Virus record (IMG/VR): IMGVR_UViG_3300045988_122718
Location: 32,001-96,000 of that record
Strand: one strand, 5' to 3'
Source of the DNA: a virus
Length of the DNA: 64,000 nucleotides
In this document: piece by piece, positions 1-64,000 of the stretch
Layout of the letters: every line of letters starts with the position of its first letter
Numbering within the stretch: position 1 is the first letter of the stretch
The notes under the pieces: model-generated
The model's input: only the letters and a program-made list of their open reading frames with translations
What the model was told of the DNA's origin: nothing
Database searches by the model: none
Translations under genes and position numbers: made by a program

Positions 1-1
1 A

Positions 2-988
2 GTTGGTGGCGCTCAGCTAGTAAAGACTGAAGACGGTAAGATTTCTTGGGTTAAACCAGATACCACTACCGTTGAAGGTCTATCTACTGCTATCGAGTCA
101 CTAAAGACTGTTGTTGGTGATGATAAGGGTGGTCTTGTAAAGCAAGTTGCTGACAACAAGGCAGCTATTGATACACTTAATGGTGACAAAACTGTATCTG
201 GTTCTGTCGCTTATCAGATTGCACAGATTGTTGCCGGTGCAGATGAGAGTTTTGATACTCTAAAAGAAATCGCAAATTGGATTACGACTCATAAGACCGA
301 TGCGGCTACAATGAATTCTCAGATTAACACCAACAAGGATGATATTTCAGCTTTAAAAACAAAAGTTGGTGATACTTCTGTCGCAGATCAAATTGACGCT
401 GCTCTAAAAGATGGTGATGGCAATAAGTATGCACTAAGCTCTGACTTAGATACTGCTAATGGCAAGATTACTTCCCTACAGGAATTAGTTGGAGAAACAA
501 AGGTTGAAACTCAGATTTCTACCGCACTTGACTCTGCTCTAAAGGTTGACGGTGCTGAAAAGTATGCACTAGCTTATCACACTCATGAGATCGCTAATGT
601 TACTGGTCTTCAGGGTATACTTGATGGCAAGGCTTCTGCTGATGATGTACAGACCATACAGTCTACTGTTGATGGACTAAGCGCAAAGGCTCATGAGCAC
701 GCCAACAAGATTGTTCTTGACGGTATTACTGAGGATAAGGTTAATTCTTGGGATGCTGCTCAGGCTAATGTTATCGAGGCAATTAAGATTGGCGGAACTG
801 CTCTAACTGTTGGCACGGATAAGGCCGTAAGTATTCCTGCTGCAACCGCTGAAGCTCTTGGTCTTGTTAAGGCAGACGGAGCAACTATTGAATCTACCGA
901 CGGTGTACTCAGTGTTAAGGCTGTTGGTATTAGTAAGGTCTTCGTCGATGACGACGTTGAACTTGTTATGGACGGCGGTAATGCTTAA
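2..988 (+). CDS. tail fibre-like structural protein, 5' end truncated by the window edge
   Basis: Frame 2 is open from base 2, so the track ORF 311..988 is only the part after an internal Met. The protein is Ala/Thr/Asp/Lys-rich and fibrous, with FDTLKEIANW and HxH (HTHE, HEHA) motifs typical of phage fibres. It ends in TAA. Confidence 0.7.
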   Translation, partial: VGGAQLVKTEDGKISWVKPDTTTVEGLSTAIESLKTVVGDDKGGLVKQVADNKAAIDTLNGDKTVSGSVAYQIAQIVAGADESFDTLKEIANWITTHKTDAATMNSQINTNKDDISALKTKVGDTSVADQIDAALKDGDGNKYALSSDLDTANGKITSLQELVGETKVETQISTALDSALKVDGAEKYALAYHTHEIANVTGLQGILDGKASADDVQTIQSTVDGLSAKAHEHANKIVLDGITEDKVNSWDAAQANVIEAIKIGGTALTVGTDKAVSIPAATAEALGLVKADGATIESTDGVLSVKAVGISKVFVDDDVELVMDGGNA

Positions 989-1022
989 TTATTATTTTAT
1001 GATTTAAAGGAGATTGACATAT

Positions 1023-2540
1023 ATGGCTAATAAGACTTTTAGTACACGTATTAAGAACAAAATTGATACTTATGCAAATTGGATTGATAAAGATCCTGTT
1101 CTGCTTAATGGTGAAATTGCCGTTGTAGTTATCCCTGCGGAAACTGGTGCTGTACAGGGCGAACCCGTTACTCTATTTAAGGTCGGTGACGGCACTAAGA
1201 ACTTTAGTCAGCTAGAGTTTACTGGTGCAAAGGCTGCTGATGTTTATGGTTGGGCTAAGGCTGCTACCAAGCCAGCGTATTCTGCTACCGAAATTACTGG
1301 TCTAGAAGCTTATATTGGTGAGAAGATTCAGGATACTGATACTCAGTATAAGCTAGAGGCTGATGCTGAAGATGGCCACAAGTTCTATCTATATTCTAAA
1401 GCCAAGGGTGATGAGGCTTTTGGTACTACGCCTGTAAGTACTATCACTATTCCTGAGACTGTATATACTCTAGCTACTGGTACTGCCAATGGTACTGTTA
1501 AATTTAATGGTACTGACGTTGCTGTTGCTGGTCTAGGTTCTGCCGCTTATACCGACTCTACCGCTTATGATGCTAATGGGGCCGCTCAGACCGCTGAGGA
1601 TAATGCTAAGGCACATGCTGACACGAAGGATTCTGCTATTGCAGCCGCCAAGAAAGCTGGTACTGATGCTCAGGCCGCAGTAGATACTCTTTCTGGTAAG
1701 GTGGGTACAGTCGCCGAGGGCAAGACTGTTGTTGAAATGATTGCTGACGCTCAGACCGCTGCAACTTATAATGATACCGAGGTTAAGGCCGGTATCAAGG
1801 CCAATGCTGATGCTATCACTAAGCTAAATGGTACTTCTGCAGTTGAAGGTTCTGTTGACAAGAAGGTAGCTGACGCTATTAATGAGTTTGCCACTAAGGT
1901 TAGCGACGATAAAACCGTCAATACCTTTAAGGAGCTAATTGATTATGCCGCTTCTCACCAAGGTGAATATAGCACTCTGTCTGGCGAAGTTCAGGCTAAC
2001 AAGACTGCTATTGCCACTCTAAACGGCAAAGATACTGACGCTGGTTCTGTAGCAAAGACTGTTAAGGATGCCGTTCATGCCGCACAGGCTACCCTTCAGG
2101 GCGACATTGACAAGAAGGTTGACAAGGTAGAAGGTAAGGATCTATCTACCAACGACTATACCAACGATGAAAAGACCAAGCTAGAAGGCATCGCCACTGG
2201 CGCTCAGGTCAACGTCATTGAGACTGTTAAGGTTAATGGCGTCGCACTAACTCCTGCCGATAAAGCCGTTGACGTTACTGTACCTACTGGCACTCTTGCT
2301 TCTAAGGATAAGGTTGCCGAGACCGACCTTGTAGACGCTCTTGCTACAAAGATCAATGGTAAGCTAGATGCTTCTGAGGTTACTGGGGACCTTCTGACTC
2401 ATAACGCTTCTGAGTTTGCCGCAGCCGATCACAATCATGACGATACTTATTCTAAGCTAGACCACAATCATAAGATTGATGACCTAGAGCAGAGTGCTTA
2501 TATTATTTTCGACTGTGGTACTGCTAGTACCATTATCTAA
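1023..2540 (+). CDS. tail fibre protein with Mtd-like N-terminal domain
   Basis: AAGGAG at 1007-1012 favours the ATG at 1023 (MANKTFSTRIKNK...) over the track start at 1014. The N-terminus (ANW..DPVLL.GE....FKVGDGTK.FSQL) resembles the major-tropism-determinant N-terminal fibre module and is paralogous to the CDS at 11615. It also carries a GKDLSTNDYTNDEKTKLEGI motif and C-terminal DHNH repeats. Confidence 0.75.
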   Translation: MANKTFSTRIKNKIDTYANWIDKDPVLLNGEIAVVVIPAETGAVQGEPVTLFKVGDGTKNFSQLEFTGAKAADVYGWAKAATKPAYSATEITGLEAYIGEKIQDTDTQYKLEADAEDGHKFYLYSKAKGDEAFGTTPVSTITIPETVYTLATGTANGTVKFNGTDVAVAGLGSAAYTDSTAYDANGAAQTAEDNAKAHADTKDSAIAAAKKAGTDAQAAVDTLSGKVGTVAEGKTVVEMIADAQTAATYNDTEVKAGIKANADAITKLNGTSAVEGSVDKKVADAINEFATKVSDDKTVNTFKELIDYAASHQGEYSTLSGEVQANKTAIATLNGKDTDAGSVAKTVKDAVHAAQATLQGDIDKKVDKVEGKDLSTNDYTNDEKTKLEGIATGAQVNVIETVKVNGVALTPADKAVDVTVPTGTLASKDKVAETDLVDALATKINGKLDASEVTGDLLTHNASEFAAADHNHDDTYSKLDHNHKIDDLEQSAYIIFDCGTASTII

Positions 2541-2577
2541 GTGGCATTGCCTCTTCACATTAAGTAGTTTATTTAAT

Positions 2578-2608
2578 AGGAGAGGCATTACGCCTCTCCT
2601 ATTTTTTT
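2578..2608 (+). terminator. rho-independent terminator
   Basis: A perfect 9-bp stem (AGGAGAGGC, loop ATTAC, GCCTCTCCT) is followed by ATTTTTTT. Confidence 0.8.
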
Positions 2609-2635
2609 AGACTATACAAGGAGGAATGAAAACTA

Positions 2636-5600
2636 ATGGCCTATATAAATAAAGTTACTGTTAGAGGCAGAACATACAATTTAGAGAATCTAACGGATGG
2701 TACTCACATTGTTAGATTGCCTATTTTAAGTGGAGATGATGTTTTTGTTACAGAAAAGACATTACAAACCGGTGTAAAGGCATCTGAGCTTACTGATGGT
2801 ACTCATACTGTTAGTTTGCCAAAAAATTTAACAAAAGATGATACATTCGTTCTACAAAGTGTACAAGACAAAGTTAATGATAATAAAGTTGATAAGGTAA
2901 GTGGTAAGGGTTTATCAACAAATGACTATACTACCCCAGAAAAGAATAAGCTTTCTGGTATTGAAGATGGAGCGAACAAATATATTCATCCTATTTATAA
3001 CACAAGAGTATCTGGTCTATATAAAATTACAGTTGATAGCACCGGTCATGTTAGTGATGTAAGTGAGGTTACAAAGGACGACATTACTGGTCTTGGCATA
3101 ACTGATGGTACGGATGCAGTTACTCAGGCCAACGCATATACTGATAAGGCTATTTCTGAATATGAACCTTATTCTATTGAAGTTGTAGGCACACTACCAG
3201 AATCTGGTGAAGATAGAACTTTCTATCTTGTTCCTAATGAATCCAAAACTGGTTATACGAAATACTGGTGGATTACCGACAATGGCGAACAAAAGTGGGA
3301 TGAGTTTAAGGGCGCTTCTACTGTAGTTGTGACCGAACTTCCAACAACTGGTGAGAAAGAAACAGATTATATCCTATATTCTGATGCAGGATGTTTTTAC
3401 TACAAATGGATTGACAACGAATGGAAGATGGTTGCGGGAACTGTTGCCCATATTGTAAATGAACTACCACAGACCGGAAACGAATATTCAGATTACTATG
3501 TGAAAAACACCGATGGTTCATATGTACATTATCGTTATATTGACGGTGCATTCTGCATAATTGGTGGAGACACATATAACAAAACACAAGTAGATAATAA
3601 AATTTCAACATTAAAGACTGATATTGATTCAAATACCACAAACATTACTTCTCTAAGCCGCACAGTTGATGGTATCAGACAAGATTTGGATAGTCTTGAT
3701 ACAGAGGGTTATACTTACTACGCTACTTATGGCAATGCTACTCTTGCGACTGGAGACGAAGCAGAAAACGTATTTACACTTTATGAAGTTAAAAATGAAA
3801 AAGAAGAAGTTAAAAGTCAGTTTGTAATTACTGGTGGCGGCGGCGGAGGCACTACAACCACTACTCTTAAGGTTGAGCGTATTACCGAGTCTCCTGTTAT
3901 TGTCACAACAACTGACAAAGTAGAAATAAGCTTCAACTATTCTTCAACAGATAGCGATGGAGAGGCAGTTGATGGTACTTATACTTGGAAACTCGGAAAT
4001 ACCGTTCTATCCACTGGAGCATTAGTTCAGGGTGTTAATACTTTTGACATGACTGAACATGTGAATATTGGCACTCAAAAATTTGTTTTAACAGTTGTAG
4101 ACGCCGCTGGTAGTGTTGCAGTTAAATCTTGGACTGTGCAAAAGGTTGATGTCAGACTTGAATCTTCATTTAGCGACAAGATTGCATATGAAGCTAACAA
4201 GTCTGTGAACTTTACATATACACCATATGGTGCAATAAACAAAACTGTGCATTTTGTTCTCGATGGGGCTGAAATAGGGACTGTTGCTACAAGTTCATCT
4301 GGTACACTACAGTCTTATACACTCCCAGCTCAAGAACACGGAGCACATTTACTTGAGTGTTACATTACTGCAACGATTAATGGAAAGAGCGTCGAAACGG
4401 ATCATATATTTAAAGATATAATTTGGTATGATGAAAATAGTGAGGCCCCCGTCATTGGTTGTGTTTATAGATATGACCACTATGGCAAGGTGGAGGCTAA
4501 GCAGTATAACTCTACAAACATTCCATTCTATGTATTTGATCCAAAGACAGAAACACCAACTATTACGAGAAGTGTTGACGGGAAGGTTATCGCAACTCAA
4601 ACTATGTCTGGCACATCAGATGTTTGGGCGTATAAATCTTCTGATATTGGTGAACATACGCTTACTATTACTTGCAATAGTACAACACTAACGATTGTAA
4701 TGGACATTAAGGAACTTGGCATTACTATTGAGCCAATTACTGCTAATCTCGCATTTGACTTTAACCCAACTGGTCTATCGAACAGTGATGAAGACAGACT
4801 ATGGAAAGACAGTAGCATGAATGTTAATATGACTGTTTCTGACAACTTCGACTGGTCAAATGGTGGGTATCAGATTGATAGTGATGGCAATCAGTATTTC
4901 TGTGTAAAAGCCGGAACAACTGCGACTATTAATTATAACCTATTTGAGAGAGATGCAAGCGCTTATGGTTCTGAATTTAAGTGCATTTTTAAGACTACGA
5001 ATGTTAGAAAAGCAAACGCAACGTTTTTGACTTGTCAAGCAGACTCTACCGTTGTTGGTTTGGAAATGAATGTTCATGAAGCGTATTTGAAGTCTAGTAT
5101 TAAGAGTCTGTATATTCCTTATAGTGAGGAAGATGTTATTGAGTTTGAGTTTAACATTAACTCACTCGATAAAGATAATCCAGACGCAACAGCCGTTATT
5201 ATGAGCTATGAGGACGGTGTTGGTTTAAGACCAATGATTTATGATTCTACTCATAGGTTGTATCAGTACGAGCCTGTCCCTATTACTATTGGCTCTACAG
5301 ATTGTGATGTTCATATTTATCGTATGAAAGCTTATACTTCTGCTCTGACTGATTCTAACATTCTTTCTAACTTTATTGCAGATGCCAGAGATTCTGATGA
5401 AATGATTGCAAGATATAACCGTAATCAGATTTATGATGAAAACAATGCTTTAACTCCTGAATCTGTAGCAAATGCTTGTCCTCAGTTGAGGGTCATTAAG
5501 ATTGAGTGTCCACACTTTACTAATGATAAGAAAGACTATGTTAAGGGAACGAATGTTGAGTGCATTTATAAGGGTGGAGATCCCGTACTAGATAACTGGA

Positions 5601-8600
5601 AGTTTATTAATTGCTACCATGCTGGTCAGGGAACTACTTCTAACGAATATGGTTATGCTGGTAGAAACATTGATATCATCATGTGTGCAGATGGTAAGAA
5701 TCAGATTGTTAGCAAAATCCCTCTGGATACAGAGTATGTAACAGAACTTATTCTTGGAGATGGAACGAAGTATAGTGATGGTTCTGGTAAAGTGAGTTTG
5801 TCTAGAACTTCTGTGCCAAATAACTGGTTTAACATAAAGGTCAACATAGCTTCTTCAGAAAACGCAAATAATGCTTTGCTTCAGAAGAGATATAATGACT
5901 ATCTACCATACAAAACTGTCGCTATGGAGAATAATCCGAAATGCAAGAATAGTATGGAGTTTTACAACTGTGTAGTGTTTATCAAGGAGACGGATCCTGA
6001 TGTTTCTCAACACAGAGAATTTAAGGATAACGATTGGCACTTCTATGCTATTGGTAATATTGGCGATAGTAAGAAGACCGATGCTACTCGTGTAAATGAT
6101 GTAGAAGACTTGAAAGAATACGTTATTGAGGTAAGTGATAATACGCTACCAAATAGCACCTTCCAGACTGGTGTTACAGATAGCGATGGCAAGATGGTTT
6201 ATCCTATCACTAAAGATCAGTGGAAAGCAGGAAATACTGCTTATGATGCCCTATATAATGATTGGGACGGCTCTTTCGAGTTCCGCTATGATATGGGTGG
6301 TGAAACCAAAGATGGTGCAAGTTTAGCAACATCCGAAGAAAAAGAAGCACAGAGACTTCTAAATAAGCAAGTATGGCGTGATTTCTATGAGTGGGTTATT
6401 ACGTCTACTGATGAAGAATTTGTTTCACAGTTTGGTGATTGGTTCATCAAAGATTCTGCTTTGTATTGGTATTTATTTACCGAGAGATATACCATGATCG
6501 ATAATCGCGCAAAGAATACTTTTTTCCACTATGCAAAATGTGCAGATGGCAAGTATCGTTTTGAACTGTGGGATTATGATAACGACAGTGCTTTGGGCAT
6601 AAACAATTCAGGCGAATTAACAATGGCCTATGGAAAAGAAGATACAGACTATAAGACGGATGGGGACCCATCCTCTGGCTACATCTTCAATGCGGCAGAT
6701 AGTGTATTGTGGTGTCGTATTCGTGATTTGATGAAAAATGATCTAGCAACAATGTATCAGACTCTTGATAGTAGCGGTTGCTGGAGTGACACTTCTCTAA
6801 TTAATGAATTTGATAATTGGCAGGCACAATTCCCAGAAGAACTCTGGAGACTTGATATTGAGCGTAAGTATTATCGTACATATCAAGGCGGTGGCTTAAA
6901 TGGTGGTTTAGAGCCAGAGCCAACTCCTCGTTTCCTGGCCACCATGATGAATGGACGTAAGAAGTATCAGCGTAGACAATTTGAGCGTGACCAGGCTGCT
7001 TATATGGGAACCAAATATTTGTCTACGACCGTCAAAGCAGATCAAATCATGTTTAGATGCAACACTCCTTCTGGTGTAGTTGTTGCACCTAACTATACGT
7101 TAAACATTGTGCCATATTCTGATATGTATTTGTCAGTGTTGTTTGGTAACTCTCCAAGTGCCCAACAGATTCGTGCAAAAGCTGGGCAGACATACGAAAT
7201 CACCTGCCCACTTACCAAGATGGATGATACAGCAGTACTGATTTATTGTGCTTCTCGTATTCAGGCACTAAATGATATTTCTGCCTGTTATATTCACGAT
7301 AACGACTTTTCAAAAGCTTCCAAGCTTCAGAAACTAATTATCGGTAACAGCACATCTGGATATTCTAATCAGTTCTTAACAAACTTAAACCTTGGTAACA
7401 ATGCACTCTTAGAAGAATTAGATATTTGTAACTGCCCCAATCTGACTGGCTCTATCAACCTTTCAAGCTGTGGCAACCTAGAGAAACTTTATGCCGAAGG
7501 TACTTCAATTACTGGTGTATTGTTCGCCTCTAATGGTAAAATTGCCTTAGCTCATCTACCAGGAACTATTAACAGTTTGACATTAAAGAATCTGAAGTAT
7601 CTTACTGATTTATTGGCAACTTATGGCAACCTTGAGTCTTTGACAGTTGAGAACTCTATCGTAGACGAATACTCTATTGTTGAGGATGCTATAGATACAT
7701 TACAGATTTTGAGATTGGTCGGTATAGACTGGACGGTTACAAATACTGATTTGTTAAACAAGATTCTCAAGATGAATAATAGCATGCTTGCTGGTAAAGT
7801 TCATATTGCAGGTCAAGCAAGACAGAGAGAATTAGATGCTTATGCAGCCGCATGGCCTGATTTAACTGTTACCTATAATGGTATTATTACTCAGTATAAA
7901 GTTACGTTTATGAATGCCGATGGCACTCCAATTAAAGATAAAAAGGGTAATGATTATGTTCAGTATGTTGATCAAGGTGGAAAAGCTGTCGATCCAATTA
8001 TGAGTGGTGAAATTGATACTCCGACAATTGCTAGTACAGAACAATATAATTATACTTTCTCTGGCTGGGATGGCATTAATACAAATGTCACCGCCGCAAT
8101 GACTGTTACTGCAAAATATAATGAAACAATTAGAACATATACTGTTCGTTGGTTCCAGCAACCCGGTGTTGTTTGGGAAACAAAAGAAAATGTTGAATAC
8201 GGAACTGGTGTGTTCCCAGACAAAGACAATCCTACTATGAATGATAATGAGGATTCCTATATTTATAACATCTTTACTGGATGGGATAAAAATACTGGCT
8301 TTATTACTGGCAATACAGACGTTTATGCAAAGTGGGAGACTCAAAATGGTTTACCGCAATCTGGCACAGAACTAAAAGATATGACGCCAGTTCAAGTGTA
8401 TGCAGTTGTGGCAGCAGGTAAAGCCAACGATTATTTTGAGCAAAAAGACTATATTGATGTTCGCATGGGCAATGACTACTCTTTCACTAATGTTACAGAA
8501 AATGTTTTAGCAGAGGAAAAATATTTCGATGGCACTACTTCTAAAGTTATAGATACCGGAATAAAACTATTTGGCGCAGATTCTGCTTCTTTTACAATGG

Positions 8601-9589
8601 CAATTGACTTTGAGTTTGACAGCGCCGCTGCGTCTGATGACACGTTGTTGTCTTGTTTTGAATATGATGGAGCAGAAGGTTTCAGACTAAAGTTTAATGG
8701 TACAAGTCCAGAAATTCAATGGGGCAGCGCCAGTCAGGTAGTTGGCTATGGAGCCAAGAGAGACCTAGTTGTGCTGCGTCACGTGAAGGGTGAAGATAAG
8801 CTATATATCTATTCTTTCAATGGAGCTGCTGGATCAAGTAATATATATGCAGATGAAATTGAATATACCGAATTGACCCGTAACCATAGTACAAGCACAG
8901 AAGCAACAATAGTTCTTGGTGGATTTAAGTTCTTATCGAATGGTACTATTGATAATATGGGTAAAGGCTATATTCATTGGGCAAAGGTATGGCTCGAAGA
9001 TTTGGGCGATTCTATTGCTAGAGATTTAGCTGCATGGCCTCATGAAACTATTCGTTTTGAGTATTATGGAAGTGAGCGTTATAGATTCGCTAATGATTCT
9101 AGCCGCAAGACTGGTGCTTCATTTATTGCAAAAGATTTATTGTCTTATGAACATTATATGAATCCAACAAATACAAATGTTGGCGGCTGGGAAGATTCTT
9201 CTATGAGACATTTTATGAATTCTAGAGTATATGAAGCATTCCCGACAGTGTGGAAGTCAATTCTTAAGAAGGTACAAATACCGACAAGTGCTGGTGGAGG
9301 CTCTCAAGAAATTATTTTCTCAAAAGACTATGTTTATGCTCCGTCTTATGTTGAGCTTTCTGGTATTCAGACAGTACCTTATGTAAACGAAGGTAGTCAT
9401 ATTACGTGGTTTACTGATGATGCTTCAAGAGTAAAGACTAGAAATGGTGTTGCGAAAGGATATTATGGTAGATCTGCTATTATCAACTACAATACGTATT
9501 TCGTCTATACTAATGAGCAAGGTGCATGCAATAACATGTATATAGTGTCGAGCAGAAACAGTGGTATTTGTATATGTGTTTCAGTGTAA
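2636..9589 (+). CDS. giant (2317 aa) multidomain receptor-binding/structural protein (fibre adaptor N-terminus; CotH-like, LRR, Listeria-Bacteroides repeat and LamG-like regions)
   Basis: RBS AAGGAGGAA lies upstream. The N-terminus MAYINKVTVRGRTYNLENLTDG..V.LP is paralogous to the CDS at 10414. A CotH-like signature is present (IDNRAKNTFFHY...ELWDYDNDSALG). An LRR stretch follows (LNLGNNALLEELDICNCPNLTGSINLSSCGNLEKLYAEGTSI). Two or three Flg_new-like repeats are present (YKVTFMNADGT...YTFSGWD; YTVRWF...IFTGWDKNTG). Confidence 0.75.
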   Translation: MAYINKVTVRGRTYNLENLTDGTHIVRLPILSGDDVFVTEKTLQTGVKASELTDGTHTVSLPKNLTKDDTFVLQSVQDKVNDNKVDKVSGKGLSTNDYTTPEKNKLSGIEDGANKYIHPIYNTRVSGLYKITVDSTGHVSDVSEVTKDDITGLGITDGTDAVTQANAYTDKAISEYEPYSIEVVGTLPESGEDRTFYLVPNESKTGYTKYWWITDNGEQKWDEFKGASTVVVTELPTTGEKETDYILYSDAGCFYYKWIDNEWKMVAGTVAHIVNELPQTGNEYSDYYVKNTDGSYVHYRYIDGAFCIIGGDTYNKTQVDNKISTLKTDIDSNTTNITSLSRTVDGIRQDLDSLDTEGYTYYATYGNATLATGDEAENVFTLYEVKNEKEEVKSQFVITGGGGGGTTTTTLKVERITESPVIVTTTDKVEISFNYSSTDSDGEAVDGTYTWKLGNTVLSTGALVQGVNTFDMTEHVNIGTQKFVLTVVDAAGSVAVKSWTVQKVDVRLESSFSDKIAYEANKSVNFTYTPYGAINKTVHFVLDGAEIGTVATSSSGTLQSYTLPAQEHGAHLLECYITATINGKSVETDHIFKDIIWYDENSEAPVIGCVYRYDHYGKVEAKQYNSTNIPFYVFDPKTETPTITRSVDGKVIATQTMSGTSDVWAYKSSDIGEHTLTITCNSTTLTIVMDIKELGITIEPITANLAFDFNPTGLSNSDEDRLWKDSSMNVNMTVSDNFDWSNGGYQIDSDGNQYFCVKAGTTATINYNLFERDASAYGSEFKCIFKTTNVRKANATFLTCQADSTVVGLEMNVHEAYLKSSIKSLYIPYSEEDVIEFEFNINSLDKDNPDATAVIMSYEDGVGLRPMIYDSTHRLYQYEPVPITIGSTDCDVHIYRMKAYTSALTDSNILSNFIADARDSDEMIARYNRNQIYDENNALTPESVANACPQLRVIKIECPHFTNDKKDYVKGTNVECIYKGGDPVLDNWKFINCYHAGQGTTSNEYGYAGRNIDIIMCADGKNQIVSKIPLDTEYVTELILGDGTKYSDGSGKVSLSRTSVPNNWFNIKVNIASSENANNALLQKRYNDYLPYKTVAMENNPKCKNSMEFYNCVVFIKETDPDVSQHREFKDNDWHFYAIGNIGDSKKTDATRVNDVEDLKEYVIEVSDNTLPNSTFQTGVTDSDGKMVYPITKDQWKAGNTAYDALYNDWDGSFEFRYDMGGETKDGASLATSEEKEAQRLLNKQVWRDFYEWVITSTDEEFVSQFGDWFIKDSALYWYLFTERYTMIDNRAKNTFFHYAKCADGKYRFELWDYDNDSALGINNSGELTMAYGKEDTDYKTDGDPSSGYIFNAADSVLWCRIRDLMKNDLATMYQTLDSSGCWSDTSLINEFDNWQAQFPEELWRLDIERKYYRTYQGGGLNGGLEPEPTPRFLATMMNGRKKYQRRQFERDQAAYMGTKYLSTTVKADQIMFRCNTPSGVVVAPNYTLNIVPYSDMYLSVLFGNSPSAQQIRAKAGQTYEITCPLTKMDDTAVLIYCASRIQALNDISACYIHDNDFSKASKLQKLIIGNSTSGYSNQFLTNLNLGNNALLEELDICNCPNLTGSINLSSCGNLEKLYAEGTSITGVLFASNGKIALAHLPGTINSLTLKNLKYLTDLLATYGNLESLTVENSIVDEYSIVEDAIDTLQILRLVGIDWTVTNTDLLNKILKMNNSMLAGKVHIAGQARQRELDAYAAAWPDLTVTYNGIITQYKVTFMNADGTPIKDKKGNDYVQYVDQGGKAVDPIMSGEIDTPTIASTEQYNYTFSGWDGINTNVTAAMTVTAKYNETIRTYTVRWFQQPGVVWETKENVEYGTGVFPDKDNPTMNDNEDSYIYNIFTGWDKNTGFITGNTDVYAKWETQNGLPQSGTELKDMTPVQVYAVVAAGKANDYFEQKDYIDVRMGNDYSFTNVTENVLAEEKYFDGTTSKVIDTGIKLFGADSASFTMAIDFEFDSAAASDDTLLSCFEYDGAEGFRLKFNGTSPEIQWGSASQVVGYGAKRDLVVLRHVKGEDKLYIYSFNGAAGSSNIYADEIEYTELTRNHSTSTEATIVLGGFKFLSNGTIDNMGKGYIHWAKVWLEDLGDSIARDLAAWPHETIRFEYYGSERYRFANDSSRKTGASFIAKDLLSYEHYMNPTNTNVGGWEDSSMRHFMNSRVYEAFPTVWKSILKKVQIPTSAGGGSQEIIFSKDYVYAPSYVELSGIQTVPYVNEGSHITWFTDDASRVKTRNGVAKGYYGRSAIINYNTYFVYTNEQGACNNMYIVSSRNSGICICVSV

Positions 9590-9603
9590 TGAGGTGAAGA
9601 ATT

Positions 9604-10341
9604 ATGAGATATTATAAGATTATTATTAATAACGAAATTGTTGGAATTGGTACAACAATAGACTTAAGAAAGTTCCAAAAGAAGCATGAAATCTTTTTGT
9701 CTTGTGATGAATCTGAAGCACAGTACATTCAGTATAAAGAAAAAATGTATCATGCTGTATGGATGCTACCAGTGGCTACAGAAGAGTTTTTAGTGGCTGA
9801 TGTTGTAGAAATCCAACAGGATGAGTACGAAACGCTTTTGTCTGCAATGGAATCAAATGAAACGATTGAGATTGTTCCAGATGAGGAAGTAGACAATGAT
9901 GATTATGTTGACGAAAATGACAAAATTACTATTGATTATGTAAAAGAGTCGAAAATTAACGAAATGAAGGCAACTTGTAACAAGATGATTACAAATGGTT
10001 TTGATATGAAGCTAAGTGATGGAGAATCTCATCATTTTTCACTTACCATACAAGACCAACTAAACTTGATTACATCTTCTCAAATGATTTTAGACGGAAT
10101 TCAAACAATTCCATATCATGCAGATGGGGAGCTTTGCAAGTATTATTCTATTACAGATATGGATCAGGTCGTTAGTATGGCAAACTCTTTTAAAACATAT
10201 CATGTGGCATATTTTAATTCATTGAAGGCATATATCAATTCATTACAAGATATAAATAAAATTTCAGCCATATCTTATGGCGATGATATTCCAGTTAAAT
10301 ATCAATCAGAAGTTTATATTGCACTAAAATATGAATTTTAA
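9604..10341 (+). CDS. hypothetical protein, possible fibre-associated/assembly protein (DUF4376-like C-terminal half)
   Basis: RBS GAGGTGAAG lies upstream and the gene is tightly packed after the giant gene. The C-terminal region (NGFDMKLSDGESHHFSLTIQDQLNL) resembles DUF4376 seen in phage fibre clusters. This is recall only. Confidence 0.5.
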   Translation: MRYYKIIINNEIVGIGTTIDLRKFQKKHEIFLSCDESEAQYIQYKEKMYHAVWMLPVATEEFLVADVVEIQQDEYETLLSAMESNETIEIVPDEEVDNDDYVDENDKITIDYVKESKINEMKATCNKMITNGFDMKLSDGESHHFSLTIQDQLNLITSSQMILDGIQTIPYHADGELCKYYSITDMDQVVSMANSFKTYHVAYFNSLKAYINSLQDINKISAISYGDDIPVKYQSEVYIALKYEF

Positions 10342-10361
10342 TTATAAGAAGAAATACTAAC

Positions 10362-10390
10362 GAGAGGTGCTTATGTGCCTCTCATTTTTG
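10362..10390 (+). terminator. rho-independent terminator
   Basis: Stem GAGAGGTGC, loop TTAT, stem GTGCCTCTC (two G-U pairs), followed by ATTTTTG. Confidence 0.65.
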
Positions 10391-10413
10391 TAATTCATAG
10401 TGGAGGTGAAAAA

Positions 10414-11553
10414 ATGTCCTACATAAATACTATTGATATTAATGGAGTAGTATATAATTTAGGTAGTTTAACTGACGGTAATTATGAAGTTAATTTACCA
10501 CCAAATTTAAAAAATAATGATGTTTTCTTATTGCAAGGAGATGTTGTTAGTAATTTGGTTACACAGTCAAATATGCCACTTGCTGCAAGTCAAGGCAAGG
10601 CCCTTAATGACAAGATTAGTGAACTAAAAACGAGTTCTACAAACCAAGGAAACGACATTACACAGTTAAGAACGGCTATAAAAACAGGAGACTCTACGAC
10701 ATTATCTAGTGCAAAGTCGTATGCAGATGGTAAAGACACGGAACTTGATGGAAAAATTACGGCCCTCAGAACAGACATGGGTACTAATGATACGTCAACA
10801 TTGACATCCGCAAAATCATATACTGACACAAAATGCGGGGATACATTGACTTCTGCAAAAACATATTCGGACAATGGTTTTATAAATAAAACAAATATAG
10901 CAGACAATCTTACTACTGATTCTGCTGACAAAGTTTTATCTGCAAAACAAGGCAAAGCGTTAGAAGATAAAAAGTTTAATAAGGCAGGAGGAACTATTTC
11001 TGGAGCAGTAACTATAAATGGTGCTCTTACAATTGGTGGCTCTAATGGAATTAGTGTTAGTAAGGTTCCGACCGCAAACAATGATGTAGTAAATAAGAAA
11101 TACGTTGATGACAAAATTTCTGGCTATAGTATAGCTGATGATTCGATAACAACTGCAATGATTGTTGATGGTGCAATTACAAAGGCAAAACTAGGAACGG
11201 ACATTGCTTTAGACTCAAGTGAAATTGGTACAACAACCGAAGGTTGGACATATATAAAAATGAGTAACGGTGTTGCGATTGCCTGGGGTAGTTTTGAAAA
11301 TAGTGCTGGAGTTGGTTCTAGTGGTGAATTTTCTGAAGCATATCCAACCGGATTGTTTATAAATGCACCAGCTTGTACACCATTTTTGTATGCAAGTGGG
11401 CAAGATGTTGTCCAATTTAGTAAAGATGCTGGTGATAAGGATAATACACCAAAGATTGGTGTTCACTTATTGAGTTCAATACTTAAACCGGGCACATCAG
11501 AAGCATTGGGAACTATCAAAATTGACTATATTGCAATTGGTAAATGGAAATAA
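10414..11553 (+). CDS. tail fibre protein
   Basis: GGAGGTG at 10402-10408 favours the ATG at 10414 (MSYINTIDINGVVYNLGSLTDG). The track start at 10375 lies inside the terminator. The N-terminal adaptor is shared with the giant CDS at 2636, and SAKSY[AT]D repeats are present. Confidence 0.75.
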   Translation: MSYINTIDINGVVYNLGSLTDGNYEVNLPPNLKNNDVFLLQGDVVSNLVTQSNMPLAASQGKALNDKISELKTSSTNQGNDITQLRTAIKTGDSTTLSSAKSYADGKDTELDGKITALRTDMGTNDTSTLTSAKSYTDTKCGDTLTSAKTYSDNGFINKTNIADNLTTDSADKVLSAKQGKALEDKKFNKAGGTISGAVTINGALTIGGSNGISVSKVPTANNDVVNKKYVDDKISGYSIADDSITTAMIVDGAITKAKLGTDIALDSSEIGTTTEGWTYIKMSNGVAIAWGSFENSAGVGSSGEFSEAYPTGLFINAPACTPFLYASGQDVVQFSKDAGDKDNTPKIGVHLLSSILKPGTSEALGTIKIDYIAIGKWK

Positions 11554-11614
11554 TTGTCAATAAATCTATCGGCATATGTTGGTATTTTTATTTTGTATTA
11601 AGGAGGTAACACAA

Positions 11615-12496
11615 GTGGCAAACAAGACATTTAATACCCGCATTAAGAATAAGCGGGATACGAGTGCGAACTGGACTAGCAAAGACCCTGTTTTGTTAGA
11701 TGGCGAACTCATTATTGTTGACACAGCAAGTGGCGAGACAAGATTTAAAATTGGTGATGGCACCAAGAAATACTCACAGTTGCCATTCCAAGATGAGATT
11801 TTAAGAAATTCAAAAGTAGATTTGGACGCTGGTGTATATACTGCTACTGCTTCAAGCACTGATGGTATAGCATATTCTGCTACTGTTCCCGGTATTACTG
11901 CTTTAACCGCTGGCGCTAGTTTTATTATGATCCCAAATAAAGCAAGTACAAGCAAGGCACCAACATTAAATGTTAGCGGATTAGGCGCAAAGCCAATTAG
12001 GCGCAGACTAAGCTCTCTAACAACTAGCTTACAGCAAGGATATAGTACTAACTGGATTGCCCTCAATAAGCCGTTTACTGTAGTATATGATGGTACAGCA
12101 TGGGTTGTTGAAGGTCTGACAAAAACTGATGGTGCAGATGTGTATGGAGCAGTTGCACAAGCTACGGCAGATGCGAACGGAAACAACATTGCAGAGACAT
12201 ATGCTACGATTGTTATGCTGCAAAGTCTGTTGCCAAAGGTCACAACAATTACACTGACATCTAATTGGGTTGGAGATGCAAGCCCATATTATCAGGATAT
12301 TGCACTAAGTTGTGTAACAGAGACAAGCATTGTTGATTTGCAGCCAACGCCAGAGCAGCTTAACTCTTGGCAGGATGATGGGATTGCATTTACAACTTTG
12401 AGCGGAAATGGTACTGTGCGTGTTTATGTAGCTGGCGGTAAGCCAAGCAGCGCAATTTCAGTACAAGTTAGAGTACAGGAGGTGACGGTTATATGA
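11615..12496 (+). CDS. tail fibre protein with Mtd-like N-terminal domain (GTG start)
   Basis: AAGGAGG at 11600-11607 is followed by GTG at 11615, giving (M)ANKTFNTRIKNKRDTSANW..DPVLLDGE...FKIGDGTKKYSQL. This aligns with the N-terminus of the CDS at 1023. The track ATG at 11576 has no RBS. Confidence 0.7.
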   Translation: MANKTFNTRIKNKRDTSANWTSKDPVLLDGELIIVDTASGETRFKIGDGTKKYSQLPFQDEILRNSKVDLDAGVYTATASSTDGIAYSATVPGITALTAGASFIMIPNKASTSKAPTLNVSGLGAKPIRRRLSSLTTSLQQGYSTNWIALNKPFTVVYDGTAWVVEGLTKTDGADVYGAVAQATADANGNNIAETYATIVMLQSLLPKVTTITLTSNWVGDASPYYQDIALSCVTETSIVDLQPTPEQLNSWQDDGIAFTTLSGNGTVRVYVAGGKPSSAISVQVRVQEVTVI

Positions 12497-12693
12497 GTGG
12501 TTTATACGGAAATGTATGTGGAGGATTTGGTAATCCCAAGACATATGTTTTAACAGATAAAAACGGAAAAGAAATCACTGGTGTTCTAGTTGATAATTTA
12601 ACTGTCTTTACCGCTACCCCTGAAGATGTTCGTTCTGGTAAGGTCTTCGCCGGAGATGAAGGCGTAAAGACGGGAACGAATACATCAATTTAA
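12493..12693 (+). CDS. small hypothetical protein, translationally coupled to the upstream fibre gene
   Basis: ATGA start/stop overlap with the previous CDS. 66 aa with no recognisable motif. Confidence 0.5.
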   Translation: MSGLYGNVCGGFGNPKTYVLTDKNGKEITGVLVDNLTVFTATPEDVRSGKVFAGDEGVKTGTNTSI

Positions 12694-12741
12694 TAAATCG
12701 TTGAACTAATGATAAAGCTTTATTTTAAGGGAGGAATTTTT

Positions 12742-14254
12742 ATGCCTAATGGCGATTTTGAGCCTATGTATTCTACTAATAACATATGATACGATACCTA
12801 TACGGCGCAGTGCCTCACAAATCATCTTGAAGATATGGAGGCAGATATTGATACCTTACAAACCGGTAAAGCAAATGTAAATCATACGCATAACGAATAT
12901 TCTCCAATTAACCATGAGCATTCTGAATATGCTCTGGTAAATCATTCTCATACTGGGTATGCTCTTATTGGACATACCCATAGTTATAATGACTTAGAAG
13001 ATAAGCCAGTTATTCCGACTACTCTTCCTGCGAATGGCGGCAATTCTGATACTGTAGATGGCAAACACGCCGCAGATTTTGCGACTGTGGAATCAGTAGA
13101 TATGCTTCAAACCCTTGTTGGAAGTACTAGTGTCCAGTCTCAGATATCAACTGCAGTTGGTACTATAACTCCGACTAGTATTGGCGCAGCAGAAGAAGAT
13201 CATGTTCATAACTATAACGATTTAACGAATAAGCCAACTTCACTCCCAGCTAATGGTGGTAATGCGGACACTGTTGATGGTAAACATGCGAGTGATTTTG
13301 CAACATCTGCTGATATCACCATGCTTCAAAATTTAGTTGGTGACACGGCTGTTCCTACGCAAATTAATAATGCTATCACTTCTGCCACTAGTGATTTGTC
13401 AGATACATATGCTACAAAAGCAAATCCTAAATTTGAAAATAGTATTAGTATGAATAGAGAAACGTGGTCTACTGTCGGAACTAATAGTATTGCTATAGGA
13501 AATTATTGCCAAGCAAGTGGAAATTATTCTTATGCCGAAGGGTATTTTTCAAAAGCGACTACTTCGGAAAGCGTAACTCCAACTAGCTCAAATTCTTCAG
13601 ATTTAGGGTATTGTTGTCATGCAGAAGGTTATTTTTCTGTAGCTCGTGGCGCAATTTCTCATGCGGAAGGCAATGGAACATTAGCGTCAGGTGGCAATTC
13701 TCATTCTGAGGGTTGTAGTACTACTGCGAGTGGTGAATGTTCACATGCAGAAGGATATCATACTACAGCATCTGGAAAGAATGCGCATGCAGAAGGTATT
13801 TCAACAAAGGCGACCGGGGGATTATACTCATGCCGAAGGGTATTATAGTGAAGCTACAAAGAATTATGCACACGCGGAAGGATGCCAGACTGTAGCGAGT
13901 GGCACATCATCACACGCAGAAGGGGCGAACACAATTGCTTCTGGGTATCATTCTCACGCGGAGGGTGATGAAACAATTGCACAAACCTTAAGCCAACATG
14001 TAGAGGGTGCATATAATATACCGGATTCAGGCGGCAGTGTGTCTAGATATGGTAAATATCTTCATATTGCTGGTAATGGTTCTAATTTGGCTCGTTCCAA
14101 TGCTTACACTCTAGATTGGGATGGCAATGGTTGGTTTGCAGGAACTATTGAGGGGACGGCTATGATTTTAAAATCTTCAACACCAAATAGCACAAAACGA
14201 TTTAAAATCACTGTTGACGATAGTGGCGCTATAAGTACGACAGAGATAAATTAA
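12742..14254 (+). pseudogene. interrupted tail fibre gene with HxH repeats and YadA-head-like (SHAEG) repeats; in-frame TGA plus a +1 frame change
   Basis: A strong RBS (AAGGGAGGAATTTTT) precedes the ATG at 12742. An in-frame TGA lies at 12787-12789, and the same frame continues into track ORF 12835..13848. The (S/T)HAEG 14-residue repeat array then continues in the +1 frame (track ORF 13691..14254) right after a G5 run at 13816-13820. Confidence 0.6.
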
Positions 14255-14260
14255 GTACAC

Positions 14261-14287
14261 GGGCGGAGCCAACAACTCCGCCCTTTC
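14261..14287 (+). terminator. terminator-like hairpin
   Basis: GGGCGGAG, loop CCAACAA, CTCCGCCC, followed by a weak T tract (TTTC). Confidence 0.45.
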
Positions 14288-14319
14288 AAATATTAAAAAT
14301 AAGGAGGAGGATGTAATAA

Positions 14320-15150
14320 ATGTCAACTAAAAAATTACAAATTGTAACTCCTATTGTAACATCAGTTAATGGAGAAACTGGCGATGTTACATTAAATTCA
14401 GTTCAATATACCCCCCAAACTCTAACCCACGCCCAAAAGGCTCAGGCTCGTAATAATATAGGTGCGGCTTCTAAAGATATTGCAACCACATCAGCAAACG
14501 GCTTAATGAGTTCTACAGATAAAACCAAACTGGATGGTATTGCCAAAGGTGCAAATAAGACTACTGTAGATACCACTCTATCAACTACTTCTACTAACCC
14601 TGTGCAAAATAAAGTAGTAAAAGCTGCATTAGATGGAAAGGCTTCATCTTCTCATACCCATGATGAATATCTGTCTCACCCAATTCAGTTGCAAGAAAAT
14701 ACTGATTATGGGACAACTTTACCATCCAGTCCTACGAATGGACGTTTGTTCTTCCAAGAGACTTCTGTCACTAGTTTGATTGATTTAGTTTATCCAGTTG
14801 GCGCGGTGTATATTTCAATGAACCAGACTTCACCACAAACCTTATTCGGTGGCACTTGGACGCAGATTCAAGGCAGATTTTTGATTGGCGCTAGCACTGC
14901 TTATCCTGCCGGGTCAACTGGCGGTGAAGCTACTCATACACTAACTGCTTCTGAAATACCAAACCACACACATAGTTTCAAATATACTGGGCAAGCTATA
15001 ACAACTGGTGTTAATGCCATTCGTTTGTATCAGGCGGAGTCTAACCAGTATAATGCTTATTCTGGCGGCCAGTCATCCGACTGTGGTGGCCAAGCACATA
15101 ACAACCTTCCCCCATATATGGCAGTCTACATGTGGACGAGAACTGCTTAA
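14320..15150 (+). CDS. tail fibre protein with phage tail-collar domain
   Basis: RBS AAGGAGGAGG lies upstream. Motifs include LMSSTDKTKLDGIAKGANK and SSSHTHDEY. The C-terminus (VGAVYISMNQTSPQTLFGGTWTQIQGRFLIG...GGEATHTLTASEIPNHTHSF) matches the tail-collar domain pattern. Confidence 0.75.
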   Translation: MSTKKLQIVTPIVTSVNGETGDVTLNSVQYTPQTLTHAQKAQARNNIGAASKDIATTSANGLMSSTDKTKLDGIAKGANKTTVDTTLSTTSTNPVQNKVVKAALDGKASSSHTHDEYLSHPIQLQENTDYGTTLPSSPTNGRLFFQETSVTSLIDLVYPVGAVYISMNQTSPQTLFGGTWTQIQGRFLIGASTAYPAGSTGGEATHTLTASEIPNHTHSFKYTGQAITTGVNAIRLYQAESNQYNAYSGGQSSDCGGQAHNNLPPYMAVYMWTRTA

Positions 15151-15164
15151 GGAGGTGCATTTAA

Positions 15165-15974
15165 ATGGCAACCTCTGGATATTTTGACGGTGCAAAATCT
15201 ACATATGGATGGTATTTAAGGCTTGAATATAATGTAGTATCTTCAACATCTGTTAATTTGACGTTGAAGATTTATGATAGTACTGGTGAGTCACATAACA
15301 ATAATGCAAATAGTTGCTATTATGTTATTCAAGGTACGAAAACATACCAAACCTATAGCTATTCTTCAAAGGGCTGGTACACTTTAGGAAGCAAGACTGT
15401 TACTGTTAGTAGTTCTACTACGAACTTGGATATATCTGCTTCTTGGTATAGTGGATTTACGAGCCAATGGACCCCAGCATCACTAAGTGTTTCTGGCACG
15501 ATTACTGTCAACTCGGCTCCTAAGACAATATCAGTTACGAGTTTGAGCGACTGGTCGGGATATGAAAATACTTCAAAGACATTTAGTGTAACGGCTTCTG
15601 GAGGTACATCTTATACTTATCAGTGGTATTTCAATGGAACAGCTATATCTAATGCGACTTCACGTACTTATACGAGGACAATCAAGTATAGTGATGGTGA
15701 AGGACAAATTTACTGTAAAGTTACTGATGTTAGTGGTGCAGTGGCAATAACAAATAGAGCAACTCTATACGTTGGACTTGCTTCAAGTAAAAATAAAATT
15801 GAAGTTGAGCCGGTTAGTTTGGTAGAAATAAAAAAATCAAGTGGTTTTACAAAATATATTCCTTGGATTTATAAAAATGGAATTTGGAGTATTTATAGAT
15901 GGAATGTCCTCGAAGGGACCACTACTGAAGCAATTGCTGATTTGGCAGTTGCTGATATTGCTATAGCAACCTAA
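15165..15974 (+). CDS. structural protein with Ig-like domain (DUF859-like N-terminus)
   Basis: RBS AAGGAGGTG lies upstream. QWYFNGTAISNATSRTYT is typical of Ig-like domains. The N-terminal pattern loosely resembles that of the CDS at 46585. Confidence 0.55.
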   Translation: MATSGYFDGAKSTYGWYLRLEYNVVSSTSVNLTLKIYDSTGESHNNNANSCYYVIQGTKTYQTYSYSSKGWYTLGSKTVTVSSSTTNLDISASWYSGFTSQWTPASLSVSGTITVNSAPKTISVTSLSDWSGYENTSKTFSVTASGGTSYTYQWYFNGTAISNATSRTYTRTIKYSDGEGQIYCKVTDVSGAVAITNRATLYVGLASSKNKIEVEPVSLVEIKKSSGFTKYIPWIYKNGIWSIYRWNVLEGTTTEAIADLAVADIAIAT

Positions 15975-15990
15975 AGGAGGAGGTGAATAG

Positions 15991-18615
15991 ATGGCTCTTT
16001 CAAAAAGAACTTATGTGGGCGGCACCACAAAAATTACTGCCACAAACTTAAATGATATACAAGATTCAATTATTGCCTTGGAAGGTAAAGGAATAACAAA
16101 AGAAGAAGTTATTAACGCATTGGAATATACGCCTGCAAAAGCTAGTGATATTCCAACTACTGATATTTCTGCCAATACGGCGGCGAGACATTCCCATAGT
16201 AATAAGGATGTTTTAGATAATATAACTGAAATTGCAAGTATTTCTGGCGGAGCGGTTACTGGGGGTGTTAACGCACTTGTTACCAAAGAGATACTAGATG
16301 CTACTAGTCAACTGATTATGGATGAGATACCAACGGCCTTGAAAAACCCCCATGCACTTACTTTTACCGGTGCAGCCTCTGGAACGTATGATGGTTCAAG
16401 TGCAGTTACGATAAATATTCCAAGTGGAATTTCTTATGTAAACGTAAAAGATTATGGAGCAAAAGGTGATGGTGTAACTGACGATACGACAGCTGTGCAA
16501 AACGCACTTAATGCGGCTCAAGGCAAAACGCTTGTTATTGACGGAGTTTGCAAAATTACTGCACCTTTAGTTGTTAAAGACAATACCGAAATTATCGGTA
16601 TAGGTAGCCGTGCAAGCGGATTTGACAGCCATGTTGCAGGCACACTTTTCACAAGCGAAAACGCCAACGGTATTTATAAGTGCTTGTTTGAAAATTTAAG
16701 ACTCCGCAATCGTAACCTGTCTTCTACAGACACTGACGGACAATATGTCGGTCAAGTGTTCAGCTCTCTTTACGAAAGCAGAGTGACTGAGTGCTATGTT
16801 GAGCATTTTGCACAGATTTGTAGCAGAATGGCTCGTATCTCGTCAATCGACCACTGTGAGATGTACTATGTTAACAAGTCGCTCGTCAACGATGTAATTG
16901 ACTCGATGATTGAGTCAAACTACATAAACGCAAGAAATAATGCGGCAGGCCGAACAATAATGGTCTATGGATTGTTTAGCAACTCGATGTTCGCAAACAA
17001 TTTCTGCGACTACTGGGGAACTGCGTTTAGACTCGAATCCGGTAGCAAACCGAGTAATGTTATTGGCAACACATTCGACAACTGTGTATCGGTTTTCCGT
17101 GACTATGTAGTAGGATTAAGCATTGTAGGCAACAACTATACCAACATCAAGTATGTGTCTGCTAATTGGCAAGCTGGAGGTCAGCCGTCTGCGACAATTC
17201 AGGGTACTAAGTGGAGTGTATTCAAGTTTGATGGCGCAACAGCTTCTCACACAGGCGCATCTACACAGTGCTGTTTGCGCGATACAACATTCAACTCAAA
17301 CACTTTCAGCAATTGCTCCTACTATATAGATGTCGAAAATGGTGTTTCTGTTTATCCTGTTCAGCAATGCAAATTCTCCGACAATGCGTGGGAAGGTTTA
17401 CTTGTCGATGCCGCTTTCACTAATCCGCAAAGCGCATATGACAACGGCGGTATGCGGACAGTCTATTTTGACTTCTGGGAAGGACAAAGTGTAGATGTAC
17501 TTCCGTCCGCAAACCTTGTTAGCAACTCGGCAAAATCGGTTTTCACCTATGACGGACTGAATTTGTGGTATAAAAAGAGAGAAATCCGCAACTTCAACGG
17601 AGCGTGGAGATTCGCTGACGGCTCAATCTTGTCAAATGAAATTTGGGATTTGGCAGACAAAACTTATTTATCCAGAACTGTTGTGGCAAACAAATCGAGA
17701 ACATATTCAACGGAACATTGGTACAAAGTTAGTTATAATGGCTCAGAGTACACTGACGCTGGCTATGCGGGCAATCCTATAGTTTCCAACATTACCAAAA
17801 ATGGATTTACAATTCAGACCAAGAATACGCAGACGGGATTAGGTTTTTATCTGCCTTACGGCGCATTTACATTCTCAGCAACACTACCGACAGGCATAGA
17901 GGCATATTTGCTTGTTGTTCTTGCAAGCGGCATAGTCGAAAGTCGCAATCAAGTTGCAAGCGGTGCTACGCTTAATTGCAACGATGTGTCTAAGAGCTAT
18001 GTGTTGTTGTTTTGCAGCCGCACCACAATTGGCACTTATTCTGTGAACAACATCAGCATTAGGGATAATTCGTATGCGGAGGTCTCGACTGCGCCGTATT
18101 ACCCGAAGGAAGAAAGTCAAACAAAGAGCATCGCAGACATCGCAGGCTACTACACAAGTGACACGGTAGAGGGAGCACTTGCGGAAATCGGCGGCACACT
18201 TGACGAACTTAAGGATGCTTCAGGTATTACAATAGTAGACTCTGAACTTTCTGCCACATCAACGCATCCAGTCCAAAACAAAGTTATAAAGTCTGCGCTT
18301 GATGGGAAGCTGTCTACCTCTGGTGGCACTTTGACTGGCAACTTGACTGGTAAATACATAACTGGTACTTGGCTTAAGACCACTGACGCATCTGAGCTTT
18401 CGACAACTCCAGCGAAAATTGCTGTTTTAGATTCTACCGGATGGATTTATTATAGAACATTGGATCAGTTAAAGAGTGACCTTGGAGTTGGGAGTGGTAG
18501 CGGTAGTTCAAATCTTCCTGCTATTACAACTTCCGATAATGAAAAATTTCTACAAGTTGTAAACGGTGCGTGGTCTGCAGTTTCAATTCCTAGTGGTGAA
18601 GGAGTGAATTTCTAA
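15991..18615 (+). CDS. tailspike with right-handed beta-helix (pectate lyase 3-like) depolymerase domain
   Basis: RBS AAGGAGGAGGTG lies upstream. The hallmark VNVKDYGAKGDGVTDDTTAVQNALNAA is followed by a long Asn/Gly-rich region consistent with a beta-helix. The C-terminus carries a fibre motif (SATSTHPVQNKVIKSALDGK). Confidence 0.75.
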   Translation: MALSKRTYVGGTTKITATNLNDIQDSIIALEGKGITKEEVINALEYTPAKASDIPTTDISANTAARHSHSNKDVLDNITEIASISGGAVTGGVNALVTKEILDATSQLIMDEIPTALKNPHALTFTGAASGTYDGSSAVTINIPSGISYVNVKDYGAKGDGVTDDTTAVQNALNAAQGKTLVIDGVCKITAPLVVKDNTEIIGIGSRASGFDSHVAGTLFTSENANGIYKCLFENLRLRNRNLSSTDTDGQYVGQVFSSLYESRVTECYVEHFAQICSRMARISSIDHCEMYYVNKSLVNDVIDSMIESNYINARNNAAGRTIMVYGLFSNSMFANNFCDYWGTAFRLESGSKPSNVIGNTFDNCVSVFRDYVVGLSIVGNNYTNIKYVSANWQAGGQPSATIQGTKWSVFKFDGATASHTGASTQCCLRDTTFNSNTFSNCSYYIDVENGVSVYPVQQCKFSDNAWEGLLVDAAFTNPQSAYDNGGMRTVYFDFWEGQSVDVLPSANLVSNSAKSVFTYDGLNLWYKKREIRNFNGAWRFADGSILSNEIWDLADKTYLSRTVVANKSRTYSTEHWYKVSYNGSEYTDAGYAGNPIVSNITKNGFTIQTKNTQTGLGFYLPYGAFTFSATLPTGIEAYLLVVLASGIVESRNQVASGATLNCNDVSKSYVLLFCSRTTIGTYSVNNISIRDNSYAEVSTAPYYPKEESQTKSIADIAGYYTSDTVEGALAEIGGTLDELKDASGITIVDSELSATSTHPVQNKVIKSALDGKLSTSGGTLTGNLTGKYITGTWLKTTDASELSTTPAKIAVLDSTGWIYYRTLDQLKSDLGVGSGSGSSNLPAITTSDNEKFLQVVNGAWSAVSIPSGEGVNF

Positions 18616-19109
18616 TGGCAGAACAAGAATTTTTAGTAAAAGGAAGCACGTTGACTGGGGTTGCAAATGCAATTCGTTCAAAAGCAGGAATAACTGGAGC
18701 TTTTCCACTAAGTGAGTTTGCGTCGAAGATCGAGAGTATAAGTGCGGGAGAAGCATCTGTACTATCTGGAACTTTTAAGCCTACATCTTCAGCGATTCAA
18801 ACTATTACTCATAATTTAGGGAAAACTCCTTCAGGAATCCTAATTTATTATCCGATGGATAGTATGACTATGACACCTTCAGATGGATTATACTTTGCTT
18901 TTGGTAATACTAATACCCAGTTTGGTGTGCTGTATTCCAATAACAAATATAGATTTACGTTTGGTAAGACTAGCATTACTAGTTATGGATCAATGTCCTT
19001 CATAGCACATGCTAATTCAACTACTTTTCAAGTGGCAGTTTTTCGTAATGCTACTTCCGCAACAACTTATCTTGTTCCAAATAAGACATACCACTGGTAT
19101 GTTTGGTAA
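18615..19109 (+). CDS. hypothetical structural/accessory protein
   Basis: TAATG overlap with the tailspike stop. The N-terminus is LTGVANAIRSKAGI. No assignable family. Confidence 0.5.
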   Translation: MAEQEFLVKGSTLTGVANAIRSKAGITGAFPLSEFASKIESISAGEASVLSGTFKPTSSAIQTITHNLGKTPSGILIYYPMDSMTMTPSDGLYFAFGNTNTQFGVLYSNNKYRFTFGKTSITSYGSMSFIAHANSTTFQVAVFRNATSATTYLVPNKTYHWYVW

Positions 19110-19169
19110 AGATCTCCATAGGATTTGCTTCTACGGAGTAAATTAAAATAATAAAAAGGAGAATGTTTT

Positions 19170-20177
19170 ATGGCAAAAGTTTTTTTATCCCCAAGCGAAC
19201 AATTCAATAATTCCTACGCGTGGGGCAATACTACCGAAGGTGTGCAGTGTGGCAAGATTGCTAATGCTTGTAAGTCTGCACTTGAGCGTTGTGGCATCTC
19301 TGTAAAGCTACAGCATGAAGGTACGATGGCTAGTAAGTGTCAAGCTTCTGATGCTTTTGGTGCAGATTTACATGTTTGTATTCATACCAATGCTTGCAAT
19401 GGTAAGGTGAGTGGTACTCGTATGTTCTGCCATGACGCAAGTGGTAAAGGCATGAAGGCTTGTAGGGCTATTTTTAGCGTACTTGCACCTTTGACGCCCG
19501 GCAAGAGCGAGAATATTTCAGTTAATCCGCAGCTATATGAAATTCGTGTGCCAAATGCTCCTACTGCTTATATTGAGTGTGAGTTCCATGATGTGCCCAG
19601 CGTAGCAAAGTGGATTGTGGAGCATACTACTGATATTGGTGAAGCTATCGCTCATGGTATTTGCAATTACTTTGGTGTGACTTATAAGACAGCAAAGCCT
19701 GCTCCTGCCCCTACTCCAAAACCAACTCCTACTCCTTCTAAGAGTGAATTATATCGTGTACGTAAGAGTTGGGCGGATGCTGCTTCTCAGATTGGTGCAT
19801 TTGCAGTACTTGACAATGCTATTCGCGCTTGCAAGGAAGGCTATAAGGTATTTGATAGCAAGGGTAACGTTGTATATCCAAAGGCTGCTCCTGCAAAGAA
19901 GCCTATTGCTGTAATTGCCCATGAAGTAATTGAGGGTAAGTGGGGTAATGGCCAGGATAGAAAGAACAGACTAACTGCTGCTGGATATAATTACGACGAA
20001 GTACAGAATTATGTGAACAAGCTACTGTCTGCTCCTGCGAAAAAGAGCATTGATGAGGTCGCAAGAGAAGTTATTGCTGGTAAATGGGGCAATGGTGCAG
20101 ACCGTAAGAATAGACTAACCGCTGCTGGTTATGATTATGATGCAGTACAAAAGAGAGTAAATGAAATCCTCTCATAA
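19170..20177 (+). CDS. endolysin: N-acetylmuramoyl-L-alanine amidase with two Cpl-7 (CW_7) cell-wall-binding repeats
   Basis: Amidase_3-like pattern (ADLHVCIHTNA ... AYIECEFHD), a Pro-rich linker (PAPAPTPKPTPTPS), and two repeats of EVI.GKWGNG.DRKNRLTAAGY.YD.VQ..VN. Confidence 0.8.
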   Translation: MAKVFLSPSEQFNNSYAWGNTTEGVQCGKIANACKSALERCGISVKLQHEGTMASKCQASDAFGADLHVCIHTNACNGKVSGTRMFCHDASGKGMKACRAIFSVLAPLTPGKSENISVNPQLYEIRVPNAPTAYIECEFHDVPSVAKWIVEHTTDIGEAIAHGICNYFGVTYKTAKPAPAPTPKPTPTPSKSELYRVRKSWADAASQIGAFAVLDNAIRACKEGYKVFDSKGNVVYPKAAPAKKPIAVIAHEVIEGKWGNGQDRKNRLTAAGYNYDEVQNYVNKLLSAPAKKSIDEVAREVIAGKWGNGADRKNRLTAAGYDYDAVQKRVNEILS

Positions 20178-20421
20178 AATGGAGTTTTCAAAGAAAATAT
20201 TGATAGTTGCCGCAGTAATTAATATTGCGGTAATTATCTTTTCTTGTTACATGATGTGGAAGACATGCGACCTGTCTCCACTGGCATATTTGCTACCATC
20301 AGTCGGTGCTGAAGTTTCAGTAGGCACCGGCTTTTACTATGCAAAAGCAAAAGTAGAGAATAAGATTAAATTAATGAAGGAATATGGCGTAGAGCCAAAT
20401 GATACGAACTTTACGGAATAA
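20161..20421 (+). CDS. holin-like small membrane protein
   Basis: Two predicted TM segments (ILIVAAVINIAVIIFSCYMMW; LAYLLPSVGAEVSVGTGFYYA), located immediately after the endolysin. The start is uncertain (20161 or 20179). Confidence 0.55.
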   Translation: MKSSHKMEFSKKILIVAAVINIAVIIFSCYMMWKTCDLSPLAYLLPSVGAEVSVGTGFYYAKAKVENKIKLMKEYGVEPNDTNFTE

Positions 20422-20433
20422 GGAGGAAAAATT

Positions 20434-20766
20434 ATGGAAAAGTGGGTTGAACTTGTTGTTGCTATTTTAAGTGGTCTTGCTGCTTGCATTCCACTAGTTG
20501 TACAGTTGGTAAAGTATTGCCAGAAGGCTGTGAGAGAAAAGAACTGGAATCAGCTTTTGAAGTTGGTTATGAACCTAATGGAAGAGGCCGAAACCAAGTT
20601 TGAGACTGGAGCCGATAGAAAAGAATGGGTCATGATGATGATTAAGGCTAGTGCAGACACAATTAACTATGAGATTGACATGGACGAGATTTCTAAGTTG
20701 ATTGATTCTCTGTGTAGTATGACCAAGATTGTAAACGGAAAGACAGAAGAAGCCGCACAAGAATAA
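20434..20766 (+). CDS. holin-like protein (Holin_LLH-like)
   Basis: RBS AAGGAGGAAAA lies upstream. An N-terminal TM segment (VELVVAILSGLAACIPLVVQLV) is followed by a GADRKEWVMMMIKA segment reminiscent of the LL-H holin family. Confidence 0.55.
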   Translation: MEKWVELVVAILSGLAACIPLVVQLVKYCQKAVREKNWNQLLKLVMNLMEEAETKFETGADRKEWVMMMIKASADTINYEIDMDEISKLIDSLCSMTKIVNGKTEEAAQE

Positions 20767-20774
20767 TGATTAAA

Positions 20775-20799
20775 GGGGGAGCTTATGCTCCCCTTTTTA
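20775..20799 (+). terminator. rho-independent terminator
   Basis: GGGGAGC, loop TTAT, GCTCCCC, followed by TTTTT. Confidence 0.8.
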
Positions 20800-20890
20800 A
20801 AAGAATAAAAGGAGTTGCATTATAGGTTTGCGTAAGTTTGCAACTCGTAATGTGGGTTTACGGAAATTTATAATGACAAGGAGGAGTTAT

Positions 20891-21382
20891 ATGAGAGTAG
20901 TCGGCATAGACGCCAGCACAAATAAAACAGGCGTGAGCTTATTTATAGACAATGAATATAGCGGACATATGCTTATAGATTTACATAAGATTAAAGATTC
21001 AAATATACGTGTACCAAAGATGATGCAAGAGATAAAAAATATTTTAGATTATTATAAGCCAGATATTATTGTTATGGAAGAATGTCTGTTAAAAACTAAT
21101 ATTGCAACAGTTAAGCTCTTGTCTTATTTGGCAGGAGCTATTATTTCGTGGGCGGCAGATAATCAGGTGGAATTTAGGTTTCAGTTACCATCGGAGTGGC
21201 GCAAACGAGTGAAGATTGTGCAAGGTCCAAAGACGCCAAGGGAAAAGCTAAAGCAAGAGGCAATTGATATGGTTAAGGAGAAATTTGGTATTGATGTTAC
21301 CGATGATGAGGCCGAGGCCGTGCTAATCGCACATAGCGCGTTCTGTGGTGTGAAATCAAAAGATATTGACATTGAAAACTAA
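20891..21382 (+). CDS. RuvC-like Holliday junction resolvase
   Basis: AAGGAGGAG is followed by ATG at 20891, giving MRVVGIDASTNKTGV (first catalytic Asp). Further motifs are DIIVMEE and DDEAEAVLIAH. The track start at 20828 lacks an RBS. Confidence 0.7.
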   Translation: MRVVGIDASTNKTGVSLFIDNEYSGHMLIDLHKIKDSNIRVPKMMQEIKNILDYYKPDIIVMEECLLKTNIATVKLLSYLAGAIISWAADNQVEFRFQLPSEWRKRVKIVQGPKTPREKLKQEAIDMVKEKFGIDVTDDEAEAVLIAHSAFCGVKSKDIDIEN

Positions 21383-21431
21383 CGACTAAGGTCGGTTTAT
21401 ATAAAATTTTATTTACATGGAGGAGTTATTT

Positions 21432-21989
21432 ATGAAGATTAAGGAATTTTTAGATGTAGTTAATGCTAACAAAGCAAAATTGTACAACAAAGCAAACAAA
21501 AATGCTTTGTCTGATTTTATTAAACAAACATTGAATGTAAAAGAATATTTACCAATTATAGATAAGCATCATCTTGCCAAGAGAGTTATTGATGCTTGCA
21601 CATTTGAAGAGAATGGAGTAATCAAGGTTGATTCATTCCAGAAGTATTTCTTATTTACCATTAATGTGCTACAGATGTATACGGATTTAGAGTTTGATGT
21701 AGAGGGAGATATTTATGGTGAATATGATGAACTTTGTGCATGTGGTTTGTTAGATGAAATTCTTGGAACATTTAACGAGGATTATGAACGTGCAAATACG
21801 GTGTTAAATATGATTTATGCAGACATGATTGAAAACAATAATAGTATTGCAAATCTTATAGGAAGCGCAATGAGTAGCGTGTCTGCTAGTGCAGATAATT
21901 TAATTCATAGTCTTTCTGAAAAAATTTCAGAAATGAATACTGATATTAGCAATGAAGATATTGTTAAGTTACAAAATTTCCTGAAGTGA
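21432..21989 (+). CDS. hypothetical protein (in the position of a tail assembly chaperone)
   Basis: GGAGGAG is followed by ATG at 21432. The track ATG at 21417 overlaps the RBS itself. The gene sits upstream of the tape measure gene. Confidence 0.5.
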   Translation: MKIKEFLDVVNANKAKLYNKANKNALSDFIKQTLNVKEYLPIIDKHHLAKRVIDACTFEENGVIKVDSFQKYFLFTINVLQMYTDLEFDVEGDIYGEYDELCACGLLDEILGTFNEDYERANTVLNMIYADMIENNNSIANLIGSAMSSVSASADNLIHSLSEKISEMNTDISNEDIVKLQNFLK

Positions 21990-22000
21990 GGTGATTGTGT

Positions 22001-22495
22001 ATGGATGCAGCTATAAAAAAACTCATCGATCAAATGCGAAAAGACACTCAGGAAAATATTCGTAGGATTATGAGAGAAGCGGCGCAACAAGCCAGAAAAG
22101 ATTTTGAAAAAGAAGCAAAACATTACATTGATAAATATTATTCTGAATGTGATCCATGGCCAGATTACAAAAGAACGTACACGCTTCGTGATTATGGTTA
22201 CAGTCCATACACATTATGGAACAAAAATAAAGTGCAAGCGGGAGTGCGTTTTACCGATAGAAATGCAGATTTCTCGTCTAGATATGGAAGAGATATTGAC
22301 CCCGATAATGGTTGGGGAACTGGAATCGGCGGAATTGTTATGAGTAATCTTATTGTTGGTTCACATGGACGACCAGAATTAAGTGGAACTGTTAAGGGGG
22401 ATCCTATTGGAGAAAGAATGGAAGATTTTGAAAGATTGTATGCATATAAAATGGATGCATATTTTACTTCACAGGGTCTTACTAGAATAATTTGA
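22001..22495 (+). CDS. hypothetical protein (in the position of a tail assembly chaperone)
   Basis: GAGGTGA is followed by ATG at 22001. It lies immediately upstream of the tape measure gene. I saw no slippery heptamer. Confidence 0.5.
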   Translation: MDAAIKKLIDQMRKDTQENIRRIMREAAQQARKDFEKEAKHYIDKYYSECDPWPDYKRTYTLRDYGYSPYTLWNKNKVQAGVRFTDRNADFSSRYGRDIDPDNGWGTGIGGIVMSNLIVGSHGRPELSGTVKGDPIGERMEDFERLYAYKMDAYFTSQGLTRII

Positions 22496-22506
22496 GGTGA
22501 TATATT

Positions 22507-25500
22507 ATGGGTAAAAGAGGTCCTAGCGCACAGTATGCATATGGAATTACCATTGAAGCTGGTAATTATAACGAAGTAATAAATGGCTTTGAAAAAAGAT
22601 TAAAAAATTTAGATAAGGTTACGGCTACTACAACTAAGACTTTTGCGGCTTTAAGTGAAGCAATGAAGTCTGGTAAGCAGGTTGATTTTAGTAAGGCAGA
22701 AGGTCAACTTACTGGTCTTGTTGCAGAAATGGAAGAAGTCGCTAAGTGGAGAGAACAGTTGGCCGGTGGGCAGAAGCTAAGTGATATGTTTGATGGACTT
22801 GACCAAGTAAAACAGGGTTTAGGACAAATCACAAGTCAAATGGATAAGTTTGGCGATAATATTGAGGAAATTTTTAGTATTCTACAAAATGTTCCTCAGA
22901 ATACATCTAAGACATTTGTTGATGTAAGAAAAGTTCTTCAAAAACAAGCTTCTGAAATGAATGCAATCATTAAGGAACTTAATAACCCAACTGAAAAAAC
23001 AGATATTTCTGGATTGAAGAAACAATTATCTAGTCTTGCTACAGATTTTGTAAATGAGTGGAACAAGGCTGCATCTCAAGGTGTTAAGATGGATCAAGTG
23101 GTCGATTTTAAGCCATTTGCAAATATAATAAAAACGGCTATAAATGGTGCAAGAAGCCTTGGCACCGAGTTTAATGATGTTTCAGCGTCTGTAACAGAAG
23201 CTACGAAAAATGTTGTTGCATTATATAATGTCAAACACCCTACTGGTATGTTTAAAGATTTAACTTCTGGATTATCTAGTGTTGAATCACAAGCAAAAAG
23301 GACTGAACAAGCCGCTAGTAAGGCTGTTGCATCTTTTAAGGCTACCATTGGCATTGTTGATAAACTTAATAAGTCTGATATGGGTCTTTCGAAGAATAGT
23401 AAAGAAATGGAAGAGTTTTTGGCAAAACTTCAGAATCCAGAGATTACTGTTAAAATTAATAAGAAAGATCCAGATAATGTTATTGATACATTTTATGCAT
23501 TACAAGATAAAGTTGACGAACTTGCTGGAGGAAGCGTTCTCAATCTCACACAAGATTTTTTTAAAGATATCCCAGTTGAAAAGCTAAAAGAATTGGGCGA
23601 CGCTTTGCAAAATATTATTGCAATAGGAAATCATAAAGATTATAAAAAGATACTTAATTTTGGTGATGATGTATTTGGTACAGGTCATTTTAGTGGCCAA
23701 ATAAAAGGATATTCATCAGATTTAGAACAAGTTATGACAGAACTTGAATCAAGATTGAATGAAGCCAAACAATCTGTCCAAGATTTATCAAATACCCTAC
23801 AACAAATGGTTGAAAAAGCAGGCTTAAAGGAAATAAAGGTTGAGCTTGGAATAAAAGACGATATTAATTATTATGTTGAAAAGATTAATAGTGTCATTAC
23901 TGATATAGAAAAACAGGCCAATAGAATAAAAAAGATTCCTGTAACATTAGCATTTGATGATAAAAAAGACGATAAAAATAAAGAAAACGCAGAAGCATTA
24001 AAAAATAAGTTGACCGATCTTAAGGAGGCAATACATAAATCAAGAACCGAAATTGAAGGGGATTTAAGAGGCATTAAGGAAGCCGTAAATGGAATTTTTA
24101 AATCAAGTTCTAATTCTGCTGCAGAAAACTTATTTAATAGTATTCAAAATTACTTTGATGTTTCTGATGGTATAGATGTTTATATTAATGATGAAGCCTT
24201 AATTAAGAAGATCGAAGACGTTTTAACTGGTCATCAATTTAATATAAATATCAATCCAAATGTTAATGGCAATACAATTCCAATAAATGGAAGCTTTGTT
24301 GGGGTTGGAGGCAAAAGTGGCAATAGTTCAGTCGCACCCGTTGTTCCTGTTGCTCAAACTTCTGAATCTCAAGCTTTACAAGAAAAAGCGCTTAAACATA
24401 CTGCGGAGTCAAGTGAAAAAGCAGCAGAACATAATGATACAACATCTTTATACATCGAAAAGGCATCTGGAGAATTCCTAAAATTTATTCAGAGTTTTAA
24501 TAGATCGTTTAATACTGCAAATAAAAAATTGACAGATGCAAACGTTACGATAGCCAATGGCGGTCAAGTTGATGAAAGAAGACTTAGGTCTATGACCACT
24601 AGAGTATCCAATCTTTCTCCAATGTATGAGTATTTGTCTAAATTATTTAATCAAACAGATTTAGCCAAAATTTCAAAAAACGATATCAAAAATATAATTA
24701 CAGAACTTATTAAGAAAAATGAAGGTAAATCTGGTTTCAAAGGAGAAACATTTTTAGATGATATTTTAAGTCAGGGTAAGATTGGCAAGAGTCTTACTGC
24801 AAAATTAACAACATTTGCTGGCAAAGATAAAACCGTTGATATGCTTTTTAAATCACTTGGCCTAGAATCAATAGATAAAGTTATTGCCGGACGTAGAGAT
24901 GATTTATCAAAGGATAATGGACAGAATCTGCTAAAATATTATCAAAAATACGGAAAAATTGGAGACCTAGTAGACCAAATTGTTGGATTTATGTATGCAG
25001 ATAAAAAATCTGGAATGGATAAGGTTGATATAGATTCGACTGTTGGTTCTCTCGAAGACTCTTTGAAGAAATTAAAGGATGCATTTCCTGATATTAGTTC
25101 AAAAGCAAAGACAAAAGAACAAAAAATATCAGTAAAAACAATAGAAGAAACGATTGATAGTTTAACTACTTTAATAGGTGATTATAAATCAACATTATCT
25201 GAAACTGGTGGAATTCCAAGTGAAGAAAATATTTATACACATATACAAAATGGGTTTTCCAGATTATTTGAAACTATTTCTAATGATGAAAAGGATTCTA
25301 TTATAAAATCCTTTTATGGGAAAGATCCAACAAAAGATGCAATTAAGTCTGAATATATTTCATCTCTCAAGGATGTTATTCAAACAGTTTCTGGAAATGA
25401 TGAAACTGCAGGAGTAGTAAATGTTTTAACATCGTGGCTAGATAGGCTTGATTTAAGAAACCAGGTTTTAATTTCTGTAGAAGATTTACAAAAACAATTG

Positions 25501-28500
25501 ATTAATTCAAAAGTTTCTAGAAGTATAGATGGAAGAAGAGAAGTTTCTGTACGAAGCCTAGTTAATGATGTTCTTAAACAATTAGATGCAGATATTGTAT
25601 ATGAAACAAAGAATGGCACAGAAAAAACAGAAAGCGTTCATTATGGTCTTGGAAGAGGAAATAGTTCTAGAAAAAAGAGAGATTTGTTAAACAAGGTTAC
25701 GAGTGATGGTATTTATATATCTCATAAAACTCAATTTTATGATAAAAATAACAAGAGACCAACTCAGGCACAATCTCGTGTCGATTTAAATGGTTTAACT
25801 AAAAATAGCAATATAGATTGGGAAAAAAGAATAGCAGAATCTGAGAAAGTTATTCAAGAAAAAACGAAAGCACTTGAAGAAGCTAAAAAAGTTAGAGATG
25901 AAAAGTTGGCGGACATAGCAAAGAGAGAAGAGTCTGTAGGTACTACTCTTGACAAGGCTCAAAAAGAATTAGAAGCTGCAAAAGCCAATTTAGATGAAGT
26001 TACATATTCTGCATCAAGCCTAGTAGATTCTAGTGCAATTTCTTCTTTAAATGAAGAATATAAGAAGCAGACAAAAATATATGATTCTATGAAGAATTAT
26101 GCACAGAAAAATATTGCTTCTAGTGATTTAATGAAAGATAAAGACATCTCATTAGAGTTTAAAACTTTAATGAGCCAAAAAGAACAAATTATCCAAAGAA
26201 TGTCTCTTATAAAAAAAGAGGTATTTTCTTTTAAAACAATTGAGGAGATGTCTCCTGAAAGATTAGATGCTGTTATATCTCAAAACGAACAAGAAGAAGC
26301 TAAACTTAATGATGAAATTTCAAGAATTAGCAATGAGTTATCTGAAATATCTAATGCAGATAAAGAATCTTTAATTAAATCATTAAATAGTCAGATTGAG
26401 CAAAAGAAACAAGAAAGAAAAATATATGCAGATAGACTAAAAGATTTGAAAAATGCATCTGATAATGGAGATACTGAAGCACAAAAAGAGTCCGAGGATT
26501 TGAAAAAAAAGATATCTGCATTAAATGAACAAATTAATAGTTTATCAAATAAATCGGATATTGTGAACAAAAATGGTTCACCTTTAAAACAGGCATTGTC
26601 TGAGAAACAAAAAGAACTTAATATCATACAAGGGTATTTAAAGAAACAAAGAGAAGTAAGAAAAAAAGGAAAAGTTTCTTCTGATTTGGAATCACGATAT
26701 AAAGAAGAAGAACAAAATTTACAGAATGTAACAACAGAAATTAATACATTAATTGATAAACAAGCAGATGAAATTAATTCTATTTCCATAAATAAAATGA
26801 AGGAGATTGCTTCTCAGTATAAAAAAATTAAGAAGACATTGCCAGGTTTAAACAAAGAACTTAAAAAGCAAAAAAAAGGAACTATTGAATATGATAAAAT
26901 ATGGGAGCAAATTAACTCAATAAAGACATATATGAATTCAATGTTTGATGAATTTGAAAGCATTGGAAGACAAATCGGTCTTGACGATGATAGTATGCAC
27001 TCAATATTTTCTAGCTCTAAAAAATCTTATTTCAAGAAACAAAAAGTAGGCACGTCTATTACAGAAAAATATAAAGAAGAAATAAGAAAGAAGAAACAGG
27101 ATTATGGCTTCGCAAGTAGTGATAAAAAATCCTTAGAAGAAGAAAGAACTGAAGCAGAAAAAATAATTGCCGTAATAGAAAGAGAAATTAAGGCGGAAAA
27201 AAGAAGAAAAGAACTAGCACAAGCTAATATAGAATATACAAAGAAAAAAGCCGAAGAATATGATATTATACAAGAAATTTCTAAATTAGAAAACAATCCG
27301 GCTTCTGTTGATTTGTTAAATCAGAAAAGACAAGAATTATCTGTCATCGGAGAAGAATTAAAAAATATACAGCTTAAGATTATAGATCTTGGTGGGTCTA
27401 AACCAATTGGGGCGCTTGACGATACTCTTGCACCGGAACAGAAAAAAGTAGAAGTATTAAAAACGATTAAGATTCTTCAAGAAAAAATAATAAATAATCA
27501 GGCAAGAATAGATAGTGCAGAACAATCTATTAAAACTACTAAGGCATTAACGGTTGATAAAAATAATGGCGGTATTGTTAGTTTATCAGGAAGAAGAACA
27601 GCAAAAACCCAAGAGATAATGAGTGGGTTTATAGGAGCTTATACTGCGACAGATGATTATAAGAGTAAGGTTGCTGCAGAAAGAGATAAATTTGAAAGTA
27701 GTCTTTCCAATGTATATAGAACTATGTCTTCTAATATTGCTAAGAAACTTACTTCTCTTATTGAAGAGAATATGGGAAGTGTTGTTGAAAAGAAATATGG
27801 AGAAAATGGAGTAAAAGCTCATAAACAATCTTTTGATTTAGCAATGCAGAATCTAGTCGAGAAAACAGAAGAAAGACTGTCAAAAAGAATTAATAAAATA
27901 TATGATGAATATTTTGAATATGTTGCGAGTATAGAGTCTTCTGATTTATCAGAGACAGATAAGAAAAAAAAGATAGATATAGCAACTGCAGAAATGAAGT
28001 CGAAAACAAGTGCAGATTCGCAAAAAAGAACATTTAATGAGATTTTTAACAATGAGGCTTCTAAATTTTTGGATAATTACTATAAATATTTATCTTGGCT
28101 TATTGAACAAACAACAGGGGAAAGTATTGATGTTAAAAGTTTAAGAAAAGAGCAAGGTAATATAAAGAGTTCTGACATAACAAAAATATATGACCAATAT
28201 TCCGCCGAAGCTGAATCCACGAGAGCAAATTTAGAAAAAAAACAAAAAGAAAATATAGATGCAATTTTAAGAGATTATATTAAATCTATTAAAAAAGTAG
28301 AGCCTATATTAGATGGCATTAATCCAGATTTACCTGATGATATTATATTTGAAGATGCTATTGGAAATCGTGTTAATGTAACTAAAAACGAGAGAAATCG
28401 TAATGAGTCTGCTAAACAAAGGATTAAGGCTTTAAAGGGAGAAAATGCTTCATACATAAAGAAAATCCAAGATTGGATGTCACAATATGATATTTCTGAT

Positions 28501-31500
28501 TTAGAATTAGAAATGATAGATGATGCTATTAAACTCGCTATGGATCCAACAGATAAAAATTTACAAATCCTTTTTGGCAAATTTGATCCGAATAAAGTTG
28601 ACACTACTCCAATTGAAGAAGCTACTACAAGTATTGCCAATCAGACTATACAAGCAGCGGCTGAAACTGCTAAGAAGGCTGCTGATAGTAAACTTTCTGC
28701 AACAATAAATGCCACATCTATAGAACAATCCAAAGAAAAACAGACTGTTGTTGACAATAACACACTTCAAATAGAACAACAAGTTACTGCTGAAAAGCAA
28801 AAGCAAACAGCAGAAGAAGTTAAGCAGACTGCTGAACAACAGAAACAAGTAGAATTAAGTAATGCAGAAAGGCTAAAACTCGCTAAAAAGGAACTTCAAA
28901 AACGTTTGGATGCTGCTAAGAGTATACAAGATGGCACAACGTTAAAAAGCAATAAAGTTATTGTTACGCATTCTGATGAATCAAAAAAAGGTGTAAAGTA
29001 CTCATTAGACGAAAATATTGAATCAATAGATGAATTTGCCGAAGGAGTATGGAAACTGACAGAGGCGTTTAAGGCTGGAACAGACGCTGCAAATATTGAA
29101 TATGGTTTTGCGACACAAAATGGTAAGCGTATTCAGTTGGCAAAAGGCGATAATGATTCTGTAGACTTTACAAGATTCCATGGAGATATTGATTCTTTAA
29201 CTCACTCACATTCGTACACTAAAGGTGTAAACAATATGGTCTTCTCATTGGCGGATATTGACCAATTAGAGACATTGGGTACTAGAAATAATCTAAAAAA
29301 ATATAATTTGATTTACGACAATGAAATGATGTCGTTAAATCTTGGCAAAAACAGCCAAGAAGCAGCAGAAGCTATTGCAGATTGTTATCCACAAATTAAT
29401 GATGTTGTAATGGCTATGCTATCAAGGGCCGATGGTAATAGTATCCCCGCTGAAAATACAGAAGAAATGGCTCGTATACTTAATGGGTATATACAAAGAG
29501 TCCTTGAGGATGCTGGCGGTCGTTTATCGGTTGTTAATTCCAAAGGTGAAAATGTCACTTCTAAATATTCTATTACCGATGATGAGTATAACAAATTTAA
29601 TAATGTTCTTGCCAAATTCCAGAGTTATTATGACAATAATTTTGGTTCAGTCAGTAAATCTGATTATGTATCAGTAATTAGACAGTATTTGTCAGAAGAG
29701 TTCGGTAAAGAATTCATGGCAAATATTACAAGTAAGAGCAATGCTAATCCTCATGGTGGACTTTATACAGAATTTTCAGCAATTCCAGAATACGACGATG
29801 AAGACAAAAAGATGCTAGACTATGCAGAACAAGTTACTTTATATAGTAAAAAAATTGTTGCTGCAGAAAAGGCTTTTGTTGAATCTCTTCAAAAGATGTC
29901 CAACGAAGACCTTATGTCATTCATTAATCAAGCCGAGGAAACACTTGGAGTAAAGAAGGAGCCAGAAGTTAAGCCTACTTTAACTAAGGCACAAATTGCT
30001 GCTTTAAATCCAGATGATACTTCTGTTTTACAAAAGTCTGTCATTAAACAATTTTCAAAGGCACGTAATTGGAACGAGAATAATGTTGGAAATATTGAGG
30101 AGAAGTTAGGAGCAGACAACAAAGCTCTGATTGCATATAAGACGCAATTTGAAGAATTAGCAAAAATTGCTCTTGACCTAAAGACAAAGGGTGAAGCTGG
30201 TACTATCATAACCAAGGATGATATTTCTCAGTTAGATGAGGCTATTGCTAAGACTAAAGAATTACAATCCGAACTTACAAAAGAAGCTCAATTTAAACAG
30301 ATGAAAGATGCTGGTTTGATTGTAAGTGGTAAAACAAAAATAAAGTCTACTGATAGCTACAGCGAACGCAAAGACATAATGTCTCAATATGCCAAAAAGT
30401 ATGCTACTCAAAATAAGAGTGAATATCAATTTGATCAATACGATTTTATTAATGATAAGATATTCTTTAACATGATTGATAGTGCGGGCCAGGTAACTAA
30501 AGTTATTATGGGCTGGAGTGAAGCATTTAATTCTGCATATATTCAATCTTCAAAGCTGCAAGGTTCTTTAGATAAAATTACACAAGAGGTTTACAAGACA
30601 GATGAGGCAATTAAAGCAGGAGAAGAATATGGTTTCTTCCAAGAACAAAGTGAAGGAGTAAAAGCTTACAAAGATGCTTTAGCAGAATACGAAGCACAAG
30701 TAAAAGCTGTTGCTAAGAGTTCCCAAAAAGATTTAGCACAAAACTTTGAAGCGTTACATACGGCACAAGAAAAAGTAATAAATGCTGGTAAGGATTTATT
30801 AGACAAACAAAAGGATGCCTACGGATTCAATAACGCTCAGAAGGTCATTGGTAGAACTGGAGATGTCGATGCTGTTTTGCAGAATTATAGAGATCAAGGC
30901 ATAAATGTTAATGACATTGAACTTGTTCGTAATTATAACGATGCAATGGGCGATTTAAACAAAAAAATTGAAGAACTGAAGAAAAACGGTAAACTTTGGG
31001 ATGCCAATGAACAACCTGGACTAAAGCTTTTAGCTGATCGTGCTATCGAAGCAGAAAAAGCACTATTAAAAGCAGATGAAGCACAAAGACAGTTAAACGG
31101 AGAAGTAATTAAAGGAAAAAATGCAAAATTCTTTGAGGGCATTGATCCTAATAATGTAGATCAAGTAAAACAGGCAATGGAGCAATATGCTAGGTCTATT
31201 AATGGTGTAGATGCTCAAAGTATTAAATGGAGTGAAGACCAAAAGACTCTTTCTTATAGTGTTAGAACTGGTAAACGCGAAGTTTCTGACTTTACAATTG
31301 GAGTAAAAGAACTTACAAATGAGTTCTATGAGGCAAGAACTGGTACTAGGGCTGTTAAAACAGGAATGGAAGAATTCCTTGGTAGTATTGGTGACAAGTT
31401 CAAAGAAGTTGGTCGTTATCTATTATCCTTCGGTAGTTTTTATCGTGTATGGGGTGAAATTCAAAAGGGTGTAACTTATGTTAGAGAGATAGATTCTGCT

Positions 31501-31642
31501 TTAACGGAACTGAAGAAAGTTACTGATGAGACCGATGCAACATATGCACAATTTTTAAAAACAATGTCTAAAACCGGTGCCGAGGTTGGAGCCACAGTGA
31601 AAGATTTAACAAATATGGCTGCAAACTGGGCGCGCCTAGGGT
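22507..31642 (+). CDS. tail tape measure protein, exon 1 (giant coiled-coil N-terminal part)
   Basis: RBS GAGGTGA lies upstream. About 3045 codons are K/E/Q-rich and coiled-coil-like. The exon ends in ...EVGATVKDLTNMAANWARLG, which is the start of the TP901-family TMP core motif. The proposed 5' splice site follows U31642. The unspliced frame stops 13 codons later at 31680. Confidence 0.7.
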
Positions 31643-32862
31643 CGATTATAAAATCAGCCCCTTTATGTGGTAACACATAAATGAAAAGTTGGCTTTTATC
31701 GGGAAATCCCCAGAGATGGGCAATTCCGAGGACAAGACTAAATATTTAAATTATATTTTACAATACAAAATTAATGAAAGGAGGAATATTAATTGACTAA
31801 TGAAGAAATAATTGAGAAACAATTTGGACGATGGAGTGTATTAGATGTTGTTCCAAAATATAAAAACAATAAAACATATTGTAAATGTCAATGTTCATGT
31901 GATAAACATACAATAAAATTTGTTTATAAAAACTCATTATTAAAAGGCGAATCTCAATCGTGTGGATGTTTAAGCAAAGAACTAGCACAGAAGCGCTATA
32001 GGTCTAATATAGTTGGCGATAGGTTTGGAAATCTTGTTGTTAAAGAAATGTTATATAACTATAGGAATGGAAAAACATATTGTTTATGCGATTGTGATTG
32101 TGGCAAAGAACATATTTGTTCCTTATCTAATTTATCTACTGGTCATACGACTTCATGTGGTTGCATGAAATCTGAAAAAAATTGGAATGGTAGACGTACA
32201 AATTTAGTGGGGAATAGATTTGGTATGTTAGTTGTTGATGAGATGTTGTATGGATATATAAACAAGCAAACATGTTGTAAATGTACTTGTGATTGTGGGA
32301 ATACATCAATTGTATATATGAGTAATTTGTTGCAAGGCTTTACTCATTCATGCGGATGTAGCGAACATAATTCTGTTGGAGAGCAATTAATTAAAAGTAT
32401 ATTGGATAAAAATGAAATTAAATATATTTATAATTATAGGTTTGATGATTGTAGAAATGTTCTTCCACTTCCATTTGACTTTTATCTTCATGAATATAAT
32501 ACTTGTATAGAATATGATGGTATTCAACATTTTGAGCCAATTGAATATTTTGGTGGAGAATATGCACTTCAACAACGACAAATGAATGATAATATTAAAA
32601 CACAGTATTGTATTGATAATGATATCAAATTAATACGATTGCCATATACATTGTCAGAAGATGAAATAATAAATATAATTTTAAATATTTGGAATCCGTA
32701 ACGAGTAAGTGTTTTATATGGTGACATATAATTCCACGCCAACCACCCTATTATATAGGGTGATGATGTACTCTGTTCTGCACATATAATCTAAAAATGA
32801 AAGTGCAGAGGCAAGGAGAAATCACTTGCCCCTTTTACTTTATGTAAAAGAGTAACAAATAG
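31643..32862 (+). mobile_element. putative group I intron (1220 nt) interrupting the tape measure gene
   Basis: - Splice sites: the exon ends in U and the intron ends in G32862.
- P1-like pairing: GGGU (31639-42) with GCCC (31656-59).
- P2-like: 8-bp hairpin with a GUAA loop (31662-31681).
- P3-like: long-range pairing GUUGGC (31688-93) with GCCAAC (32738-43).
- P4/P5-like: CGGGA (31700-04) pairs with UUCCG (31724-28) around a GAGA-capped hairpin (31709-20).
- 3' hairpins at 32744-62, 32810-30 and 32832-50.
- Joining restores ...ARLG-Y-SIEEAGELAKSTAVLLNV in frame.
- P7 could not be assigned by eye. Confidence 0.62.
31793..32701 (+). CDS. intron-encoded homing endonuclease candidate: three zinc-ribbon repeats plus a PD-(D/E)XK (Vsr/DUF559-like) nuclease domain
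   Basis: AAAGGAGGA lies 7 nt upstream of TTG at 31793. There are three about 50-aa repeats (G.RFG.L.V.......K..C.C.CDCG.......S.L..G...SCGC). The C-terminus has LPFDFYL...CIEYDGIQHF...DNIKTQYC...IKLIRLPY, typical of Vsr-like endonucleases. Confidence 0.65.
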   Translation: MTNEEIIEKQFGRWSVLDVVPKYKNNKTYCKCQCSCDKHTIKFVYKNSLLKGESQSCGCLSKELAQKRYRSNIVGDRFGNLVVKEMLYNYRNGKTYCLCDCDCGKEHICSLSNLSTGHTTSCGCMKSEKNWNGRRTNLVGNRFGMLVVDEMLYGYINKQTCCKCTCDCGNTSIVYMSNLLQGFTHSCGCSEHNSVGEQLIKSILDKNEIKYIYNYRFDDCRNVLPLPFDFYLHEYNTCIEYDGIQHFEPIEYFGGEYALQQRQMNDNIKTQYCIDNDIKLIRLPYTLSEDEIINIILNIWNP

Positions 32863-35800
32863 ATAGTATTGAAGAGGCCGGTGAACTCGCTAAGAGTACA
32901 GCGGTCTTGCTGAATGTTTCAGAATTCGAGAGTGCTGATGAAGCGTCAGAAGCGTTAATCAGTACCATGCAAGCTTATGGATACGCTGCAGAAGATAGTA
33001 TGCATGTTGTTGATATACTTAACGAAATAGGAAACAATTTTGCGATTTCTAGTGACGGATTGGCAACAGCTCTACAAGATTCAGCAAGTTCCTTAATGGC
33101 TGCGGGGAATTCGTTAGAACAAAGTGTAGCAATGGTAGCAGCTGCCAACAAAGTGCTTCAGGATCCTAATTCCGTAGGAAGTGCGTTGCGTACAATTTCG
33201 CTAAGAATTAGAGGAACTAGCGTAAAAGTTTTAGAAGAAATGGGTGAGGAAACTGATGGCGTTATCGAGAGCGTCAGTAAACTCCAAGCCAAAGTCAAAG
33301 GTCTAAGTGGAGTCGATATCCTAACCGACACTGGTGCTTATAAAGATACATACACAATTATCAAAGAAATTGGTCAAGTATGGGAGCAAATGAACGACAT
33401 TGACCGTGCTGCGTTACTTGAGTTGTTAGCAGGTAAGAATCGTTCGAATGCAATGGCAGCCCTACTAACTAACATGGAAGACCTTGAGGGTGCATACGAA
33501 AGTGCAATGGAAGCACAAGGTTCAGCAGAGGCCGAGAACAAAAAGTACATGAATAGTATTCAAGGTAGAATTGATCAATTTACTAATGCTTTGCAAACTA
33601 TGTGGAAAAATGCAATTGATTCTAATTTTGTAAAGTTTATTGTTAGTGTAGGTACTGGATTAGTAAAAGTTGTTAATTGGCTCGGAATGATACCAACCAT
33701 ACTTGGCACAATAGCCGGAGCTATGTCTGCAATTAAAGGACAGAATCTTTTTGTTAACTTAACTGGAAATGGAAAGTCTGGGATTATAACTGAGTTAATT
33801 CAAAAGGTTAAAGAAGGCATACCCGCTATAAGAGAATTTAATTCAATTCAAGGCGTAGATAATCAAGCCAAATTTTTAAATAGTTTAAAAGAAACTAATC
33901 CCGAACTTTCAAATTATATTACAAAGGTTATGTCGGCCTCTGCTGTAACAACCGAAAATGGAGTTGCTACAAATATAGCAAGTGTATCTCAAAAGAGATA
34001 TATAGGAAGTTTAGTTGCAGCGAAAGTGGCTTCAATAGGGTTAAAGGTTGCAACAGTTGCACTAAATGCCGCACTAACAATTGGCATTAGTTTATTGATT
34101 TCTGGAGCTATATCCGCTATATCTAAAGTAATCAATGGTGTTAAAGAGGCAAAAGAAGAAACAAAGAGGTTGACAGAAGAATTGAAGCAGCAACAAGCCG
34201 AAATAAAATCTAATATTTCTTCGTTGGAGTCATTAAAAGATGAATTTGATAAATTATCAAAGGGTGTAGACGAGTATGGCAATAATATTTCTTTGTCAAC
34301 AGAAGAATATGCAAAGTATAAATCAATAGTTGAGCAAATATTTGGGTATACTCCTACTTTAATTAGTGGATATGATAAAGAAGGAAATGCTATTGCTAAT
34401 AAAAATAGCCTCATTGAAAAATCTATAGAGCTACTAAAGGAAGAAAGAAAACAAAAGCTTTTAGAACTTGTTACAGATGATAAGCTTAAGGTGGCGTATG
34501 ACTCAGCAAAGGAAAATCATGATAAGGCAAAAAAAAAGCTTAAAAATGTAAATGTCCCATCTACATTAGCATATAGCGGTGTTAAGATTGATGATAATGG
34601 CAAAGAACATAGTGGATATGTAAATCAAATTGATAAGTATATTGAAGATGTAATTGGCGTAGAAAAAAGTGTGTGGGAGTCTCTTACTGAATATATAGCT
34701 AGAAATTCTGATGCCGTAAGAAAGAATATAGGGAAGATTATTGAGCGCTCTGGCCAAACAAAAGATGGATGGAAGGGTTTGAACGATAAACAACAAGCAG
34801 AACTTTTAAACTATTTGAACAATGTTTTATCTGGTGTGAGAGAAACAGATGCTGCGTGGGATAGTTTTATTCAGACATTGCAGCTTGTTCCACAAATATC
34901 TACTTATTATGATAAATTATCAGATTCACAGAAGAGCTTCATATCATCCTATATTAATGGGCTTGGTGATTTGAGTAATAAAACAGAAGCAGAAATTAAT
35001 AATATAAAAACCAGTATTTTATCTTTAACAAATGCAATCGGAAGTGACAAAGAGGCACAGTCTTTAATTGACCAATTATTTTCTATTGATTCAAATCTTT
35101 CTGCAAAAGAATATTCTGACAAAATATCTGAAATTTTTAATAAGCTTGTTGAAAAAGGAATAATTTCAAACGACAACAAACAAAAGTTTATAGAACAACT
35201 GTTCCCAGATTTGAAAGATATCGAAACTATGCAAGAAGATGTCAAAAAGAAAATAAAAGATGATCAACAAGATTTAGTAAATAGCTTAAATGTTCAAGAT
35301 TTAAAAATTGCATATTCAATAGATGCCAGTGATCTTTCATTTGATGAATTAAAGAAAAAAATTCAAGAAGTAAAAGTTGCTACTATTGGCGATTTTGATA
35401 TTTCTAACTATTCTGATTCAATTTCGAGTCTAAGTGAAAATATTGGTGTTCTCCAAGCCGCCCTTGAAAAATTGAATAGTGGCTCGTTTACTATGGACGA
35501 TTATGTCAAACTAATTAAGGACTTCCCAAAACTTGCAAAAGGTGTTGATGTTAGTTCTAAGAGTTTCAAGGGGTTAACTTCTAATCTAGTAAGAGCAATA
35601 AAGGCATCCCCAAAGAGCATGGTTAAGGACTTAAAAGCGTTAAAGTTACAATTAATGCAAACTGGTAGGTCTACTTCTGATATTGACCAGCTTATTTATT
35701 CCTTGGAACATATGCCAGAAAATGCTCTTGATAGTATGATTACCAAATATGCTACACTTGCAGATAATATAACTGAAGCTACTGAGGCTCAAAATGAACT

Positions 35801-38800
35801 AAAAGCCGCTATGGAAGAAAATCCAAATGAGGGATTTGAAACACGTGGCGAAGCTATGGATTATATGAAAGAGGCTATGAGTCGTGGAGAAATTGGTAGT
35901 GAATCTAACCTTTGGAATGTCGCAGAAAAATATGGATTTACTTTTGATTCTGCAAAATCAATAAATGAAAATGCTGATGCATTAGCTAAGTTCATTGCAA
36001 CACGTGAAAAGTGGTTTAAGCAGGATGATGATGGTAATTATACATATGAAGGAACAGAGGACTTCATCAAAAAAGTAGATGCGGCTGTTGCTTCTATGCC
36101 AGAGCTTCAAGAACTTATGAAGTGGGATTATAACGAAAGTACTGGGGTTCTTGATTTTGACTTTAAGAATAAAGATTGGGATCAAATTGTTAAGTATTTA
36201 AGTACATGTGAAGGCTTAATCGGATTGACATCTGATGAATGGGCGGACATGCTAGTTCAGGTCGGTCAGTATTTTAATATTGATTGGTCAAATTATAATG
36301 ATGAATTAGAATACTTAAAGAAAATAACAACTGAAGATATGGATAATAAGACCAAAGTAGAAAAATATGGTTCTGCTATGCAGGAATATTTTGGCAAGGA
36401 TTCTTCTATAGACTTGGCTAATCGCCCAATGATTAGCAGTTCAAAGATGAATACAAAGGGATGGGATATAGAAGACGGTAGTTATGCAACTGTACTTTCT
36501 AGTGCTTATTCTAATGAAGGGGGAACTGTTGCCATAACTGTAACACCAATTCTTCCAGATGGAGAAGTTTTAACAGAGGATGAACTAACAAAATATGCTA
36601 CAGAAATTGTAAACGGCGCAGACCCAGTAACATATGAATTCGAAGTCAATGGTAAGACTTATACTGGAGAAGACATTATTCTAGCAAAGCATAATGGTAA
36701 GAACCCAATAGAGGAAGCAAAAGAATATGGTAAAGCACTGCATGAAGCACAAGAAGAATATGATAAACTAAGAGACACTCTCAACATCAACACTACAATT
36801 GACGAAAAGGGTATTAATGGTCTATCTGAAATTAAAGAAATTCAAGGTGCAATCCAGAAGAATGCAGATGGTACTACTATAATTGACGAGCAGGCATTCA
36901 GAAAAGCACTAACGAGTGCCGAATACACAGAAGATCAAATTGATTTAATTATTGATAAAATTAAATACTTAAATAAAGAAGCTTTTGCTTCTGACACATT
37001 TAATATTGGCAAGATACTTGACAAAGAAACTGGCTCTGGAATTGATGGATTGTTAGAAATTAAGGAACTACAAGACGCAATTGAAAAAGATGCAAATACC
37101 GGGTTTACAGTTATTGATACGGACATGTTTACTTCTGTTCTTTCTGAGGCTGGATATACAAAAGCTCAAATTGATGAACTTATCCAAAAAATTCAAGAAT
37201 ATGAAAATGTTGTTTCTGTGGCTGGGAATACAGATCCACTTGGACTTAGTGGTGCAAATTTAAGTATTGATACATTAAAAGCATCTCTTAGTACTTTAGG
37301 TGTGTTTTTTGAAGACACTCTTGGTGACTGGTTTGATGGAAAAAGAGATCTTGTAATTAATGTTCCAAATTTAGTTTCTACACTTAAAGAAAAGGGTTGG
37401 TCTGAAGAAGCAATAAGAAGTTATTGTGAACAGCTATCTAAAGCCAACATTGAAGGATTCAATATTAAAGTCAATTCTCAAGAAATAGATGAAGCATTGG
37501 CAAAATCAGATGATGTTCCTGAAGAAAAAACGACAAACTATGAAGTAACCGGAAATGGTGCTACTACTCTTGATGGAATAGAAGATACATGGTCAAATGT
37601 TACAAAGGATAAAACAACGAATTATACCATTAATGAGACAACGGTAAAGAAAACTGTAGATGATAGTCCTAAGTGGTATAAACCATGGACCTGGTTTGCA
37701 GATGGAACTGCAAATGCTCAAGGGAATTGGGGTGCAGAACGAACAGAAACATCTCTTGTTGGTGAGTTAGGCCCAGAACTTCGTGTACGTGGAAGTCGTT
37801 GGGAAATGCTCGGTGAAAACGGGGCAGAATTTACTGATGTTAAAAAGGGCGATATTATATTCAACCATAAACAAACAGAAGAATTGTTGAAGAATGGGCA
37901 TATTACTGGTCGTGGTAAAGCGTATGCCAATGGAACAGCTTATGCTGCTGGTGACGGCACTTTTTCTAGATATAATTTTAGTGGCAATGGTGGATATACG
38001 AAGTACGATGTAAATAATAGCATAGTTGATTCGTTTGGTAATGCTGCTAGTTCAGTATCTGACGCTGCCGATGATATTTCTGATGCCGCTGATAAATTCG
38101 AAGAAGTATTCGACTGGTTTGAAGTTCTTCTAGAAGAAATCGAAGACAATATCAGCTTAATGAATGCCAAGCTAGAAAATGCAGTTGGTATAAGTGCAAA
38201 GAAAGGTATTTATTCTGAAATTCTAAATACAGAACAATTCAAGTTACAAGAATTATATGAGGGTGTCAAACTATATTCCGATTATGCCAATAAGCTTCTT
38301 GCTAAAGTTCCAGACCAGTATAAAGAAATGGCTAAAAATGGCGCGGTCGCTATCACAGACTTCCTTGGTGAAGCAAACGAAGAAGTTGTAGACTCAATTA
38401 ACAACTATCGTGAGTGGGCAAAGAAGGTATCCGACCTTAATCAGCAATTAGAAGAAACAAAGAAGACTATTGCCGATACTCATGTAGAAATACAGAATAT
38501 GCTTAAAGATGAATATGATAATCGTATATCTTTAATTACTTCTGTAAACGACCGTATACAAGATACAATAGACTTACTCGATGAAGAAGGCAAACGTTCT
38601 TCTGCTGTAATGTATGAAGAAATGATAAAAAATAGTACAAAACAATTATCAGAACTTCAAAGCAAACGTGCAGAAATGCAGAGAGCATTAGACGAAGCCG
38701 TGAGAAGCGGAGACGTAGCTAGAGAAAGCTCACAATGGTACGAGATGGTCAATGCAATCAATGATGTCGATAGTGAAATTAATGATTGTAGAATTGACCT

Positions 38801-40490
38801 TGAAAGTTTCCAAAACTCTATCAACCAGCTTCATTGGGATAACTTTGAAAAGTTCATTGATGCCATTGACAATGTTGGCAACGAAATTTCCAATCTAGGA
38901 GACCTAATCGACGAAGAAGACATTGTTGATGAAGTCGGTAATTGGACAGATAAAGGTATCACTGCACTTGGTTTGTATGCTCAAGAGATGGAACGTGCCA
39001 AATACAGAGCAGAACAGTATGGCAAAGAGATTGAGTATCTAAACCAAGAATATGCCGCTGGAAAGTATAGCGAAGATGAATATCTTGAGAAACTACAAGA
39101 ATTACGAGACGGCCAATGGGATAGCATTAAATCTTATGAGGCTGCAAAAAAGGCTATTGTTGATTTAAATAAAACTCGTATTGAGGCTATAAAAAATGGT
39201 ATTCAGAAAGAAATAGACGCTTATTCGGAACTTATTGACAAGAAGAAGGAAGAACTTAGCTTACAGAAAGAGTCACATGACTTCCAGAAGCAAGTAGCTG
39301 AACAGCAAAAAAATATTGCAAATATTCAAAAACAATTGGCTGCAATGGCCGGAGATAATTCTGCGTCTGCAATTGCTAGGAAAAAACAATTAGAAGCAGA
39401 ACTTGCCGCAGCACAAGAAGAACTCGATGAACTATATTATAATCATAGTGTTGAGAAGCAGCAAGAAGCACTTGATAAATCCTTAGAGAATTATCAGGAC
39501 AATAAGCAAGACGAAATGGACGCTCTTGACGAGTCTCTCAAGAACGAAGAACAAATCATTGCCGATAGTTATGCCACTATTACGGCAAATACGGAATCTG
39601 TAGCACAAACATTATCTGATATAGCAAGTCAGTATGGGATTACCCTATCTGATTCTGTTATGCAGCCTTGGCTAGATGGTGCTAACGCCATTGGTACTTA
39701 TCAAGAGCAGTTAGACACCTCTATGAGTTCTTTCACTCAGCAACTAGAGGCTCTTAAGCAGATGTATGCCGACTTACAAAATCAGGCTGATAGTGCTGGT
39801 AAGAGTATGGTTGATGCGATAAATGGTAGCAAGTCTAAAACAGAAGGTGCAACATATACGCCACCAATTCCATCACAACCAAGTACCCCATCAAAGCCAT
39901 CAAAACCATCTGCTCCATCTACTGGTTCGTCCGTTACAGTGAAAAAATCTGCAACACGCTTTTCAAGAGATGGTGGTAATGGTACTAGAATGCAGTCATG
40001 GGTCCCTGGTTCAACATTTACTGTTTATCAGGTTAGTGGTTCAGAAGTTCTAATTGGAAGAAATGGTCAATATACTGGATGGGTGCGTCTATCTGATATT
40101 GAAGGATATGCAAAGGGTACTAAAGAAATTCAAAATAACCAATTAGCAATGCTAGACGAACTTGGAGACGAGTTGGTTTTACATGCCGGTAAGAATGGCA
40201 GGTTAGAATATCTAACTAAGGGTACATCTGTTGTTCCAGCAGATATTACAAGCAACTTAATGAAGCTTGGCTCCTTAGACCCGAAGGATATTCTTGAAAG
40301 AAATAGACCTTCTATTGGTGCTCCACATGTTATTGATAATAGTATAGAGTTAAAAATGGAATTTGGCAGTCTTGTACATGTTGATACTGTTTCAAACGAT
40401 ACATTGCCATACTTGCAAAAGATGGTCAGAAATGAGTTTGATAATTGCATGAAACACGTAAATCAAGGGCTAAAGAAATTTGTTCGTTAA
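32863..40490 (+). CDS. tail tape measure protein, exon 2 (TMP core, TM segments, coiled coils, SH3b-like domain)
   Basis: The frame is open from 32856. It contains the canonical TP901-type core (LLNVSEFESADEASEALISTMQAYGYAAEDSMHVVDILNEIGNNFAISSDGLATALQDSASSL...ALRTISLRIRG) and hydrophobic segments. Conserved GELGPELRVRG...G and DELGDELVLHAG motifs are present. A Pro/Ser linker precedes an SH3b-like VTVKKSATRFSRDGG...GWVRLSDIEGY. Confidence 0.8.
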
Positions 40491-40497
40491 ATGATAT

Positions 40498-40528
40498 GGA
40501 GGGGTGCTTCGGCACCTCTCCTTTAATT
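40498..40528 (+). terminator. hairpin after the TMP gene (weak terminator or attenuator)
   Basis: GGAGGGGTGC, loop TTCG, GCACCTCTCC (one G-U pair), followed only by TTTAATT. Confidence 0.4.
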
Positions 40529-40558
40529 ACATAAAGTAGTTATAGGAGGTGTGGTCTG

Positions 40559-41662
40559 TTGATTTATCACCCTAAAATTAGATTTAGAGAAAGAAGTAAT
40601 TACGATGAAAGACTCGTGGTTTCTACATTTGAACCAGATTCTGGAGAGACCGATTCATATTTAACTATGGAACCAGTTTATACAGATAACTATGATGGTG
40701 CGATTCGTACAGATTATGGAGCCAAGTATAGCGATGTTGCAAGACCATCTGTTACTCTTATAGATGTTGATGGAGAGGATATCATACCATCTAAAGTTAG
40801 GTCGGTTTTGAGATGGCTTACTGGTTCAAGACAAAATTCCTGGATGGATGTTTATAATGTAGATGATGAGATTGTTTGTTCTTATCTTGGCAGATTTACA
40901 GATGTTAAGTTACAAAAAATGGATTCAAGGGTTATTGGTATCAGAGCTGAATTTACCTCTGTTAGTCCTTGGGCTTATTCAGAAGTGAAAGAAGTAGAAA
41001 TGGAGATAGATGGGAAAACGGATTTCAGTATAGATAATGATAGTGATGATTTATATTCTTGTGTTTATCCGCAAATGACATTTACGAACAATCAAAATGG
41101 AGCAGGACTTTCTGTTAAGAATAATACGATTGGAGAAGAAACGAAGTTTAGTGGTCTTCAGCAAGAAGAAATTGTGACGATAGATAACAATTTTGTTGTA
41201 TATTCCGATAATAAATCACGAATTTTCAACAATGATTTCAATTTCATATTTCCTGCGCTATCTTCTGGAACAAACAGTTTTGAAGCAAATGGAAATGGTA
41301 CTTTGATAATGAGGTTTCGTTATCCTATGAAAGTATCAGATGGCTTATTGGATGAATATGAAACAAGGAATAGGGTCGTTGTTTATGTCAAAGAGAAAAC
41401 TGTCAAAATTAAGGGAGACACAAGTAAGAATCCACCAAGTGGTGTAAATATTAAAGTTGATGGTACGACTATGTTTATAAGAGGAGAACTAAAAGGCGTG
41501 AGTAAGGTTTCAAGTGAAAACTCCGTATTCAGCGAGAGTAATGGTACATTGACAATTGATGATAGCAACAATGTATGCCCGTTCGATGAGTTTAATGCAG
41601 AAGTAAGAAACGGAATATTGATTATAAAAAAAGATTTTAAAGATGCAGAGATTAAAGAATAG
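40559..41662 (+). CDS. distal tail protein (Dit, Sipho_tail-like), TTG start
   Basis: AGGAGGTG lies 6 nt upstream of TTG at 40559. The gene is directly after the TMP gene. LRWLTGSRQNSWMDVY...RAEFTSVSPWAYS matches the siphovirus Dit pattern. Confidence 0.7.
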   Translation: MIYHPKIRFRERSNYDERLVVSTFEPDSGETDSYLTMEPVYTDNYDGAIRTDYGAKYSDVARPSVTLIDVDGEDIIPSKVRSVLRWLTGSRQNSWMDVYNVDDEIVCSYLGRFTDVKLQKMDSRVIGIRAEFTSVSPWAYSEVKEVEMEIDGKTDFSIDNDSDDLYSCVYPQMTFTNNQNGAGLSVKNNTIGEETKFSGLQQEEIVTIDNNFVVYSDNKSRIFNNDFNFIFPALSSGTNSFEANGNGTLIMRFRYPMKVSDGLLDEYETRNRVVVYVKEKTVKIKGDTSKNPPSGVNIKVDGTTMFIRGELKGVSKVSSENSVFSESNGTLTIDDSNNVCPFDEFNAEVRNGILIIKKDFKDAEIKE

Positions 41663-41676
41663 GGAGGTGGCATAAA

Positions 41677-44600
41677 ATGATATTACCTAAAGACTTATTG
41701 TCAGAGAGTTATAGAAAACCAAAGGTTATATTGTGTCAAACAAACAAGGATAAAATTTGTCAATTAGATGCAACAGGACTGACTGGAACCTTTAAGTTTA
41801 ATAGCTATAGTGAAATTTCATTTAATGTTGCCTCTATTTATCATGATTTAATTACTGGTGAACAAAAGCGTACTCCATATTATGATTATATTGAAGGGCT
41901 TAGATTAGTTTATCTTGAAGGCTTTGGATACTTTCAGCTTCAGAATCCAGAGTTATATAGTGATGGTATTCAGGAATATAAACAAATAAATGCTTATTCT
42001 TTGGAGTATACACTATCTCAAAAATATCTAGAAACATTTATTATAAATAAGGGAGATGTAGGAGATACAATCGGCAGTATTGATGGAGCTGTTTTATATA
42101 ACCCATTAGATGTTGACCATAGTTTGCTTCATCTTGTATTACAAAAGGCATACGGTTGGACTATTGGACATGTTGATGATGAATTAGCATCACAAAGCCG
42201 TAGTTTCGAAGTTGATAGAGAGTCTATTTATGATTTTATCATGAATGATATGTGCGATACATTTAAATGTTATGTTGAATTTGATACTATCAACAATACA
42301 GTAAATGTGTATTCTGAAAATGAAATTGAGCGCTTTATCGGAGATGGAGAAACAGATACGTTTAAATTATCAAATGGGATTTCTGAAACTACTACTGTTA
42401 CCATCAATGGTCATGTAGTTACACAGTATAAATACAATGAAGATACAAAAGAGCTAATACTTACTCCTGCTCCGGCTCAAGGAGATATTGTAGAGGTTAC
42501 GGATGAATTCAAGCACAAATATGACACAGATATAATTATTGCATTTGAAAATCTGTCAAATGAAATGAAAGTAAACTATTCTTCAGATGATATAAAGACA
42601 GTTCTTACGGTAAAAGGCGCAGACGACTTAGACATTCGTAATGTTAATTTTGGATTGCCTACAATTATGAATCTTGACTACTATTGTACTCCAGAATGGA
42701 TGGGCGAGAAGCTTTATAATGAATACCTTTCATATGTTGACAAACAAGATAAATATATGAGCGGATTCTATAGTAGAGACATTGCAGGTTCTACAGAGGA
42801 AACATTTAATGTTGAAACAACTAAAGAAAGTTTTGTTGTTGGTAACACGCAAGAATTTATAGCAAAAGGATCACAAGAATCTTTTAACGCAAATGGTGAT
42901 GTGTCATATTTTAATATAGATAAAGCACAAGTAACTTATCAGATAAATAGTGTAGTTGAAAAATTAGATGTCAAGGCAGAATCAATGGTATTTGTTCAGC
43001 CAAAACTTTTATCAGAGAAGCATACTGTTGAGCTTGATGAAAAAACATTTATTCTTAAAAATAAAATTATTGTTCCAAAAGATACGAAGGTTTATGTTAA
43101 TGACGAAGAAATAAACGAAAATCAGTATGAATATGATGCTAATAAAAAAGAGTTGACAATTGTTGATGATTCACTTCAATTATCGACGGGAGATATAATT
43201 AAGATAGAAACACCAGAAAATAGCATTCAAACTAATTTTATCTTTGACAATCCTGATAACAAAAATATAGTCGTTAAAGTTAACGGAGAAGAAACTGAAA
43301 AATATGAAACTAACACAACCGGATTAAAAATTGCTGACGATGCAATTTTAAACTATGGAGACACTGTTATTGTAGAATTGATTGATAACAAGTTCAATTT
43401 AAGTAGTACAAAAGATAGAATTATTTCTGTAACTGTAAACGATAGAGATGTGGAGAAATATATTAGGAACGGAAACGTCTTATCTATAACCGACAATAGT
43501 TTGCGTAGTGGTAATATAGTTTCTGTAAAGTCTGTTGGCACAGAAAATACTATTGATTTGTCTCAACATAAAGATAAGGTTGTTGTATCTGTTAGTGTTG
43601 GTGAGAATGAAATTGATTCATATACATTAGAAAATTATAGGCTAACAGTTAATTATGAAGTCAGCCCTGGTGATGAAATAGTTGTTAAGTTGGTCAACAA
43701 CAAATTCGCTGTGCCTCAAGTAAAAGACAGAATATTGTCAGCCGAGATTGATTCTAATAACATCCAAGATTATTCTTTTTCTTTTATTAATGACGTACTA
43801 ACCATCAATGAATTGAAAGCTCTATACAATGGCACACAAGTTATATTGAAGTCTGTTGACGAATACTTTATTTTAAATAAAGAAGGCAGGGCTACATCTG
43901 TTTTTATTGATGGTATAGAAATTGGTGATAGTGAGTTTGATTATGATGATAATAAGTTAACTATCACATCAAATGTAATAACACCAGAAAGCAATATAAT
44001 AGTAGAGTTTGTAGGCACCTCTTTTCATTTAACCATAAGTGGAAGAATTAGTTCTGTTAGTATCAATGGAAAGAAAATAGAAAATTATAGCTTTGATGAA
44101 TCAAAAAGAATGTTAATTATTGATGATGAAAGTTTAATTTCGAATTGTAAAGTTAGTGTAGAAATAATTAACAATATGTTTTATTTATCAAATGTTCAGG
44201 AAAATGTGTCGTTATATGTTTATATTAATGGAATAGAAACGAAAAATTATGAACTTAAAAATAATGAATTAACTATAAAAGACACTCTGAAAATAAAAGA
44301 TACTGTGTCTGCTGAATATACAGACAACCATTTCCAAATATCGGGAGATATTGGATTAAGGCATGTAGTCGAAAAAGAATCGTCAGATGGTTCTTCCGAA
44401 AGTATTCAAGAAGGAACCGGATATGAATATGATGATACTACTAAAATATTAACAATCAATATTCCTCTTAAAAATGGAGAAAAAATAGTAGTTAAAAACA
44501 TTGATACTACAAACGCTTTAAGAGTCGTTCAATCAAATGCAAAAGAAGGAGAAATCCTGCTTGAAGATGTAACCCCAACATTGAAGTCATATGAACCAAA

Positions 44601-46569
44601 GGTCGGAGACTATGTTATAAAAATAGAAAGCTATACAACTATTTTGAAACAACTGTACGAGTTGATAGATAAACAGTTAACAGAAGAAAACTCTGTACCA
44701 GATGATTATGAAATTATAGAAATAAAACTAAACCCAGATAACTTCAATGAGGTCAATAAGTTTTTACCAGAAGCTGACATAGAGCATCTTGGAAATGTTT
44801 ATAAGATTACTAACCAAGAGAAAATCGTTGATGAAAGTGGTGGCGTTTCATATAACGACATAGCTTATAAGTATTATGTCTGTGAAATGAAGATGTCAAC
44901 ATATGTAGATGATGATGGAAAAGAGCAGCAACAGTATAAGTATGTTTGGAATGAAAGAGAATTAGTGTTTGGTGGAGATGGTATAAACTCTCTTAAGGAA
45001 AGAATAGATATTTATTCCGCCATTAATGATATACAAATTGCTGCAGAATGGGATCAAAAGCCACAAGGTAGCGATGAATATCAAAGCTATTCTGATAACT
45101 TGAAGAAGCTACAAGATACCAAAAAGGAATTAGAAGAGAAACAAAAAGCAGTTGATAGTATAGAAGAAGAAATAAAAAGTGCTCAAGACGAAATCAGAAT
45201 GATATCAGAAGATATCAATGTTGATAAAAACTTTTCGCCAGAGAGCTTAGATAGGCTTTCTTTATTCTTACGTGAAGATGAATATTCTGATGATTGTTTC
45301 TGTACTACAGACATTGATACGGATTTAGACATAATCAACACACAGAAAGAGCTATTAGTTGCTGGATATAAAAAGTTAAAGACCATTTCAAGACCAACAT
45401 TATCATTCTCTGCTTCTATGAAAAACATTTATGCAATCCCAGAGTTTGAGCCAATATTACATCAATTCAAACTTGGAAATTTTATAAAAGTTAGAATCAG
45501 AAAAGATTTTATTAAGAAGGCAAGATTACTTGAGGTGCAATTAGATTTTGACGACTTAAGCAATTTCTCATGTACATTTGGAGATTTACTGTCTGCAAAA
45601 GACCAAGGAGATATTCACGCTGATTTGTTGGCGCAAGCAATTAATGCCGGAAAAGCAGTGGCAAGTGGCTCTGCAAACTGGCAAAAGGGCTATAATGTTG
45701 CTACTGCGATTGATGAAAAAATTAAGCAAGGATTGATTGATGCAACGACTTCTATAAAATCAAATTCTGCCGGTCAGGACATTTCATGGGACAATTATGG
45801 TATTCATTTACGCAAAGTTGTTGATGGTATTCTAGACAAACATGAAGGATGGATTACGAACAACAAGTTCTTATATTCTGATGATAATTTCCAAACTACA
45901 AAATCTGTATTCGGTAATTATACTATTGAAGGAGAAACATATTGGGGCATTCTTGCTGGATGCGTTAGTGCTGGTCTTATTGAAGGTAGCCATATTATCG
46001 GTGGAGAAATATGTATTGGCTTACAAGAAGATGGAACTTATGCGTTTAAAGTAGACAAAGACGGAACGGTAACGATGAATAAAGGTGACGCAGCAGAAAA
46101 GTTATCCTACTTTAGTTTTGATGGAGATAATGGTTTGATTGTTGGTGAAAATAAAGAGGGAGATTATTTCTCAAGAGTTTCTGCGCAAAAAATTGAATTT
46201 TGTCGCAAAGCAAGAATTATTGTTGTAACATCTGAACCAACACATAAATACGATAATTATGATTATGTTCTATATCAACACACAGAAGGTTCGACTACTT
46301 ATTTTGATTATTATAAGAATCCAGACTTCGTATATAAAAATGAAGAACCATTATATGAGGCACGTGCCATTGGAGAAAATTTTGAAGACCCTGAAATAAA
46401 ATTCGGCATCCCAATTACTTATTTTGCAAATAATACAGCATATATGAAACAGGCAGAAATAGAAGGAAGTTTAAAGGTTGGTACAGAAGAACAAACCCCA
46501 TCTATTTCTTTGAAGAATTTCAGAATACAAATAGAGAGCAATGGTAGTTTGTCTATTGTAGCAACATAA
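41677..46569 (+). CDS. tail-associated protein Tal (1630 aa) with an internal tandem repeat array
   Basis: RBS GGGAGGTGG lies upstream and the gene follows Dit. The N-terminus resembles the phage minor structural protein N-terminal region (LDATGLTGTFKFNSYSEISFNV...YLEGFGYFQL). A repeat array lies at 43085-44345, and a coiled coil near 45100-45230. Confidence 0.7.
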   Translation: MILPKDLLSESYRKPKVILCQTNKDKICQLDATGLTGTFKFNSYSEISFNVASIYHDLITGEQKRTPYYDYIEGLRLVYLEGFGYFQLQNPELYSDGIQEYKQINAYSLEYTLSQKYLETFIINKGDVGDTIGSIDGAVLYNPLDVDHSLLHLVLQKAYGWTIGHVDDELASQSRSFEVDRESIYDFIMNDMCDTFKCYVEFDTINNTVNVYSENEIERFIGDGETDTFKLSNGISETTTVTINGHVVTQYKYNEDTKELILTPAPAQGDIVEVTDEFKHKYDTDIIIAFENLSNEMKVNYSSDDIKTVLTVKGADDLDIRNVNFGLPTIMNLDYYCTPEWMGEKLYNEYLSYVDKQDKYMSGFYSRDIAGSTEETFNVETTKESFVVGNTQEFIAKGSQESFNANGDVSYFNIDKAQVTYQINSVVEKLDVKAESMVFVQPKLLSEKHTVELDEKTFILKNKIIVPKDTKVYVNDEEINENQYEYDANKKELTIVDDSLQLSTGDIIKIETPENSIQTNFIFDNPDNKNIVVKVNGEETEKYETNTTGLKIADDAILNYGDTVIVELIDNKFNLSSTKDRIISVTVNDRDVEKYIRNGNVLSITDNSLRSGNIVSVKSVGTENTIDLSQHKDKVVVSVSVGENEIDSYTLENYRLTVNYEVSPGDEIVVKLVNNKFAVPQVKDRILSAEIDSNNIQDYSFSFINDVLTINELKALYNGTQVILKSVDEYFILNKEGRATSVFIDGIEIGDSEFDYDDNKLTITSNVITPESNIIVEFVGTSFHLTISGRISSVSINGKKIENYSFDESKRMLIIDDESLISNCKVSVEIINNMFYLSNVQENVSLYVYINGIETKNYELKNNELTIKDTLKIKDTVSAEYTDNHFQISGDIGLRHVVEKESSDGSSESIQEGTGYEYDDTTKILTINIPLKNGEKIVVKNIDTTNALRVVQSNAKEGEILLEDVTPTLKSYEPKVGDYVIKIESYTTILKQLYELIDKQLTEENSVPDDYEIIEIKLNPDNFNEVNKFLPEADIEHLGNVYKITNQEKIVDESGGVSYNDIAYKYYVCEMKMSTYVDDDGKEQQQYKYVWNERELVFGGDGINSLKERIDIYSAINDIQIAAEWDQKPQGSDEYQSYSDNLKKLQDTKKELEEKQKAVDSIEEEIKSAQDEIRMISEDINVDKNFSPESLDRLSLFLREDEYSDDCFCTTDIDTDLDIINTQKELLVAGYKKLKTISRPTLSFSASMKNIYAIPEFEPILHQFKLGNFIKVRIRKDFIKKARLLEVQLDFDDLSNFSCTFGDLLSAKDQGDIHADLLAQAINAGKAVASGSANWQKGYNVATAIDEKIKQGLIDATTSIKSNSAGQDISWDNYGIHLRKVVDGILDKHEGWITNNKFLYSDDNFQTTKSVFGNYTIEGETYWGILAGCVSAGLIEGSHIIGGEICIGLQEDGTYAFKVDKDGTVTMNKGDAAEKLSYFSFDGDNGLIVGENKEGDYFSRVSAQKIEFCRKARIIVVTSEPTHKYDNYDYVLYQHTEGSTTYFDYYKNPDFVYKNEEPLYEARAIGENFEDPEIKFGIPITYFANNTAYMKQAEIEGSLKVGTEEQTPSISLKNFRIQIESNGSLSIVAT
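43085..44345 (+). repeat. about 8 tandem copies of a diverged ~52-aa coding module within Tal
   Basis: Each unit reads V.(V/I)NG.E......Y..(D/N)...LTI.D..L..GD.(I/V).V. Units start near 43091, 43273, 43430, 43590, 43741, 43900, 44055 and 44218. A solitary related copy sits at about 42334-42500 (FIGDGETDTFKLSNG...VTINGHVVTQYKYNEDTKELILTPAPAQGDIVEV). Confidence 0.7.
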
Positions 46570-46584
46570 TGGAGGTGAAATAGA

Positions 46585-48345
46585 ATGGGAGTATCAAGCG
46601 GAGCATTTGAAACAAGTGTATATAGTATTGGTGATCAATATCCAAATAGAATAAGAGTAGAATGGTCTTCTTCTCAAAGTGTTGCAAATAATACATCAAC
46701 TATTTATTGGAAAGCAGTAGCTGCTGGTGGGTACGGAAATTGGTTTGTAACAACAGGGCCAGTAATTATTAATATTGCAGGTGTAGAAGTTTTACGTAGG
46801 TCAAGTCGATTTGATATGACACCAGGTATGCAGATTGGTTCAGGTAGTTTTACTTTAACACACGATTCTCAAGGAAACAAAACATTAACAGCGTGGGCAG
46901 AAGCTGCAATTTATACATATGCAATTAGTAGCACAAGATATGGCTACTCTGTTGATTTGCCACAGATTCCAAGGTCGTCTAGTTTTAGTATAAGTGGAAG
47001 TACAATGGGTTCACCATTAACTATTCAGATTTCGAAAGCAGTATCTTCTTTTACACATACATTAACTTGGCAATTTGGAAATAAAAAAGGCACAATAGCG
47101 ACCCAAACTTCTAATTCATCTGTAACATGGACCCCTCCATTAGATTTGGCAGACCAAATTCCAAATGCAACATCTGGCTATGGAACTATTTGGTGTACGA
47201 CTTATAATGGAGGAAGTAATGTTGGACAAAAATCTGCTAATTTTACTTTAAATATTCCATCAAATATAATTCCTTCGATTAATAGTTTTACATCATCTAT
47301 TGCTAGTACTAAACCATCTGGATGTGGAATGTATGTTAAAAATAATTCAACAGTAAGGTGGAACGCATCGGTTTCTGGAATTTATGGGTCAACTATTAAG
47401 AAATGTGTTATTAATGGTCCCAATTTGTATTATGAAACTACAAACTCTTCTAGTTCATATAGTGCAACGAGTTCTACATTAACAACTTATGGTAGAAAAG
47501 AATATACAATTACAATTACAGATAGTCGTGGAAGAACGACAAGTAGAACACAAGGAATTGATGTAGTAGATTATAATGCTCCATTAATTACTTCATGTAC
47601 TTCATTTAGAAGTGATTCATCTGGTAATATTAATGGATCTGGAACATATGTAACTCATAAAATTACAGCATCGTTCTATACATTAAGTGGTAAAAATAAT
47701 ATAAAAATTATTGCATATAGCAAAGAGGGGAAATCTAATACGTATGGCAATAATGTAACTATTAAAAATGATACAAACAATACAATAAGTTATGTGCGTA
47801 CATTTAGTTCTTTTGATGTATCAAAAACATATGATTTTAAATTTGTAATTTCTGATAGCGTTGGTGGTTCTTATACATCTTATACACATGTTGGTACTAA
47901 AAATTTGCCAATAAATATTGCAAATGACAACAATTCTATAGCAATCGGTGGATTTGCACAAACATCTAAAAATAATACAGGTAGATTTGATTGCTTTTGG
48001 GAAACACATTTGCCATCAGAACCTATAATCGGCTCGGATAGAAAACTAAAGACAGATATTGAAGATGTTGATATTGATATAATAGACCTTCTTCATCCAG
48101 TGAAATATAGGCTAATCAATGAATCTTCTGGAACTATTCATTACGGACTTATTGCACAAGATGTAGAAGATACTCTTTCTAGTGTTGGAGTAAATTATAA
48201 AACTGGAATTGTTCATTATGATGAAGACGACAAAACAAATGAACGTTCAAATTATGCATTGGCATATGGCGAAATCATCCCCCTGTTAGTAAAGAAGTGT
48301 CAGGAGCTTCAACAGGAAATAAATGAGTTGAAGAAAAAACAATAA
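46585..48345 (+). CDS. tail fibre/upper baseplate-like protein with C-terminal peptidase S74 intramolecular chaperone domain
   Basis: RBS GGAGGTGAA lies upstream. The N-terminus is DUF859-like. The C-terminus (IIGSDRKLKTDIEDVD...VKYRL...IHYGLIAQDVEDTL...ALAYGEIIPLLVKKCQELQQEI) matches the auto-cleaving chaperone domain. Confidence 0.7.
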   Translation: MGVSSGAFETSVYSIGDQYPNRIRVEWSSSQSVANNTSTIYWKAVAAGGYGNWFVTTGPVIINIAGVEVLRRSSRFDMTPGMQIGSGSFTLTHDSQGNKTLTAWAEAAIYTYAISSTRYGYSVDLPQIPRSSSFSISGSTMGSPLTIQISKAVSSFTHTLTWQFGNKKGTIATQTSNSSVTWTPPLDLADQIPNATSGYGTIWCTTYNGGSNVGQKSANFTLNIPSNIIPSINSFTSSIASTKPSGCGMYVKNNSTVRWNASVSGIYGSTIKKCVINGPNLYYETTNSSSSYSATSSTLTTYGRKEYTITITDSRGRTTSRTQGIDVVDYNAPLITSCTSFRSDSSGNINGSGTYVTHKITASFYTLSGKNNIKIIAYSKEGKSNTYGNNVTIKNDTNNTISYVRTFSSFDVSKTYDFKFVISDSVGGSYTSYTHVGTKNLPINIANDNNSIAIGGFAQTSKNNTGRFDCFWETHLPSEPIIGSDRKLKTDIEDVDIDIIDLLHPVKYRLINESSGTIHYGLIAQDVEDTLSSVGVNYKTGIVHYDEDDKTNERSNYALAYGEIIPLLVKKCQELQQEINELKKKQ

Positions 48346-48381
48346 AAAATGGATTAAAAGGAGATAATTTATTATGAATGG

Positions 48382-48852
48382 GTGATTTTTATGGAATTGA
48401 TAAAAGATATCGCGGCTGTTATTGGCTGTATATCTGCTTTTATCGCACTTATTACTACAATTTTTAAACCAGTTAGAAAAAAGATTATCAATTGGATTAA
48501 ACATACATCTGAGGCAAGTGAGACTTCTGCGGCAATTAAAGATATTAATGCTAATATTACGGCACTTGAAAGTAATGTAGGGGCGATTCTTGAGCGTTTA
48601 GATAAAATAGATAATCGTATTAAAACATTAGACGAGAGAGTGTTTGAGAATGAGCGTGATAGGATTAAAGCAGAATTATCAGAGTGCGCATCTCGTTGTG
48701 CCCGTAGTATAAAACTTTATCCAGAAGAAAAGCTTCATATTGATGAAATTTATTCTAAATACAGCAACAAACTTCACTGTAATTCTACTGGATCTGAGGC
48801 GTACCATGAAATAGTAAAGTATTATGAAAATCAAGATTGGCTAAATGTATAA
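48382..48852 (+). CDS. membrane-anchored coiled-coil protein (possible moron or superinfection-exclusion candidate)
   Basis: An N-terminal TM segment (IAAVIGCISAFIALITTIF) is followed by coiled coil. It is the last plus-strand gene before a strong terminator. The start is ambiguous (GTG 48382 or ATG 48391), and a 3-codon mini-ORF (ATG AAT GGG TGA, 48374) follows the RBS. Confidence 0.5.
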   Translation: MIFMELIKDIAAVIGCISAFIALITTIFKPVRKKIINWIKHTSEASETSAAIKDINANITALESNVGAILERLDKIDNRIKTLDERVFENERDRIKAELSECASRCARSIKLYPEEKLHIDEIYSKYSNKLHCNSTGSEAYHEIVKYYENQDWLNV

Positions 48853-48861
48853 TAAATATTT

Positions 48862-48897
48862 AAGGACTGAGATTAATTTCTCAGTCCTTATTTTTTG
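48862..48897. terminator. bidirectional rho-independent terminator between convergent units
   Basis: An 11-bp perfect stem (AAGGACTGAGA, loop TTAATT, TCTCAGTCCTT) is followed by ATTTTTT on the plus strand and an A/T-rich tail on the minus strand. The stop codon of the minus-strand RHH gene lies inside the stem. Confidence 0.8.
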
Positions 48898-49051
48898 CGT
48901 TATTATAATTATCTATATATTCTTTTAGCACCATATTAATTAAATTAGTTACTGTTCTACTCTCTTTCATTGCAATTTGCTCCAATTGAAAGCGCTGTGA
49001 AGCCGGCATTCTTAATGTGAAATTTACACTATCTTTAGCTTTTATTTCCAA
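48881..49051 (-). CDS. ribbon-helix-helix (Arc/CopG-like) small DNA-binding protein, TTG start (absent from the ORF track)
   Basis: Manual translation of the minus strand gives (M)EIKAKDSVNFTLRMPASQRFQLEQIAMKESRTVTNLINMVLKEYIDNYNNAKNKD*. This is a beta-strand (FTLRMP) plus two helices. GAGGGGAG lies 8 nt upstream of the TTG. The product is 56 aa. Confidence 0.6.
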   Translation of the reverse strand: MEIKAKDSVNFTLRMPASQRFQLEQIAMKESRTVTNLINMVLKEYIDNYNNAKNKD

Positions 49052-49074
49052 ATTTATCACTCCCCTCTCATATA

Positions 49075-49103
49075 ATTTTACTTCATTCTCGTGTCATTTG
49101 CAA
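49075..49103 (-). promoter_or_regulatory. sigma-70-like promoter for the RHH gene
   Basis: On the minus strand: TTGCAA (49103-49098), a 17-nt spacer, then TAAAAT (49080-49075). It lies about 24 nt upstream of the TTG start. Confidence 0.45.
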
Positions 49104-49104
49104 T

Positions 49105-49138
49105 GCAAAAATAGAAAGAGTGGTTGAAACCACTCTTT
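49105..49138 (-). terminator. terminator after the integrase gene
   Basis: On the minus strand: AAAGAGTGGTT, loop, AACCACTCTTT, followed by CTATTTTT. The stem overlaps the integrase stop codon. Confidence 0.6.
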
Positions 49139-50279
49139 ACTTAAGATTTTTTATAACAGATATAGATTCATTTTGTGTTTCTTGCAACAAATGAGAATAT
49201 ACTGTCATTGTAACGTCAATTTTTGCGTGTCCAACTATTTTCGAAATCATTGTTATCGGAACACCTTGGTCAATAAGCGTACTTACGAATGTGTGCCTCA
49301 ATGAGTGTGGCCCACACTGTTTTATGTTTGCTTGTTTTAATATACGCTGAAATACCTTATACGCATCAGCAGGGCGAACTATTGTATTATATCTTGAGCG
49401 TACAATGTACTGTTCTGGATCATATCCTTTTTCTTTTTTCAAATCGTTAAGAGCCTCTATTGCCATGTCTGATAAAAACACGGTTCTCCCTCTTCCTACC
49501 TTTGTAGTTGATTGATCAATAAGAATTTTGCTTCCATCATTTTTTGTTCGGTCTTTTACATATACTATGGTTCTTGATACATAGACTGTTCTTTTTTCAA
49601 AGTCAATATATTTCCACTTAAGTGCGAGCCCTTCGCCAAGTCTAAGCCCAGTATACATTAAGAAAACATAAAATGCACCATATTTAAATCTTCTTTCCCC
49701 GTTACTATATTTCATATAGCAGGCGTTTACCAACCTAGCTCTTTCCTCTTCTGAAAAGAATCTTTGCTCTTTTTCTTCAAATAGTTCTCGTTTTGGCATC
49801 ACTACATTGTCTATTGGGTTTTTGTTTACTTTTCCTCTGGCTATAGCATAATCAAAAATTTGCCCCAATGTTCCATAAGCTTTGCGAATTGTTGAACGTG
49901 AATACCCGTCTGTTTTAAACTTATTTATTATCATAGTTTGAATTAAACTATCATCTATTTGCTGCAATGCCAAATCCCCTAACTGTTTAATTAAAAAATT
50001 TTCTGTTATGTCTGCAAGTCTATCATATGAGGCTGGTTTAATAGATGGCTGTTTAATATTTTTAAGCCATGAACGAGCAAAATCCTTAAATAAAACGTCT
50101 TTCTCTCCAACAATACCTGTTGACAATAACGCTTCAAATTCTTGCTTTTTATTTAAGCACTCTTGCTTGGTGCCATAGAAATATTTCCTGCCAAATCCCT
50201 TGTATGATACAGATAACTTCCATTTACCATTATCGCGCTGCGTCCAAGATCCTTCTCCGTTCATTCTCTTCTTTGCCAC
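49137..50279 (-). CDS. int: tyrosine recombinase / phage integrase
   Basis: AAAGGAG lies 8 nt upstream of GTG at 50279, giving (M)AKKRMNGEGSW, a typical Firmicutes phage integrase N-terminus. The C-terminal catalytic pattern is RTVFL...HSLRHTFVSTLIDQGV...VGHAKIDVTMTVYSHL (R..HxxR..H..Y). Confidence 0.85.
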   Translation of the reverse strand: MAKKRMNGEGSWTQRDNGKWKLSVSYKGFGRKYFYGTKQECLNKKQEFEALLSTGIVGEKDVLFKDFARSWLKNIKQPSIKPASYDRLADITENFLIKQLGDLALQQIDDSLIQTMIINKFKTDGYSRSTIRKAYGTLGQIFDYAIARGKVNKNPIDNVVMPKRELFEEKEQRFFSEEERARLVNACYMKYSNGERRFKYGAFYVFLMYTGLRLGEGLALKWKYIDFEKRTVYVSRTIVYVKDRTKNDGSKILIDQSTTKVGRGRTVFLSDMAIEALNDLKKEKGYDPEQYIVRSRYNTIVRPADAYKVFQRILKQANIKQCGPHSLRHTFVSTLIDQGVPITMISKIVGHAKIDVTMTVYSHLLQETQNESISVIKNLK

Positions 50280-50342
50280 AATAACCACTCCTTTAACAAT
50301 ACAAAATTAATTGTACTACTATTATAATTTATGTTAACTGAT

Positions 50343-50647
50343 GTGGTCAAGTTGTAAATTTCGTACCACATTTATACCACAATTATGGTATTAAATATGG
50401 TGAAAAAACATCAAAAACAATGAATGTTAGTGAAATGCTTATAATTTATATATTAGGGCTAATCCATTGAAAATACTAGACTTGTTAATTCTATAATGAT
50501 AATATTTATTGCACTAATATTTATTCAAATGGATATACTAAACCTACCTAGGTAAGAACTTCAAAGTATTGATTCGACTAGTGTTTGTGTGAATGTGTTT
50601 TGTATTTGACCACATCATTTACCACAATTTGATTGTACCACAATTTG
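50343..50647. repeat. attP-like region: clustered (T/G)ACCACA(A/T)T repeats flanking an AT-rich centre
   Basis: TACCACAATTTG occurs as an exact direct repeat at 50620-31 and 50636-47. Related sites are TGACCACAT (50607-15), TACCACAATT (50375-84), TACCACATTT (50364-73) and inverted GTGGTCA (50343-49). The region lies between the xis-like and int genes. Confidence 0.5.
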
Positions 50648-50670
50648 CAATGCATAGCAAGGCTTAATAA

Positions 50671-50865
50671 TTATTTTTTATATGCCAATGTCTTTTTCTC
50701 GAACCATGCATCAACTTTATCTTCAATGATAAGAAATTTGTTACCGATTCTTACCGAAGGGAAATCTTTTCTTTTGACAAGATCATACACAGAATTGATT
50801 CCTATTATTCCTGGATGTTGTGTATTTAGTTTTTTATATAATTGTTTTACCGTTATATACTTCAT
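50671..50865 (-). CDS. excisionase-like helix-turn-helix DNA-binding protein (HTH_17/MerR-like)
   Basis: AAGGAGAT precedes ATG at 50865. The sequence MKYITVKQLYKKL...INSVYDLVKRKDFPSVRIGNKFLIIEDKVDAWFEK fits the excisionase-family HTH. Confidence 0.65.
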   Translation of the reverse strand: MKYITVKQLYKKLNTQHPGIIGINSVYDLVKRKDFPSVRIGNKFLIIEDKVDAWFEKKTLAYKK

Positions 50866-50938
50866 TATATCATCTCCTTGAATATTTTTAATCAAATATG
50901 GAAAATATTAAAATAGTTGCATTGTTATATATAAATTT

Positions 50939-50978
50939 ACGGGGCTACTGGTTTTATTCCAGCAGTCCCGTATTTTTT
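50939..50978. terminator. hairpin with flanking T tract between dut and the xis-like gene
   Basis: ACGGGGCTACTGG, loop TTTTATT, CCAGCAGTCCCGT (one mismatch, one G-U pair). It is followed by ATTTTTT on the plus strand and by TAAATTTAT on the minus strand. Confidence 0.4.
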
Positions 50979-50987
50979 ATTTAATTG

Positions 50988-51434
50988 TTATACACCGGTA
51001 GAACCAAACCCACCATTTCTAGTAGATGTAGCATCGTCATCGTCTGTCATTAAATATTTAATAAACATACCCTGTCCAATGCGATCACCTGTATGGATTG
51101 TATAAATGGTTTTACCAAGATTGAATAGTCTAATTCCGATATTTCCATCGTTATCAGGATTGTTTGCATAGTCACTTTCAATCCACCCTTGGGTATTTGC
51201 AATCATTACCGGCTGTTTGCCCATAGAACTACGAACATTGATAAGCAAAGCCTCGTCATTCTCAAAAATTGCTTTGACATCTGTCCAAATCATCTGAGAA
51301 CACATTGGCTCAATGTCCACACTAATTGGACTATAGAAGTCGTATGCAATACTATTCTTTGTAGCACGAGTGGGGAGTTTAATGTCCCCGCTATTTTTTC
51401 TGTGTTCATCTTTAACTACTTCAAAGTGTCTCAT
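50988..51434 (-). CDS. dut: dUTP diphosphatase (trimeric dUTPase family)
   Basis: Motifs AYDFYSP, VRSSMG, GDRIGQGMF and C-terminal NGGFGSTG. The start at 51434 overlaps the upstream stop (TAATG). Confidence 0.8.
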   Translation of the reverse strand: MRHFEVVKDEHRKNSGDIKLPTRATKNSIAYDFYSPISVDIEPMCSQMIWTDVKAIFENDEALLINVRSSMGKQPVMIANTQGWIESDYANNPDNDGNIGIRLFNLGKTIYTIHTGDRIGQGMFIKYLMTDDDDATSTRNGGFGSTGV

Positions 51435-51790
51435 TAGAACCACCCACCAAGTAGCTTAGATAGAGCAGGAAAATCATCGAAATAATGAGATTCTCCAAGC
51501 TGTATGGAACCATAATCCTTACAATAGTTGTTTATAAGTTCTACTAGTTCCTTATATTTCTTTTCAATTTCAGCCTTGTTAGCAGCCTTCTTTCTTTCTT
51601 TGATTTCCTTCTCTAGCTTTTCCTGAGCCTTCTTTTTCTCTGCAAGACACTTAGTTTCACAAGCTGCACGTTCACCAACTGTCTTATAAGACTTTCCACA
51701 GATACCACAACGATATAGTGTTTTATCAGATAAATTCTTATCACCATAATTTGAAGTAAAAGTCTTGTTAATGCTATCGTTATTATTCAT
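51434..51790 (-). CDS. hypothetical protein with CxxC...CxxxC motif and a Lys/Glu-rich helix
   Basis: It is preceded by the conserved TACAAAATTAATGGAGGA leader. No family recognised. Confidence 0.55.
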   Translation of the reverse strand: MNNNDSINKTFTSNYGDKNLSDKTLYRCGICGKSYKTVGERAACETKCLAEKKKAQEKLEKEIKERKKAANKAEIEKKYKELVELINNYCKDYGSIQLGESHYFDDFPALSKLLGGWF

Positions 51791-51819
51791 AGTATCAATC
51801 CTCCATTAATTTTGTATTA

Positions 51820-54800
51820 TTAACCACAGTGACTATACCCACATGATTTACAAATGTCACATCCCCCTTCGTGCTCAAGTAGCTCCCCACACTCTGGGCA
51901 TCTTCCGTTCTTTTCAGTAACAATCTTAATATCATTAGGAACTCTAGATTCATCATATTCTTCCTCGGAATCTGTGTCATAAGTATCTCCGATTTCATCT
52001 TGCATTTCCTTCCACATGTCTACAAGCGCATTTCCAATAGCCATAGGACAACAAGAACCCTTTGATGTGTCATGCTTTGTGGCTGTTCTTGCTGCGTAGC
52101 TTGGGCATACACCGGTTGAATCTAGCTGGTCTTTAATTGTAGCAATATCAACACCTGCTCTACATAGAAGAGATACTGTACGACTTAAACCAGTCATAAA
52201 ATTAGCACAACCACCAGTGCTACCTTTGTTGAAATATACTTCCTGCAAGTCACCATTGTATGGATCAAAGAAAGCCAATACATGAAGACTTCCACATCCA
52301 GTAGTCAGTTTGCGCTTTTTACCAATAAGGTCATCGGAACAGTTCATGATTGCACCACGTGGAATAGATTCTTCCGTCTGAATTTCTTCTTTGTTTTTAT
52401 CTTCTACAATCAATACACCTTCACGCTTACAGCCAGAACGATAAATTGTAATACCCTTTAGGCCATTCTTCCAAGCTGACATATAGATATTTTTAACATC
52501 ATCAATCGTAGCCTCATTTGGTAGATTTACTGTAGAGCTAATGCTCGCGTCAATCCCCTTTTGCCAAGCAGCCTGCATAGCTACACGTTTGTTATAGTCA
52601 ATTTCGGAAGAATCAACAAACCAATCAGGGAATTTATCGTTGACAGTAAGTCCGTGTTCGTCTGCATACTTTTGATAAATAGGGGTAAGCACATCATAGT
52701 ACTGAGTTGTTTCGTGCAGAGATTCTGTCTTACGCTTGTAGCTCTTTGCGAAAATAGGCTCAATACCACCACTGATTCCAAGCATTGTTGAGATGGTTCC
52801 GGTTGGAGCAATGGTTAGAAGTTGACTATTGCGTAGACCATAATTATCAACCATGTTTCTTGTTATGGTGTCTGCATTTGCTCTAAAGAATGGGGTATCA
52901 ATTGTTGCATTTGTATATTTAGGATATATACCCTTTTCACAAGCTAAGTGAGAAGAAACATAAATTGCGTGGTTAGCCATTGCCATAGAAATATCACGGC
53001 AGTGTTCGATTGCCTCGTCACTATCATAACGTAAATGCATCTTGATGAGCATATCAGCAACGCCGCATACCCCTAGTCCAACTTGACGCCAATCTCTTAC
53101 GCTATCTCTTTGCTCTTGTAGAGGATGAAGAGGAAGACCTTCGTCAAGAACCTCGTTTAAGTATCTAATACCAATATCTACTGTATCATAGAAATCATCA
53201 TACATAAAATTGCCATAATCATCTACAAAGGCAGACAGATTAATGGAACCGAGTAGGCATGACCCACCAGCGGGAAGAGGTTCTTCTGCACAAGGATTGG
53301 TTCCAGCATATTCGAAGTCTGGATTATTACTTAACAGATTATATTCTTCAATATTATCCCAGAATAGAATTCCTGGCTCTGCCCAGTTCCAATTGTTCTC
53401 ACATAGCTTATCAAAAATATCTCTTGCTTTTGCAGTCTTTGTGATTGTTTCACCAGTTTCTGGACGAGTAAAAGACATTACCCAATCGGTATCATCTTCG
53501 ACCGCTTGCATAAAATCATCTGTTACACGAACAGATATATTAGCTTTAGTAACGCTATTTTCTTTGGTCTTGATGTCAATAAAGTCTAGTAGGTCTGGAT
53601 GATGACAATCAAGACTAATCATTAAAGCGCCTCTGCGGCCATTCTGACCGATTTCCTCGGTTGTCTGACTATAGCCCTGCATGAAACTTACGGCGCCACT
53701 AGTCTTTTCTGCTTGATTATGGACCTTTGCACCAGCAGGGGCAAGTTTAGAAATGTCAATTCCGCAGCCTCCACCATACGAATATGTTCTTGCTAGCTTC
53801 TTACGACTTTCAAAAATAGACTCAATGTTGTCTTCTGGAGGTGCAATTACATAGCAATTATGAACAATAACACCATTTACATTATATGTATGCGTGTCTT
53901 CTACAGATAAGTTGTATACTTTGCAGTGGCAATCTTCAGAGATGCTAATTGAACTTAGAGCCGCATACTCAAAATCGCCACGTACATCAAGGCTATTTCT
54001 TCCGTCACTATATTGTTTAGACAATAGTGGATTTAAAAATTTATTAGAAATAGATACCCCAACACGAAATTCATATGTATCGGCTTGACGCTCTACGGAA
54101 TGAATAGGAGATGCGTTAATGCCATTCATCCACATTGTATAATGTAGCCAATCAATTAATTTACGATTTTTTAGCACAATACGAAATGCACCGTGTGTGT
54201 CTAACGTACCATCTGCGTCACATAGTCCGACCATCATTGGAACACAACCAAGATATTCATCAGGAACAAATTTATCGTTGCATTTTTCTCCAAAATGGTT
54301 AATAAACCAAGATGCTACAATTTCACTTTCAAACCTTAAAGCAATAACATTCTGATTGGTTTCACGATAAGATGCATGAATACCAAAAACACTTTCACCA
54401 ATAGATTTACAACGTTCAAACGCATCACGCTCTGTGGTTGCGTTGAATACGATTTGTAGAATAGATGGATTTTTATAACCACGGCGTGCCGTTATACTAC
54501 CATCACCCAACCAACGACCAATAAAATATGCAAAATCATCATCAAATACCCACTCAGCACGTACAGAGTTACCTCTATGCTGATAGGTTGTAGTTCCACG
54601 GTCATTTACAAGCGTATAAATTTGAGCCATTCCGTCTTTTACTTCAACCTTGCTATTGTCTCTAGCCTTAAATCCATCAAGAGCGGATACAATCTTTGGC
54701 GTAAGCTTAATCATATGGCGTTGTGCCATCTTGATTTTATCTTGTGCTTTAATTTGCTCAGAACAAGCAAGTATACGGTCTGCTCGTTTCCAACCGTGGT

Positions 54801-55230
54801 TTGTCAAAAATTTATGATTTGGAGTACATTTGATTGGTTCCATAAAATTTATACTTTTAAGACAATAAATATCTCCAGTATATTCACGACACATAATGTC
54901 ATTTACACGATGAAACTGTTCATCATGAGACAGTACCATGTCTCCAATAGCAATATCTTCAATATTTTTAAATCCGTCAATCGTAAGCACTTTGGAACCA
55001 GCCATAAAACAATTTGAGTAAGTGACTCTAGTGTCCTTTACACCTCGGTTGCTAAGAATACGACCACCAGGAACAAACTTCTTATTGATAATTGCTTTCT
55101 TTGCTCTCTTATTACCGCCACTTACTCTGTCTAGCCATTCATCAAATGACTCTTCGCCCTTACGATATTTTCTCATCCAAATATCAATTCCAAGTTTATT
55201 GTCTTTCCCTAACCACTGTTCTACTGTCAT
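51820..55230 (-). CDS. nrdJ: class II (adenosylcobalamin-dependent) ribonucleotide reductase NrdJ, containing an intein
   Basis: Extein motifs include VPGGRILSN...TYSN/CYVIAPPEDNIESI, YGGGCGIDISKLAPAGA, SGAVSFMQGY, GRRGALMISLDCHHPD, NPCAEEPLP and a C-terminal CPECG...CDICKSCG zinc ribbon. The RBS AAGGAGAG favours the second ATG at 55230. Confidence 0.85.
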   Translation of the reverse strand: MTVEQWLGKDNKLGIDIWMRKYRKGEESFDEWLDRVSGGNKRAKKAIINKKFVPGGRILSNRGVKDTRVTYSNCFMAGSKVLTIDGFKNIEDIAIGDMVLSHDEQFHRVNDIMCREYTGDIYCLKSINFMEPIKCTPNHKFLTNHGWKRADRILACSEQIKAQDKIKMAQRHMIKLTPKIVSALDGFKARDNSKVEVKDGMAQIYTLVNDRGTTTYQHRGNSVRAEWVFDDDFAYFIGRWLGDGSITARRGYKNPSILQIVFNATTERDAFERCKSIGESVFGIHASYRETNQNVIALRFESEIVASWFINHFGEKCNDKFVPDEYLGCVPMMVGLCDADGTLDTHGAFRIVLKNRKLIDWLHYTMWMNGINASPIHSVERQADTYEFRVGVSISNKFLNPLLSKQYSDGRNSLDVRGDFEYAALSSISISEDCHCKVYNLSVEDTHTYNVNGVIVHNCYVIAPPEDNIESIFESRKKLARTYSYGGGCGIDISKLAPAGAKVHNQAEKTSGAVSFMQGYSQTTEEIGQNGRRGALMISLDCHHPDLLDFIDIKTKENSVTKANISVRVTDDFMQAVEDDTDWVMSFTRPETGETITKTAKARDIFDKLCENNWNWAEPGILFWDNIEEYNLLSNNPDFEYAGTNPCAEEPLPAGGSCLLGSINLSAFVDDYGNFMYDDFYDTVDIGIRYLNEVLDEGLPLHPLQEQRDSVRDWRQVGLGVCGVADMLIKMHLRYDSDEAIEHCRDISMAMANHAIYVSSHLACEKGIYPKYTNATIDTPFFRANADTITRNMVDNYGLRNSQLLTIAPTGTISTMLGISGGIEPIFAKSYKRKTESLHETTQYYDVLTPIYQKYADEHGLTVNDKFPDWFVDSSEIDYNKRVAMQAAWQKGIDASISSTVNLPNEATIDDVKNIYMSAWKNGLKGITIYRSGCKREGVLIVEDKNKEEIQTEESIPRGAIMNCSDDLIGKKRKLTTGCGSLHVLAFFDPYNGDLQEVYFNKGSTGGCANFMTGLSRTVSLLCRAGVDIATIKDQLDSTGVCPSYAARTATKHDTSKGSCCPMAIGNALVDMWKEMQDEIGDTYDTDSEEEYDESRVPNDIKIVTEKNGRCPECGELLEHEGGCDICKSCGYSHCG
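53857..55011 (-). mobile_element. 385-aa intein with LAGLIDADG homing endonuclease domain in NrdJ
   Basis: The intein starts with Cys (CFMAGSKVLTIDG, block A). Block B is TPNH. The LAGLIDADG motifs are FAYFIGRWLGDGSI and MMVGLCDADGTL. It ends GVIVHN, followed by the +1 Cys (CYVIAPPED). Removal leaves a 751-753-aa NrdJ, depending on the start used. Confidence 0.85.
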
Positions 55231-55298
55231 AGGCATCTCTCCTTATCTAAATAACTTTTTATATCTACTAAGAACGGACACTTGCCGTACTTTTCGAG

Positions 55299-55454
55299 CT
55301 AACAATCCATGAGCGTATCAAATCCTTCTTGGCTAAGAAGACATTCAACAGACCCATCATCAAAAAATCTTGCAAAATGACAACCACAAGCTGCCGTTGG
55401 TTCTTTTGTAACTAAAATGCTTGTCGGACATTTATGAATTTCAAAATGCTCCAT
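55299..55454 (-). CDS. small Cys-rich hypothetical protein (51 aa, absent from the ORF track)
   Basis: Manual translation gives MEHFEIHKCPTSILVTKEPTAACGCHFARFFDDGSVECLLSQEGFDTLMDC*. The RBS is AATGGAGGAAACTAAA. It fills the gap between thyX and nrdJ. Confidence 0.45.
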   Translation of the reverse strand: MEHFEIHKCPTSILVTKEPTAACGCHFARFFDDGSVECLLSQEGFDTLMDC

Positions 55455-55455
55455 T

Positions 55456-56166
55456 TTAGTTTCCTCCATTATTGTTTAAAATTTCTTTAAGCCGTTTCTT
55501 AGTTGGATATGCACCACAAGATTTTTTGCCCTCTGGACACCATAGCAAATACTGACACTCTGGCACTAGTTTGGATTCAAGGTTTGGCAAAATCTTAACA
55601 ACCTCTTTCTTCATTTCTACTGCTAGCTGACGAATAATATCTTCCGCCCGAGAACATAGTCTTTTGTGCATAAAGTGGATAATACCTTCCACAGTAAAGC
55701 CAATTACAAAAGCAGTATGTGTTGAAATAGGCAGTACATATCTCGCCTGTTCGTTTGCTCTTTCTTGTGTCTTGCCCTTAGATAAAACATAAGACTGAAT
55801 ATATTCATATAGGTTCGTGACATCTTGCATATGCTTATCATACTTTGCTAGTAGTTCAGGATTATCAGTAATTTCTACTGGCACCTCATATGCAAAATGA
55901 TCCTTCCCTACATATCGAAACGACTGAACGTTCTTAAACACCCCAACCTCATGTCGCACTGCTTGGTCAACAGTGAAGCGAGGAATGTCTGTAACTAAAA
56001 ACTTGATAAAGTCACCGCGACTACCACTAAAATGCCCATTTGCCATACAACCCTTACCAATTGGGATTGGATCGTCAGTATGAGTATCGTAACAAATCGC
56101 ACTTGTTTCACCCCAATTAGTGAACAGTTTTGATACTGCATCTGGATTTAAAATTTTTACATTCAA
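55456..56166 (-). CDS. thyX: FAD-dependent thymidylate synthase ThyX
   Basis: FSGSRGDF...FTVDQAVRHEVGVFKNVQSFRY is a variant ThyX RHR..S.R motif. ARYVLPISTHTAF...HFMHKRLCSRAEDIIRQLA is also present. Confidence 0.7.
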   Translation of the reverse strand: MNVKILNPDAVSKLFTNWGETSAICYDTHTDDPIPIGKGCMANGHFSGSRGDFIKFLVTDIPRFTVDQAVRHEVGVFKNVQSFRYVGKDHFAYEVPVEITDNPELLAKYDKHMQDVTNLYEYIQSYVLSKGKTQERANEQARYVLPISTHTAFVIGFTVEGIIHFMHKRLCSRAEDIIRQLAVEMKKEVVKILPNLESKLVPECQYLLWCPEGKKSCGAYPTKKRLKEILNNNGGN

Positions 56167-56738
56167 TTCGACATCAGCTCCTCATCCTGCTTATAAAACT
56201 CCTCTACTGCCGCAACAATTTCATCCCAATTTGTGCAACGCTTAATACTATAAGCTTCATCATGCACATTCTTGTTCCAAGGTTTTTCTAAGACTACCCT
56301 ATTGCATCGAATATTTCCAATAAGATTGTCTAGATTATCATCAATCATTACATCTACGGCTAGAAGGCTCTTGTCTCTGATGCAGATAATATGAGATTCA
56401 TCAATAAACGGGAAATAGCTTTGCAGCCACTCAACCTTCCAAGGAAAGTTCTCCCAATGTGTTGCAGTTGTAATATACACATCATAGCCGTTATCAATCA
56501 GCTTTTTTGTTCCCCATTGAGAATGATATACAGGAGTAAGAGAACGCCAAACGTCCTCTCTTCTCCATAGAGCAGTGTACTTTTCTGCATCTTCAAATGG
56601 TAAGCATTTATAGATATCATACGAAGTAAATGTGTCTTCTGTAATGTCCGTACCATTCTCTTCATTGAATACTTTACATACAGCTTCGTTAAGATTATTC
56701 AGAACATCATCACAATCCAAAGCAATTCTATATCTCAT
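56163..56738 (-). CDS. 5'(3')-deoxyribonucleotidase-like HAD hydrolase
   Basis: The N-terminal IALDCDDVLNNL carries the HAD DxD motif. Size and layout fit the NT5C family. There are ATGA overlaps with both neighbours, and the conserved leader motif lies upstream. Confidence 0.6.
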   Translation of the reverse strand: MRYRIALDCDDVLNNLNEAVCKVFNEENGTDITEDTFTSYDIYKCLPFEDAEKYTALWRREDVWRSLTPVYHSQWGTKKLIDNGYDVYITTATHWENFPWKVEWLQSYFPFIDESHIICIRDKSLLAVDVMIDDNLDNLIGNIRCNRVVLEKPWNKNVHDEAYSIKRCTNWDEIVAAVEEFYKQDEELMSN

Positions 56739-57856
56739 ACATTTCCTCCATTAATTTTGTACTGTACAATATAATCAGACCAATTAGTACCATTATCGTT
56801 GAATAGCAGAGAATAGAAGATGGCCACCAAACAGGATGTTACGATAGAATTACCAGCCTGTTTATAAAGGGCAGAGTCACTTACGTACTTAGATGCACGA
56901 TTGCAGTCTTCATCGGAGAAGCTCATCAGCCTCCAGCATTCTTTTGGTGTTAGTTTTCTAATCCTCCATTTAATATTATCCACTACAAGCGGCTGTCTAT
57001 TGCCACCTTGTGCAGTCATAATAGTAGGAGAAACAGAATCCTGATCCCACACATTTCCAGCATATCCAGTACCAAACTGTTCACCGTAGATATTACCAAT
57101 TCTAACTGGGTTGATATCTTCTGACTCAATAACTCTCTTATCACCACAAGCATCAATAGTACGAAGTGTACCAACGACATCATCCTTGAAGAATCTTAGT
57201 CCTTCATCGCAACGCTGCTCACAAACGACGGGTTCCATTACATAATTATCCTTGGCAACAGTAGTAATAGTATTGGTAGTTCCGTTCATATTGGCTTCAA
57301 GTCTCTGCTCCGTAGGAGAACCCGTAGTTCTGTCTGATGAATTCTCTGGATTTCGACCACGAGAAGCTACAATGAAATATTCATCAACAAGAATCTTATG
57401 TGAAGTATATTCACCAGATGTTGAACCATGAGAATTTGACATAACAGTATGTGCAATACATTCTGCACTATATACTCTGCCACTCTGGTCAAAACTAGAA
57501 TCTAGCTGATCGACTTTGATAATGCTAGGCTCAATAACACCAGTCATAGACTGATTACCAAAGCCCTTATAATCTCTAGCCATAAGAGTATGTGCAACAT
57601 TTGTTAGACCATCGAATGTCGTTTCCTGATTTTTTAGATTAATACCACTAGCTTCGTTTTGTCTTGCAATAAAGTTTGCAAGAATGCTTTCTACTTTATC
57701 ACCAGAGAGGTAGTATTTCTCATCTACGGTCTTCTCTAGAATATCCTTTAGACGAGTTGTTAGAGGAATCTGCTCTGGCCAAGTAAAATCTTTCCATAGC
57801 TTGATATTTGGGTTTTTCTCAATTTCTTTCATTATTTCTTGAACTTTATTATTCAT
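56735..57856 (-). CDS. DNA (cytosine-5) methyltransferase, C-terminal subunit (long TRD plus motifs IX-X)
   Basis: GGTGGGAAT precedes ATG at 57856, overlapping the HNH stop. FTWPEQIPLTTRLKDILEKTVDEKYYLS marks the start of the TRD. RIRKLTPKECWRLMSF is motif IX and YKQAGNSIV is motif X. Confidence 0.75.
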   Translation of the reverse strand: MNNKVQEIMKEIEKNPNIKLWKDFTWPEQIPLTTRLKDILEKTVDEKYYLSGDKVESILANFIARQNEASGINLKNQETTFDGLTNVAHTLMARDYKGFGNQSMTGVIEPSIIKVDQLDSSFDQSGRVYSAECIAHTVMSNSHGSTSGEYTSHKILVDEYFIVASRGRNPENSSDRTTGSPTEQRLEANMNGTTNTITTVAKDNYVMEPVVCEQRCDEGLRFFKDDVVGTLRTIDACGDKRVIESEDINPVRIGNIYGEQFGTGYAGNVWDQDSVSPTIMTAQGGNRQPLVVDNIKWRIRKLTPKECWRLMSFSDEDCNRASKYVSDSALYKQAGNSIVTSCLVAIFYSLLFNDNGTNWSDYIVQYKINGGNV

Positions 57857-58379
57857 ATTCCCACCTATATCCTTTATATAATTTATGCAATCTACATGCT
57901 CTTGCAATTCCACTATTGTCATATCCTAAAATACGTCCTGCTTCACGAGTTGATGCGAATTTTGCTATAAAGTTCATATTTGAATCATATTGCAATATTG
58001 GTTTACTCCAATAATTTTTTGCCATTGTTCCACATTGTTCTTTGTTCTTTTTAGAGGCTCTACCTTTGGCATTATTTTCTTCCCATGTTAACAATTGCAT
58101 ATTATCAAAAGTATAATCCCTATAATCATCAATACGATCTATAGATGGACATAAATTTTTATTATAATTACTGTCTTTATAATTTTGTAATAATGATAAA
58201 ATCTTTTCTTTATAATTTGACAAAATCCAATCATTAAATTGATTTCTTGTAAATGATAATTCAGATGAAAATTTATTCTTTTCATCTCTTTTCATTCTTC
58301 CGTATTGCTTTGTTACCCAGTAATGCAAATCACCTTTATGTGTCTGGTCATACCATTTTTTATACTCATTTTTCGTCAT
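57849..58379 (-). CDS. HNH-family homing endonuclease-like protein with C-terminal NUMOD/IENR-type HTH, inserted between the methyltransferase halves
   Basis: SIDRIDDYRDYTFDNMQLLTWEENNAKG is an HNH-like core with a degenerate first His. ILQYDSNMNFIAKFASTREAGRILGYDNSGIARAC....YKGYRWEY is typical of the DNA-binding tails of phage HEGs. The gene overlaps both methyltransferase ORFs. Confidence 0.65.
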   Translation of the reverse strand: MTKNEYKKWYDQTHKGDLHYWVTKQYGRMKRDEKNKFSSELSFTRNQFNDWILSNYKEKILSLLQNYKDSNYNKNLCPSIDRIDDYRDYTFDNMQLLTWEENNAKGRASKKNKEQCGTMAKNYWSKPILQYDSNMNFIAKFASTREAGRILGYDNSGIARACRLHKLYKGYRWEYE

Positions 58380-59061
58380 TTATATCAATCCTTTTGCTAA
58401 TACAAAAAATACGAAGCCTGTTTTGTGGAACACCGTAATTCTTGCTATTCAATAAGTCAAATGTACTCTCGTACCCAATCTCAGTAAGTTTTTCCAGATA
58501 CTTAATAAAATTATGTTTGTGCTTATCACTCAATACGGCTGCAACATTTTCCCAAATTACATATTTAGGCTTTGATGTTCCAATTAGACGCAGAGATTCC
58601 CACATAAGAGAACTAGTTGTACCACTACCTTCGTCTCCACCAGCACCGAGTCCGGCCTGTGAAAAACTTTGACAAGGGCTACTATGAAAAACGATGTCTA
58701 CGTAAGGAAGACTTTCACAAAGACTTACATCACCAAGATTTTTTGCCAACTTATCCGCTAGATAATATTGCTTGACTTTATTTTCATTAGTTCTCATTGT
58801 GATGGTGTGCTTCGATTTGGCGAAGTCAAAGCCCACATTTTTCTTCTGTAGTTCAGATACCATGGTTTCTTTAGATGGAAATGTATAATTGTTAAATTCC
58901 TTCTCAAAGTCATACCTCATTGCTGCGTAACTTAAAATAGCATCTTTTTCAACATCCATCGTTGCAACAACTTCACAATTGATAGGCAACTGTCTAAGTG
59001 CCCTTTCTTGGGCACCAATACCCGAAAAAATCTCTATCAGCTTAATTTTATTATTGCCCAT
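58366..59061 (-). CDS. DNA (cytosine-5) methyltransferase, N-terminal subunit (motifs I-VIII)
   Basis: IEIFSGIGA is motif I, HSSPCQSFSQAG is motif IV (PCQ), VIWENV is motif VI and VPQNRLRIFCIS is motif VIII. The ORF terminates 9 codons later, inside the HNH gene start. Confidence 0.8.
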   Translation of the reverse strand: MGNNKIKLIEIFSGIGAQERALRQLPINCEVVATMDVEKDAILSYAAMRYDFEKEFNNYTFPSKETMVSELQKKNVGFDFAKSKHTITMRTNENKVKQYYLADKLAKNLGDVSLCESLPYVDIVFHSSPCQSFSQAGLGAGGDEGSGTTSSLMWESLRLIGTSKPKYVIWENVAAVLSDKHKHNFIKYLEKLTEIGYESTFDLLNSKNYGVPQNRLRIFCISKRIDINDEK

Positions 59062-59075
59062 AAACTTACCTCAAA

Positions 59076-59621
59076 TTAATTTTGTACTGTTTCTACTTCA
59101 ACAATATGTTTCAGCACAGAATACGCTTTATCCTCGTTTAGATTACTAATAGCGTAATCAAACCCACCATGTGCTTTCATATGAATAAACTGTTTCATCT
59201 CTGCCCTATTTCTAGCAAAGAAATCTTCCACAGAATCTCCACGATACAAAGCACGGTCTAGACGAACTTCTGTAGGTACATTGATATAAATAGAACATAG
59301 GTCAATATCTTCAAGTCCCAGACTTTCTAGTGTTTCAAGCCCTGCTGGGTCGATGATATAAATATCATTATTATAAATTTGCTCAATTGTCGTCCAATAG
59401 TGGGACCCGTTAATTTCAGTATAAGCAGCCAAATTATCCTTCATTTGCTCATAAAAGGCATCGTCTACAAAAATATGCGTGTCTCCTTCATTTGCACGAC
59501 GAGGGCGAGTTGTATAGCTGATAATCTTTTTTAGACTAGTATCTTCACATAGTCTATTCACCAAAGTATCTTTACCAGCACCAGTTTCAGCCATAATGCA
59601 AAACAACTTATGATTACTCAT
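59076..59621 (-). CDS. guanylate kinase-like / deoxynucleotide monophosphate kinase
   Basis: GAGGAGAAGAC precedes ATG at 59621. The P-loop is AETGAGKDT, and YTTRPRRANEGDTHIFV resembles the guanylate kinase signature. Confidence 0.6.
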   Translation of the reverse strand: MSNHKLFCIMAETGAGKDTLVNRLCEDTSLKKIISYTTRPRRANEGDTHIFVDDAFYEQMKDNLAAYTEINGSHYWTTIEQIYNNDIYIIDPAGLETLESLGLEDIDLCSIYINVPTEVRLDRALYRGDSVEDFFARNRAEMKQFIHMKAHGGFDYAISNLNEDKAYSVLKHIVEVETVQN

Positions 59622-59937
59622 ATGTCTTCTCCTCTTCTTCTCCAAACTTCGGTGTCTCTACCTCATGGTCAATAGCCTTCTGACAGAAGTCAAGAACCTT
59701 CTTTACGGTTCTGCGCATATCGGCCATAGTGCGCTTACCAGGCTTATTCAGTTCCGCATTGATAATGTTAGCAATAGTTACCGCCATAGTACGTGCGCCA
59801 AGCAAAAGTGCCTGTGTACGAATCTTTTCTACAACGTCTGTTACCTTATCCTTGAACTCATCCTTCTTCCCATCGGCAATATCGTTATCTACAATGACAT
59901 CCTCATTTTCATTTACGACATTAATGTTTTCGTCCAT
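59614..59937 (-). CDS. hypothetical acidic protein
   Basis: The conserved leader ACAGTACAAAATTAATGAAGGAGG is followed by ATG at 59937 (MDENINVV). The track start at 59988 lies upstream of this RBS. Confidence 0.55.
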   Translation of the reverse strand: MDENINVVNENEDVIVDNDIADGKKDEFKDKVTDVVEKIRTQALLLGARTMAVTIANIINAELNKPGKRTMADMRRTVKKVLDFCQKAIDHEVETPKFGEEEEKTYE

Positions 59938-59994
59938 TACTTTTCCTCCTTCATTAATTTTGTACTGTAAGTATAACACCACTTGCAATATTTG

Positions 59995-61944
59995 TCAAGA
60001 GGGATTTTTAATCATATTTAAGAAATCTTCTTCGTTGATGATAGGGATTCTTAAATCTATTGCCTTCTTGTTTTTGCCACTTGTACTATTCTTATCGTTG
60101 TTGATTAGGTAGTCTGTCTTCTTGCTTACACTAGACACATACTTGCCGCCATTATATTCAATAACTTTAACAAGCGTATCTCTATTGGCATAATGAATAA
60201 GGTTGCCAGTAATACAAAAACTTTTACCGTCAAGACTAGCACTAGAAATTGCACCATCATCAACAATAAAGTTTACTTCCATAGGCAACAATTCTACCAT
60301 TGAGTCTTTACTATGCCACCAATCGTGCAATGACTTATTAGTAATCTCGCCGAAATCATCAATCTGAGAAAAATCATAGTTATCATTAGCTAATGCCATT
60401 ATAAAATCATAGTGATTACCATTAAATTTTTTGCTAATAGCCTTTGCTGCAGATAGACCAATATTAGGAATACCTAATGCTGCAATAAAATTCTCTAGCT
60501 TTACATCTCTACTTTTTTCTATACTATTTAATAGATTTTCAACGGACTTTTTGCCCATTCCATCTAAGGTGCACAGTTTACCCACATGCTCCTTTAAATG
60601 ATAAATATCGCGGAAATTCTTTACTAAATTATTAGAAATTAGGAGCGATAATGTCTTCTCCGATAGCCCATCAATATTCATGCATTTACGACTTACAAAG
60701 TGAGTGAATCGAGCCAACTTCTTTGCGGGACAATCTGGATTAGTACACATTAGCACCTTACTATTATCTGTATACTTAACCTCTGTAGGATAGCCACAAC
60801 ATTGGCAGGTAGTAGGAATCTTTAACGTATTGCTGCGAGTTAGATTATCGTCAATTTTAGGAATAACCATGTTTGAACGATACACCGTAATATTATCTCC
60901 AATACCAAGCTCAAGTTGCTCAATAATGGAAAGGTTGTGAAGTGTAGCTCTTGTAGTCAAGGCTCCGTCTAGGTCAACCTCATCGAAAACGGCTACTGGA
61001 GCAATAATTCCGGTTCTTGTCGTATTCCACTCAACATCTCTTAGTACCGTTTCATAAGTTTCATCACCGAACTTAAATGCGTAAGCTGCATTGCTATGAT
61101 GTGATGTTGTCCCAAGGCTTTCGCCATACTTAATATCATCAAAACGTCCAACCAACCCATCAATTGGATATCCAAGCTTTTTAGCCTTATTGACCAAAAA
61201 CTCCTTTGCATCCCAATCAAAAGAACTAGTCCACGGAACAACAGTAAAACCTAACTCATCAATAAGTACTAACTTACGCAAGAAGCTATTTTCATTATCA
61301 AAACCTTTGATTGCATTCCAAGCCACAAAAGTTAGAGGTCTCTTTGCGCATTCATTTGAATCAAGTAATCTGATACTTCCAGAGGCAAAGTTTCTCGGAT
61401 TCTTATACTCTGTAGAGAATGGCTCAAAGTCATCATATGTGCAGATAATCTCACCATCAATAATGAGTTCATCCTTATATGGAATCTTATGTGGAACTGT
61501 TTTTACAGTTTTAATGTTGTGAAAAATATCTTCTCCAATTTCTCCATTACCACGAGTTTCTGCTGATATTAGTTCGCCGTCAATGTATCTTATACTGCAA
61601 GTAAGGCCATCCATCTTTAGCATTCCTATAACATCTTTACTACCAAAGTATCTAATAAATTCATTCCAATCTTTAGTCTTTGCCAAAGATAGCATGGGGT
61701 GGTTATGAGTGACCTTCTGTAGTTCAGACTTTACTTCATACCCAACTTTATGCGTAGGCGATGCCATCATAACAAATCCAGTCTCCTGCTCTAGAGAACG
61801 AAGTTCTTCTAGAAGTGCATCAAACTCATAATCCTCCATAATTGTATTACCAGTATTATAATAAGCATCCGCTGCCTTATTAAGCAATTCTGTTAATTCT
61901 TTAATTCTACCAATTTTCTCCAATACTTGATCCCTCCCATTCAA
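59995..61944 (-). CDS. ligA: NAD-dependent DNA ligase LigA
   Basis: Adenylation motif LKMDGLT (KxDG), an N-terminal AADAYYNTGNTIMEDYEFDALLEEL, a Cys4 zinc finger (CQCCGYP...CTNPDCPAK), an HhH region and a C-terminal BRCT (GKSFCITGNL). The start is uncertain: TTG at 61944 or TTG at about 61923, downstream of GGGAGGG. Confidence 0.85.
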   Translation of the reverse strand: MNGRDQVLEKIGRIKELTELLNKAADAYYNTGNTIMEDYEFDALLEELRSLEQETGFVMMASPTHKVGYEVKSELQKVTHNHPMLSLAKTKDWNEFIRYFGSKDVIGMLKMDGLTCSIRYIDGELISAETRGNGEIGEDIFHNIKTVKTVPHKIPYKDELIIDGEIICTYDDFEPFSTEYKNPRNFASGSIRLLDSNECAKRPLTFVAWNAIKGFDNENSFLRKLVLIDELGFTVVPWTSSFDWDAKEFLVNKAKKLGYPIDGLVGRFDDIKYGESLGTTSHHSNAAYAFKFGDETYETVLRDVEWNTTRTGIIAPVAVFDEVDLDGALTTRATLHNLSIIEQLELGIGDNITVYRSNMVIPKIDDNLTRSNTLKIPTTCQCCGYPTEVKYTDNSKVLMCTNPDCPAKKLARFTHFVSRKCMNIDGLSEKTLSLLISNNLVKNFRDIYHLKEHVGKLCTLDGMGKKSVENLLNSIEKSRDVKLENFIAALGIPNIGLSAAKAISKKFNGNHYDFIMALANDNYDFSQIDDFGEITNKSLHDWWHSKDSMVELLPMEVNFIVDDGAISSASLDGKSFCITGNLIHYANRDTLVKVIEYNGGKYVSSVSKKTDYLINNDKNSTSGKNKKAIDLRIPIINEEDFLNMIKNPS

Positions 61945-61978
61945 TTTTTGTCATATATCCACATCTTAAAGTATATTT

Positions 61979-62380
61979 TTAAATCCCCAATACTACAAAT
62001 GCAACCCAGGTGATAAGGATTTGTGCCAAATGATTTAATTGGTCTTGTACCAAGCTTATCTTCTTTAAGTTTGCTTTTGAATTATCAACAACCATATGAA
62101 TGCATAAATTAGTTAAAAAGACTAATGCAATTGCCAATGATGCATTATTTATATTTGTTGTGGTAATCAATGTATATACAGATGGAACAAGCATAATCAT
62201 AAATGCCCAGCTAAAACTATGCATAAATAATGCCATAATATAATCATGCTTATATAGTTTGTCTGGTGCATTTTGTTCCCAATAGCTTTTCTGTTTTGCT
62301 GACGCTAACCATCCTTGCAAATAATAATCATCAACAATATGTAGAAAAATCATCATCAATAATAGTAAAATTTTATACAT
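61979..62380 (-). CDS. integral membrane protein (DUF3307-like)
   Basis: Four hydrophobic segments, and an N-terminal HIVDDYYLQG resembling the DUF3307 signature. Confidence 0.55.
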   Translation of the reverse strand: MYKILLLLMMIFLHIVDDYYLQGWLASAKQKSYWEQNAPDKLYKHDYIMALFMHSFSWAFMIMLVPSVYTLITTTNINNASLAIALVFLTNLCIHMVVDNSKANLKKISLVQDQLNHLAQILITWVAFVVLGI

Positions 62381-62407
62381 ATATCCTCGCCTTTTGAAAT
62401 TCTATTT

Positions 62408-62629
62408 TTAATTATCAGAAACATAATGATCATTATGACTAAATCTTGCACACGATTCACATTTATATTTCTTATCTTCCAAATGAAGACATCCGAAGCA
62501 TCCTTTATGTTGTTCTTCCCATTCATTTACTGCTCTAGTAGCCAATTGAATAACTTTCATCTCATGAGCGTCAAAACAAAAATCTTGTTCATTAATAATA
62601 TCTGTAAATTCTTTTGCTAACTTACCCAT
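62408..62629 (-). CDS. hypothetical Cys-rich protein
   Basis: ORF with tight packing and CFGC...CESC motifs. Confidence 0.5.
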   Translation of the reverse strand: MGKLAKEFTDIINEQDFCFDAHEMKVIQLATRAVNEWEEQHKGCFGCLHLEDKKYKCESCARFSHNDHYVSDN

Positions 62630-62638
62630 ATGCTTACC

Positions 62639-62968
62639 TCAATTTATTTTCTCTCTCAATTCATTTACAGAATATACTAGCTCGTTGATTTTATCAATCA
62701 ATTTCCTACCAGTTAGAACTTGATATCCATTGATATAAGATTCTTCGTAAGTCAGTTTCTCAATCTTCTTAACTTCAGGCTTTGTAAAATCGTACTTGCC
62801 GATATGATTATAATTGCCCGTTTCAATGCCAATAATGCTATAATCTCCTACCTTGTAACCGTCTGATGGTGTGGTGCATCGCCACCACAATTCCTTATTA
62901 TCGCTTACATAGCCAGTCGCACCACCCTTTGTTTCAACATAGTCGCCTACATGAAATTCATATTTCAT
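62639..62968 (-). CDS. hypothetical protein
   Basis: ORF preceded by AAGGAGGAAAT, with no family recognised. Confidence 0.55.
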   Translation of the reverse strand: MKYEFHVGDYVETKGGATGYVSDNKELWWRCTTPSDGYKVGDYSIIGIETGNYNHIGKYDFTKPEVKKIEKLTYEESYINGYQVLTGRKLIDKINELVYSVNELREKIN

Positions 62969-62980
62969 TTAATTTCCTCC

Positions 62981-63196
62981 TTAAATTCCAATCATCTCAT
63001 CAATGCCCACGACTGGTTTTCTCATATAATCCTTAAAGCTCATAAAAAACTGGCACTTATCCGTTCCATTACATACTCCTTCTGGTCTTGCAAATGTGCA
63101 TACATAACCATCAGGATTCCACCATGTGGCATCTTCATGTACTAACCAGGGACAATCGTCTCTATCTTTTGGCATATCGTCAACTAATATTTTCAT
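62981..63196 (-). CDS. hypothetical protein
   Basis: ORF with tight packing. Confidence 0.5.
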   Translation of the reverse strand: MKILVDDMPKDRDDCPWLVHEDATWWNPDGYVCTFARPEGVCNGTDKCQFFMSFKDYMRKPVVGIDEMIGI

Positions 63197-63198
63197 AT

Positions 63199-63417
63199 TT
63201 AATCCTCACATTGATATTTTGGTGATAGGTTACACATATCTCTTATACCATTGCATTTACATTCGCTCTTATTTTTCTCATCGAAATGTTCTCTCATAAG
63301 CTTAACCCAGTTTTCCAAATCTTTTCTAGTCATCCAATCAACATCAAAATCCTGTGGTAACACAATTAGATTTGGATATTTTTTTCTGAAGGTGCTTTGC
63401 GAAATTGTATACTTCAT
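63199..63417 (-). CDS. hypothetical protein (start uncertain; overlaps the upstream ORF by 74 nt)
   Basis: No RBS lies at 63417. An alternative ATG at 63333 would remove the overlap. See the A7-run finding. Confidence 0.35.
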   Translation of the reverse strand: MKYTISQSTFRKKYPNLIVLPQDFDVDWMTRKDLENWVKLMREHFDEKNKSECKCNGIRDMCNLSPKYQCED

Positions 63418-63652
63418 CTAAATTATATTCAGTTGTAAATCTAAATACTGGAGTCTTATCCATTAAGAAATCAACCTTATTCTCAAGGTCTCTTCCGCAC
63501 CAAGGGCAGTAACTAATGTATTCCTTTTGATACACCCAGTCGTCACTGTAGCTATCCCATTCTGACGTTGGAATATCAAGAAAATATTCATGCGTCAAAG
63601 GTTCAAAGAAAATTTCGCACTCATTGGATGTTGAATCACAATATTTACACAT
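63344..63652 (-). CDS. zinc-ribbon protein (paralogue of the CDS at 63654-63854)
   Basis: MCKYCD...(about 50 aa)...YCPWCGRDLE mirrors MCDFCD...YCPMCGRELK in the neighbouring gene. Confidence 0.55.
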   Translation of the reverse strand: MCKYCDSTSNECEIFFEPLTHEYFLDIPTSEWDSYSDDWVYQKEYISYCPWCGRDLENKVDFLMDKTPVFRFTTEYNLDEVYNFAKHLQKKISKSNCVTTGF

Positions 63653-63653
63653 A

Positions 63654-63854
63654 TTAGTCCTCCTTAAGTTCTCTACCGCACATTGGACAATAGTTAATTC
63701 TCATTGACCTAGTGTAATAATAGTCGTCACAAGATAAATACAAATATGTACTATTGCCATTTCGATAAATTATATCGCTCTCATCCCAATTGTAATACTT
63801 ATTGTCTTTATAAGTTTCAAGGCTATCCCAAATCTTATCACAAAAATCGCACAT
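63654..63854 (-). CDS. zinc-ribbon protein
   Basis: ATG at 63854 (MCDFCDKIW) overlaps the upstream stop (TAATATG). It carries a CxxC...CPxCG pattern. Confidence 0.55.
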   Translation of the reverse strand: MCDFCDKIWDSLETYKDNKYYNWDESDIIYRNGNSTYLYLSCDDYYYTRSMRINYCPMCGRELKED

Positions 63855-63855
63855 A

Positions 63856-64000
63856 TTAATTCTCCATATTTGCAACTAGGAAATCATACACGTCTCCCCA
63901 ATTATTAATTACAACAGAATAACCGCCGATCTCAATATCACCAAGCTTAAACTTATGTAGCCAATCACACTCCCAAATAAAGTAACCTAGCCAGTCATTC
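63856..64000 (-). CDS. hypothetical protein, 5' end truncated by the window edge
   Basis: The minus-strand frame is open from the window edge (...NDWLGYFIWECDWLHKFKLGDIEIGGYSVVINNWGDVYDFLVANMEN*). Its stop is at 63856-63858, just upstream of the next gene start at 63854. Confidence 0.45.
   Translation of the reverse strand, partial: NDWLGYFIWECDWLHKFKLGDIEIGGYSVVINNWGDVYDFLVANMEN

Follow-up and report, generated by a model that had tools for sequence, protein, structure and literature searches.

We identified a gene in a stretch of viral DNA of 64,000 nt (the window) which probably encodes a giant modular tail fibre, i.e., a receptor-binding protein, with a CotH-like domain that may be catalytically competent; the protein is predicted to be located on the virion and to bind a ligand. 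The gene (2636–9589, + strand, as are the hairpin, the domains and the neighbouring fibre genes located below) is a single unbroken ORF of 2317 aa. It is confirmed as a real gene with its own ribosome-binding site: direct reading of the sequence places a GGAGG Shine-Dalgarno motif 11 nt 5′ of the ATG (2620–2638), the start methionine is also the start methionine in homologues, and a strong terminator-like hairpin (2575–2603; a 12-bp stem with 6 G-C pairs, then a T-run) separates the gene from the preceding fibre-module ORF. The reading frame is under selection, because there are 626 close homologues and the central region alone retrieved 1,099 representatives of 50%-identity clusters. All motifs quoted in the first-pass annotation are present in the translation [GKGLSTNDYTTPEKNKLSGI at aa 90–109, GQGTTSNEYGYAGRNIDI at aa 997–1014, NIKVNIASSENANNALL at aa 1066–1082, IDNRAKNTFFHY at aa 1288–1299, ELWDYDNDSALG at aa 1310–1321, and YTFSGWD and IFTGWD].

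That the gene lies among fibre, baseplate and tailspike genes in a row, with the endolysin gene downstream, favours a tail fibre; that the Dit/Tal-like genes (41677–48345) are not its neighbours speaks against it. An integrase gene (49137–50288) indicates that the phage is temperate. The DNA is best explained as coming from a tailed phage that is temperate, large (~150 kb) and infects Clostridia of the gut. The host is probably a Ruminococcus-like member of the Clostridia; the endolysin consists of Amidase_3 and CW_7 domains, and the giant protein is carried in Ruminococcus isolate genomes and in Clostridia MAGs.

The first 160 residues (2636–3115) form a fibre-attachment module with matches to phrog_38190 and phrog_18608, and contain an internal LTDGTHxVxLP duplication and a VDKVxGKGLSTNDYTxxEKxKLxGI motif. 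Residues 1–40 align with aa 14–54 of ORF 10375 (read from ATG 10414; 46% identity, E 2e-6) and residues 67–128 with aa 351–410 of ORF 1014–2540 (47% identity, E 7e-9). The former (10414–11553) is a neighbouring fibre gene which has about 45 N-terminal residues in common with the giant protein and scores Pfam Phage_fiber_rpt at E 3e-12, and the latter is an upstream fibre-module gene with the same LSTNDYT..EK.KL motif. As judged from these alignments the paralogy is real, though short, and it bears out the fibre-adaptor N-terminus proposed in the first-pass annotation. Most relatives carry a different module at this position. Residues 175–360 (3158–3715) are the probable shaft, composed of three ~45-aa ELPxxGE...Y repeats (starting at aa 187, 235 and 277), which are invariant across the family, and a predicted coiled coil. 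The profile of this region matched fibritin and reovirus sigma-1 at chance level only (E~1).

The shaft is followed by a linker (GGGGGGTTTTT) and an Ig/PKD-like beta-sandwich region (aa ~395–700; 3818–4735). Its profile gave marginal matches to collagenase PKD domains (E 0.016), and in hhalign it is homologous to aa 332–662 of the Hankyphage tail fibre (96%) and aa 147–409 of NatCom (99.9%). A first ConA-like, Laminin_G_3-type domain (aa ~726–934; 4811–5437) was identified by hhalign to aa 653–904 of the Hankyphage protein (98.6–98.8%), a region which itself scores Pfam Laminin_G_3 at E 8e-9. This domain had been overlooked in the first-pass annotation.

The core of the protein carries a CotH-type atypical protein-kinase-like domain (aa ~950–1460; 5483–7015), which both structure modelling and sequence comparison indicate to be real and to have an intact active-site signature. 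An AF2 model of aa 940–1560 (pLDDT 78, pTM 0.76) significantly matched only one protein in the PDB by Foldseek, namely B. cereus CotH (5jda and 5jd9; E 1.5e-8, TM 0.54–0.55, prob 1.0), with an rmsd of 12 Å over ~500 columns, high on account of large insertions in the fold. In hhalign, the family aligned to a set of gp353 of Bacillus phage G and 15 PF08757-positive proteins (95.8%, E 6.7e-9, 372 columns) with all four motifs in register. A sequence bridge is provided by gp353, which is found by tblastn (E 2e-6) and itself scores Pfam CotH at E 3e-16, and both NatCom (E 0.0014) and P0262, a member of the family (E 0.022), show sub-threshold CotH matches where homology places the domain. The key residues are Q998-G-T-x-S1002, K1068, E1075, D1289-x3-K1293-N1294 and D1315-x-D1317. 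Conservation was assessed in 150 divergent relatives, each representing a 50%-identity cluster: every sequence that covers K1068, D1289-x4-N1294 and D1315-x-D1317 (121–133 of the 150) keeps them unchanged, E1075 is retained in 110 of 128, and the flanking positions do vary. In the model, K1068 is on a strand followed by the helix bearing E1075, D1289..N1294 is in a loop ahead of a hairpin, and D1315-x-D1317 comes after the same hairpin. Close relatives have the gene interrupted by a group-I-like intron whose insertion point falls precisely on the D-x-D motif, directly after the D1317 codon, which fits the typical pattern of homing into functionally critical sites.

The CotH-like centre had been proposed from the sequence, to be dropped if no CotH HMM matched. 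With the cut-off relaxed to E ≤ 10, Pfam indeed finds no CotH, Flg_new or Laminin_G domain in the 2317-aa protein, and its LRR matches are at chance level (E > 1); the NCBIfam scan gave nothing at E ≤ 1, and sequence and profile searches of the PDB gave no match. Yet the HMM test is too strict, and the call is upheld because fold search, profile-profile comparison and invariant catalytic-type residues agree.

A further beta-sandwich (aa ~1465–1555; 7028–7300; strands 531–618 of the first model), homologous to aa 1080–1174 of NatCom (97.5%), connects the kinase-like domain to a leucine-rich-repeat solenoid (aa ~1560–1750; 7313–7885). In a second model the solenoid shows short strands at regular spacing (pLDDT ~90); it matches internalin B by Foldseek (E 1e-6) and is homologous to LRR regions in the Hankyphage protein, NatCom and gp353. 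Two domains resembling InlB B-repeats or Listeria-Bacteroides repeats, with the YTFSGWD and IFTGWD motifs, follow (aa ~1752–1905; 7889–8350). The Foldseek alignment to InlB 36–392 covers the full target including its B-repeat, and in NatCom the homologous region gives E 0.054 with Flg_new_2 and E 0.11 with Flg_new. A second ConA-like lectin domain (aa ~1930–2165; 8423–9130), which is lineage-specific, is nearest by Foldseek to the sialic-acid-binding CBM40 family (6er3, the CBM40 of the R. gnavus IT-sialidase; E 6e-7, TM 0.63); the CBM40 domains of NanJ and NanA were also found, and legume lectins, LNS domains and pentraxins scored below. The distal tip (aa 2178–2302; 9167–9541) is DUF6273 (PF19789; E 7e-12, 46 bits vs. 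a 23.5-bit cut-off), the sole domain found by Pfam/NCBIfam in the protein. DUF6273 has been described as C-type-lectin-like and as a target of diversity-generating retroelements (DGR) in phage receptor-binding proteins (PMC10743442). Conservation within the family is lowest at this tip, and its C-type-lectin nature had escaped the first reading. The LRRs, Flg_new-type repeats and ConA-like segment proposed there are backed as folds by the second model and Foldseek. The earlier interpretation is partly supported and its domain reading stands, though standard HMM libraries miss nearly all of it.

One of the closest known systems is the 2245-aa DGR-target "tail fibre" of Hankyphage (Bacteroides phage p00, BK010646), taken together with the DGR targets of category f1 in Wu et al. 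(2018). Our protein and that of Hankyphage are both giant proteins encoded at a tail-fibre position with a C-type-lectin-type tip at the end, and their cores have the Ig-like, LamG, CotH-like and LRR parts in the same order (hhalign 80–99% per segment). However, identity is only ~25%, and the N-terminal module, the host phylum and the genome size (43 kb vs. ~150 kb) differ. The Hankyphage protein ends in a DGR variable region (VR) with the template repeat (TR) and reverse transcriptase adjoining, whereas ours ends in B-repeats, the CBM40-like domain and DUF6273; no TR/VR pair is present within the 64,000-nt window. MS of Hankyphage particle preparations found its "tail fiber protein" (PMC12135933 S6 Table), which links the homologue to the virion, although the sample was a PEG precipitate. 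The equally uncharacterised gp353 of jumbo phage G (2055 aa) has LamG, CotH and LRR in the same order, and its CotH domain matches ours by tblastn, hhalign and Foldseek (E 5e-17), but identity is 24% over ~320 aa and B-repeats and DUF6273 are lacking. The Bacillus spore-coat Ser/Thr kinase CotH (PDB 5JD9/5JDA; PF08757) shares the atypical protein-kinase-like fold, and the pattern QG(T/S)SS, K-x-N, D-x3-K-N, Y-D-x-D is common to our protein and Pfam-positive CotH relatives. In contrast to our domain, which is embedded in a fibre, ~260 residues longer by insertion and without Pfam match, Bacillus CotH (~10% identity) is a stand-alone cytoplasmic (mother-cell) enzyme of ~360 aa with CotB and CotG as substrates. 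Tentaclins and other DUF6273 receptor-binding proteins also use this domain as the receptor-contacting module, but Tentaclins are ~570 aa long, DGR-hypermutated, have DUF6273 at the N-terminus and lack the CotH, LRR and LamG core (PMC10743442).

In the proposed mechanism, the short attachment module common to the sister fibres would dock the fibre on the tail. The repeats and coiled coil would form the shaft, leading to the Ig, LamG, CotH-type, beta-sandwich and LRR core and to a distal end of two InlB-type B-repeats, the CBM40-like domain and the DUF6273 tip, the equivalent of which is DGR-diversified in Hankyphage. The CotH-like domain, with its Lys/Glu/D-x4-N/D-x-D constellation, may be a nucleotide-dependent phosphotransferase, whose target at adsorption or assembly would be a component of the envelope or a partner in the virion. 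We consider this explanation as a whole, from the modular tail fibre to the phosphotransferase, to be reasonably likely. ATP is scarce outside cells, and little would be available to a virion in the gut lumen; an extracellular kinase would therefore be without an obvious phosphate donor, which speaks against this explanation. The same scarcity favours a non-catalytic scaffold or adhesin (pseudokinase), its fold retained purely for structural reasons or to bind a ligand, as may also hold for the surface-exposed CotH invasins of Mucorales, in a fibre that acts by binding alone, as do the divergence from the Pfam CotH model and the large insertions (621 aa vs. 359 in 5jd9). We regard this as rather unlikely, as the equivalents (by motif and topology) of the Lys, the catalytic-loop Asp/Asn and the metal-binding Asp are 100% invariant across the representatives, such residues are typically lost in pseudokinases, and the same motifs are kept in the Pfam-positive CotH group. 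Somewhat less likely still is that the domain works during morphogenesis inside the infected cell, where the cytoplasm supplies ATP, phosphorylating the fibre or other virion proteins to drive assembly, after which the spent enzyme would be carried along with the particle. Bacillus CotH does phosphorylate CotB and CotG, two structural proteins of the spore coat, and thereby directs assembly (PMC7821199), and the independence of the core from host phylum (Bacteroides, Bacillus, Clostridia) fits a substrate of the phage itself better than a particular envelope. However, no CotB/CotG-like Ser/Lys/Arg-rich repeat substrate was noticed in the fibre module, and the domain always lies between lectin-type and LRR binding modules, suggesting an external target.

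A role as an adhesin that the phage encodes for secretion or for the cell surface, i.e., as a lysogenic-conversion factor, rather than as a virion component would suit a temperate phage, and Firmicutes surface proteins typically contain LRR, B-repeats, a ConA-like domain and DUF6273. This is nevertheless very improbable: the N-terminus lacks a signal-peptide-like hydrophobic stretch and is common to fibre genes, the LPxTG-like ELPTTGE is in an N-terminal repeat and not C-terminal, and the gene is surrounded by the fibre module and shares its strand. Moreover, the Hankyphage homologue is a DGR-diversified tail fibre found in particle preparations, and the NatCom_3357 homologue is encoded between the Dit gene, which lies upstream, and the holin/endolysin genes, which follow a few ORFs further on. 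The first-pass description of a Firmicutes surface architecture unlike that of phage fibres holds for the C-terminal part only; the core is a tail-fibre cassette which also occurs in Bacteroides phages, e.g., Hankyphage and NatCom_3357.

The functional novelty claimed earlier was overstated, as Wu 2018 (PMC5758913) and Benler 2021 (PMC8008677) had already pointed to CotH domains in giant phage proteins and DGR targets, and records of uncultured gut phages carry labels such as "Spore coat protein H kinase fold," "CotH kinase protein" and, in crAss-like phages, "Spore coat protein-like protein" (cr124_1) and "Internalin-like protein" (cr52_1). These proteins match the central model by Foldseek (E 1e-18 to 1e-7) and several pair CotH with LRRs, but they differ in size and flanking domains and are known as annotation labels alone. 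CotH-bearing giant fibres are very widespread, mentioned in passing in the literature and never a study subject. Collinearity of the Ig-LamG-CotH-LRR core extends to the fibre of Hankyphage and to gp353; the Hankyphage DGR target and NatCom_3357 have this core in common with our protein and neither end. Sequence comparison shows a conserved core between two lineage-specific ends, of which the variable lectin-type tip, together with the LRRs, may bind host-surface glycans or proteins and would thereby determine host specificity.

The giant fibre protein is encoded by a single uninterrupted ORF of 2317 codons (window positions 2636-9589, plus strand). A GGAGG ribosome-binding site lies 11 nt 5' of the ATG, a strong hairpin resembling a terminator (2575-2603) stands between the gene and the ORF before it, and 15 nt lie between its stop codon and the start of the next ORF. 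All motifs quoted in the first-pass annotation were found in the protein sequence. At E ≤ 1e-3, 626 homologues were identified, many on contigs of 150-190 kb, and an exhaustive search with residues 940-1560 alone returned 1,099 cluster representatives at 50% identity, with few exceptions proteins of 2,000-4,000 amino acids. The reading frame is clearly under selection; conservation in the close family is highest in the centre of the protein (residues ~400-1700), and both ends are variable.

The gene is followed by ORF 9604 (tail-fibre PHROG, DUF4376), ORF 10375 (Phage_fiber_rpt), an ORF with an Mtd_N (major tropism determinant N-terminal) domain (11576-12496), a baseplate-type Gp10_C protein (14320-15150), an 874-aa pectate-lyase-fold tailspike (15991-18615) and an endolysin composed of Amidase_3 and two CW_7 repeats (19170-20177). 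The location of the giant fibre gene in this fibre module and an attachment region common to other fibres mark its product as a probable tail fibre. With the Gp10_C protein and the tailspike also encoded there, the phage is apparently equipped with several different appendages for host binding or depolymerisation. Further 3' in the window are giant tape-measure-like ORFs and genes for minor tail proteins, an integrase, ribonucleotide reductase and DNA ligase. The two giant ORFs (3057 and 2527 aa, within 22507-40490) have an HNH homing-endonuclease ORF (31793-32701) between them, and the second matches PhageMin_Tail at its beginning, starting from profile position 52. This suggests a single tape-measure gene of ~5,600 aa that an intron or insertion with an endonuclease ORF has split; the tail would then be unusually long. 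The window contained no Rfam match and no tRNA, a megablast search against GenBank phages gave no DNA-level match, and a promoter scan was uninformative, with counts at chance level.

The CW_7 endolysin indicates a Gram-positive host. In a scan of one genome per species, the giant fibre protein was found in Ruminococcus sp. AM36-2AA (on a 499-kb scaffold) and Ruminococcus sp. YE282, so that fibre homologues are carried by Ruminococcus isolate genomes, and it also occurs in many MAGs labelled mostly as Clostridia, Lachnospiraceae or Eubacteriales. The tyrosine-integrase gene (49137-50288, minus strand) identifies the phage as temperate; adjoining it, near 48-49 kb, the genes change strand and the GC skew is reversed.

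The central region had been proposed to carry a CotH-like domain. Pfam CotH (PF08757) gave no match at the gathering score, nor at E ≤ 1 with the whole protein or at E ≤ 10 with the segment 950-1560. Pfam searches with the whole protein and eight segments (E ≤ 10) returned DUF6273 only, NCBIfam returned nothing, and four other full-length family members likewise yielded DUF6273 and no CotH match. Sub-threshold CotH scores were obtained for relatives, namely the NatCom_3357 homologue (E 0.0014), the 35%-identical family member P0262 (E 0.022) and the homologue of Hankyphage (Bacteroides phage p00; E 0.45), and the matches of NatCom_3357 and P0262 lie at positions homologous to the giant fibre domain. 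In a tblastn search the domain matched gp353 of Bacillus phage G (E 2e-6), which itself exceeds the CotH cut-off of Pfam (E 3e-16; 60 bits versus 23.8). Sequence searches of the PDB did not reach a CotH chain with the giant fibre protein alone, with a 35-sequence family profile (marginal PKD and fibritin matches only), with the gp353 CotH domain or with a profile of the CotH group at E ≤ 1 and E ≤ 10.

An AlphaFold2 model of residues 940-1560 (pLDDT 78, pTM 0.76) has a CotH-type kinase-like fold. Foldseek against the PDB returned exactly two significant matches, both entries of the Bacillus cereus CotH kinase (5jda, E 1.5e-8; 5jd9, E 2.4e-8; probability 1.00, CotH-normalised TM 0.54-0.55); the next match had an E of 0.02 and covered 78 columns only. 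Profile-profile comparison (hhalign) of the family alignment with gp353 plus 15 PF08757-positive proteins gave a probability of 95.8% (E 6.7e-9) over 372 columns. In this alignment GQGTTSNEY is in register with QGtSSlsY, KVNIASSENANN with LKANxIDxSHArN, MIDNRAKN with lDnLGKN and YDNDTALG with YDlDStxG. The relationship of the giant fibre domain to CotH, which thus holds at the level of fold and profile, is supported by four independent lines: the fold, the gp353 bridge, the profile comparison and the weak matches found in place in relatives.

Conservation of individual residues was examined in 150 representatives, each from a different 50%-identity cluster, and invariance was counted wherever a position was covered. 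Invariant were Q998, G999, T1000, S1002, Y1005, N1011, K1068, N1070, S1073, N1079, K1146, D1289, K1293, N1294, F1296, Y1314, D1315, D1317, N1324, G1326 and D1338, while E1075 is kept in 110 of the 128 representatives covering it. The invariant set includes all candidate equivalents of the CotH catalytic residues (K1068, D1289, N1294 and D1315/D1317), and in the profile alignment K1068, D1289 (with N1294) and D1315/D1317 correspond to the K, D..KN and YDxD that HMM-positive CotH proteins conserve. In protein-kinase-like folds, the beta3 lysine is followed by the alphaC glutamate, the catalytic loop and the aspartate of the DFG motif. The model places K1068 in a strand (1064-1069) directly followed by a helix (1073-1088) with E1075; D1289-N-R-A-K1293-N1294 is part of the loop linking a helix to a beta-hairpin (1295-1313), after which comes D1315-N-D1317. 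As judged from the model, the order K1068, E1075, D1289-N1294, D1315-D1317 is therefore the protein-kinase-like order. The substitutions D228Q and D251A each inactivate B. subtilis CotH (PMC7821199 citing Nguyen 2016); D228 is the catalytic and D251 the metal-binding aspartate. These two residues are 23 positions apart, close to the 26-28 between D1289 and D1315/D1317. From motifs and topology, rather than from an alignment to 5JD9, we infer that the candidate residues represent the active-site lysine, the catalytic aspartate and the metal-binding aspartate of CotH.

In many near-identical relatives (96-97%), such as those on contigs L001 and L002, two ORFs of 1322 and 987 aa are called in place of one, with ~1.05 kb between them that contains a 255-aa ORF. 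The latter has weak DUF5889/DUF2726/DUF559 matches of the Vsr/PD-(D/E)XK endonuclease type. The insert (L001 9952-10999) begins directly after the D1317 codon (window ~6586/6587), and joining of the exons restores ...WDYDND/TGLGINNSGE... (slash, junction). The 5' exon ends in a U that could form a U·G pair with an internal guide (GUCGUU) located 8 nt into the insert, and the last base of the insert is a G. Judged by sequence, these boundaries look like group-I-intron hallmarks; an Rfam search with the insert was negative, both at the gathering score and at E ≤ 0.1. The gene in the window is intron-free, and several more distant family representatives also break at the insert position. Homing into the D-x-D codons fits with D-x-D being a functionally critical site.

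Residues 726-934 align (hhalign 98.6-98.8%) with a Hankyphage segment that scores above the Pfam Laminin_G_3 threshold (E 8e-9), and form a first ConA-like domain that was absent from the first-pass annotation. The ConA/LamG-like segment which that annotation did list corresponds to residues ~1930-2165 and is supported by Foldseek: the best matches were CBM40 modules, which bind sialic acid, from the sialidases of R. gnavus, C. perfringens and S. pneumoniae (E 6e-7, TM 0.63), with legume lectins, LNS domains and pentraxins matched as well (probability 1.0). Both regions are ConA-like, and neither has a direct Pfam match. Leucine-rich repeats (LRR), also proposed earlier, hold at the level of fold but not of the Pfam HMMs, where LRR_4 and LRR_1 appeared at E 1.2-3.6 only. 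The model of residues 1540-2317 (pLDDT 90) matches internalin B (LRR, inter-repeat and B-repeat) over the whole target with a Foldseek E of 1e-6, and its LRR region is a regular strand ladder (pLDDT ~90). The homologous regions of NatCom_3357, gp353 and Hankyphage align with probabilities of 78-99.8%; that of NatCom_3357 matches LRR_4 (E 0.008) and that of gp353 overlaps the start of an LRR_EndoS match. For the suggested Listeria-Bacteroides repeats the results were mixed. The protein contains two YxFxGW motifs and the homologous NatCom_3357 segment matches Flg_new_2 (E 0.054) and Flg_new (E 0.11), but the giant fibre protein itself has no Pfam match to PF09479 or PF18998 at E ≤ 10; the Foldseek match to InlB 36-392 covers the whole target including the B-repeat, at a low TM. 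The C-terminal residues 2178-2302 match DUF6273 (PF19789; 46 bits with the whole protein, 52 bits with the segment, cut-off 23.5). DUF6273 is present in all full-length relatives, varies more within the family than any other part and has been described as a C-type-lectin-like, DGR-hypermutated module of phage receptor-binding proteins (PMC10743442).

At the other end of the protein, the reported paralogy with a fibre is real but confined to short attachment-type modules. Residues 1-40 share 46% identity with the start of the neighbouring fibre gene read from the ATG at 10414 (E 2e-6), and residues 67-128, containing VDKVSGKGLSTNDYTTPEKNKLSGI, share 47% identity with residues 351-410 of ORF 1014 (E 7e-9). 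Most relatives have a different N-terminal region of ~310 aa. Within window 2636-3600, residues 19-44 and 52-77 are an internal duplication with two copies of LTDGTHxVxLP...DDxFV, and residues 187-320 comprise three ~45-aa ELPxxGE...Y...W repeats, invariant across the family, which are followed by a coiled-coil-like stretch. A low-complexity linker, GGGGGGTTTTT (window 3833-3868, residues 400-411), joins the coiled-coil region to the first Ig-like domain; it is kept in the family and could be a hinge or modification site. A sortase-anchored surface protein was considered and rejected, as there is no signal-peptide-like stretch at the N-terminus and no C-terminal sorting signal; a weak Gram_pos_anchor match (E 0.013) is the internal ELPTTGE repeat (residues 233-243).

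Segment-wise profile comparisons showed that residues ~361-1760 (Ig-like, LamG, CotH, beta-sandwich and LRR) are collinear with three proteins: residues 332-1679 of a 2245-aa 'hypothetical protein' of Hankyphage, a 1673-aa protein of NatCom_3357 (Ca. Heliusvirales) and, more weakly, gp353 of phage G. Residues 1-360 and 1925-2317 have no counterpart in these proteins. The Hankyphage gene follows that of a minor tail protein and carries a DGR variable repeat at its C-terminus; its product is taken as a tail fibre in the literature, and five peptides of the Hankyphage 'Tail fiber protein' were detected in PEG-precipitated particles (PMC12135933, S6 Table), a result that bears indirectly on the predicted virion location of the giant fibre. 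The NatCom_3357 gene is located downstream of Dit, a few ORFs before the holin/endolysin genes. The earlier description of the architecture as Firmicutes-type was overstated, as the same core occurs in Bacteroides phages.

The search for diversity-generating retroelement (DGR) features covered the 64-kb window, the other ~90 kb of the genome lying outside it. No direct repeat of at least 60 nt involves the giant fibre gene anywhere in the window, in which the only long direct repeat family is the endolysin CW_7 pair (19885-20008 and 20029-20152). No reverse transcriptase was present among the ORFs scanned, a set that excludes most ORFs of <200 aa past position 16,000 and those at 55456-56166 and 58366-59061. 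DGR targeting of this copy was therefore rejected for the window, as a template/variable repeat pair is lacking and the gene is not visibly targeted. The Mtd_N domain of ORF 11576-12496 is typical of DGR-diversified fibres, yet no such pair accompanies it in the window; in the relative L001, two Mtd_N ORFs precede the big gene.

We consider it probable that the protein is a tail fibre of which the variable lectin-type tip and the LRR would bind the host surface and the conserved CotH-type domain would be an active nucleotide-dependent phosphotransferase. That the domain is instead a non-catalytic scaffold or adhesin appears somewhat unlikely, since the catalytic-type residues are perfectly conserved. 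An enzyme at work in the cytoplasm while the virion is assembled, in the way that CotH serves the spore coat, is suggested by that analogy and we regard it as unlikely. It is very improbable that the giant protein is a surface adhesin outside the virion: signal peptide and sorting signal are lacking, the N-terminus is of fibre type, and the homologous genes of Hankyphage and NatCom_3357 lie downstream of a minor-tail or Dit gene.

It is possible, and we propose it tentatively, that a working phosphotransferase displayed on the fibre modifies a glycan or protein of the host envelope and that this step is obligatory for adsorption or DNA delivery. A teichoic-acid-specific or otherwise Gram-positive-specific enzyme was set aside because the same core is found in Bacteroides phages. 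Modification of the envelope by a fibre kinase would be a virion-borne enzymatic activity of a new class, different from that of depolymerases and lysins, conserved over more than 1,000 phage sequence clusters with Bacteroidota and Firmicutes hosts, and paired with lectin tips that are exchangeable or DGR-diversified.

The claim that a CotH-like domain on a phage protein would be functionally novel went too far. DGR targets of ~2000 aa with weak CotH and Laminin_G_3 motifs have been reported (Wu et al., 2018; PMC5758913), CotH domains in phage proteins were also noted by Benler et al. (2021; PMC8008677), and viral predicted structures matching the central model are labelled 'Spore coat protein H kinase fold', 'CotH kinase protein' or, in a crAss-like phage, 'Spore coat protein-like protein', so that proteins of this kind were already known. 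The giant fibre protein is a Pfam-invisible CotH-type member that differs from these in tip and host. Our analysis adds a sequence and structure bridge from this Pfam-invisible family to CotH, a set of invariant residues for mutation, the recognition of the variable tips as lectin-type modules, and cultured Ruminococcus lysogens in which the role of the kinase-fold domain can be tested. Giant Ig-LamG-CotH-LRR fibres are abundant in gut phages, as illustrated by the number of cluster representatives found with the central domain alone, and include the receptor-binding protein of Hankyphage, which is among the most widespread human gut phages. If the domain is active, phage adsorption would use a so far undescribed enzymatic chemistry; if it is inactive, these fibres would be a large natural case of a kinase fold reused for structure or binding.

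What the first reader, a model, noticed from the sequence alone, without database searches (positions are those of the whole stretch)
22507..40490. Tape measure protein of about 5587 aa once the interruption is removed
**What the sequence shows**
- ORFs 22507..31680 (3057 aa) and 32907..40490 (2527 aa) look like two halves of one gene.
- The first ends in ...TNMAANWARLG. The second frame, open from 32856, continues ...SIEEAGELAKSTAVLLNVSEFESADEASEALISTMQAYGY.
- Together these form the contiguous conserved core of TP901-type tape measure proteins.
- Joining 31642 to 32863 is in frame (16764 nt, 5587 codons plus stop).

**Why it matters**
- TMP length scales with tail length at about 0.15 nm per residue. 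A fully extended protein of this size would imply a tail of several hundred nm, far beyond typical siphoviruses.
- Alternatively, much of the K/E-rich N-terminal 3000 aa has a function other than length measurement, such as an ejected effector or scaffold.
Basis: partly seen in the sequence, partly recalled or inferred. Interest (0 to 1): 0.85.

Follow-up and report, generated by a model that had tools for sequence, protein, structure and literature searches.

The report
Giant tape-measure gene split by intron
The two huge reading frames are one phage tail tape-measure gene of 5,587 codons, longer than the 5,002-residue P23-45 protein that was the largest I found described, interrupted by a mobile self-splicing group I intron that carries its own homing endonuclease.

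Summary
ORFs 22507..31680 and 32907..40490 are two exons of one tape measure protein (TMP) gene. Joining 31642 to 32863 gives 16,764 nt (5,587 aa).

- **One gene.** Both TMP core models (PF10145, TIGR01760) cross the junction only after the join. Natural uninterrupted relatives read ...NWARLGYSI(E/Q)EAGEL... straight through it.
- **The interruption.** The 1,220-nt insert (31643..32862) is a group I intron. The 5' exon ends in U, paired to G in P1. The insert ends in G and has a P3/P7 pseudoknot and a P4-P6 domain. Helices covary across five lineages (18 of 26 pairs change on both sides; 0 of 500 shuffles match). A homolog in another phage's TMP gene matches Rfam RF00028 (E = 1.8e-4, below gathering). 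A 302-aa EDxHD-like homing endonuclease sits in the P6 loop.
- **Already known.** Introns in TMP genes (B. cereus-group prophages) and giant TMPs (P23-45 gp96: 5,002 aa, 800 nm tail).
- **New here.** An uncultured phage family (contigs up to about 170 kb) with TMPs of 5,272 to about 6,371 aa. The roughly 3,000-aa N-terminal extension looks mostly helical and contains one orphan JAB/MPN-like domain. There are at least 10 interruption sites, the 8 inspected holding an insert with an endonuclease-like ORF.
- **Not shown.** Splicing, and a tail of about 0.85-0.9 µm, are inferred.

The parts
22507..31642 (+). TMP exon 1 (aa 1-3045 plus the first base of Tyr3046)
   Evidence: ORF. All relatives start with the same N-terminus and run through this region.
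31643..32862 (+). Group I intron, 1,220 nt, with an extra hairpin (P7.1) between P7 and P3'
   Evidence: Boundaries fixed by the intron-less allele L003. The 5' exon ends in U and the intron ends in G. ORF-deleted fold z = -6.3. Covariation. Homolog hit by RF00028.
31639..31660 (+). P1: exon GGGU (31639-42) paired with internal guide GCCC (31657-60), G·U at the splice site; inner stem GAUU/AAUC
   Evidence: P1 covaries with the exon sequence at other insertion sites.
31663..31754 (+). 5' ribozyme half: P2 (31663-69/31674-80, GUAA loop), P3 5' strand (31688-93), P4 (31699-703/31725-29), P5 (31709-12/31717-20, GAGA loop), P6 5' strand (31730-32), P6a 5' strand (31740-54)
   Evidence: The exon 1 read-through stop TAA (31678-80) lies in the P2 3' strand.
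31793..32701 (+). Homing endonuclease ORF, 302 aa, TTG start 8 nt after AGGAGG; three Cys-rich repeats followed by a Vsr-like EDxHD-type nuclease domain
   Evidence: PHROG homing and intron-encoded nuclease families. DNA match to an annotated 'homing endonuclease EDxHD'. 557 phage records match. E197/D229/H246/D266, with the D-to-H spacing of 17 as in I-Bth0305I.
32675..32862 (+). 3' ribozyme half: P6a/P6 3' strands (32675-90, 32695-97), P7 5' strand GAGUA (32703-07), P7.1 (32709-37, GUGA loop), P3 3' strand (32738-43), P8 (32744-62), P7 3' strand UACUC (32769-73), P9 (32777-809), P9.1 (32810-30), P9.2 (32832-50), terminal G at 32862
   Evidence: Alignment to the Rfam-matched MaeS intron.
32863..40490 (+). 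TMP exon 2 (aa 3046-5587 plus stop)
   Evidence: 94% identical to the C-terminal half of the uninterrupted P0085.
31462..33683 (+). TP901-type TMP core domain (spliced aa ~2986-3319), split by the intron
   Evidence: TIGR01760 115.5 bits and PF10145 85.6 bits, both crossing the junction.
28954..29946 (+). Family-specific conserved block (aa 2150-2480) holding a compact alpha/beta domain, possibly JAB/MPN-like, with invariant E2198, H2233, H2235, S2247, D2250
   Evidence: Only 7 cluster representatives in 1.84 billion proteins, all TMPs of at least 3,124 aa and six of them clear family members. AF2 pLDDT 79, pTM 0.74. Foldseek.
33636..34145 (+). The only strongly hydrophobic segments (aa 3304-3323 and 3428-3473), just after the TMP core
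   Evidence: Hydropathy scan.
21417..22495 (+). Two small ORFs (190 and 166 aa) directly upstream, in the position of tail assembly chaperones; conserved in all relatives' loci
   Evidence: No family hit.
40559..46569 (+). Downstream tail genes: DUF6558 phage tail protein (Dit position, 40559-41662) and a 1,630-aa minor tail protein (41677-46569)
   Evidence: Pfam DUF6558 and DUF6558_C above cut-off. phrog_6211 minor tail protein.

Best explanation
This is a single tail tape measure gene of a large uncultured siphovirus-type phage, probably of a low-G+C Gram-positive host. It is interrupted in codon 3046, inside the conserved TP901-type core, by a mobile group I intron. The intron RNA pairs its guide GCCC with the exon end GGGU. 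It then folds into the P3/P7 pseudoknotted core and removes itself, giving an mRNA for a 5,587-aa protein. The 302-aa endonuclease in the P6 loop cuts intron-less alleles, so the intron is copied into them (homing). The exon 1 read-through stop lies in P2, which keeps ribosomes out of the ribozyme core. The protein sits in the tail lumen and sets tail length. At the P23-45 ratio (5,002 aa for 800 nm) that predicts about 0.85-0.9 µm. Shown here: gene continuity, intron boundaries, RNA structure with covariation, and homology to a group I intron. Inferred: splicing, endonuclease activity, ruler function of the whole length, and the tail size.
For: Continuity: domain hits cross the junction. Uninterrupted relatives P0001, P0028 and P0085 read ...ARLGYSI(E/Q)EAGEL.... 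114 phage TMPs are uninterrupted across it. Boundaries: alignment to the intron-less allele L003 leaves one in-frame solution, ending in U at the 5' splice site and G at the intron end. RNA: unconstrained folds give P1, P2, P3, P4/P5, P6 and P8, and P7 appears in the 3' half alone (z = -6.3). Homologous introns sit at other TMP sites in L008, L011 and L012 and in phage MaeS; the MaeS copy matches RF00028 at E = 1.8e-4. Covariation: 165 of 165 cells pair, and 20 of 33 positions are compensatory in hand-picked helices. On the blind MAFFT alignment 91.4% of cells pair, against 72.5% when shuffled and 29-39% when slid. There, 18 of 26 pairs change on both sides, against 9.0 expected (0 of 500 shuffles). 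Mobility: the same intron in L005 is 97% identical over 1,220 nt, while the flanking exons are 83-87% identical or unalignable. Endonuclease. TMP identity: gene order is two small ORFs, TMP, DUF6558 protein, minor tail protein. Hydrophobic segments follow the core. The first 1,000 aa are predicted all-helical. Precedents: TMP introns (PMC2504315); a giant TMP that defines an 800 nm tail (PMC10770324).
Against: No Rfam family matches the window's own intron even at E <= 1. The homolog's hit is below the gathering score (27.5 against 50 bits). No expression or splicing data exist. The endonuclease has no sequence-level match to any solved structure, and its N-terminal region has Cys-rich repeats rather than the NUMOD motifs of I-Bth0305I. 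The 3D model of the N-terminal 1,000 aa has low confidence (pLDDT 54), so only its secondary structure is usable. A folded domain of about 250 aa inside the protein argues against a purely extended ruler. No virion, host or tail measurement is available.
Confidence: 0.88

Rival explanations
1. The TMP is not a ruler along its whole length. The N-terminal ~3,000 aa, or part of it, is cargo or a processed module. One possibility is a JAB/MPN-type metalloprotease that is ejected into the host or that cleaves the TMP itself. In that case the tail is much shorter than 0.85 µm. This is compatible with the one-gene-plus-intron finding and rivals only the tail-length step.
For: A compact alpha/beta domain at aa ~2170-2420 is the best-conserved part of the N-terminal region. 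Its residues E...HxH...SxxD are invariant. The only PDB fold matches that align compactly and reach probability 0.5-0.75 are JAB1/MPN proteases (STAMBPL1 prob 0.75, AMSH); a glucokinase hit has a lower E-value but aligns poorly. Viral library hits include deubiquitinase, metalloprotease and RadC-JAB entries. Precedent: the N-terminus of P23-45 gp96 is a virion RNA polymerase (PMC10770324). In typical TP901-type TMPs the core lies near the N-terminus; here it starts about 3,000 aa in.
Against: No PDB fold match is significant (best E 0.02-0.3), and there is no Pfam hit. The H-to-D spacer is longer than in canonical JAMM. The first 1,000 aa are predicted entirely helical with many 20-45-residue helices, and aa 1000-2200 are charge-rich with little Gly/Pro, like TMP rulers. 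In P23-45 the tail is 800 nm even though its TMP includes an 800-aa enzyme. There is no DxDxD motif.
Confidence: 0.3
2. The insertion is not spliced. The endonuclease gene has split the TMP gene, and the two halves are made as separate polypeptides that assemble in trans.
For: Exon 1 has its own stop 12 codons into the insert. An in-frame TTG exists at 32907. Endonuclease-split phage genes are a known phenomenon (own knowledge).
Against: The break falls inside a conserved domain. TTG 32907 lies 15 codons past the junction within that domain, and it is CTA in the intron-less allele L003. The insert has a full, covarying group I core with P1 pairing to the exon end, and that core is more conserved than the exons. 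There would be no selection for this without splicing.
Confidence: 0.05
3. The gene is a decaying pseudogene in a defective prophage, and the interruption is simply disruptive.
For: An integrase lies nearby (49137-50288).
Against: Both exons are open for 3,045 and 2,542 codons in AT-rich DNA. They align end to end with uninterrupted relatives. Three independent contigs carry the same arrangement. Two scans of the 185,579 GTDB species-representative genomes found no prophage copy.
Confidence: 0.02

Closest known systems
Thermus phage P23-45 gp96 / P74-26 tape measure protein
   Same: A giant single-chain TMP (5,002 aa) that defines an ~800 nm to ~1 µm tail, the longest known. It carries transmembrane and enzymatic modules within the TMP (PMC10770324, PMC10034513).
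   Different: No detectable sequence relationship was seen. The window's protein is 585 aa longer, and relatives are up to ~1,370 aa longer. It has no DxDxD RNA polymerase motif. Its core is TP901-type (TIGR01760). The host is probably a mesophilic low-G+C Gram-positive, not Thermus. The gene is intron-interrupted.
Group I introns in TMP genes of Bacillus cereus-group prophages (TMP-IVS1/2/3; Tourasse & Kolstø 2008) and of L. delbrueckii phage JCL1032
   Same: IA-type group I introns inserted at several positions of a TMP gene. Related introns are retargeted to different sites through changes in P1 and the guide sequence. An early stop lies in P1/P2. Some carry endonuclease genes (PMC2504315).
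   Different: Those TMPs are just over 1,200 aa with three sites. This family has at least 10 interruption sites, 8 of them within ~125 codons of the core, and at least three intron types. The endonuclease here is EDxHD-like rather than GIY-YIG or HNH. No DNA similarity to cultured-phage introns was found apart from a 64-nt stretch in MaeS.
I-Bth0305I (EDxHD homing endonuclease, recA intron of Bacillus phage 0305phi8-36)
   Same: Intron-encoded in a phage group I intron, with a C-terminal Vsr-like nuclease domain. The E...D...x...H...D residues are present, and the Asp-to-His spacing of 17 residues is identical (PMC3239194).
   Different: No phmmer match to the solved structure 3R3P. The N-terminal DNA-binding part consists of three CxCxCxC...SCGC repeats instead of two NUMOD helix-turn-helix motifs. 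The ORF sits in P6 rather than P5.
SPβ YomI / Brevibacillus phage Sundance TMP
   Same: The closest cultured-phage TMP cores (25-32% identity across the junction). They are large TMPs (2,528 aa in Sundance) in large temperate siphoviruses, with the core preceded by an N-terminal extension.
   Different: Less than half the length. They lack the family-specific N-terminal 3,000 aa and the JAB-like block, and they are uninterrupted.

Membership tests
TP901-type phage tail tape measure protein (TIGR01760 / PF10145) | Core domain scores above the curated cut-off | tested here: met
   TIGR01760 115.5 bits (cut-off 28.8); PF10145 85.6 bits (cut-off 33.2). Both are on the spliced protein and cross the junction.
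TP901-type phage tail tape measure protein (TIGR01760 / PF10145) | Gene lies between tail-chaperone-position ORFs and the distal tail / tail-tip genes | tested here: met
   Two small ORFs lie upstream. A DUF6558 tail protein and a phrog_6211 minor tail protein lie downstream. The same order is seen in all relatives' loci.
TP901-type phage tail tape measure protein (TIGR01760 / PF10145) | Mostly helical protein with hydrophobic segments after the core | tested here: met
   Residues 1-1000 are predicted all-helical (low 3D confidence). The only hydrophobic segments are at aa 3304-3473.
TP901-type phage tail tape measure protein (TIGR01760 / PF10145) | Length of the protein sets the length of the tail | not testable with these tools
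   Needs electron microscopy of virions or deletion mutants.
Group I self-splicing intron | 5' exon ends in U paired with G in P1; intron ends in G | tested here: met
   Exon GGGU (31639-42) pairs with GCCC (31657-60). The terminal G is at 32862. The boundaries are forced by the intron-less allele.
Group I self-splicing intron | Conserved core: P3/P7 pseudoknot, P4-P6 domain and P8, supported by covariation | tested here: met
   P4, P5 and P7 are 100% paired. 18 of 26 pairs change on both sides, against 9.0 in shuffles (0 of 500) and 2-4 when slid. Helix table.
Group I self-splicing intron | Match to the Rfam model RF00028 at the gathering score | tested here: inconclusive
   No hit in the window at E <= 1, nor at gathering level. 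The homologous MaeS intron scores 27.5 bits, E = 1.8e-4, below the gathering score of 50. The 920-nt ORF splits the core.
Group I self-splicing intron | Self-splicing with guanosine cofactor | not testable with these tools
   Needs in vitro transcription and splicing, or RT-PCR.
EDxHD (Vsr-like) homing endonucleases | Composite active-site motif E, D, x, H, D in a C-terminal Vsr-like domain | tested here: met
   E197, D229, H246 and D266 are present. The D-to-H spacing of 17 matches I-Bth0305I D196 to H213. This was read from the sequence, not from a profile.
EDxHD (Vsr-like) homing endonucleases | Detectable homology to characterized members | tested here: inconclusive
   76.7% DNA identity over 179 nt to a gene annotated 'homing endonuclease EDxHD' in Klebsiella phage Muenster. 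PHROG homing and intron-encoded nuclease families match at E down to 6e-48. No phmmer hit to any PDB chain, including 3R3P, and no Pfam hit.
EDxHD (Vsr-like) homing endonucleases | N-terminal NUMOD DNA-binding repeats | tested here: not met
   The N-terminal region has three CxCxCxC...SCGC repeats at aa 30, 97 and 162. The related ORFs in relatives' introns carry only faint DUF723 marks in the precomputed Pfam annotation.
JAB1/MPN (JAMM) metalloproteases (for the aa 2170-2420 block) | E...HxH...SxxD metal site on an MPN fold | tested here: inconclusive
   Invariant E49, H84, H86, S98 and D101 of the block, but the spacer is longer than canonical. Foldseek gives MPN proteins as the only compact PDB hits, at E 0.1-0.3. 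There is no Pfam hit, and no significant PDB sequence hit (one chance-level match at E 0.2-0.4 in each search).
TMP-fused virion RNA polymerase (P23-45 gp96 type) | DxDxD metal-binding motif in a double-psi beta-barrel in the N-terminal part | tested here: not met
   There is no DxDxD anywhere in the 5,587 aa. No beta structure is predicted in aa 1-1000.

The most novel reading that the evidence does not exclude
These uncultured phages build the longest virus tails known, about 0.85 µm for this window and about 1 µm for relatives with ~6,371-aa TMPs. They would do so in a mesophilic Gram-positive host, and the same protein would thread a previously unknown JAB-type metalloprotease through the tail.
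Probability: 0.25. Interest if true: 0.75.

Novelty: new variant of a known kind. Interest (0 to 1): 0.55.

Why it matters
**Size.** The spliced product (5,587 aa) and its relatives (up to 5,652 aa uninterrupted, and about 6,371 aa spliced) exceed the 5,002-aa P23-45 TMP, the largest I found described. If the usual scaling holds, these phages match or beat the record ~0.8-1 µm tails. They would do so outside thermophiles. That offers a second, independent system for asking how very long tails are assembled and how DNA crosses them.

**Annotation.** Gene callers split these TMPs into two or three ORFs. In 46 of 50 sampled relatives the first TMP ORF ends before the C-terminus. Surveys of TMP length therefore miss them.

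**Intron biology.** One intron lineage occupies at least four different sites in this family's TMP core (five counting the copy in phage MaeS), with matching changes in P1 and its guide sequence. This is an unusually dense natural example of intron retargeting.

**New domain.** The family-specific JAB-like domain is a candidate new tail-delivered or self-processing enzyme.

Tried and rejected
- **Rfam on the intron** (E <= 1) and at gathering level on the window, L007 and L008: nothing. This is uninformative, because these loci hold at least four such inserts.
- **Exact-pattern scan of IMG/VR** for the P4-P5 core: 0 hits.
- **Two scans of GTDB species genomes** for prophage copies, one with a protein and one with an alignment: none confirmed. 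The host remains unknown.
- **megablast of 8 kb against cultured phages:** only the endonuclease fragment matched.
- **phmmer and profile search against PDB** for the conserved block and the endonuclease: nothing significant.
- **Pfam at E <= 1 on five segments of the N-terminal 3,045 aa:** only sub-threshold coiled-coil-type hits.
- **DxDxD and zincin motif searches:** none.
- **AF2 of aa 1-1000:** low confidence (pLDDT 54), so I used it for secondary structure only.
- **An alternative P7.** I first considered the R-element look-alike ACAAGACUAAAU (31733-44) as the P7 5' strand. I rejected it because the MaeS, L011 and L012 homologs place P7 at GAGUA/UACUC, with compensatory changes.
- **Splice sites of the other introns.** Exact sites for the MaeS and L011 introns could not be fixed without intron-less alleles.
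- **Group II intron, intein and assembly artefact:** rejected. There is no reverse transcriptase, the insert contains stops, and three independent contigs agree.


Full report
**1. The observation**

Exon 1 ends ...TNMAANWARLG and then reads 12 more codons to a TAA at 31678-80. The second frame is open from 32856, directly after a TAA, and reads QIDSIEEAGELAK.... Joining 31642 to 32863 gives 16,764 nt. That is 5,587 codons plus one stop, with junction ...ARLG-Y-SIEEAGEL.

**2. One gene**

- Pfam PF10145 on exon 2 alone begins at profile position 33 (65.3 bits), and exon 1 alone has no hit.
- On a 600-aa spliced fragment (junction at residue 250/251), PF10145 covers profile 3-201 over residues 224-441 (85.6 bits).
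- TIGR01760 covers residues 191-524 (115.5 bits).

A tblastn search of cultured phages found 114 records with one uninterrupted match across the junction. The best were Brevibacillus phage Sundance (TMP 2,528 aa) and Enterocloster phage PMBT24 (1,508 aa).

Searching the large protein collection with exon 1 returned 75 close relatives on contigs of up to about 170 kb.
- P0001 is 98% identical to exon 1 and reads ...NMAANWARLGYSIQEAGELAKSTAVLLNVSEF..., which is exactly the predicted T|AT Tyr codon.
- P0028 (5,272 aa) and P0085 (5,652 aa) are complete uninterrupted versions. P0085 is 94% identical to exon 2.

**3. The insert is a group I intron**

*Boundaries.* DNA alignment to the intron-less allele (L003) leaves one in-frame solution. 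Exon 1 ends ...CTAGGGT, and the 1,220-nt insert ends ...AAATAG. So the 5' exon ends in U and the intron ends in G.

*Folding.* Rfam finds nothing in the window. This is uninformative, because a 920-nt ORF splits the core. An unconstrained fold of the ORF-deleted element produces:
- P1 (exon GGGU with GCCC, G·U at the splice site);
- P2 with a GUAA loop;
- the long-range P3 (GUUGGC/GCCAAC);
- P4/P5 with a GAGA loop;
- a long P6/P6a that loops out the ORF;
- P8 and three 3' hairpins.

The fold has z = -6.3 against shuffles. P7 (GAGUA/UACUC) is pseudoknotted with P3. It forms when the 3' half is folded alone.

*Link to the family.* The one DNA match to the core was a 64-nt stretch in Microcystis phage MaeS. 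It led to a homologous intron that also interrupts a TMP core domain. Rfam's RF00028 matches that intron at E = 1.8e-4 (27.5 bits, below the gathering score of 50). Homologs of the same intron occupy other TMP sites in relatives L008, L011, L012 and L013.

*Covariation.*
- Across five lineages, every cell of P1, P3, P4, P5, P6, P7 and P9 pairs (165 of 165). 20 of 33 positions keep pairing through changes on both strands.
- MAFFT, blind to structure, put my P4, P5 and P7 strands in identical columns in all six sequences.
- On that alignment 91.4% of cells pair, against 72.5 ± 2.7% when shuffled and 29-39% when the partner is slid.
- 18 of 26 pairs change on both sides, against 9.0 ± 1.9 in shuffles; 0 of 500 shuffles reach this.

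*Retargeting.* P1 covaries with the exon sequence at each site: GGGU/GCCC here, GUGU/GCAC in L008, CGGU/GCCG in L012. This is the retargeting behaviour described for B. cereus prophage TMP introns (PMC2504315). The hairpin between P7 and P3' (P7.1, with a GNRA loop in four lineages) is, from my own knowledge, a subgroup IA trait.

**4. The endonuclease and mobility**

ORF 31793..32701 has an AGGAGG ribosome-binding site before its TTG start. It matches PHROG homing and intron-encoded nuclease families. It shares 76.7% DNA identity over 179 nt with a gene annotated 'homing endonuclease EDxHD'. It carries E197, D229, H246 and D266, with the same 17-residue Asp-to-His spacing as I-Bth0305I (PMC3239194).

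Its N-terminal part has three Cys-rich repeats rather than NUMOD motifs, and no solved structure matches by sequence. I therefore call it EDxHD-like.

The same intron sits at the same site in two other contigs. Against L005 it is 97% identical over 1,220 nt. The flanking exons are 83-87% identical, and further upstream they cannot be aligned. Synonymous differences from the intron-less allele cluster at the insertion site. Both observations fit homing with co-conversion.

**5. The protein**

Gene order marks it as the TMP: endolysin, RuvC-like gene, two small ORFs, this gene, DUF6558 tail protein, 1,630-aa minor tail protein.

The TP901 core starts about 2,986 residues in.

*The N-terminal 3,045 aa.*
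- No significant Pfam domain; only sub-threshold coiled-coil-type hits.
- Charge-rich and poor in Gly/Pro, especially aa 1000-2200.
- The first 1,000 aa are predicted entirely helical, with many helices of 20-45 residues. The 3D confidence is low, at pLDDT 54.
- No DxDxD motif, so this is not a P23-45-type fused RNA polymerase.

*The conserved block.* The exception is a block at aa 2150-2480. It is the best-conserved part of the N-terminal region. It is found only in giant TMPs: 7 cluster representatives among 1.84 billion proteins, six of them clear family members and the seventh a weak match. It is predicted with pLDDT 79 and pTM 0.74 as a compact alpha/beta domain.
- PDB fold matches are not significant. 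The only compact ones are JAB1/MPN proteases.
- The viral library gives significant matches to uncharacterized phage proteins. Weaker matches are to deubiquitinase, metalloprotease and RadC-JAB entries.
- The invariant E...HxH...SxxD residues resemble a JAMM site with a longer spacer.

This is a lead, not an assignment.

**6. Size in context**

P23-45 gp96 is described as a 'giant 5,002-residue' TMP that defines an 800 nm tail. [quoted passage not shown]

| Family member | TMP length | State |
|---|---|---|
| L004 / P0028 | 5,272 aa | uninterrupted |
| L007 | ~5,417 aa | three exons |
| This window | 5,587 aa | two exons |
| L003 | ~5,587 aa | two exons |
| P0085 | 5,652 aa | uninterrupted |
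| L008 | ~5,759 aa | two exons |
| L014 | ~6,371 aa | two exons |

At 0.15-0.16 nm per residue the window's protein predicts about 840-890 nm. This step is inference only.

**7. Comparison and verdict**

Already known:
- group I introns in TMP genes (PMC2504315);
- introns in other phage structural genes (PMC3706429);
- EDxHD endonucleases;
- giant TMPs with enzymatic modules.

Different here:
- the size;
- the ~3,000-aa extension placed before a TP901-type core;
- the orphan conserved domain;
- the density of intron sites. There are at least 10 positions. Eight lie between spliced residues 3044 and 3168, and two are near 4684 and 4714. Only 4 of 50 sampled relatives are uninterrupted, and there are at least three intron types.

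No cultured relative is close, and no prophage copy was found in GTDB species genomes. The host is inferred only loosely as a low-G+C Gram-positive, possibly from the gut. This rests on endolysin domains and distant tail-protein matches to phages from human faeces.

Noticed in passing
relatives' TMP genes, mapped on spliced aa 3044-3168, 4684 and 4714 (alignment A1; L003, L007, L008, L010-L014): The TMP gene of this family is an intron hot spot. The first TMP ORF stops at 10 or more positions, and all 8 positions whose DNA was inspected hold an insert with an endonuclease-like ORF. Only 4 of 50 sampled relatives are uninterrupted. L007 has two introns in the C-terminal part. At least three intron types occur: this one; a second in L003 and L007; and a third in L010, whose ribozyme core lies upstream of the endonuclease ORF.
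   Followed up: partly
L014 10001-22555 and 24391-30948: A relative's TMP is about 6,371 aa when spliced (4,185 + 2,186 aa), roughly 800 aa longer than the window's. The extra length lies in the N-terminal part.
   Followed up: partly
L009 (Microcystis phage MaeS, MT362618.1, record ~36200-37540): MaeS carries a homolog of this intron in its own TMP gene. The record annotates the two exons and the intron ORFs as separate hypothetical proteins. MaeS also shares a tail protein with the window. This link between a phage deposited as a cyanophage and a family whose other distant matches are phages of Gram-positive bacteria is unexplained.
   Followed up: partly
window 31628-31642 and 32863-32900, compared with L003 10800-10860: Synonymous differences from the 98%-identical intron-less allele cluster right at the insertion site (TGGGCGCGCCTAGGGTATAGTATT against TGGGCAAGGCTTGGTTACTCCATT). 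This looks like a co-conversion tract, or selection for P1 pairing and endonuclease immunity.
   Followed up: partly
window 51820-55236 (- strand): The ribonucleotide reductase large-subunit ORF is 1,138 aa. RNR homology starts only at residue ~458. The N-terminal part matches only PHROG families of unknown function, and a TSCPD domain follows the barrel. An insertion or fusion was not examined.
   Followed up: no
window 2636-9589 (+ strand): A second very large ORF (2,317 aa; phrog_14959, unknown function) lies upstream of the tail module.
   Followed up: no
L007 and L014 8062-8877: In two relatives a GIY-YIG/NUMOD endonuclease ORF lies between a 164-aa ORF in the position of the RuvC-like gene and the chaperone-position ORFs upstream of the TMP. 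The family carries several kinds of homing endonuclease.
   Followed up: no
L013 599-1711: An IS605 OrfB/TnpB (Cas12f-like) gene lies just upstream of the TMP module in one relative.
   Followed up: no
L004 2781-5570: A radical SAM enzyme next to a protein with Cxxx repeats (faint match to PF27846, tSAM_targ_Cxxx_rpt) lies within the structural region of a relative.
   Followed up: no
window 49137-50288 (- strand): A tyrosine integrase (phrog_1, E = 5e-71) sits at the switch from the + strand structural module to the - strand replication module, which suggests a temperate lifestyle. However, no prophage copy was found in 185,579 species-representative genomes.
   Followed up: partly
window 31793-32380 (endonuclease aa 1-195): The endonuclease's N-terminal region has three ~65-aa repeats, each with CxCxCxC...SCGC. 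This is probably a zinc-binding DNA-recognition module, different from the NUMOD motifs of I-Bth0305I. The 305- to 444-aa intron ORFs in L007, L008 and L010 carry faint DUF723 marks.
   Followed up: partly

Follow-up and report, generated by a model that had tools for sequence, protein, structure and literature searches.

The window analysed here is a 64,000-nucleotide stretch of viral DNA, and all of the features described below lie on its + strand. It is well supported that positions 31643–32862 interrupt one giant gene for a phage tail tape-measure protein. Exon 1 (22507–31642) was delimited from the list of open reading frames (ORFs) and the spliced translation and comprises codons 1–3045 and the first base of a Tyr codon. 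Exon 2 (32863–40490) was delimited in the same way and by comparison with intron-less homologues. Excision of exactly 1,220 nt restored the frame and gave a product of 5,587 amino acids with no internal stops, corresponding to about 620 kDa before processing. The insertion point follows base 1 of that codon, and the exon junction falls within the conserved PhageMin_Tail domain (Pfam PF10145, 1.6e-24); the spliced protein reads …NWARLG/YSIEEAG… across the junction. The ligated junction is expected to be ...CTAGGGT/ATAGTATT... at the DNA level or, in a longer form, ...CCTAGGGT/ATAGTATTG.... An assembly artefact was rejected because the arrangement recurs in an independent contig, L011.

In homologous phages the two halves form one gene, rather than the separate pair that a preliminary description of this DNA had considered. 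The tape-measure proteins of two intron-less phages, Sundance and PMBT24, aligned with the spliced protein without a gap over the junction, and a 339-aa junction probe was contained to at least 80% in one place in 132 phage records. A degenerate DNA pattern for the intron-less junction had no match in viral contigs; a protein-based search later found many intron-less alleles, and in 19 relatives that were checked (74–93% identical) the junction was contiguous as NMAANWARLGYSIQEAGELAKS. At 85–93% identity, intron-less homologues were colinear with the spliced junction and coexisted with intron-plus alleles, in which the flanking codons differed. One intron-less allele, L202, has the 60-bp site sequence ATATGGCTGCGAACTGGGCACGACTTGGTTATTCTATCCAAGAGGCCGGAGAACTTGCTA. 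Relatives also carry sister introns at other sites. A megablast search of window positions 1–22000 against GenBank phages found no relative, and a promoter and terminator scan of 31500–33000 showed no enrichment over shuffles, so that we claim no internal promoter.

The preliminary description had proposed, from the letters alone, that the 1,220-nt segment is a group I intron in the tape-measure gene. This proposal is supported by frame restoration, family profile matches to both halves, covariation in the core and matches of the Rfam group I model (RF00028) to ORF-less homologues, and the assignments given there for P1 to P5 were all correct; each listed element was found at the position given for it. 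The 5′ exon ends in U within the P1 strand GGGU (31639–31642), which is complementary to the internal guide sequence GCCC(C) (31657–31661); U31642, the 5′ splice-site U, pairs with G31657, and the minimum free energy (MFE) fold recovered the helix. P1 has four base pairs that are not significant alone, being matched by 16 of 200 shuffles, and no convincing P10 pairing was found beside the guide sequence. Both of the predicted GNRA hairpins are present. P2 (31662–31681) is an 8-bp stem with a GUAA tetraloop at 31670–31673, with compensatory changes in 8/8 pairs and 94% of alignment cells paired. P5 (CCCA 31709–31712 with UGGG 31717–31720) is a 4-bp stem with a GAGA loop at 31713–31716, and its three aligned pairs all covary. 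It is enclosed by P4 (31699–31729), in which UCGGGA (31699–31704) pairs with UUCCGA (31724–31729), and the joining segments J4/5 and J5/4 are A-rich. The proposed P3 pairing is present, GUUGGC (31688–31693) pairing with GCCAAC (32738–32743) across P4–P6 and the ORF, with compensatory changes in 5/6 pairs and 100% of cells paired.

The ORF had been described as looped out of the P6 region, and the model places it more exactly, looped out of a 21-bp P6a stem. P6 pairs GGA (31730–31732) with UCC (32695–32697); it was predicted by both RNAalifold and the MFE fold. The 5′ strand of P6a (31738–31758) pairs with 32671–32692, closing the loop that holds the ORF. Both RNAduplex and the MFE fold give this stem, and in ORF-less relatives a short hairpin takes its place. 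The 3′ strands of P6a and P6 (32671–32697) lie within the C-terminal codons of the ORF. Downstream, P7 pairs GAGUA (32703–32707) with UACUC (32769–32773), forming a pseudoknot with P3 (compensatory changes in 3/5 pairs, 96% of cells paired). The alignment and the MFE fold place an extra hairpin of the P7.1/P7.2 type, with 6 bp and a GUGA loop, between P7 and the 3′ strand of P3 (32715–32730); its 4/4 modelled inner pairs covary, yet only 76% of cells are paired in the MAFFT alignment, and it is absent in some members. P8 (CACCCUA/UAGGGUG, 32744–32762) follows, with covariation in 5/5 modelled pairs. J8/7 (AUGAUG) and the 3′ strand of P7 (together 32763–32773) correspond to the group I consensus AAGAUAUAGUC, as judged from covariation and from the Rfam alignment of the homologue L018. 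As in L018, AUGAUGUACUC of the window aligns with this J8/7–P7 consensus including the guanosine-binding site, and the columns are conserved in the family alignment. The stable 3′ hairpins of the preliminary description number three (32778–32850): P9 (32778–32783/32803–32808), P9.1 (32810–32816/32823–32830), which has a conserved AGAAAU loop, and P9.2 (32832–32838/32844–32850). P9 and P9.1 are supported by covariation and the set by the MFE fold. The 3′ tail AGUAACAAAUAG (32851–32862) conforms to a family-wide AGUAAYA...G and ends in G32862, the terminal G that had been noted. All 52 of the 52 modelled base pairs are standard in the window copy, and folding its 5′ and 3′ parts together as an ORF-less construct, as the preliminary description had suggested, gave an MFE structure with the same helices as the family model.

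Homologous elements were recovered from viral contigs, metagenomic contigs and Microcystis phage MaeS by a scan with a P4–P5 pattern; because P4 was itself searched for, the recovered family is biased in its favour. MaeS is the only GenBank phage that blastn found to carry this core. Relaxing the pattern to 18 bases in genome contigs gave nearly all chance matches, with L100 the only family member. For every member whose exons were translated, the host gene was the tape-measure gene, and at least five different sites are occupied. The guide sequence can pair with the adjoining exon at every insertion site, the site-specific exon/guide pairs being GGGU/GCCC, GAGGU/GCCUC, UCGGU/GCCGA, GGGAU/GUCCU and CAGGU/GCCUG, each of them short and not significant alone. 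ORF-containing (L016 and L020) and ORF-less (L004, L012 and L018) versions occur at the same insertion site.

We assessed the structure in a MAFFT alignment of 27 members trimmed of their ORFs, using 52 modelled pairs from P2 to P9.1, including the P3/P7 pseudoknot. Pairing was observed in 92.9% of cells of the core, compared with 30–40% when partners were slid, and compensatory changes were found in 38 of the 52 pairs. The observed values were reached by 0 of 500 shuffles, a significance that is overstated for related sequences aligned with MAFFT; of the two controls, sliding the partners is the fairer. P4 (27/27 sequences) and P6 are invariant and therefore provide no covariation evidence, for or against. 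RNAalifold, run unaided on the 27 sequences, recovered P2, P3, P4, P5, P6, P8 and P9; P7, the extra hairpin and P9.1 were added before scoring. The covariation of the core across the 27 members indicates selection for the RNA fold. When a profile was made from each intron half with the window and its close relative L011 left out, the only matches in the window (nhmmer) were at 31653–31735 (E 1.1e-21) and 32691–32834 (E 2.4e-34).

The covariance-model search with RF00028 (Intron_gpI), which had been put forward as a check, gave a divided answer. On the window itself the model had no match at the gathering score, nor at E ≤ 10 on 31500–33000, and Rfam likewise had no match on the MaeS locus; weak Rfam matches on the window (rli38, GP20-a and others) were judged to be chance. 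On ORF-less members the model matched over its full span, with 56.5 bits for L142 (gathering score 50), 34.7 for L004 and 34.2 for L018. The miss on the window is likely attributable to the 961-nt insert in P6, comprising the ORF and its leader, plus the extra hairpin. Sequence and predicted structure identify the window intron as phage-type group I; the additional hairpin that separates P7 from the 3′ strand of P3 recalls subgroup IA.

Within the P6a loop lies a gene for a putative homing endonuclease of 302 amino acids (31793–32701), assigned from matches to PHROG families of homing or intron-encoded nucleases (559, 9084 and 7140), CapR matches in close homologues, AF2 models and Foldseek. 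As described previously, it begins with TTG and is preceded by a ribosome-binding site of its own: the Shine–Dalgarno sequence GGAGG (31780–31784) lies 8 nt upstream of the TTG at 31793, and L016 shows the same arrangement. Its last codons and stop overlap the 3′ strands of P6a and P6 and J6/7. The protein consists of three CapR-like Cys-rich repeats (approximately residues 10–59, 77–124 and 142–189), followed by a Vsr-like, EDxHD-type nuclease domain (residues ~190–302) with the motif DFY...E-Y-D-G-x-Q-H...D-x-x-K, which in the window protein reads DFYL...EYDGIQH...D..K. Among 44 homologues, the Cys columns of all three repeats are invariant or nearly so; D229, E240, D266 and K269 are invariant, and E197, D242 and H246 nearly so. 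E197, D229, H246 and D266 are candidates for the composite EDxHD motif (E...D...x...H...D).

The AF2 model of the full-length protein shows three repeats, each made of a β-hairpin, a strand and a helix. The best PDB match found by Foldseek for the model of the nuclease domain (pLDDT 93.5) was 3r3p_B (probability 1.00, E 2.9e-3, TM 0.63/0.71), followed by Vsr (1cw0_A and 1vsr), and the full-length model gave the same matches more weakly. These models predict that the nuclease domain has the Vsr-like catalytic fold of the I-Bth0305I type, in agreement with the earlier reading of three zinc-ribbon repeats fused to a Vsr-like PD-(D/E)XK nuclease. The domain is also 53% identical (E 1e-32) to a 'homing endonuclease EDxHD' of Klebsiella phage Muenster, for which the depositors note an HHpred match to 3R3P_A at 97%; the suggested link to the EDxHD family rests on the fold similarity and this note. 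HMMER searches of the PDB with the ORF, the 44-sequence profile and a profile of the nuclease domain found no relative, and NCBIfam yielded no match. Pfam gave only a sub-threshold match to DUF5889 on the ORF, with no CapR (PF21817) at E ≤ 1. Three homologues that are 45–71% identical (P0015, P0016 and P0041) scored 28.8–45.2 bits for CapR over the third repeat, above the cut-off of 24.2.

More than 7,175 homologues of the ORF are present in the databases. All of the family endonucleases that we inspected end in a recognizable Vsr-like motif, and their N termini vary, consisting of arrays of three to four CapR repeats, other zinc ribbons or unrelated sequence. In L011, which carries its intron at the identical site, the nuclease is 57% identical to that of the window and the N-terminal halves are unrelated.

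We propose that 31643–32862 is very probably a mobile group I intron that carries its own homing endonuclease gene within the tape-measure gene; splicing and homing are inferred. The tape-measure pre-mRNA would fold into a group I core made up of P1 with the splice-site U·G pair, a P4–P6 stack and the P3–P8/P7 pseudoknot. An external guanosine would attack after U31642, and the released exon end would then attack after G32862. Ligation of the exons would encode ...ANWARLG-Y-SIEEAG... and yield the full-length tape-measure protein. The gene in the P6a loop, translated from its TTG start by means of its own ribosome-binding site, would yield a site-specific DNA endonuclease, which may bind DNA through its three Cys-rich zinc-finger repeats and cut it with its Vsr-like (EDxHD-type) domain. 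During a mixed infection, this enzyme would cleave tape-measure alleles that lack the intron, close to the point of insertion, and recombinational repair from an intron-bearing genome would copy the intron and some flanking exon into the cut allele. The presence/absence polymorphism and the differing flanking codons suggest that the element has moved recently.

The same alleles bear on a second reading, in which the ribozyme works and the endonuclease is no longer active in homing, being inactive, a maturase or a CapR-like DNA-binding regulator, so that the intron now passes only vertically. Endonuclease genes are expected to decay often in the course of the homing cycle, the family does contain ORF-less derivatives, and in CapR a DNA-binding relative of homing endonucleases has been domesticated (PMC8096241). 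We nevertheless consider this reading unlikely: the 302-aa ORF is intact, with D229, E240, D242, H246, D266 and K269 all present, and polymorphism among relatives that are 85–93% identical, together with their differing flanking codons, points to recent mobility. It is also conceivable that the gene is split without splicing, an endonuclease gene having inserted and left two halves of about 3,057 and 2,527 amino acids that are translated separately and assemble, or of which one is used, with the RNA structure a decayed relic. Free-standing homing endonuclease genes are known to split essential phage genes, as mobE does in nrdA of phage Aeh1; in the ORF list a TTG at 32907 could serve as a start within exon 2, and Rfam does not recognize the insert. 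A relic is hard to reconcile with a core in which 52 of 52 pairs are intact in the window and which covaries across the 27 members, and with the observation that deleting exactly 1,220 nt brings back both the frame and an ungapped alignment to intron-less alleles. If the two ORFs were independent, exon 1 would end in 12 unrelated residues and 15 conserved ones would be missing from exon 2, and a tape-measure protein works as a single chain that sets tail length; we therefore regard a split gene as very improbable. An intein, a group II intron or a translational bypass could each interrupt a phage gene and leave an intact product, but as far as sequence analysis goes these readings appear refuted and merit next to no weight, given that the structure found is positively group I, that the exon 1 frame stops 12 codons into the insert (31678–31680) with the ORF in another frame, that there is no reverse transcriptase (the ORF being a nuclease), no Rfam group II match and no GUGYG...AY ends, and that 1,220 nt far exceeds known hops.

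As a mobile group I intron, the element resembles the classical introns of phages, in which the ORF lies in a peripheral loop, as in T4 td, nrdB and sunY, Twort orf142 and the SPO1 DNA polymerase gene. Their core is about 250–310 nt long, the ORF is served by a ribosome-binding site of its own, insertions of the P7.1/P7.2 type occur, the last base is G, and the 5′ splice site is marked by a U·G pair. The window intron shares the core size, the looped ORF with its ribosome-binding site, the P7.1/P7.2-type insertion, the terminal G and the U·G pair. It differs in its host gene and in the class of its endonuclease, which is GIY-YIG or HNH in the classical introns, and, unlike in those, the 3′ end of its ORF is encoded by core elements (the 3′ strands of P6a and P6, and J6/7).

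The preliminary description regarded a tape-measure gene as an unusual host for a phage intron. This does not hold, because group I introns at several sites of tape-measure genes (TMP-IVS1, TMP-IVS2 and TMP-IVS3) have been known since 2008 from prophages of the Bacillus cereus group (Tourasse & Kolstø 2008, PMC2504315), and the gene was termed a 'frequently interrupted gene' in 2023 (PMC10448857). The TMP-IVS introns are of the phage types IA1 and IA2; among related copies at different sites most of the divergence is in P1 and the guide sequence, and the endonuclease gene is complete in some copies but not in others (PMC2504315). The window family is alike in pattern, occupying at least five sites with site-adapted guide sequences and forming ORF-plus/ORF-minus pairs. 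Unlike the TMP-IVS introns, it resides in a host lineage of uncultured phages of about 150–170 kb with no megablast relative among GenBank phages. For the tape-measure intron of Vibrio phage ICP1, splicing has been demonstrated by RNA-seq and RT–PCR (PMC8096241; PMC10448857).

Nor can the architecture of the endonuclease be called uncommon, as had been expected, given the more than 7,175 homologues, a family (EDxHD) that was itself defined from a phage group I intron (PMC3239194) and CapR-type modules that were already known. The prototype of the Vsr-like EDxHD enzymes, I-Bth0305I (PDB 3R3P), comes from Bacillus phage 0305phi8-36, where a group I intron in recA encodes it (Taylor et al. 2011, PMC3239194). 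Like I-Bth0305I, the window protein is encoded by an ORF in a phage group I intron and appears to combine a modular N-terminal DNA-binding region with a C-terminal Vsr-like catalytic domain, although HMMER detects no sequence similarity between the nucleases. I-Bth0305I has a NUMOD2/helix–turn–helix N terminus and its ORF lies in P5, whereas the window ORF has three Cys-rich CapR-like repeats and lies in P6a. Repeated Cys-rich DNA-binding modules of the CapR type are known in phage homing endonucleases, and modules are shuffled between related enzymes (Netter 2021, PMC8096241; Barth 2023, PMC10448857). The window ORF is similar to these in placing repeated Cys-rich modules before a nuclease domain and in its tape-measure target. 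It differs in that the published partners of CapR arrays are T5orf172 (GIY-YIG-like) or HNH-3, and its partner is Vsr-like; the window protein itself falls below the Pfam CapR threshold, unlike its close homologues.

The window intron is an ordinary kind of mobile element and involves no new mechanism. It does change the annotation of the locus: two large ORFs with a 'hypothetical' gene between them become one spliced tape-measure gene and an intron-encoded endonuclease. Microcystis phage MaeS, in which the intron is unannotated, needs the same correction. Members of this subfamily that contain an ORF escape the Rfam group I model, and the 27-sequence alignment could seed a better one. The intron adds to the evidence for a mobile-intron hot spot in the conserved core of tape-measure genes, and it documents an abundant and unstudied endonuclease architecture, in which an array of Cys-rich repeats is joined to a Vsr-like nuclease. 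We tentatively suggest, at somewhat under an even chance, that these elements form a lineage of group I introns specialized for tape-measure genes, which may have spread over many PhageMin_Tail sites by joint change of the guide sequence, which would match the splice-site context, and of the N-terminal DNA-binding array, which would match the cleavage site, with the Vsr-like nuclease otherwise constant. If this is true, the combination of a CapR array with a Vsr-like nuclease would represent an uncharacterized and naturally modular class of homing endonucleases.

The 1,220-nt insert at 31643-32862 interrupts a tape-measure gene with exons at 22507-31642 and 32863-40490. In the ORF list of the window, a 3,057-codon ORF extends 12 codons into the insert and a 2,527-codon ORF starts 15 codons past it. 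Exact removal of the insert produced a single 5,587-codon frame with no internal stops, which reads ...TNMAANWARLG-Y-SIEEAGELAKS... across the junction and has its tyrosine codon divided T|AT. The preliminary description had allowed that the two halves might normally be separate genes; relatives instead carry them as one gene. The junction falls within the Pfam PhageMin_Tail domain (PF10145, E 1.6e-24), and a 339-residue junction-spanning probe matched 147 phage records in tblastn, with at least 80% of the probe covered at a single place in 132 of them. The tape-measure proteins of Brevibacillus phage Sundance and Enterocloster phage PMBT24, whose genes lack the intron, gave gap-free alignments at the junction. 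In many relatives (74-93% identical) recovered from viral contigs by a protein-guided scan, the 176-codon region runs uninterrupted, and the DNA of 19 inspected intron-less relatives encodes NMAA(N/S)WARLGYSI(Q/K/E)EAG.... Read from these sequences, the two halves are one gene, and the intron is polymorphic among close relatives of the window's phage. Megablast of positions 1-22000 against GenBank phages found no relative of the window; related sequences come from IMG/VR, on contigs of 146-170 kb. The spliced protein of 5,587 residues is longer than the roughly 5,000-residue tape-measure proteins of long-tailed Thermus phages; assuming about 1.5 Å per residue, the tail would be expected to measure roughly 0.8 µm.

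All sequence elements listed in the preliminary description were found in the insert and its flanks. Exon 1 ends in ...CCTAGGGT, with T at 31642, and its GGGU can pair with the P1 guide strand GCCCC (31657-61), placing G31657 opposite U31642. An 8-bp hairpin with a GUAA loop (31662-81) is followed by GUUGGC, the 5' strand of P3 (31688-93), and by a pairing of UCGGGA (31699-704) with UUCCGA (31724-29) that encloses a 4-bp hairpin with a GAGA loop. A 302-codon ORF runs from a TTG at 31793, 8 nt downstream of GGAGG, to 32701. GCCAAC, the 3' strand of P3, lies at 32738-43, several hairpins follow it, and the intron ends in G32862.

Rfam gave no match in the window at the gathering score and no group I match in 31500-33000 at E≤10, a result that, taken alone, would count against a group I intron. 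In blastn, the 5' non-coding part of the insert matched Microcystis phage MaeS (MT362618) in a region that carries no annotation; the MaeS tape-measure gene, too, lies in two parts on either side of an endonuclease ORF. Visual comparison found the P4-P5 block, the motif AAUCCGUAACGA at the ORF end, the block GA(A/U)GAU(A/G)UA(G/C)UCUG and the tail AGUAACA...G in both elements. Compensatory changes between window and MaeS occur in P1 (GGGU/GCCC versus GAGGU/GCCUC), P3 (GUUGGC/GCCAAC versus CUUGGC/GCCAAG) and P7 (GAGUA/UACUC versus GACUA/UAGUC). Scans with an exact P4-P5-P4' pattern returned 20 viral and 58 metagenomic loci, most of them true relatives; a looser pattern scan of genomes returned almost only noise.

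We aligned 27 distinct family members after trimming the P6 insert. Unaided, RNAalifold predicted P2, the long-range P3, P4, P5, P6, P8 and P9, with compensatory changes in 25 of 37 pairs. When the P7 pseudoknot, the P7-P3' hairpin and P9.1 were added, 92.9% of 1,343 cells held standard pairs, compared with 30-40% when the 3' partners were slid by 1-3 columns. Both sides changed in 38 of 52 pairs, the covariation score was 0.467 versus 0.05-0.10 with slid partners, and none of 500 shuffles reached the observed values. P4 and P6 are invariant in the alignment and thus uninformative, and P4 had also been part of the search pattern. The window's copy forms standard pairs at all 52 modelled positions, and the minimum-free-energy fold of its ORF-less construct contains P1-P6, a 21-bp P6a, the P7-P3' hairpin, P8, P9, P9.1 and P9.2. 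Across the family, the P9.1 loop AGAAAU (window 32817-32822; alignment columns 362-367) and a bulged A after its closing pair are near-invariant, which suggests a putative tertiary contact.

Profiles of the 5' and 3' intron halves, built without the window and its close relative L011, had no matches in the window other than 31653-31735 (E 1.1e-21) and 32691-32834 (E 2.4e-34). Although the window's copy escaped Rfam, ORF-less family members matched Intron_gpI over the full model: L142 (4623-4839) at 56.5 bits, above the 50-bit gathering score, and L004 and L018 at 34.7 and 34.2 bits, below it. The Rfam alignment of L018 assigned P1-P9 as we did and matched the J8/7-P7 consensus AAGAUAUAGUC. The miss on the window is likely a sensitivity problem, because its P6 holds a 961-nt insert. 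From the covarying core, the family profiles and these Rfam matches we identified the insert as a group I intron, as the preliminary description had proposed; the P7-P3' hairpin informally places it with phage-type subgroup IA introns.

Other group I elements were seen in these contigs. On the minus strand of L142, Rfam group I matches at 4623-4839, 4946-5258 and 5386-5616 (56.5, 38.1 and 53.5 bits) cluster in about 1 kb of sequence and appear to be three introns packed in one stretch of tape-measure gene. Rfam also detected, further downstream in the tape-measure genes of L018 (2155-2536) and L004 (2066-2447, minus strand), another group I intron that differs in type (25.3 bits, E 0.006-0.014) and is absent from L016; in L004 it is probably the element interrupting the gene after ...FNEVG. 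In L010, a RAGATH-18 RNA (RF03064; 6556-6618) scored 61.9 bits, which exceeds the gathering score of that model; about 2 kb upstream of it lies the 5' part of a family intron with a large 3' insertion.

The tape-measure gene was the host for all nine family members in the exon-translation analysis, and splicing at the inferred sites gave an open PhageMin_Tail frame in seven. The other two, L005, which has a second intron just downstream of the first, and L009, had no open frame across the joined 480-nt window. At least five insertion sites are used: ARLG|Y (the window and L011, and by exon sequence L005 and L145), VGD|G (L004, L016 and L100), NEV|DND (MaeS), NNFG|T (L003) and SLAG|T (L015). 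At each, the guide sequence complements the local exon; P1 measures 4-5 bp when contiguous pairs are counted, or as many as 7 bp by visual inspection in L004, and is not significant by itself. The MaeS element (2963-4275) comprises a homologous group I intron and a Vsr-like endonuclease gene, both unannotated; the record lists the tape-measure gene as separate 'hypothetical protein' CDSs, and the spliced product would read ...VVNKLNE-V-DNDYAISTAQ....

The same intron occurs with an ORF (L016/L020) and without one (L004/L012/L018). The ARLG|Y intron is absent from close relatives of the window's phage (L202-L215, L217-L219 and L254; about 2645-2705 in each). Several close relatives carry sister introns at other tape-measure positions (L206/L208/L209, about 3050-4245; L237/L238/L253, about 3003-3256; L216, about 3101-3228; L225, about 3870-4007; L247, 2924-3059), and the L011 contig has a second family intron in its tape-measure gene. 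As judged from these contigs, the gene is an intron hot spot in this lineage. Junction codons are GGG T|AT AGT/AAC in intron-bearing alleles (window, L011) and mostly GG(T/A) T|A(T/C) TCN or ACA in intron-less relatives (compared with window 31613-31642/32863-32892), a difference that may reflect co-conversion, exon adaptation to P1 or cleavage-site immunity. Together, the ORF-containing and ORF-less copies, intron-less relatives, sister introns and junction codons are classical signs of a mobile intron.

The ORF belongs to PHROGs 559, 9084 and 7140, annotated as homing or intron-encoded nucleases, and has more than 7,175 homologues at E≤1e-5 in a large protein database. Consistent with the zinc-ribbon and Vsr-like nuclease first proposed, its AlphaFold model (pLDDT 85) has three Cys-rich beta-hairpin/strand/helix repeats followed by an alpha/beta domain. 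Many homologues have three or four such N-terminal repeats; close homologues exceed the Pfam CapR threshold (PF21817) over the third repeat, and the window's own ORF falls below it. Phage homing endonucleases carry CapR-type modules, which are zinc-finger domains that bind DNA, in repeated and shuffled arrangements (PMC8096241, PMC10448857). HMMER against the PDB found no relative, but the nuclease domain modelled alone (pLDDT 93.5) best matched the I-Bth0305I catalytic domain (3r3p_B; prob 1.00, E 2.9e-3, TM 0.63/0.71), then Vsr (1cw0, 1vsr). It shares 53% identity with a protein of Klebsiella phage Muenster that its depositors named 'homing endonuclease EDxHD' from an HHpred match to 3R3P. 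Residues D229, E240, D266 and K269 are the same in all 44 homologues compared, and E197, D242 and H246 in nearly all of them.

Homologues (P0084, P0091 and others) often end in NP-stop or in NPVTTT..., the latter resulting from read-through into AAUCC(N)GUAACGACUAC of the ribozyme core (P6'/J6/7/P7); the window's NP-stop is likewise encoded in the core, by AAUCCGUAA (32690-32707). These termini indicate that the endonuclease family habitually resides in this intron core. Every inspected intron-family endonuclease has the Vsr-like motif at its C terminus, and the N-terminal DNA-binding parts vary. The endonucleases of L011 (6016-7284) and the window (31793-32701), which sit at an identical insertion site in near-identical ribozymes, are 57% identical in the nuclease domain, and the N-terminal ~200 residues of the former are unrelated to the three repeats of the latter. 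This looks like a swap of DNA-binding modules.

Our data directly support an interrupted gene, intron-family homology, a group I fold with covariation, an endonuclease gene that is intact and encodes a Vsr-like fold, and presence/absence polymorphism. If the element behaves as group I introns and their homing endonucleases are known to do, self-splicing initiated by guanosine would restore the tape-measure mRNA and the endonuclease would be translated from its own ribosome-binding site; in mixed infections it would cut intron-less alleles near ARLG|Y, and recombinational repair would copy the intron into the cut allele.

The feature is real and its structural reading correct; the rarity first ascribed to its target gene and endonuclease type did not hold up. 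Subgroup IA1/IA2 introns were reported in 2008 at three sites of prophage tape-measure genes, with related introns retargeted via P1 (PMC2504315). A 2023 study described the tape-measure gene as frequently interrupted and demonstrated splicing of the ICP1 tape-measure intron (PMC10448857); the defining EDxHD member comes from a phage group I intron (PMC3239194). Given these precedents, the insert is an instance of kinds already known. Modestly new are the joining of a Vsr-like nuclease to an array of CapR-like repeats, of which we found no description in the literature examined, an intron subfamily hardly represented among cultured phages, where we found it in MaeS alone, and the exceptional length of the host tape-measure gene.

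Follow-up and report, generated by a model that had tools for sequence, protein, structure and literature searches.

Organization of the split locus

The window, a 64,000-nucleotide stretch of viral DNA, carries on its minus strand three overlapping open reading frames (ORFs) that occupy three different reading frames. The ORF at 58366..59061 encodes 231 residues, which represent the large catalytic domain of a C5 cytosine methyltransferase with motifs I, IV, VI and VIII (the N-half). It is followed at 57849..58379 by a free-standing, homing-endonuclease-like protein of 176 residues of the I-HmuI-like/NUMOD1 kind (the middle ORF) and at 56735..57856 by an ORF of 373 residues, counted from the ATG at 57856, which contains a leader, the target-recognition region and motifs IX and X (the C-half). 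This layout and its coordinates are as given in the original prediction. The locus is one C5-methyltransferase gene that is cut by a free-standing endonuclease-like gene at the linker between motif VIII and the target recognition domain (TRD). The placement of the middle ORF in this linker had also been predicted, and the proposed search for an uninterrupted allele in related phages bore it out, as sibling phages carry such alleles, encoding 605-833 aa, at the same locus between the guanylate-kinase-like (GK) and NT5C genes.

Besides GK and NT5C, the neighbors include ThyX and a ligase, and the window also codes for tail proteins, an endolysin and an integrase. As judged from the neighboring genes and the content of the window, the methyltransferase is an orphan on a phage genome, without a partner restriction gene. 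The GC content of the middle ORF is 27.8%, whereas that of the two methyltransferase halves is 36.5% and 38.2%. The window matches a 154,929-bp JGI contig at 100% identity, and the exact 176-aa protein is found on at least 23 independent metagenomic contigs (the count refers to contigs read from 94 index blocks), always in the arrangement N(231)-HEG(176)-C. We therefore rejected an assembly error or a chance product as the cause of the split. Where a correct assembly might have revealed a continuous methyltransferase ORF, the identical split layout was found each time.

The start/stop overlaps claimed for both ends of the middle ORF were confirmed by reading the sequence directly and amount to 14 and 8 nt. 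At junction 1 (58366..58379, minus strand; aATGACGAAAAATGA), the endonuclease gene starts within the last codons of the N-half, which it overlaps by 14 nt (ATG at 58377-58379, N-half TGA at 58366-58368). The endonuclease start overlaps or abuts the N-half stop in most relatives, down to an endonuclease identity of 37%. Junction 2 (57849..57866, minus strand) contains a Shine-Dalgarno-like AGGTGGG (57860..57866) and the C-half ATG (57854..57856) within the last endonuclease codons (RWEYE*). The C-half thus overlaps the middle ORF by 8 nt, the TAA of the latter being at 57849-57851 (GAATATGAATAA). An identical AGGTGGGAATATGAA is present at this junction in L004, L024 and L028, and the overlap of C-half start and endonuclease stop is 8-17 nt in relatives. 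Such overlaps, together with a ribosome-binding site in the last endonuclease codons, would couple the translation of all three ORFs.

The methyltransferase halves and the middle protein

The N-half contains FSGIGA (59011..59028), SPCQSFS (58660..58680), WENV (58543..58554) and QNRLR (58411..58425), and its C-terminus reads ...QNRLRIFCISKRIDINDEK*. It matches positions 14-164 of PF00145 with 132 bits (cut-off 22) and TIGR00675 with 111 bits (cut-off 100.65). The N-half is 50% identical to the N-terminal part of the uninterrupted alleles and is devoid of their CxxC...CPxC insert, which resembles a Zn finger and follows motif IV. Judging by these comparisons, the N-half belongs to a different catalytic-domain lineage from that of the uninterrupted alleles, one that travels with the endonuclease gene. 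In two further lineages, with N-half identities of 73% and 56%, the N-halves terminate at the same position. Wherever the context of a stand-alone N-half of this type (169-233 aa) is readable, an endonuclease gene follows it, and the only relative of this N-type without that gene, P0122, is continuous across the junction.

The C-half supplies the complementary part of the enzyme: it matches positions 166-321 of PF00145 (44 bits) and contains FTWPEQ, VDEKYYLS, RIRKLTPKECWRLMSF and GNSIV. The TRD had been predicted to start the C-half at FTWPEQ. The motif is indeed present, but it is preceded by a leader of 23 aa (MNNKVQEIMKEIEKNPNIKLWKD; 57788..57856, minus strand), which is predicted to be helical at residues 234-244 of a fused model. 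The leader is missing from the Zn-type uninterrupted alleles and from P0144, and homologous leaders occur in every split allele with a readable C-half start. It has a counterpart in the uninterrupted P0122 and perhaps in the linker of rho11s. Hence, the leader may be an ancestral linker rather than a sequence made by the insertion.

The target-recognition region itself (about 275 aa; 56966..57787, minus strand) contains several TL-type cores, all on the same strand: VAHTLMARDYKG (57563..57598), SGRVYSAECIAHTVMSNSHG (57425..57484), GTTNTITTVAKDNY (57242..57283), VVGTLRTIDACGDK (57137..57178) and NVWDQDSVSPTIMTAQGGN (56999..57055). An HMM of rho11s modules, which was built from three such modules only and for which the best of 100 shuffles reached 2.2 bits, matches C-half residues 122-145 (7.4 bits) and 269-288 (5.0 bits); three more cores were picked out by eye. 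An alignment with rho11s and H2 spans 91% of the C-half (E 2e-18, 28-29% identity). The proposed likeness of this long TRD to the multispecific enzymes of Bacillus phages is thus upheld both by the alignment and by at least two rho11s-type TRD cores. The homologs differ in length by module-sized blocks, and their length rises with the module count, from 0 to 3 modules over 605-833 aa. Motif IX (RIRKLTPKECWRLMSF) and motif X (GNSIV) follow at 56840..56965 on the minus strand. From FTWPEQ onward, the C-half shows 93.7% amino acid identity to the uninterrupted L011 allele, with a dN/dS of 0.094.

The middle ORF consists of an N-terminal three-helix part, a beta-beta-alpha motif (PSIDRIDDY...DNMQLLTWEENNAKG; 58062..58148, minus strand) and a C-terminal NUMOD1/HTH part (57852..58004, minus strand), where NUMOD1 (E 2.6e-5) is the sole Pfam match. 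The protein is also matched by PHROG 1035 'endonuclease VII' (7e-9) and by many viral 'HNH endonuclease' models. Its AF2 model has a pLDDT of 90.8, with strands at residues 78-82 and 94-98 and a helix at 99-108, and the top PDB match of this model in Foldseek is I-HmuI (1u3e, E 4.8e-5). Among the family members, 17 of 26 match NUMOD1 and 4 of 26 match I-HmuI_NUMOD-like. Pfam HNH models matched neither the middle ORF nor the family members searched, and an hhalign comparison with I-HmuI aligned only the NUMOD/HTH part.

A closer look at the active site shows that 108 of the 109 family members have Arg in place of the catalytic general base, which is the first His of HNH enzymes; the exception, P0282, reads PSIDHIDDY. 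The 'HNH' label of the original prediction thus fits the fold and the architecture, for which I-HmuI is the best PDB match, but not the catalytic His. With Arg at this position, the protein need not be an active nuclease. Among thousands of relatives, the motif PSxDRxDD...N...N hardly varies, which argues for a conserved active site rather than decay. The dN/dS of the endonuclease gene is 0.245.

A mobile cassette at a fixed site

A block of about 1.29 kb (57775..59058, minus strand), which runs from the N-half through the endonuclease gene to about codon 27 of the C-half, is 99-100% identical among genomes whose flanks are 76-97% identical. In the comparison with L045, the identity inside the block is 99.0% for the N-half, 98.9% for the endonuclease gene and 100% for the leader, whereas outside it drops to 80.4% in GK, 94% in the next 300 nt and 82% in NT5C. 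Most loci in this test were chosen because they encode the identical endonuclease protein, which introduces an ascertainment bias; only L013 and L045, the latter picked up by a motif scan, are free of it. A comparison with the uninterrupted L011 allele gives the same breakpoints, at 58991 and 57777. Such an island of identity in diverged flanks points to a recent horizontal spread with co-conversion. Furthermore, the identical cassette is attached to C-halves of 323, 373, 473, 550 and 608 aa. Taken as a comparison of genomes, these data indicate that the cassette moved recently between genomes of the window's phage lineage, with homing as the putative mechanism.

The site of insertion is equally specific. 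C5-methyltransferase pieces flank ten of the 11 best metagenomic relatives of the endonuclease (at least 36% identity); if there is an upstream piece, it stops 9-17 residues past QxRxR. None of 69 weaker relatives of the endonuclease has C5-methyltransferase pieces at its flanks. In L024, an unrelated small methyltransferase is split at the same place. As far as gene context tells, this endonuclease clade is dedicated to the motif VIII/TRD junction of C5-methyltransferase genes.

In a homing event, the uninterrupted allele would be cleaved and then repaired on the donor template, and co-conversion would extend out to the nearest homologous DNA. As the sequence pattern shows, the cassette brings along its own catalytic N-half and the first C-half codons, replaces the first ~260 codons of the resident uninterrupted allele and leaves the resident TRD/C-terminal part in place.

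Function of the halves, alternatives and precedents

The explanation that we favor, at a probability of roughly 70%, joins these observations: a free-standing endonuclease-like insert spread as a cassette, and the two halves form an active multi-target methyltransferase. The large domain (motifs I-VIII) and the small domain (TRDs and motifs IX-X) would assemble non-covalently, and the resulting enzyme would shield the phage genome from host restriction by methylating it at several target sequences. Such a two-subunit enzyme, although unproven, is likely: the break falls at the best site found for engineered fragments, no catalytic motif is damaged and dN/dS values are small. For the N-halves of L004 and L008 dN/dS is 0.15, and dS is saturated in most between-lineage comparisons. 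In five contigs (L004-7 and L046), the endonuclease gene contains an in-frame TGA, and the methyltransferase halves of 226 and 472 aa are still open. Some split alleles are damaged: a CAA to TAA change hits the Q of QNRLR in L008, a frameshift precedes motif VIII in L024, and an in-frame TAA interrupts the TRD in L020. The gene is thus dispensable in some settings.

These damaged alleles could also mean that the insertion killed the methyltransferase, so that its halves are a young pseudogene riding with a selfish element in a phage that does not rely on the enzyme. The orphan methyltransferases of phages are accessory genes, and split M.SssI retains only about 4% of its full activity. We nevertheless regard a dead enzyme as unlikely. 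The halves are open with all catalytic motifs intact in the window and in 6 of 6 places with the exact endonuclease protein, and they stay intact even where the endonuclease has a stop. The two further lineages preserve the same N-half end, dN/dS is 0.09-0.15, and the start/stop overlaps are conserved along with the internal ribosome-binding site. A different doubt concerns the middle ORF, which might be a DNA-binding relic or a regulator, the cassette having spread by ordinary homologous recombination and selection for the catalytic N-half instead of homing. The Arg in place of the general base in 108 of 109 members, the lack of a Pfam HNH match and the restriction of the hhalign alignment to NUMOD/HTH all speak for it. 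We consider this reading somewhat more unlikely still in view of the nearly invariant motif, the endonuclease dN/dS, the low GC content and the I-HmuI-like fold. It also accounts poorly for a sharp 1.29-kb identity island centered on the middle ORF and for the finding that the gene is either present or absent at a single fixed site in many unrelated methyltransferase genes.

Introns often harbor the homing-endonuclease genes of phages, and the same phage family has inteins in RNR and also, as P0108 shows, in the methyltransferase family itself. The interruption could then be an intein or an ORF-bearing group I intron and be spliced out, which would join ...GACGAAAAA directly to TTTACTTGG... 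in a single-chain enzyme of about 70 kDa. However, a search of 56000..60000 gave no Rfam match at E up to 10, a Pfam search of the three ORFs found no Hint domain, and the ORFs lie in three frames. The insert is coding from end to end and overlaps its neighbors by 14 and 8 nt, which leaves no room for an intron core. The absence of an intron had been part of the original prediction and agrees with these results, and removal of the insert by splicing is hardly credible. It is very improbable, if a little less so, that the enzyme was a natural two-subunit type like M.AquI from the outset and that the endonuclease gene settled in the intergenic gap later. C5 enzymes made of two polypeptides do exist (M.AquI, M.EcoHK31I), and the NCBIfam 'N-terminal subunit' family NF045953 matches the N-half, albeit weakly (38.6 bits, cut-off 93). 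However, among the relatives examined, no methyltransferase is split at this position unless the endonuclease gene is present. Neither the stand-alone N-halves, with their adjacent endonuclease genes, nor the continuous P0122 fits a pre-existing split, and other public split phage methyltransferases are broken by nonsense mutations or frameshifts inside the TRD.

One of the closest known arrangements to the split that we favor is that of phage Aeh1 nrdA-a/mobE/nrdA-b, the 'gene in pieces' (Friedrich et al. 2007; Crona et al. 2011, PMC3045599), in which nrdA split by mobE stays functional. Both loci contain a free-standing endonuclease gene and two enzyme ORFs with no intron or intein. They also share an endonuclease ORF that overlaps the downstream piece, a low-GC insert and uninterrupted genes in relatives. 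The pieces have short terminal tails at the break in both, though the C-half leader here may be ancestral linker and not a product of the insertion. The host gene here, however, encodes an accessory C5 DNA methyltransferase and not an essential RNR, and the break lies between two folded domains instead of inside an active-site barrel. Unlike in Aeh1, there are many natural examples with an endonuclease clade tied to the site, and the upstream gene half travels with the endonuclease. The Aeh1 pieces are functional, whereas the methyltransferase halves form a putative enzyme.

M.AquI (alpha/beta) and M.EcoHK31I resemble the present enzyme in that a C5 methyltransferase is made as two separately translated polypeptides, the large one with motifs I-VIII. 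M.AquI had been named as a precedent split in the same region, which does not hold: as summarised in PMC3404938, it is broken inside the variable region, so that its alpha subunit holds part of the TRD, whereas the break here precedes the TRD. Moreover, no gene separates the M.AquI subunit genes, while a 531-nt ORF separates the halves here, and M.AquI is monospecific and part of a restriction-modification system, unlike the enzyme described here. By analogy, the engineered M.SssI and M.HhaI fragment pairs and Aeh1 nrdA/mobE are closer functional precedents. The break coincides with the place where the M.SssI and M.HhaI fragments complement best, although these pairs are laboratory constructs of low activity (only about 4% of the full activity for M.SssI; Slaska-Kiss et al. 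2012, PMC3404938), in contrast to halves that would have co-evolved as separate proteins.

With rho11s and H2 of Bacillus phages, the enzyme shares a phage-borne orphan gene, a long variable region, several tandem TRD cores and module-sized gains and losses among alleles. Those enzymes are single polypeptides, whereas ours is split and putatively multispecific. The Zn-finger-like insert after motif IV in the uninterrupted relatives is a further difference from them. SPR and phi3T are further multispecific C5 methyltransferases of this kind from Bacillus phages. The middle ORF, in turn, resembles I-HmuI (1u3e), the intron-encoded HNH nicking endonuclease of phage SPO1, in its C-terminal NUMOD/HTH and in a beta-beta-alpha core followed by helices. 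It differs from I-HmuI in not being intronic, in its N-terminal domain and in the Arg that replaces the catalytic His.

Among the findings new here are the ~1.29-kb identity block, the site-bound endonuclease clade and the Arg at the catalytic-His position. According to Barth et al. (PMC10448857), there is "at least one instance" in which an enzyme gene split by a free-standing homing endonuclease is still functional, namely Aeh1 nrdA. If the methyltransferase halves are active, this would be the second such system, naturally replicated many times in dozens of independent alleles that differ in the length of the recognition half and in the host methyltransferase backbone. It would also be a clean natural example of homing in which a long one-sided co-conversion swaps a whole protein domain. 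The natural break point would then be the one that protein engineers found best for split methyltransferases, and with this shared break point the natural pairs could seed split-enzyme tools for targeted methylation.

A bolder reading, which we put forward as doubtful, treats the split as a working modular system. A His-less (Arg-Asn-Asn) I-HmuI-like clade would have specialised in the hinge of C5 methyltransferases, and a cassette of catalytic half plus endonuclease could dock onto any resident TRD half. Homing would re-pair one catalytic subunit with multi-specific recognition subunits of 323-608 aa, a fast route to new anti-restriction specificities, and the Arg variant would represent a previously uncharacterised active-site chemistry in the His-Me finger fold. 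Also of note is the size of the phage endonuclease family flagged here by an 'HNH' motif without its His, which counts 6,470 cluster representatives at E up to 1e-10.

The split gene and its uninterrupted alleles

Between 56735 and 59061, the minus strand carries three ORFs, each in another frame. The N-half (58366..59061, 231 aa) contains motifs I (FSGIGA), IV (SPCQSFS), VI (WENV) and VIII (QNRLR) of a C5 DNA methyltransferase and matches PF00145 positions 14-164 with 132 bits. The C-half (56735..57856, 373 aa from the ATG at 57856) matches PF00145 positions 166-321 and consists of a 23-aa leader, the segment FTWPEQ...VDEKYYLS, a long variable region, motif IX (RIRKLTPKECWRLMSF) and motif X (GNSIV), in this order. 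The middle ORF (57849..58379, 176 aa) has NUMOD1 as its sole Pfam match. Its ATG lies 14 nt within the N-half, and the ATG of the C-half lies 8 nt within the middle ORF, with a Shine-Dalgarno-like AGGTGGG five bases 5' of it, inside the RWEYE codons of the middle protein's C-terminus. As the scanned stretch had no minus-strand terminator-like site and promoter-like matches were at background level, we read the three ORFs as one operon. The GC content of the middle ORF is 27.8% vs. 36.5% and 38.2% for the two methyltransferase halves.

The window is 100% identical to a JGI contig of 154,929 bp (L014). The exact 176-aa protein is indexed in 94 blocks; 23 contigs were read, and at all six places returned from them it was flanked by the 231-aa N-half and a C-half. 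An assembly artefact is ruled out by these at least 23 contigs: the split layout of the original prediction is real, and independent contigs repeat it instead of showing a continuous ORF. Megablast against INPHARED found no near-identical public phage genomes. The claim that no intron separates the halves held as well. A group I or II intron is ruled out by an Rfam scan of 56000..60000, which at E-values up to 10 detected none and gave two chance-level matches (a microRNA family and a small-RNA family), and an intein by the three different frames and the lack of a Hint domain.

The joined halves, used as a query, retrieved a large number of continuous homologs, 605-833 aa long, from contigs of 150-170 kb. 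The uninterrupted allele that was to be sought in related phages is thus found, for example, in a sibling contig (L011), where a continuous 614-aa gene occupies the same slot between a guanylate-kinase-like gene and NT5C and reads ...GATAACGGCAAT|TTTAAATTC... at the junction. Alignment to such alleles places the end of the N-half immediately ahead of F(K/T)(F/W)PEQ, where the C-half, once past its leader, takes up the sequence.

Full-text searches turned up no description of a C5 methyltransferase split by a homing endonuclease. Among known systems, nrdA-a/mobE/nrdA-b of Aeh1 comes closest. M.AquI, which had been proposed as a precedent, is a looser analogy, as its break is inside the target-recognition region (TRD) and has no gene in it. 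Several candidates for the same phenomenon were rejected: in Dulem virus 40 an in-frame TAA interrupts the TRD instead, Javan179 has a TRD frameshift, and Bcp1 and Perkons have separate tandem genes. Breaks in the TRD that stem from a deletion, a nonsense codon or a frameshift, with no endonuclease gene involved, occur in other relatives and in public phages, Dulem virus 40 and Javan179 among them (L009 5001..6863, 269 + 308 aa; L002 1431..3371; L001 988..2266). An apparent second split in two contigs is a separate small methyltransferase-like gene, a 212-aa ORF with a weak PF00145 match directly 3' of the C-half (L015 9495..10133; L016 10350..10988). The window has no ORF of this type, and another locus (L028) has a 226-aa relative of it 5' of the N-half.

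The middle protein and its insertion site

The AF2 model of the middle protein (pLDDT 90.8) has three N-terminal helices, followed by a beta hairpin and helix at 78-108, and ends in a helix-turn-helix. Among PDB entries, I-HmuI (1u3e, E 4.8e-5), an HNH homing endonuclease, matches it best. Viral models named 'HNH endonuclease' or 'intron-associated endonuclease' also match in large number, and PHROGs assigns the protein to an 'endonuclease VII' family. Full sequence-profile kinship to I-HmuI was dropped, as hmmsearch against the PDB found no such link and hhalign supports it for the NUMOD/HTH part only. The core motif PS(I/V)DRIDDY..Y.F.N.QL.TW.EN..KG (58062..58148, minus strand) contains no His. 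At the end of strand 1, the general-base position in HNH enzymes, Arg is found in 108 of the 109 relatives examined, including the annotated 'HNH homing endonucleases' of Vibrio phage SBP1, E. coli phage G7C (gp15.1) and Nitratiruptor phage NrS-4, and His in one (P0282, PSIDHIDDY). The family with the PSxDRxDD...N...N core comprises 6,470 cluster representatives at E up to 1e-10. A dN/dS of 0.245 against a 68%-identical homolog indicates that the middle protein is under selection. The predicted HNH/NUMOD-like character is borne out by the NUMOD1 match and the I-HmuI fold, but not at the general-base position. We accept the endonuclease-gene architecture and mobility of this ORF, whereas a canonical HNH enzyme is not accepted and the endonuclease chemistry is uncertain.

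The clade of this endonuclease is tied to this site in C5-methyltransferase genes. Homologs with 59-69% identity occupy the same position in other phages, in a methyltransferase operon that adjoins DnaE and has C-halves of 277-472 aa (L004-8, L028, L046). In L024, the gene split at this junction, by a 59% homolog, is that of an unrelated small methyltransferase with a single TRD; in L021, an N-half with 56% identity terminates in ...RRIDNE*, and an ATG overlaps its end. In a scan of JGI metagenomes, pieces of C5 methyltransferases flanked 10 of the 11 best relatives (at least 36% identity) and none of the 69 weaker ones. In most of the ten flanked cases, the endonuclease gene is located between or beside N- and C-pieces at the same junction; in one (L048), as in the separately found L026, it is just 5' of an intact methyltransferase gene. 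The upstream piece, where present, stops 9-17 residues past QxRxR(I/V)F, start/stop overlaps recur, and every readable C-half begins with the leader M.K....(L/M)KE(I/L)....(I/V)K(I/V)W..F.FP. Scans of IMG/VR and GTDB gave distant endonuclease relatives only: those from IMG/VR (31-38% identity) had a C5 methyltransferase within 3 kb in one of 10 loci, and GTDB gave three at 33-41%.

Movement of the cassette and probable origin of the leader

Insert-carrying genomes are 99.0-100% identical from ~59058 to ~57775, a stretch made up of the N-half, the middle ORF and ~27 codons at the start of the C-half, whereas the same genomes share 80-97% in the upstream guanylate-kinase gene, 92-99% in the next 300 nt of the C-half and 81-99% in NT5C; as most of these loci were retrieved through a perfect match to the middle protein, the comparison is biased. 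One locus that came from a motif scan instead (L045) has 80.4% in the guanylate kinase, 99.0% in the N-half, 98.9% in the endonuclease, 100% in the leader, 94% in the next 300 nt and 82% in NT5C. The one cassette is found with C-half partners of 323, 373, 473, 550 and 608 aa. Such an island of identity in diverged flanks, which purifying selection cannot give, shows, as far as sequence comparison goes, that a ~1.29-kb unit moved horizontally and recently.

The two halves relate very differently to the uninterrupted alleles. The C-half, counted from FTWPEQ, shares 93.7% identity with the uninterrupted allele of L011 (dN/dS 0.094), whereas the N-half shares just 50% with that allele. The N-half also lacks a ~30-aa CxxC...CPxC Zn-finger-like insert, which all 120 best uninterrupted homologs (P0001-P0120, e.g. 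L011 8001..9845) carry between motif IV and motif V/VI. DNA homology to L011 ends at 58991 and restarts at 57777. The N-parts of the two allele types are too diverged for recombination, which forces cross-overs into the first conserved DNA on each side, the gene start and the FTWPEQIPLTTRLKD region, and would explain the co-conversion of the whole catalytic domain. We regard the anatomy of the locus and its mobility signature, both read from sequence, as secure. On a related contig, an uninterrupted Zn-type homolog (P0108, 974 aa) contains an intein whose insertion point is precisely the catalytic Pro-Cys pair of motif IV (YSFP|CFTGD...VHN|CTDLS).

The leader is missing from the uninterrupted alleles with the Zn-finger-like insert and from P0144, which is closely related to the L024 backbone but has no endonuclease gene; the leader thus moves together with that gene. 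P0122, the sole continuous allele with the window's N-domain type, does have the leader (...RKIEDESDRDTTTRECKSSNKQVINTMKEIRENHPNIKIWEGFTFPEP), which is also weakly similar to the rho11s linker KKRLKELNIKSFNFKW. We read it as the linker of the donor methyltransferase lineage, which would have been carried along by co-conversion; an origin like that of the Aeh1 tails is conceivable. The 39 nt at the insertion site of P0122 (L020) were rejected as a shrunken endonuclease remnant, or excision footprint, since 115-258 of 500 shuffles reach the alignment score, which is not significant.

Probable activity and specificity of the two-piece enzyme

The most likely state of the split enzyme is an active two-subunit methyltransferase, to which we assign a probability of about 0.6-0.7. 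All catalytic motifs are intact in the window's halves, and dN/dS is low, with dS mostly saturated in the inter-lineage comparisons. Between lineages, the N-half and the endonuclease have diverged side by side (72.6% and 68.2% amino-acid identity), as an old split would predict. Five independent contigs (L004, L005, L006, L007, L046) have an in-frame TGA at codon 27 of the endonuclease (HQY*RIKRD), which may be either a fixed nonsense mutation or a TGA read as sense in that lineage, and both methyltransferase halves are open in them. The break is where C-terminal fragments of M.SssI and M.HhaI complement best, without need for overlap (PMC3404938). A gene split by an endonuclease gene can be fully functional, as in Aeh1 nrdA/mobE (PMC3045599), and Barth et al. 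note 'at least one instance' of such a gene retaining function (PMC10448857). Against activity count a nonsense codon at the Q of QNRLR in L008, a frameshift before motif VIII in L024, an in-frame TAA within the TRD in L020, and the fact that split M.SssI has only ~4% of full activity (PMC3404938). An AF2 model of the fused halves was uninformative, with a TRD pLDDT of ~22.

The prediction that the long TRD resembles those of multispecific Bacillus-phage enzymes was confirmed. The region from FTWPEQ to motif IX spans ~275 residues. Most phage methyltransferases match just the last 100-150 residues of the C-half, whereas the multispecific rho11s and H2 enzymes align over 91% of it (E 2e-18). 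An HMM built from three rho11s TRD cores alone has two matches in the C-half, with no shuffle near them, and three more TL-type cores were identified by eye. Among 120 uninterrupted homologs, length (605-833 aa) grows with the count of TL-type cores (0-3), and the differences are whole modules. Taken together, the alignment, the core matches and these module-sized steps make a multispecific recognition region a well-supported reading.

With tail proteins, an Amidase_3 + CW_7 endolysin, an integrase and genes that use Shine-Dalgarno sites, the window points to a temperate, siphovirus-like phage with a Gram-positive host; the label of at least one related contig is gut metagenome. The structural region contains four giant ORFs on the plus strand (2636..9589, 22507..31680, 32907..40490 and 41677..46569; 2317, 3057, 2527 and 1630 aa), the last of which has no Pfam match. 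Homing elements are frequent in this phage family. The RNR gene (51820..55236, minus strand; 1138 aa, Ribonuc_red_lgC + TSCPD), which lies 1.5 kb from the methyltransferase, is a second locus with a mobile-element polymorphism: it carries an intein (PF14890/Hint) in the window, is uninterrupted (751 aa) in siblings L011 and L018, and is split in L016 into 268 aa, a 235-aa LAGLIDADG ORF and 461 aa. Also of note is a GIY-YIG/NUMOD3 endonuclease ORF just 5' of the DNA ligase gene in L018 (3575..4420), a position at which the window has none.
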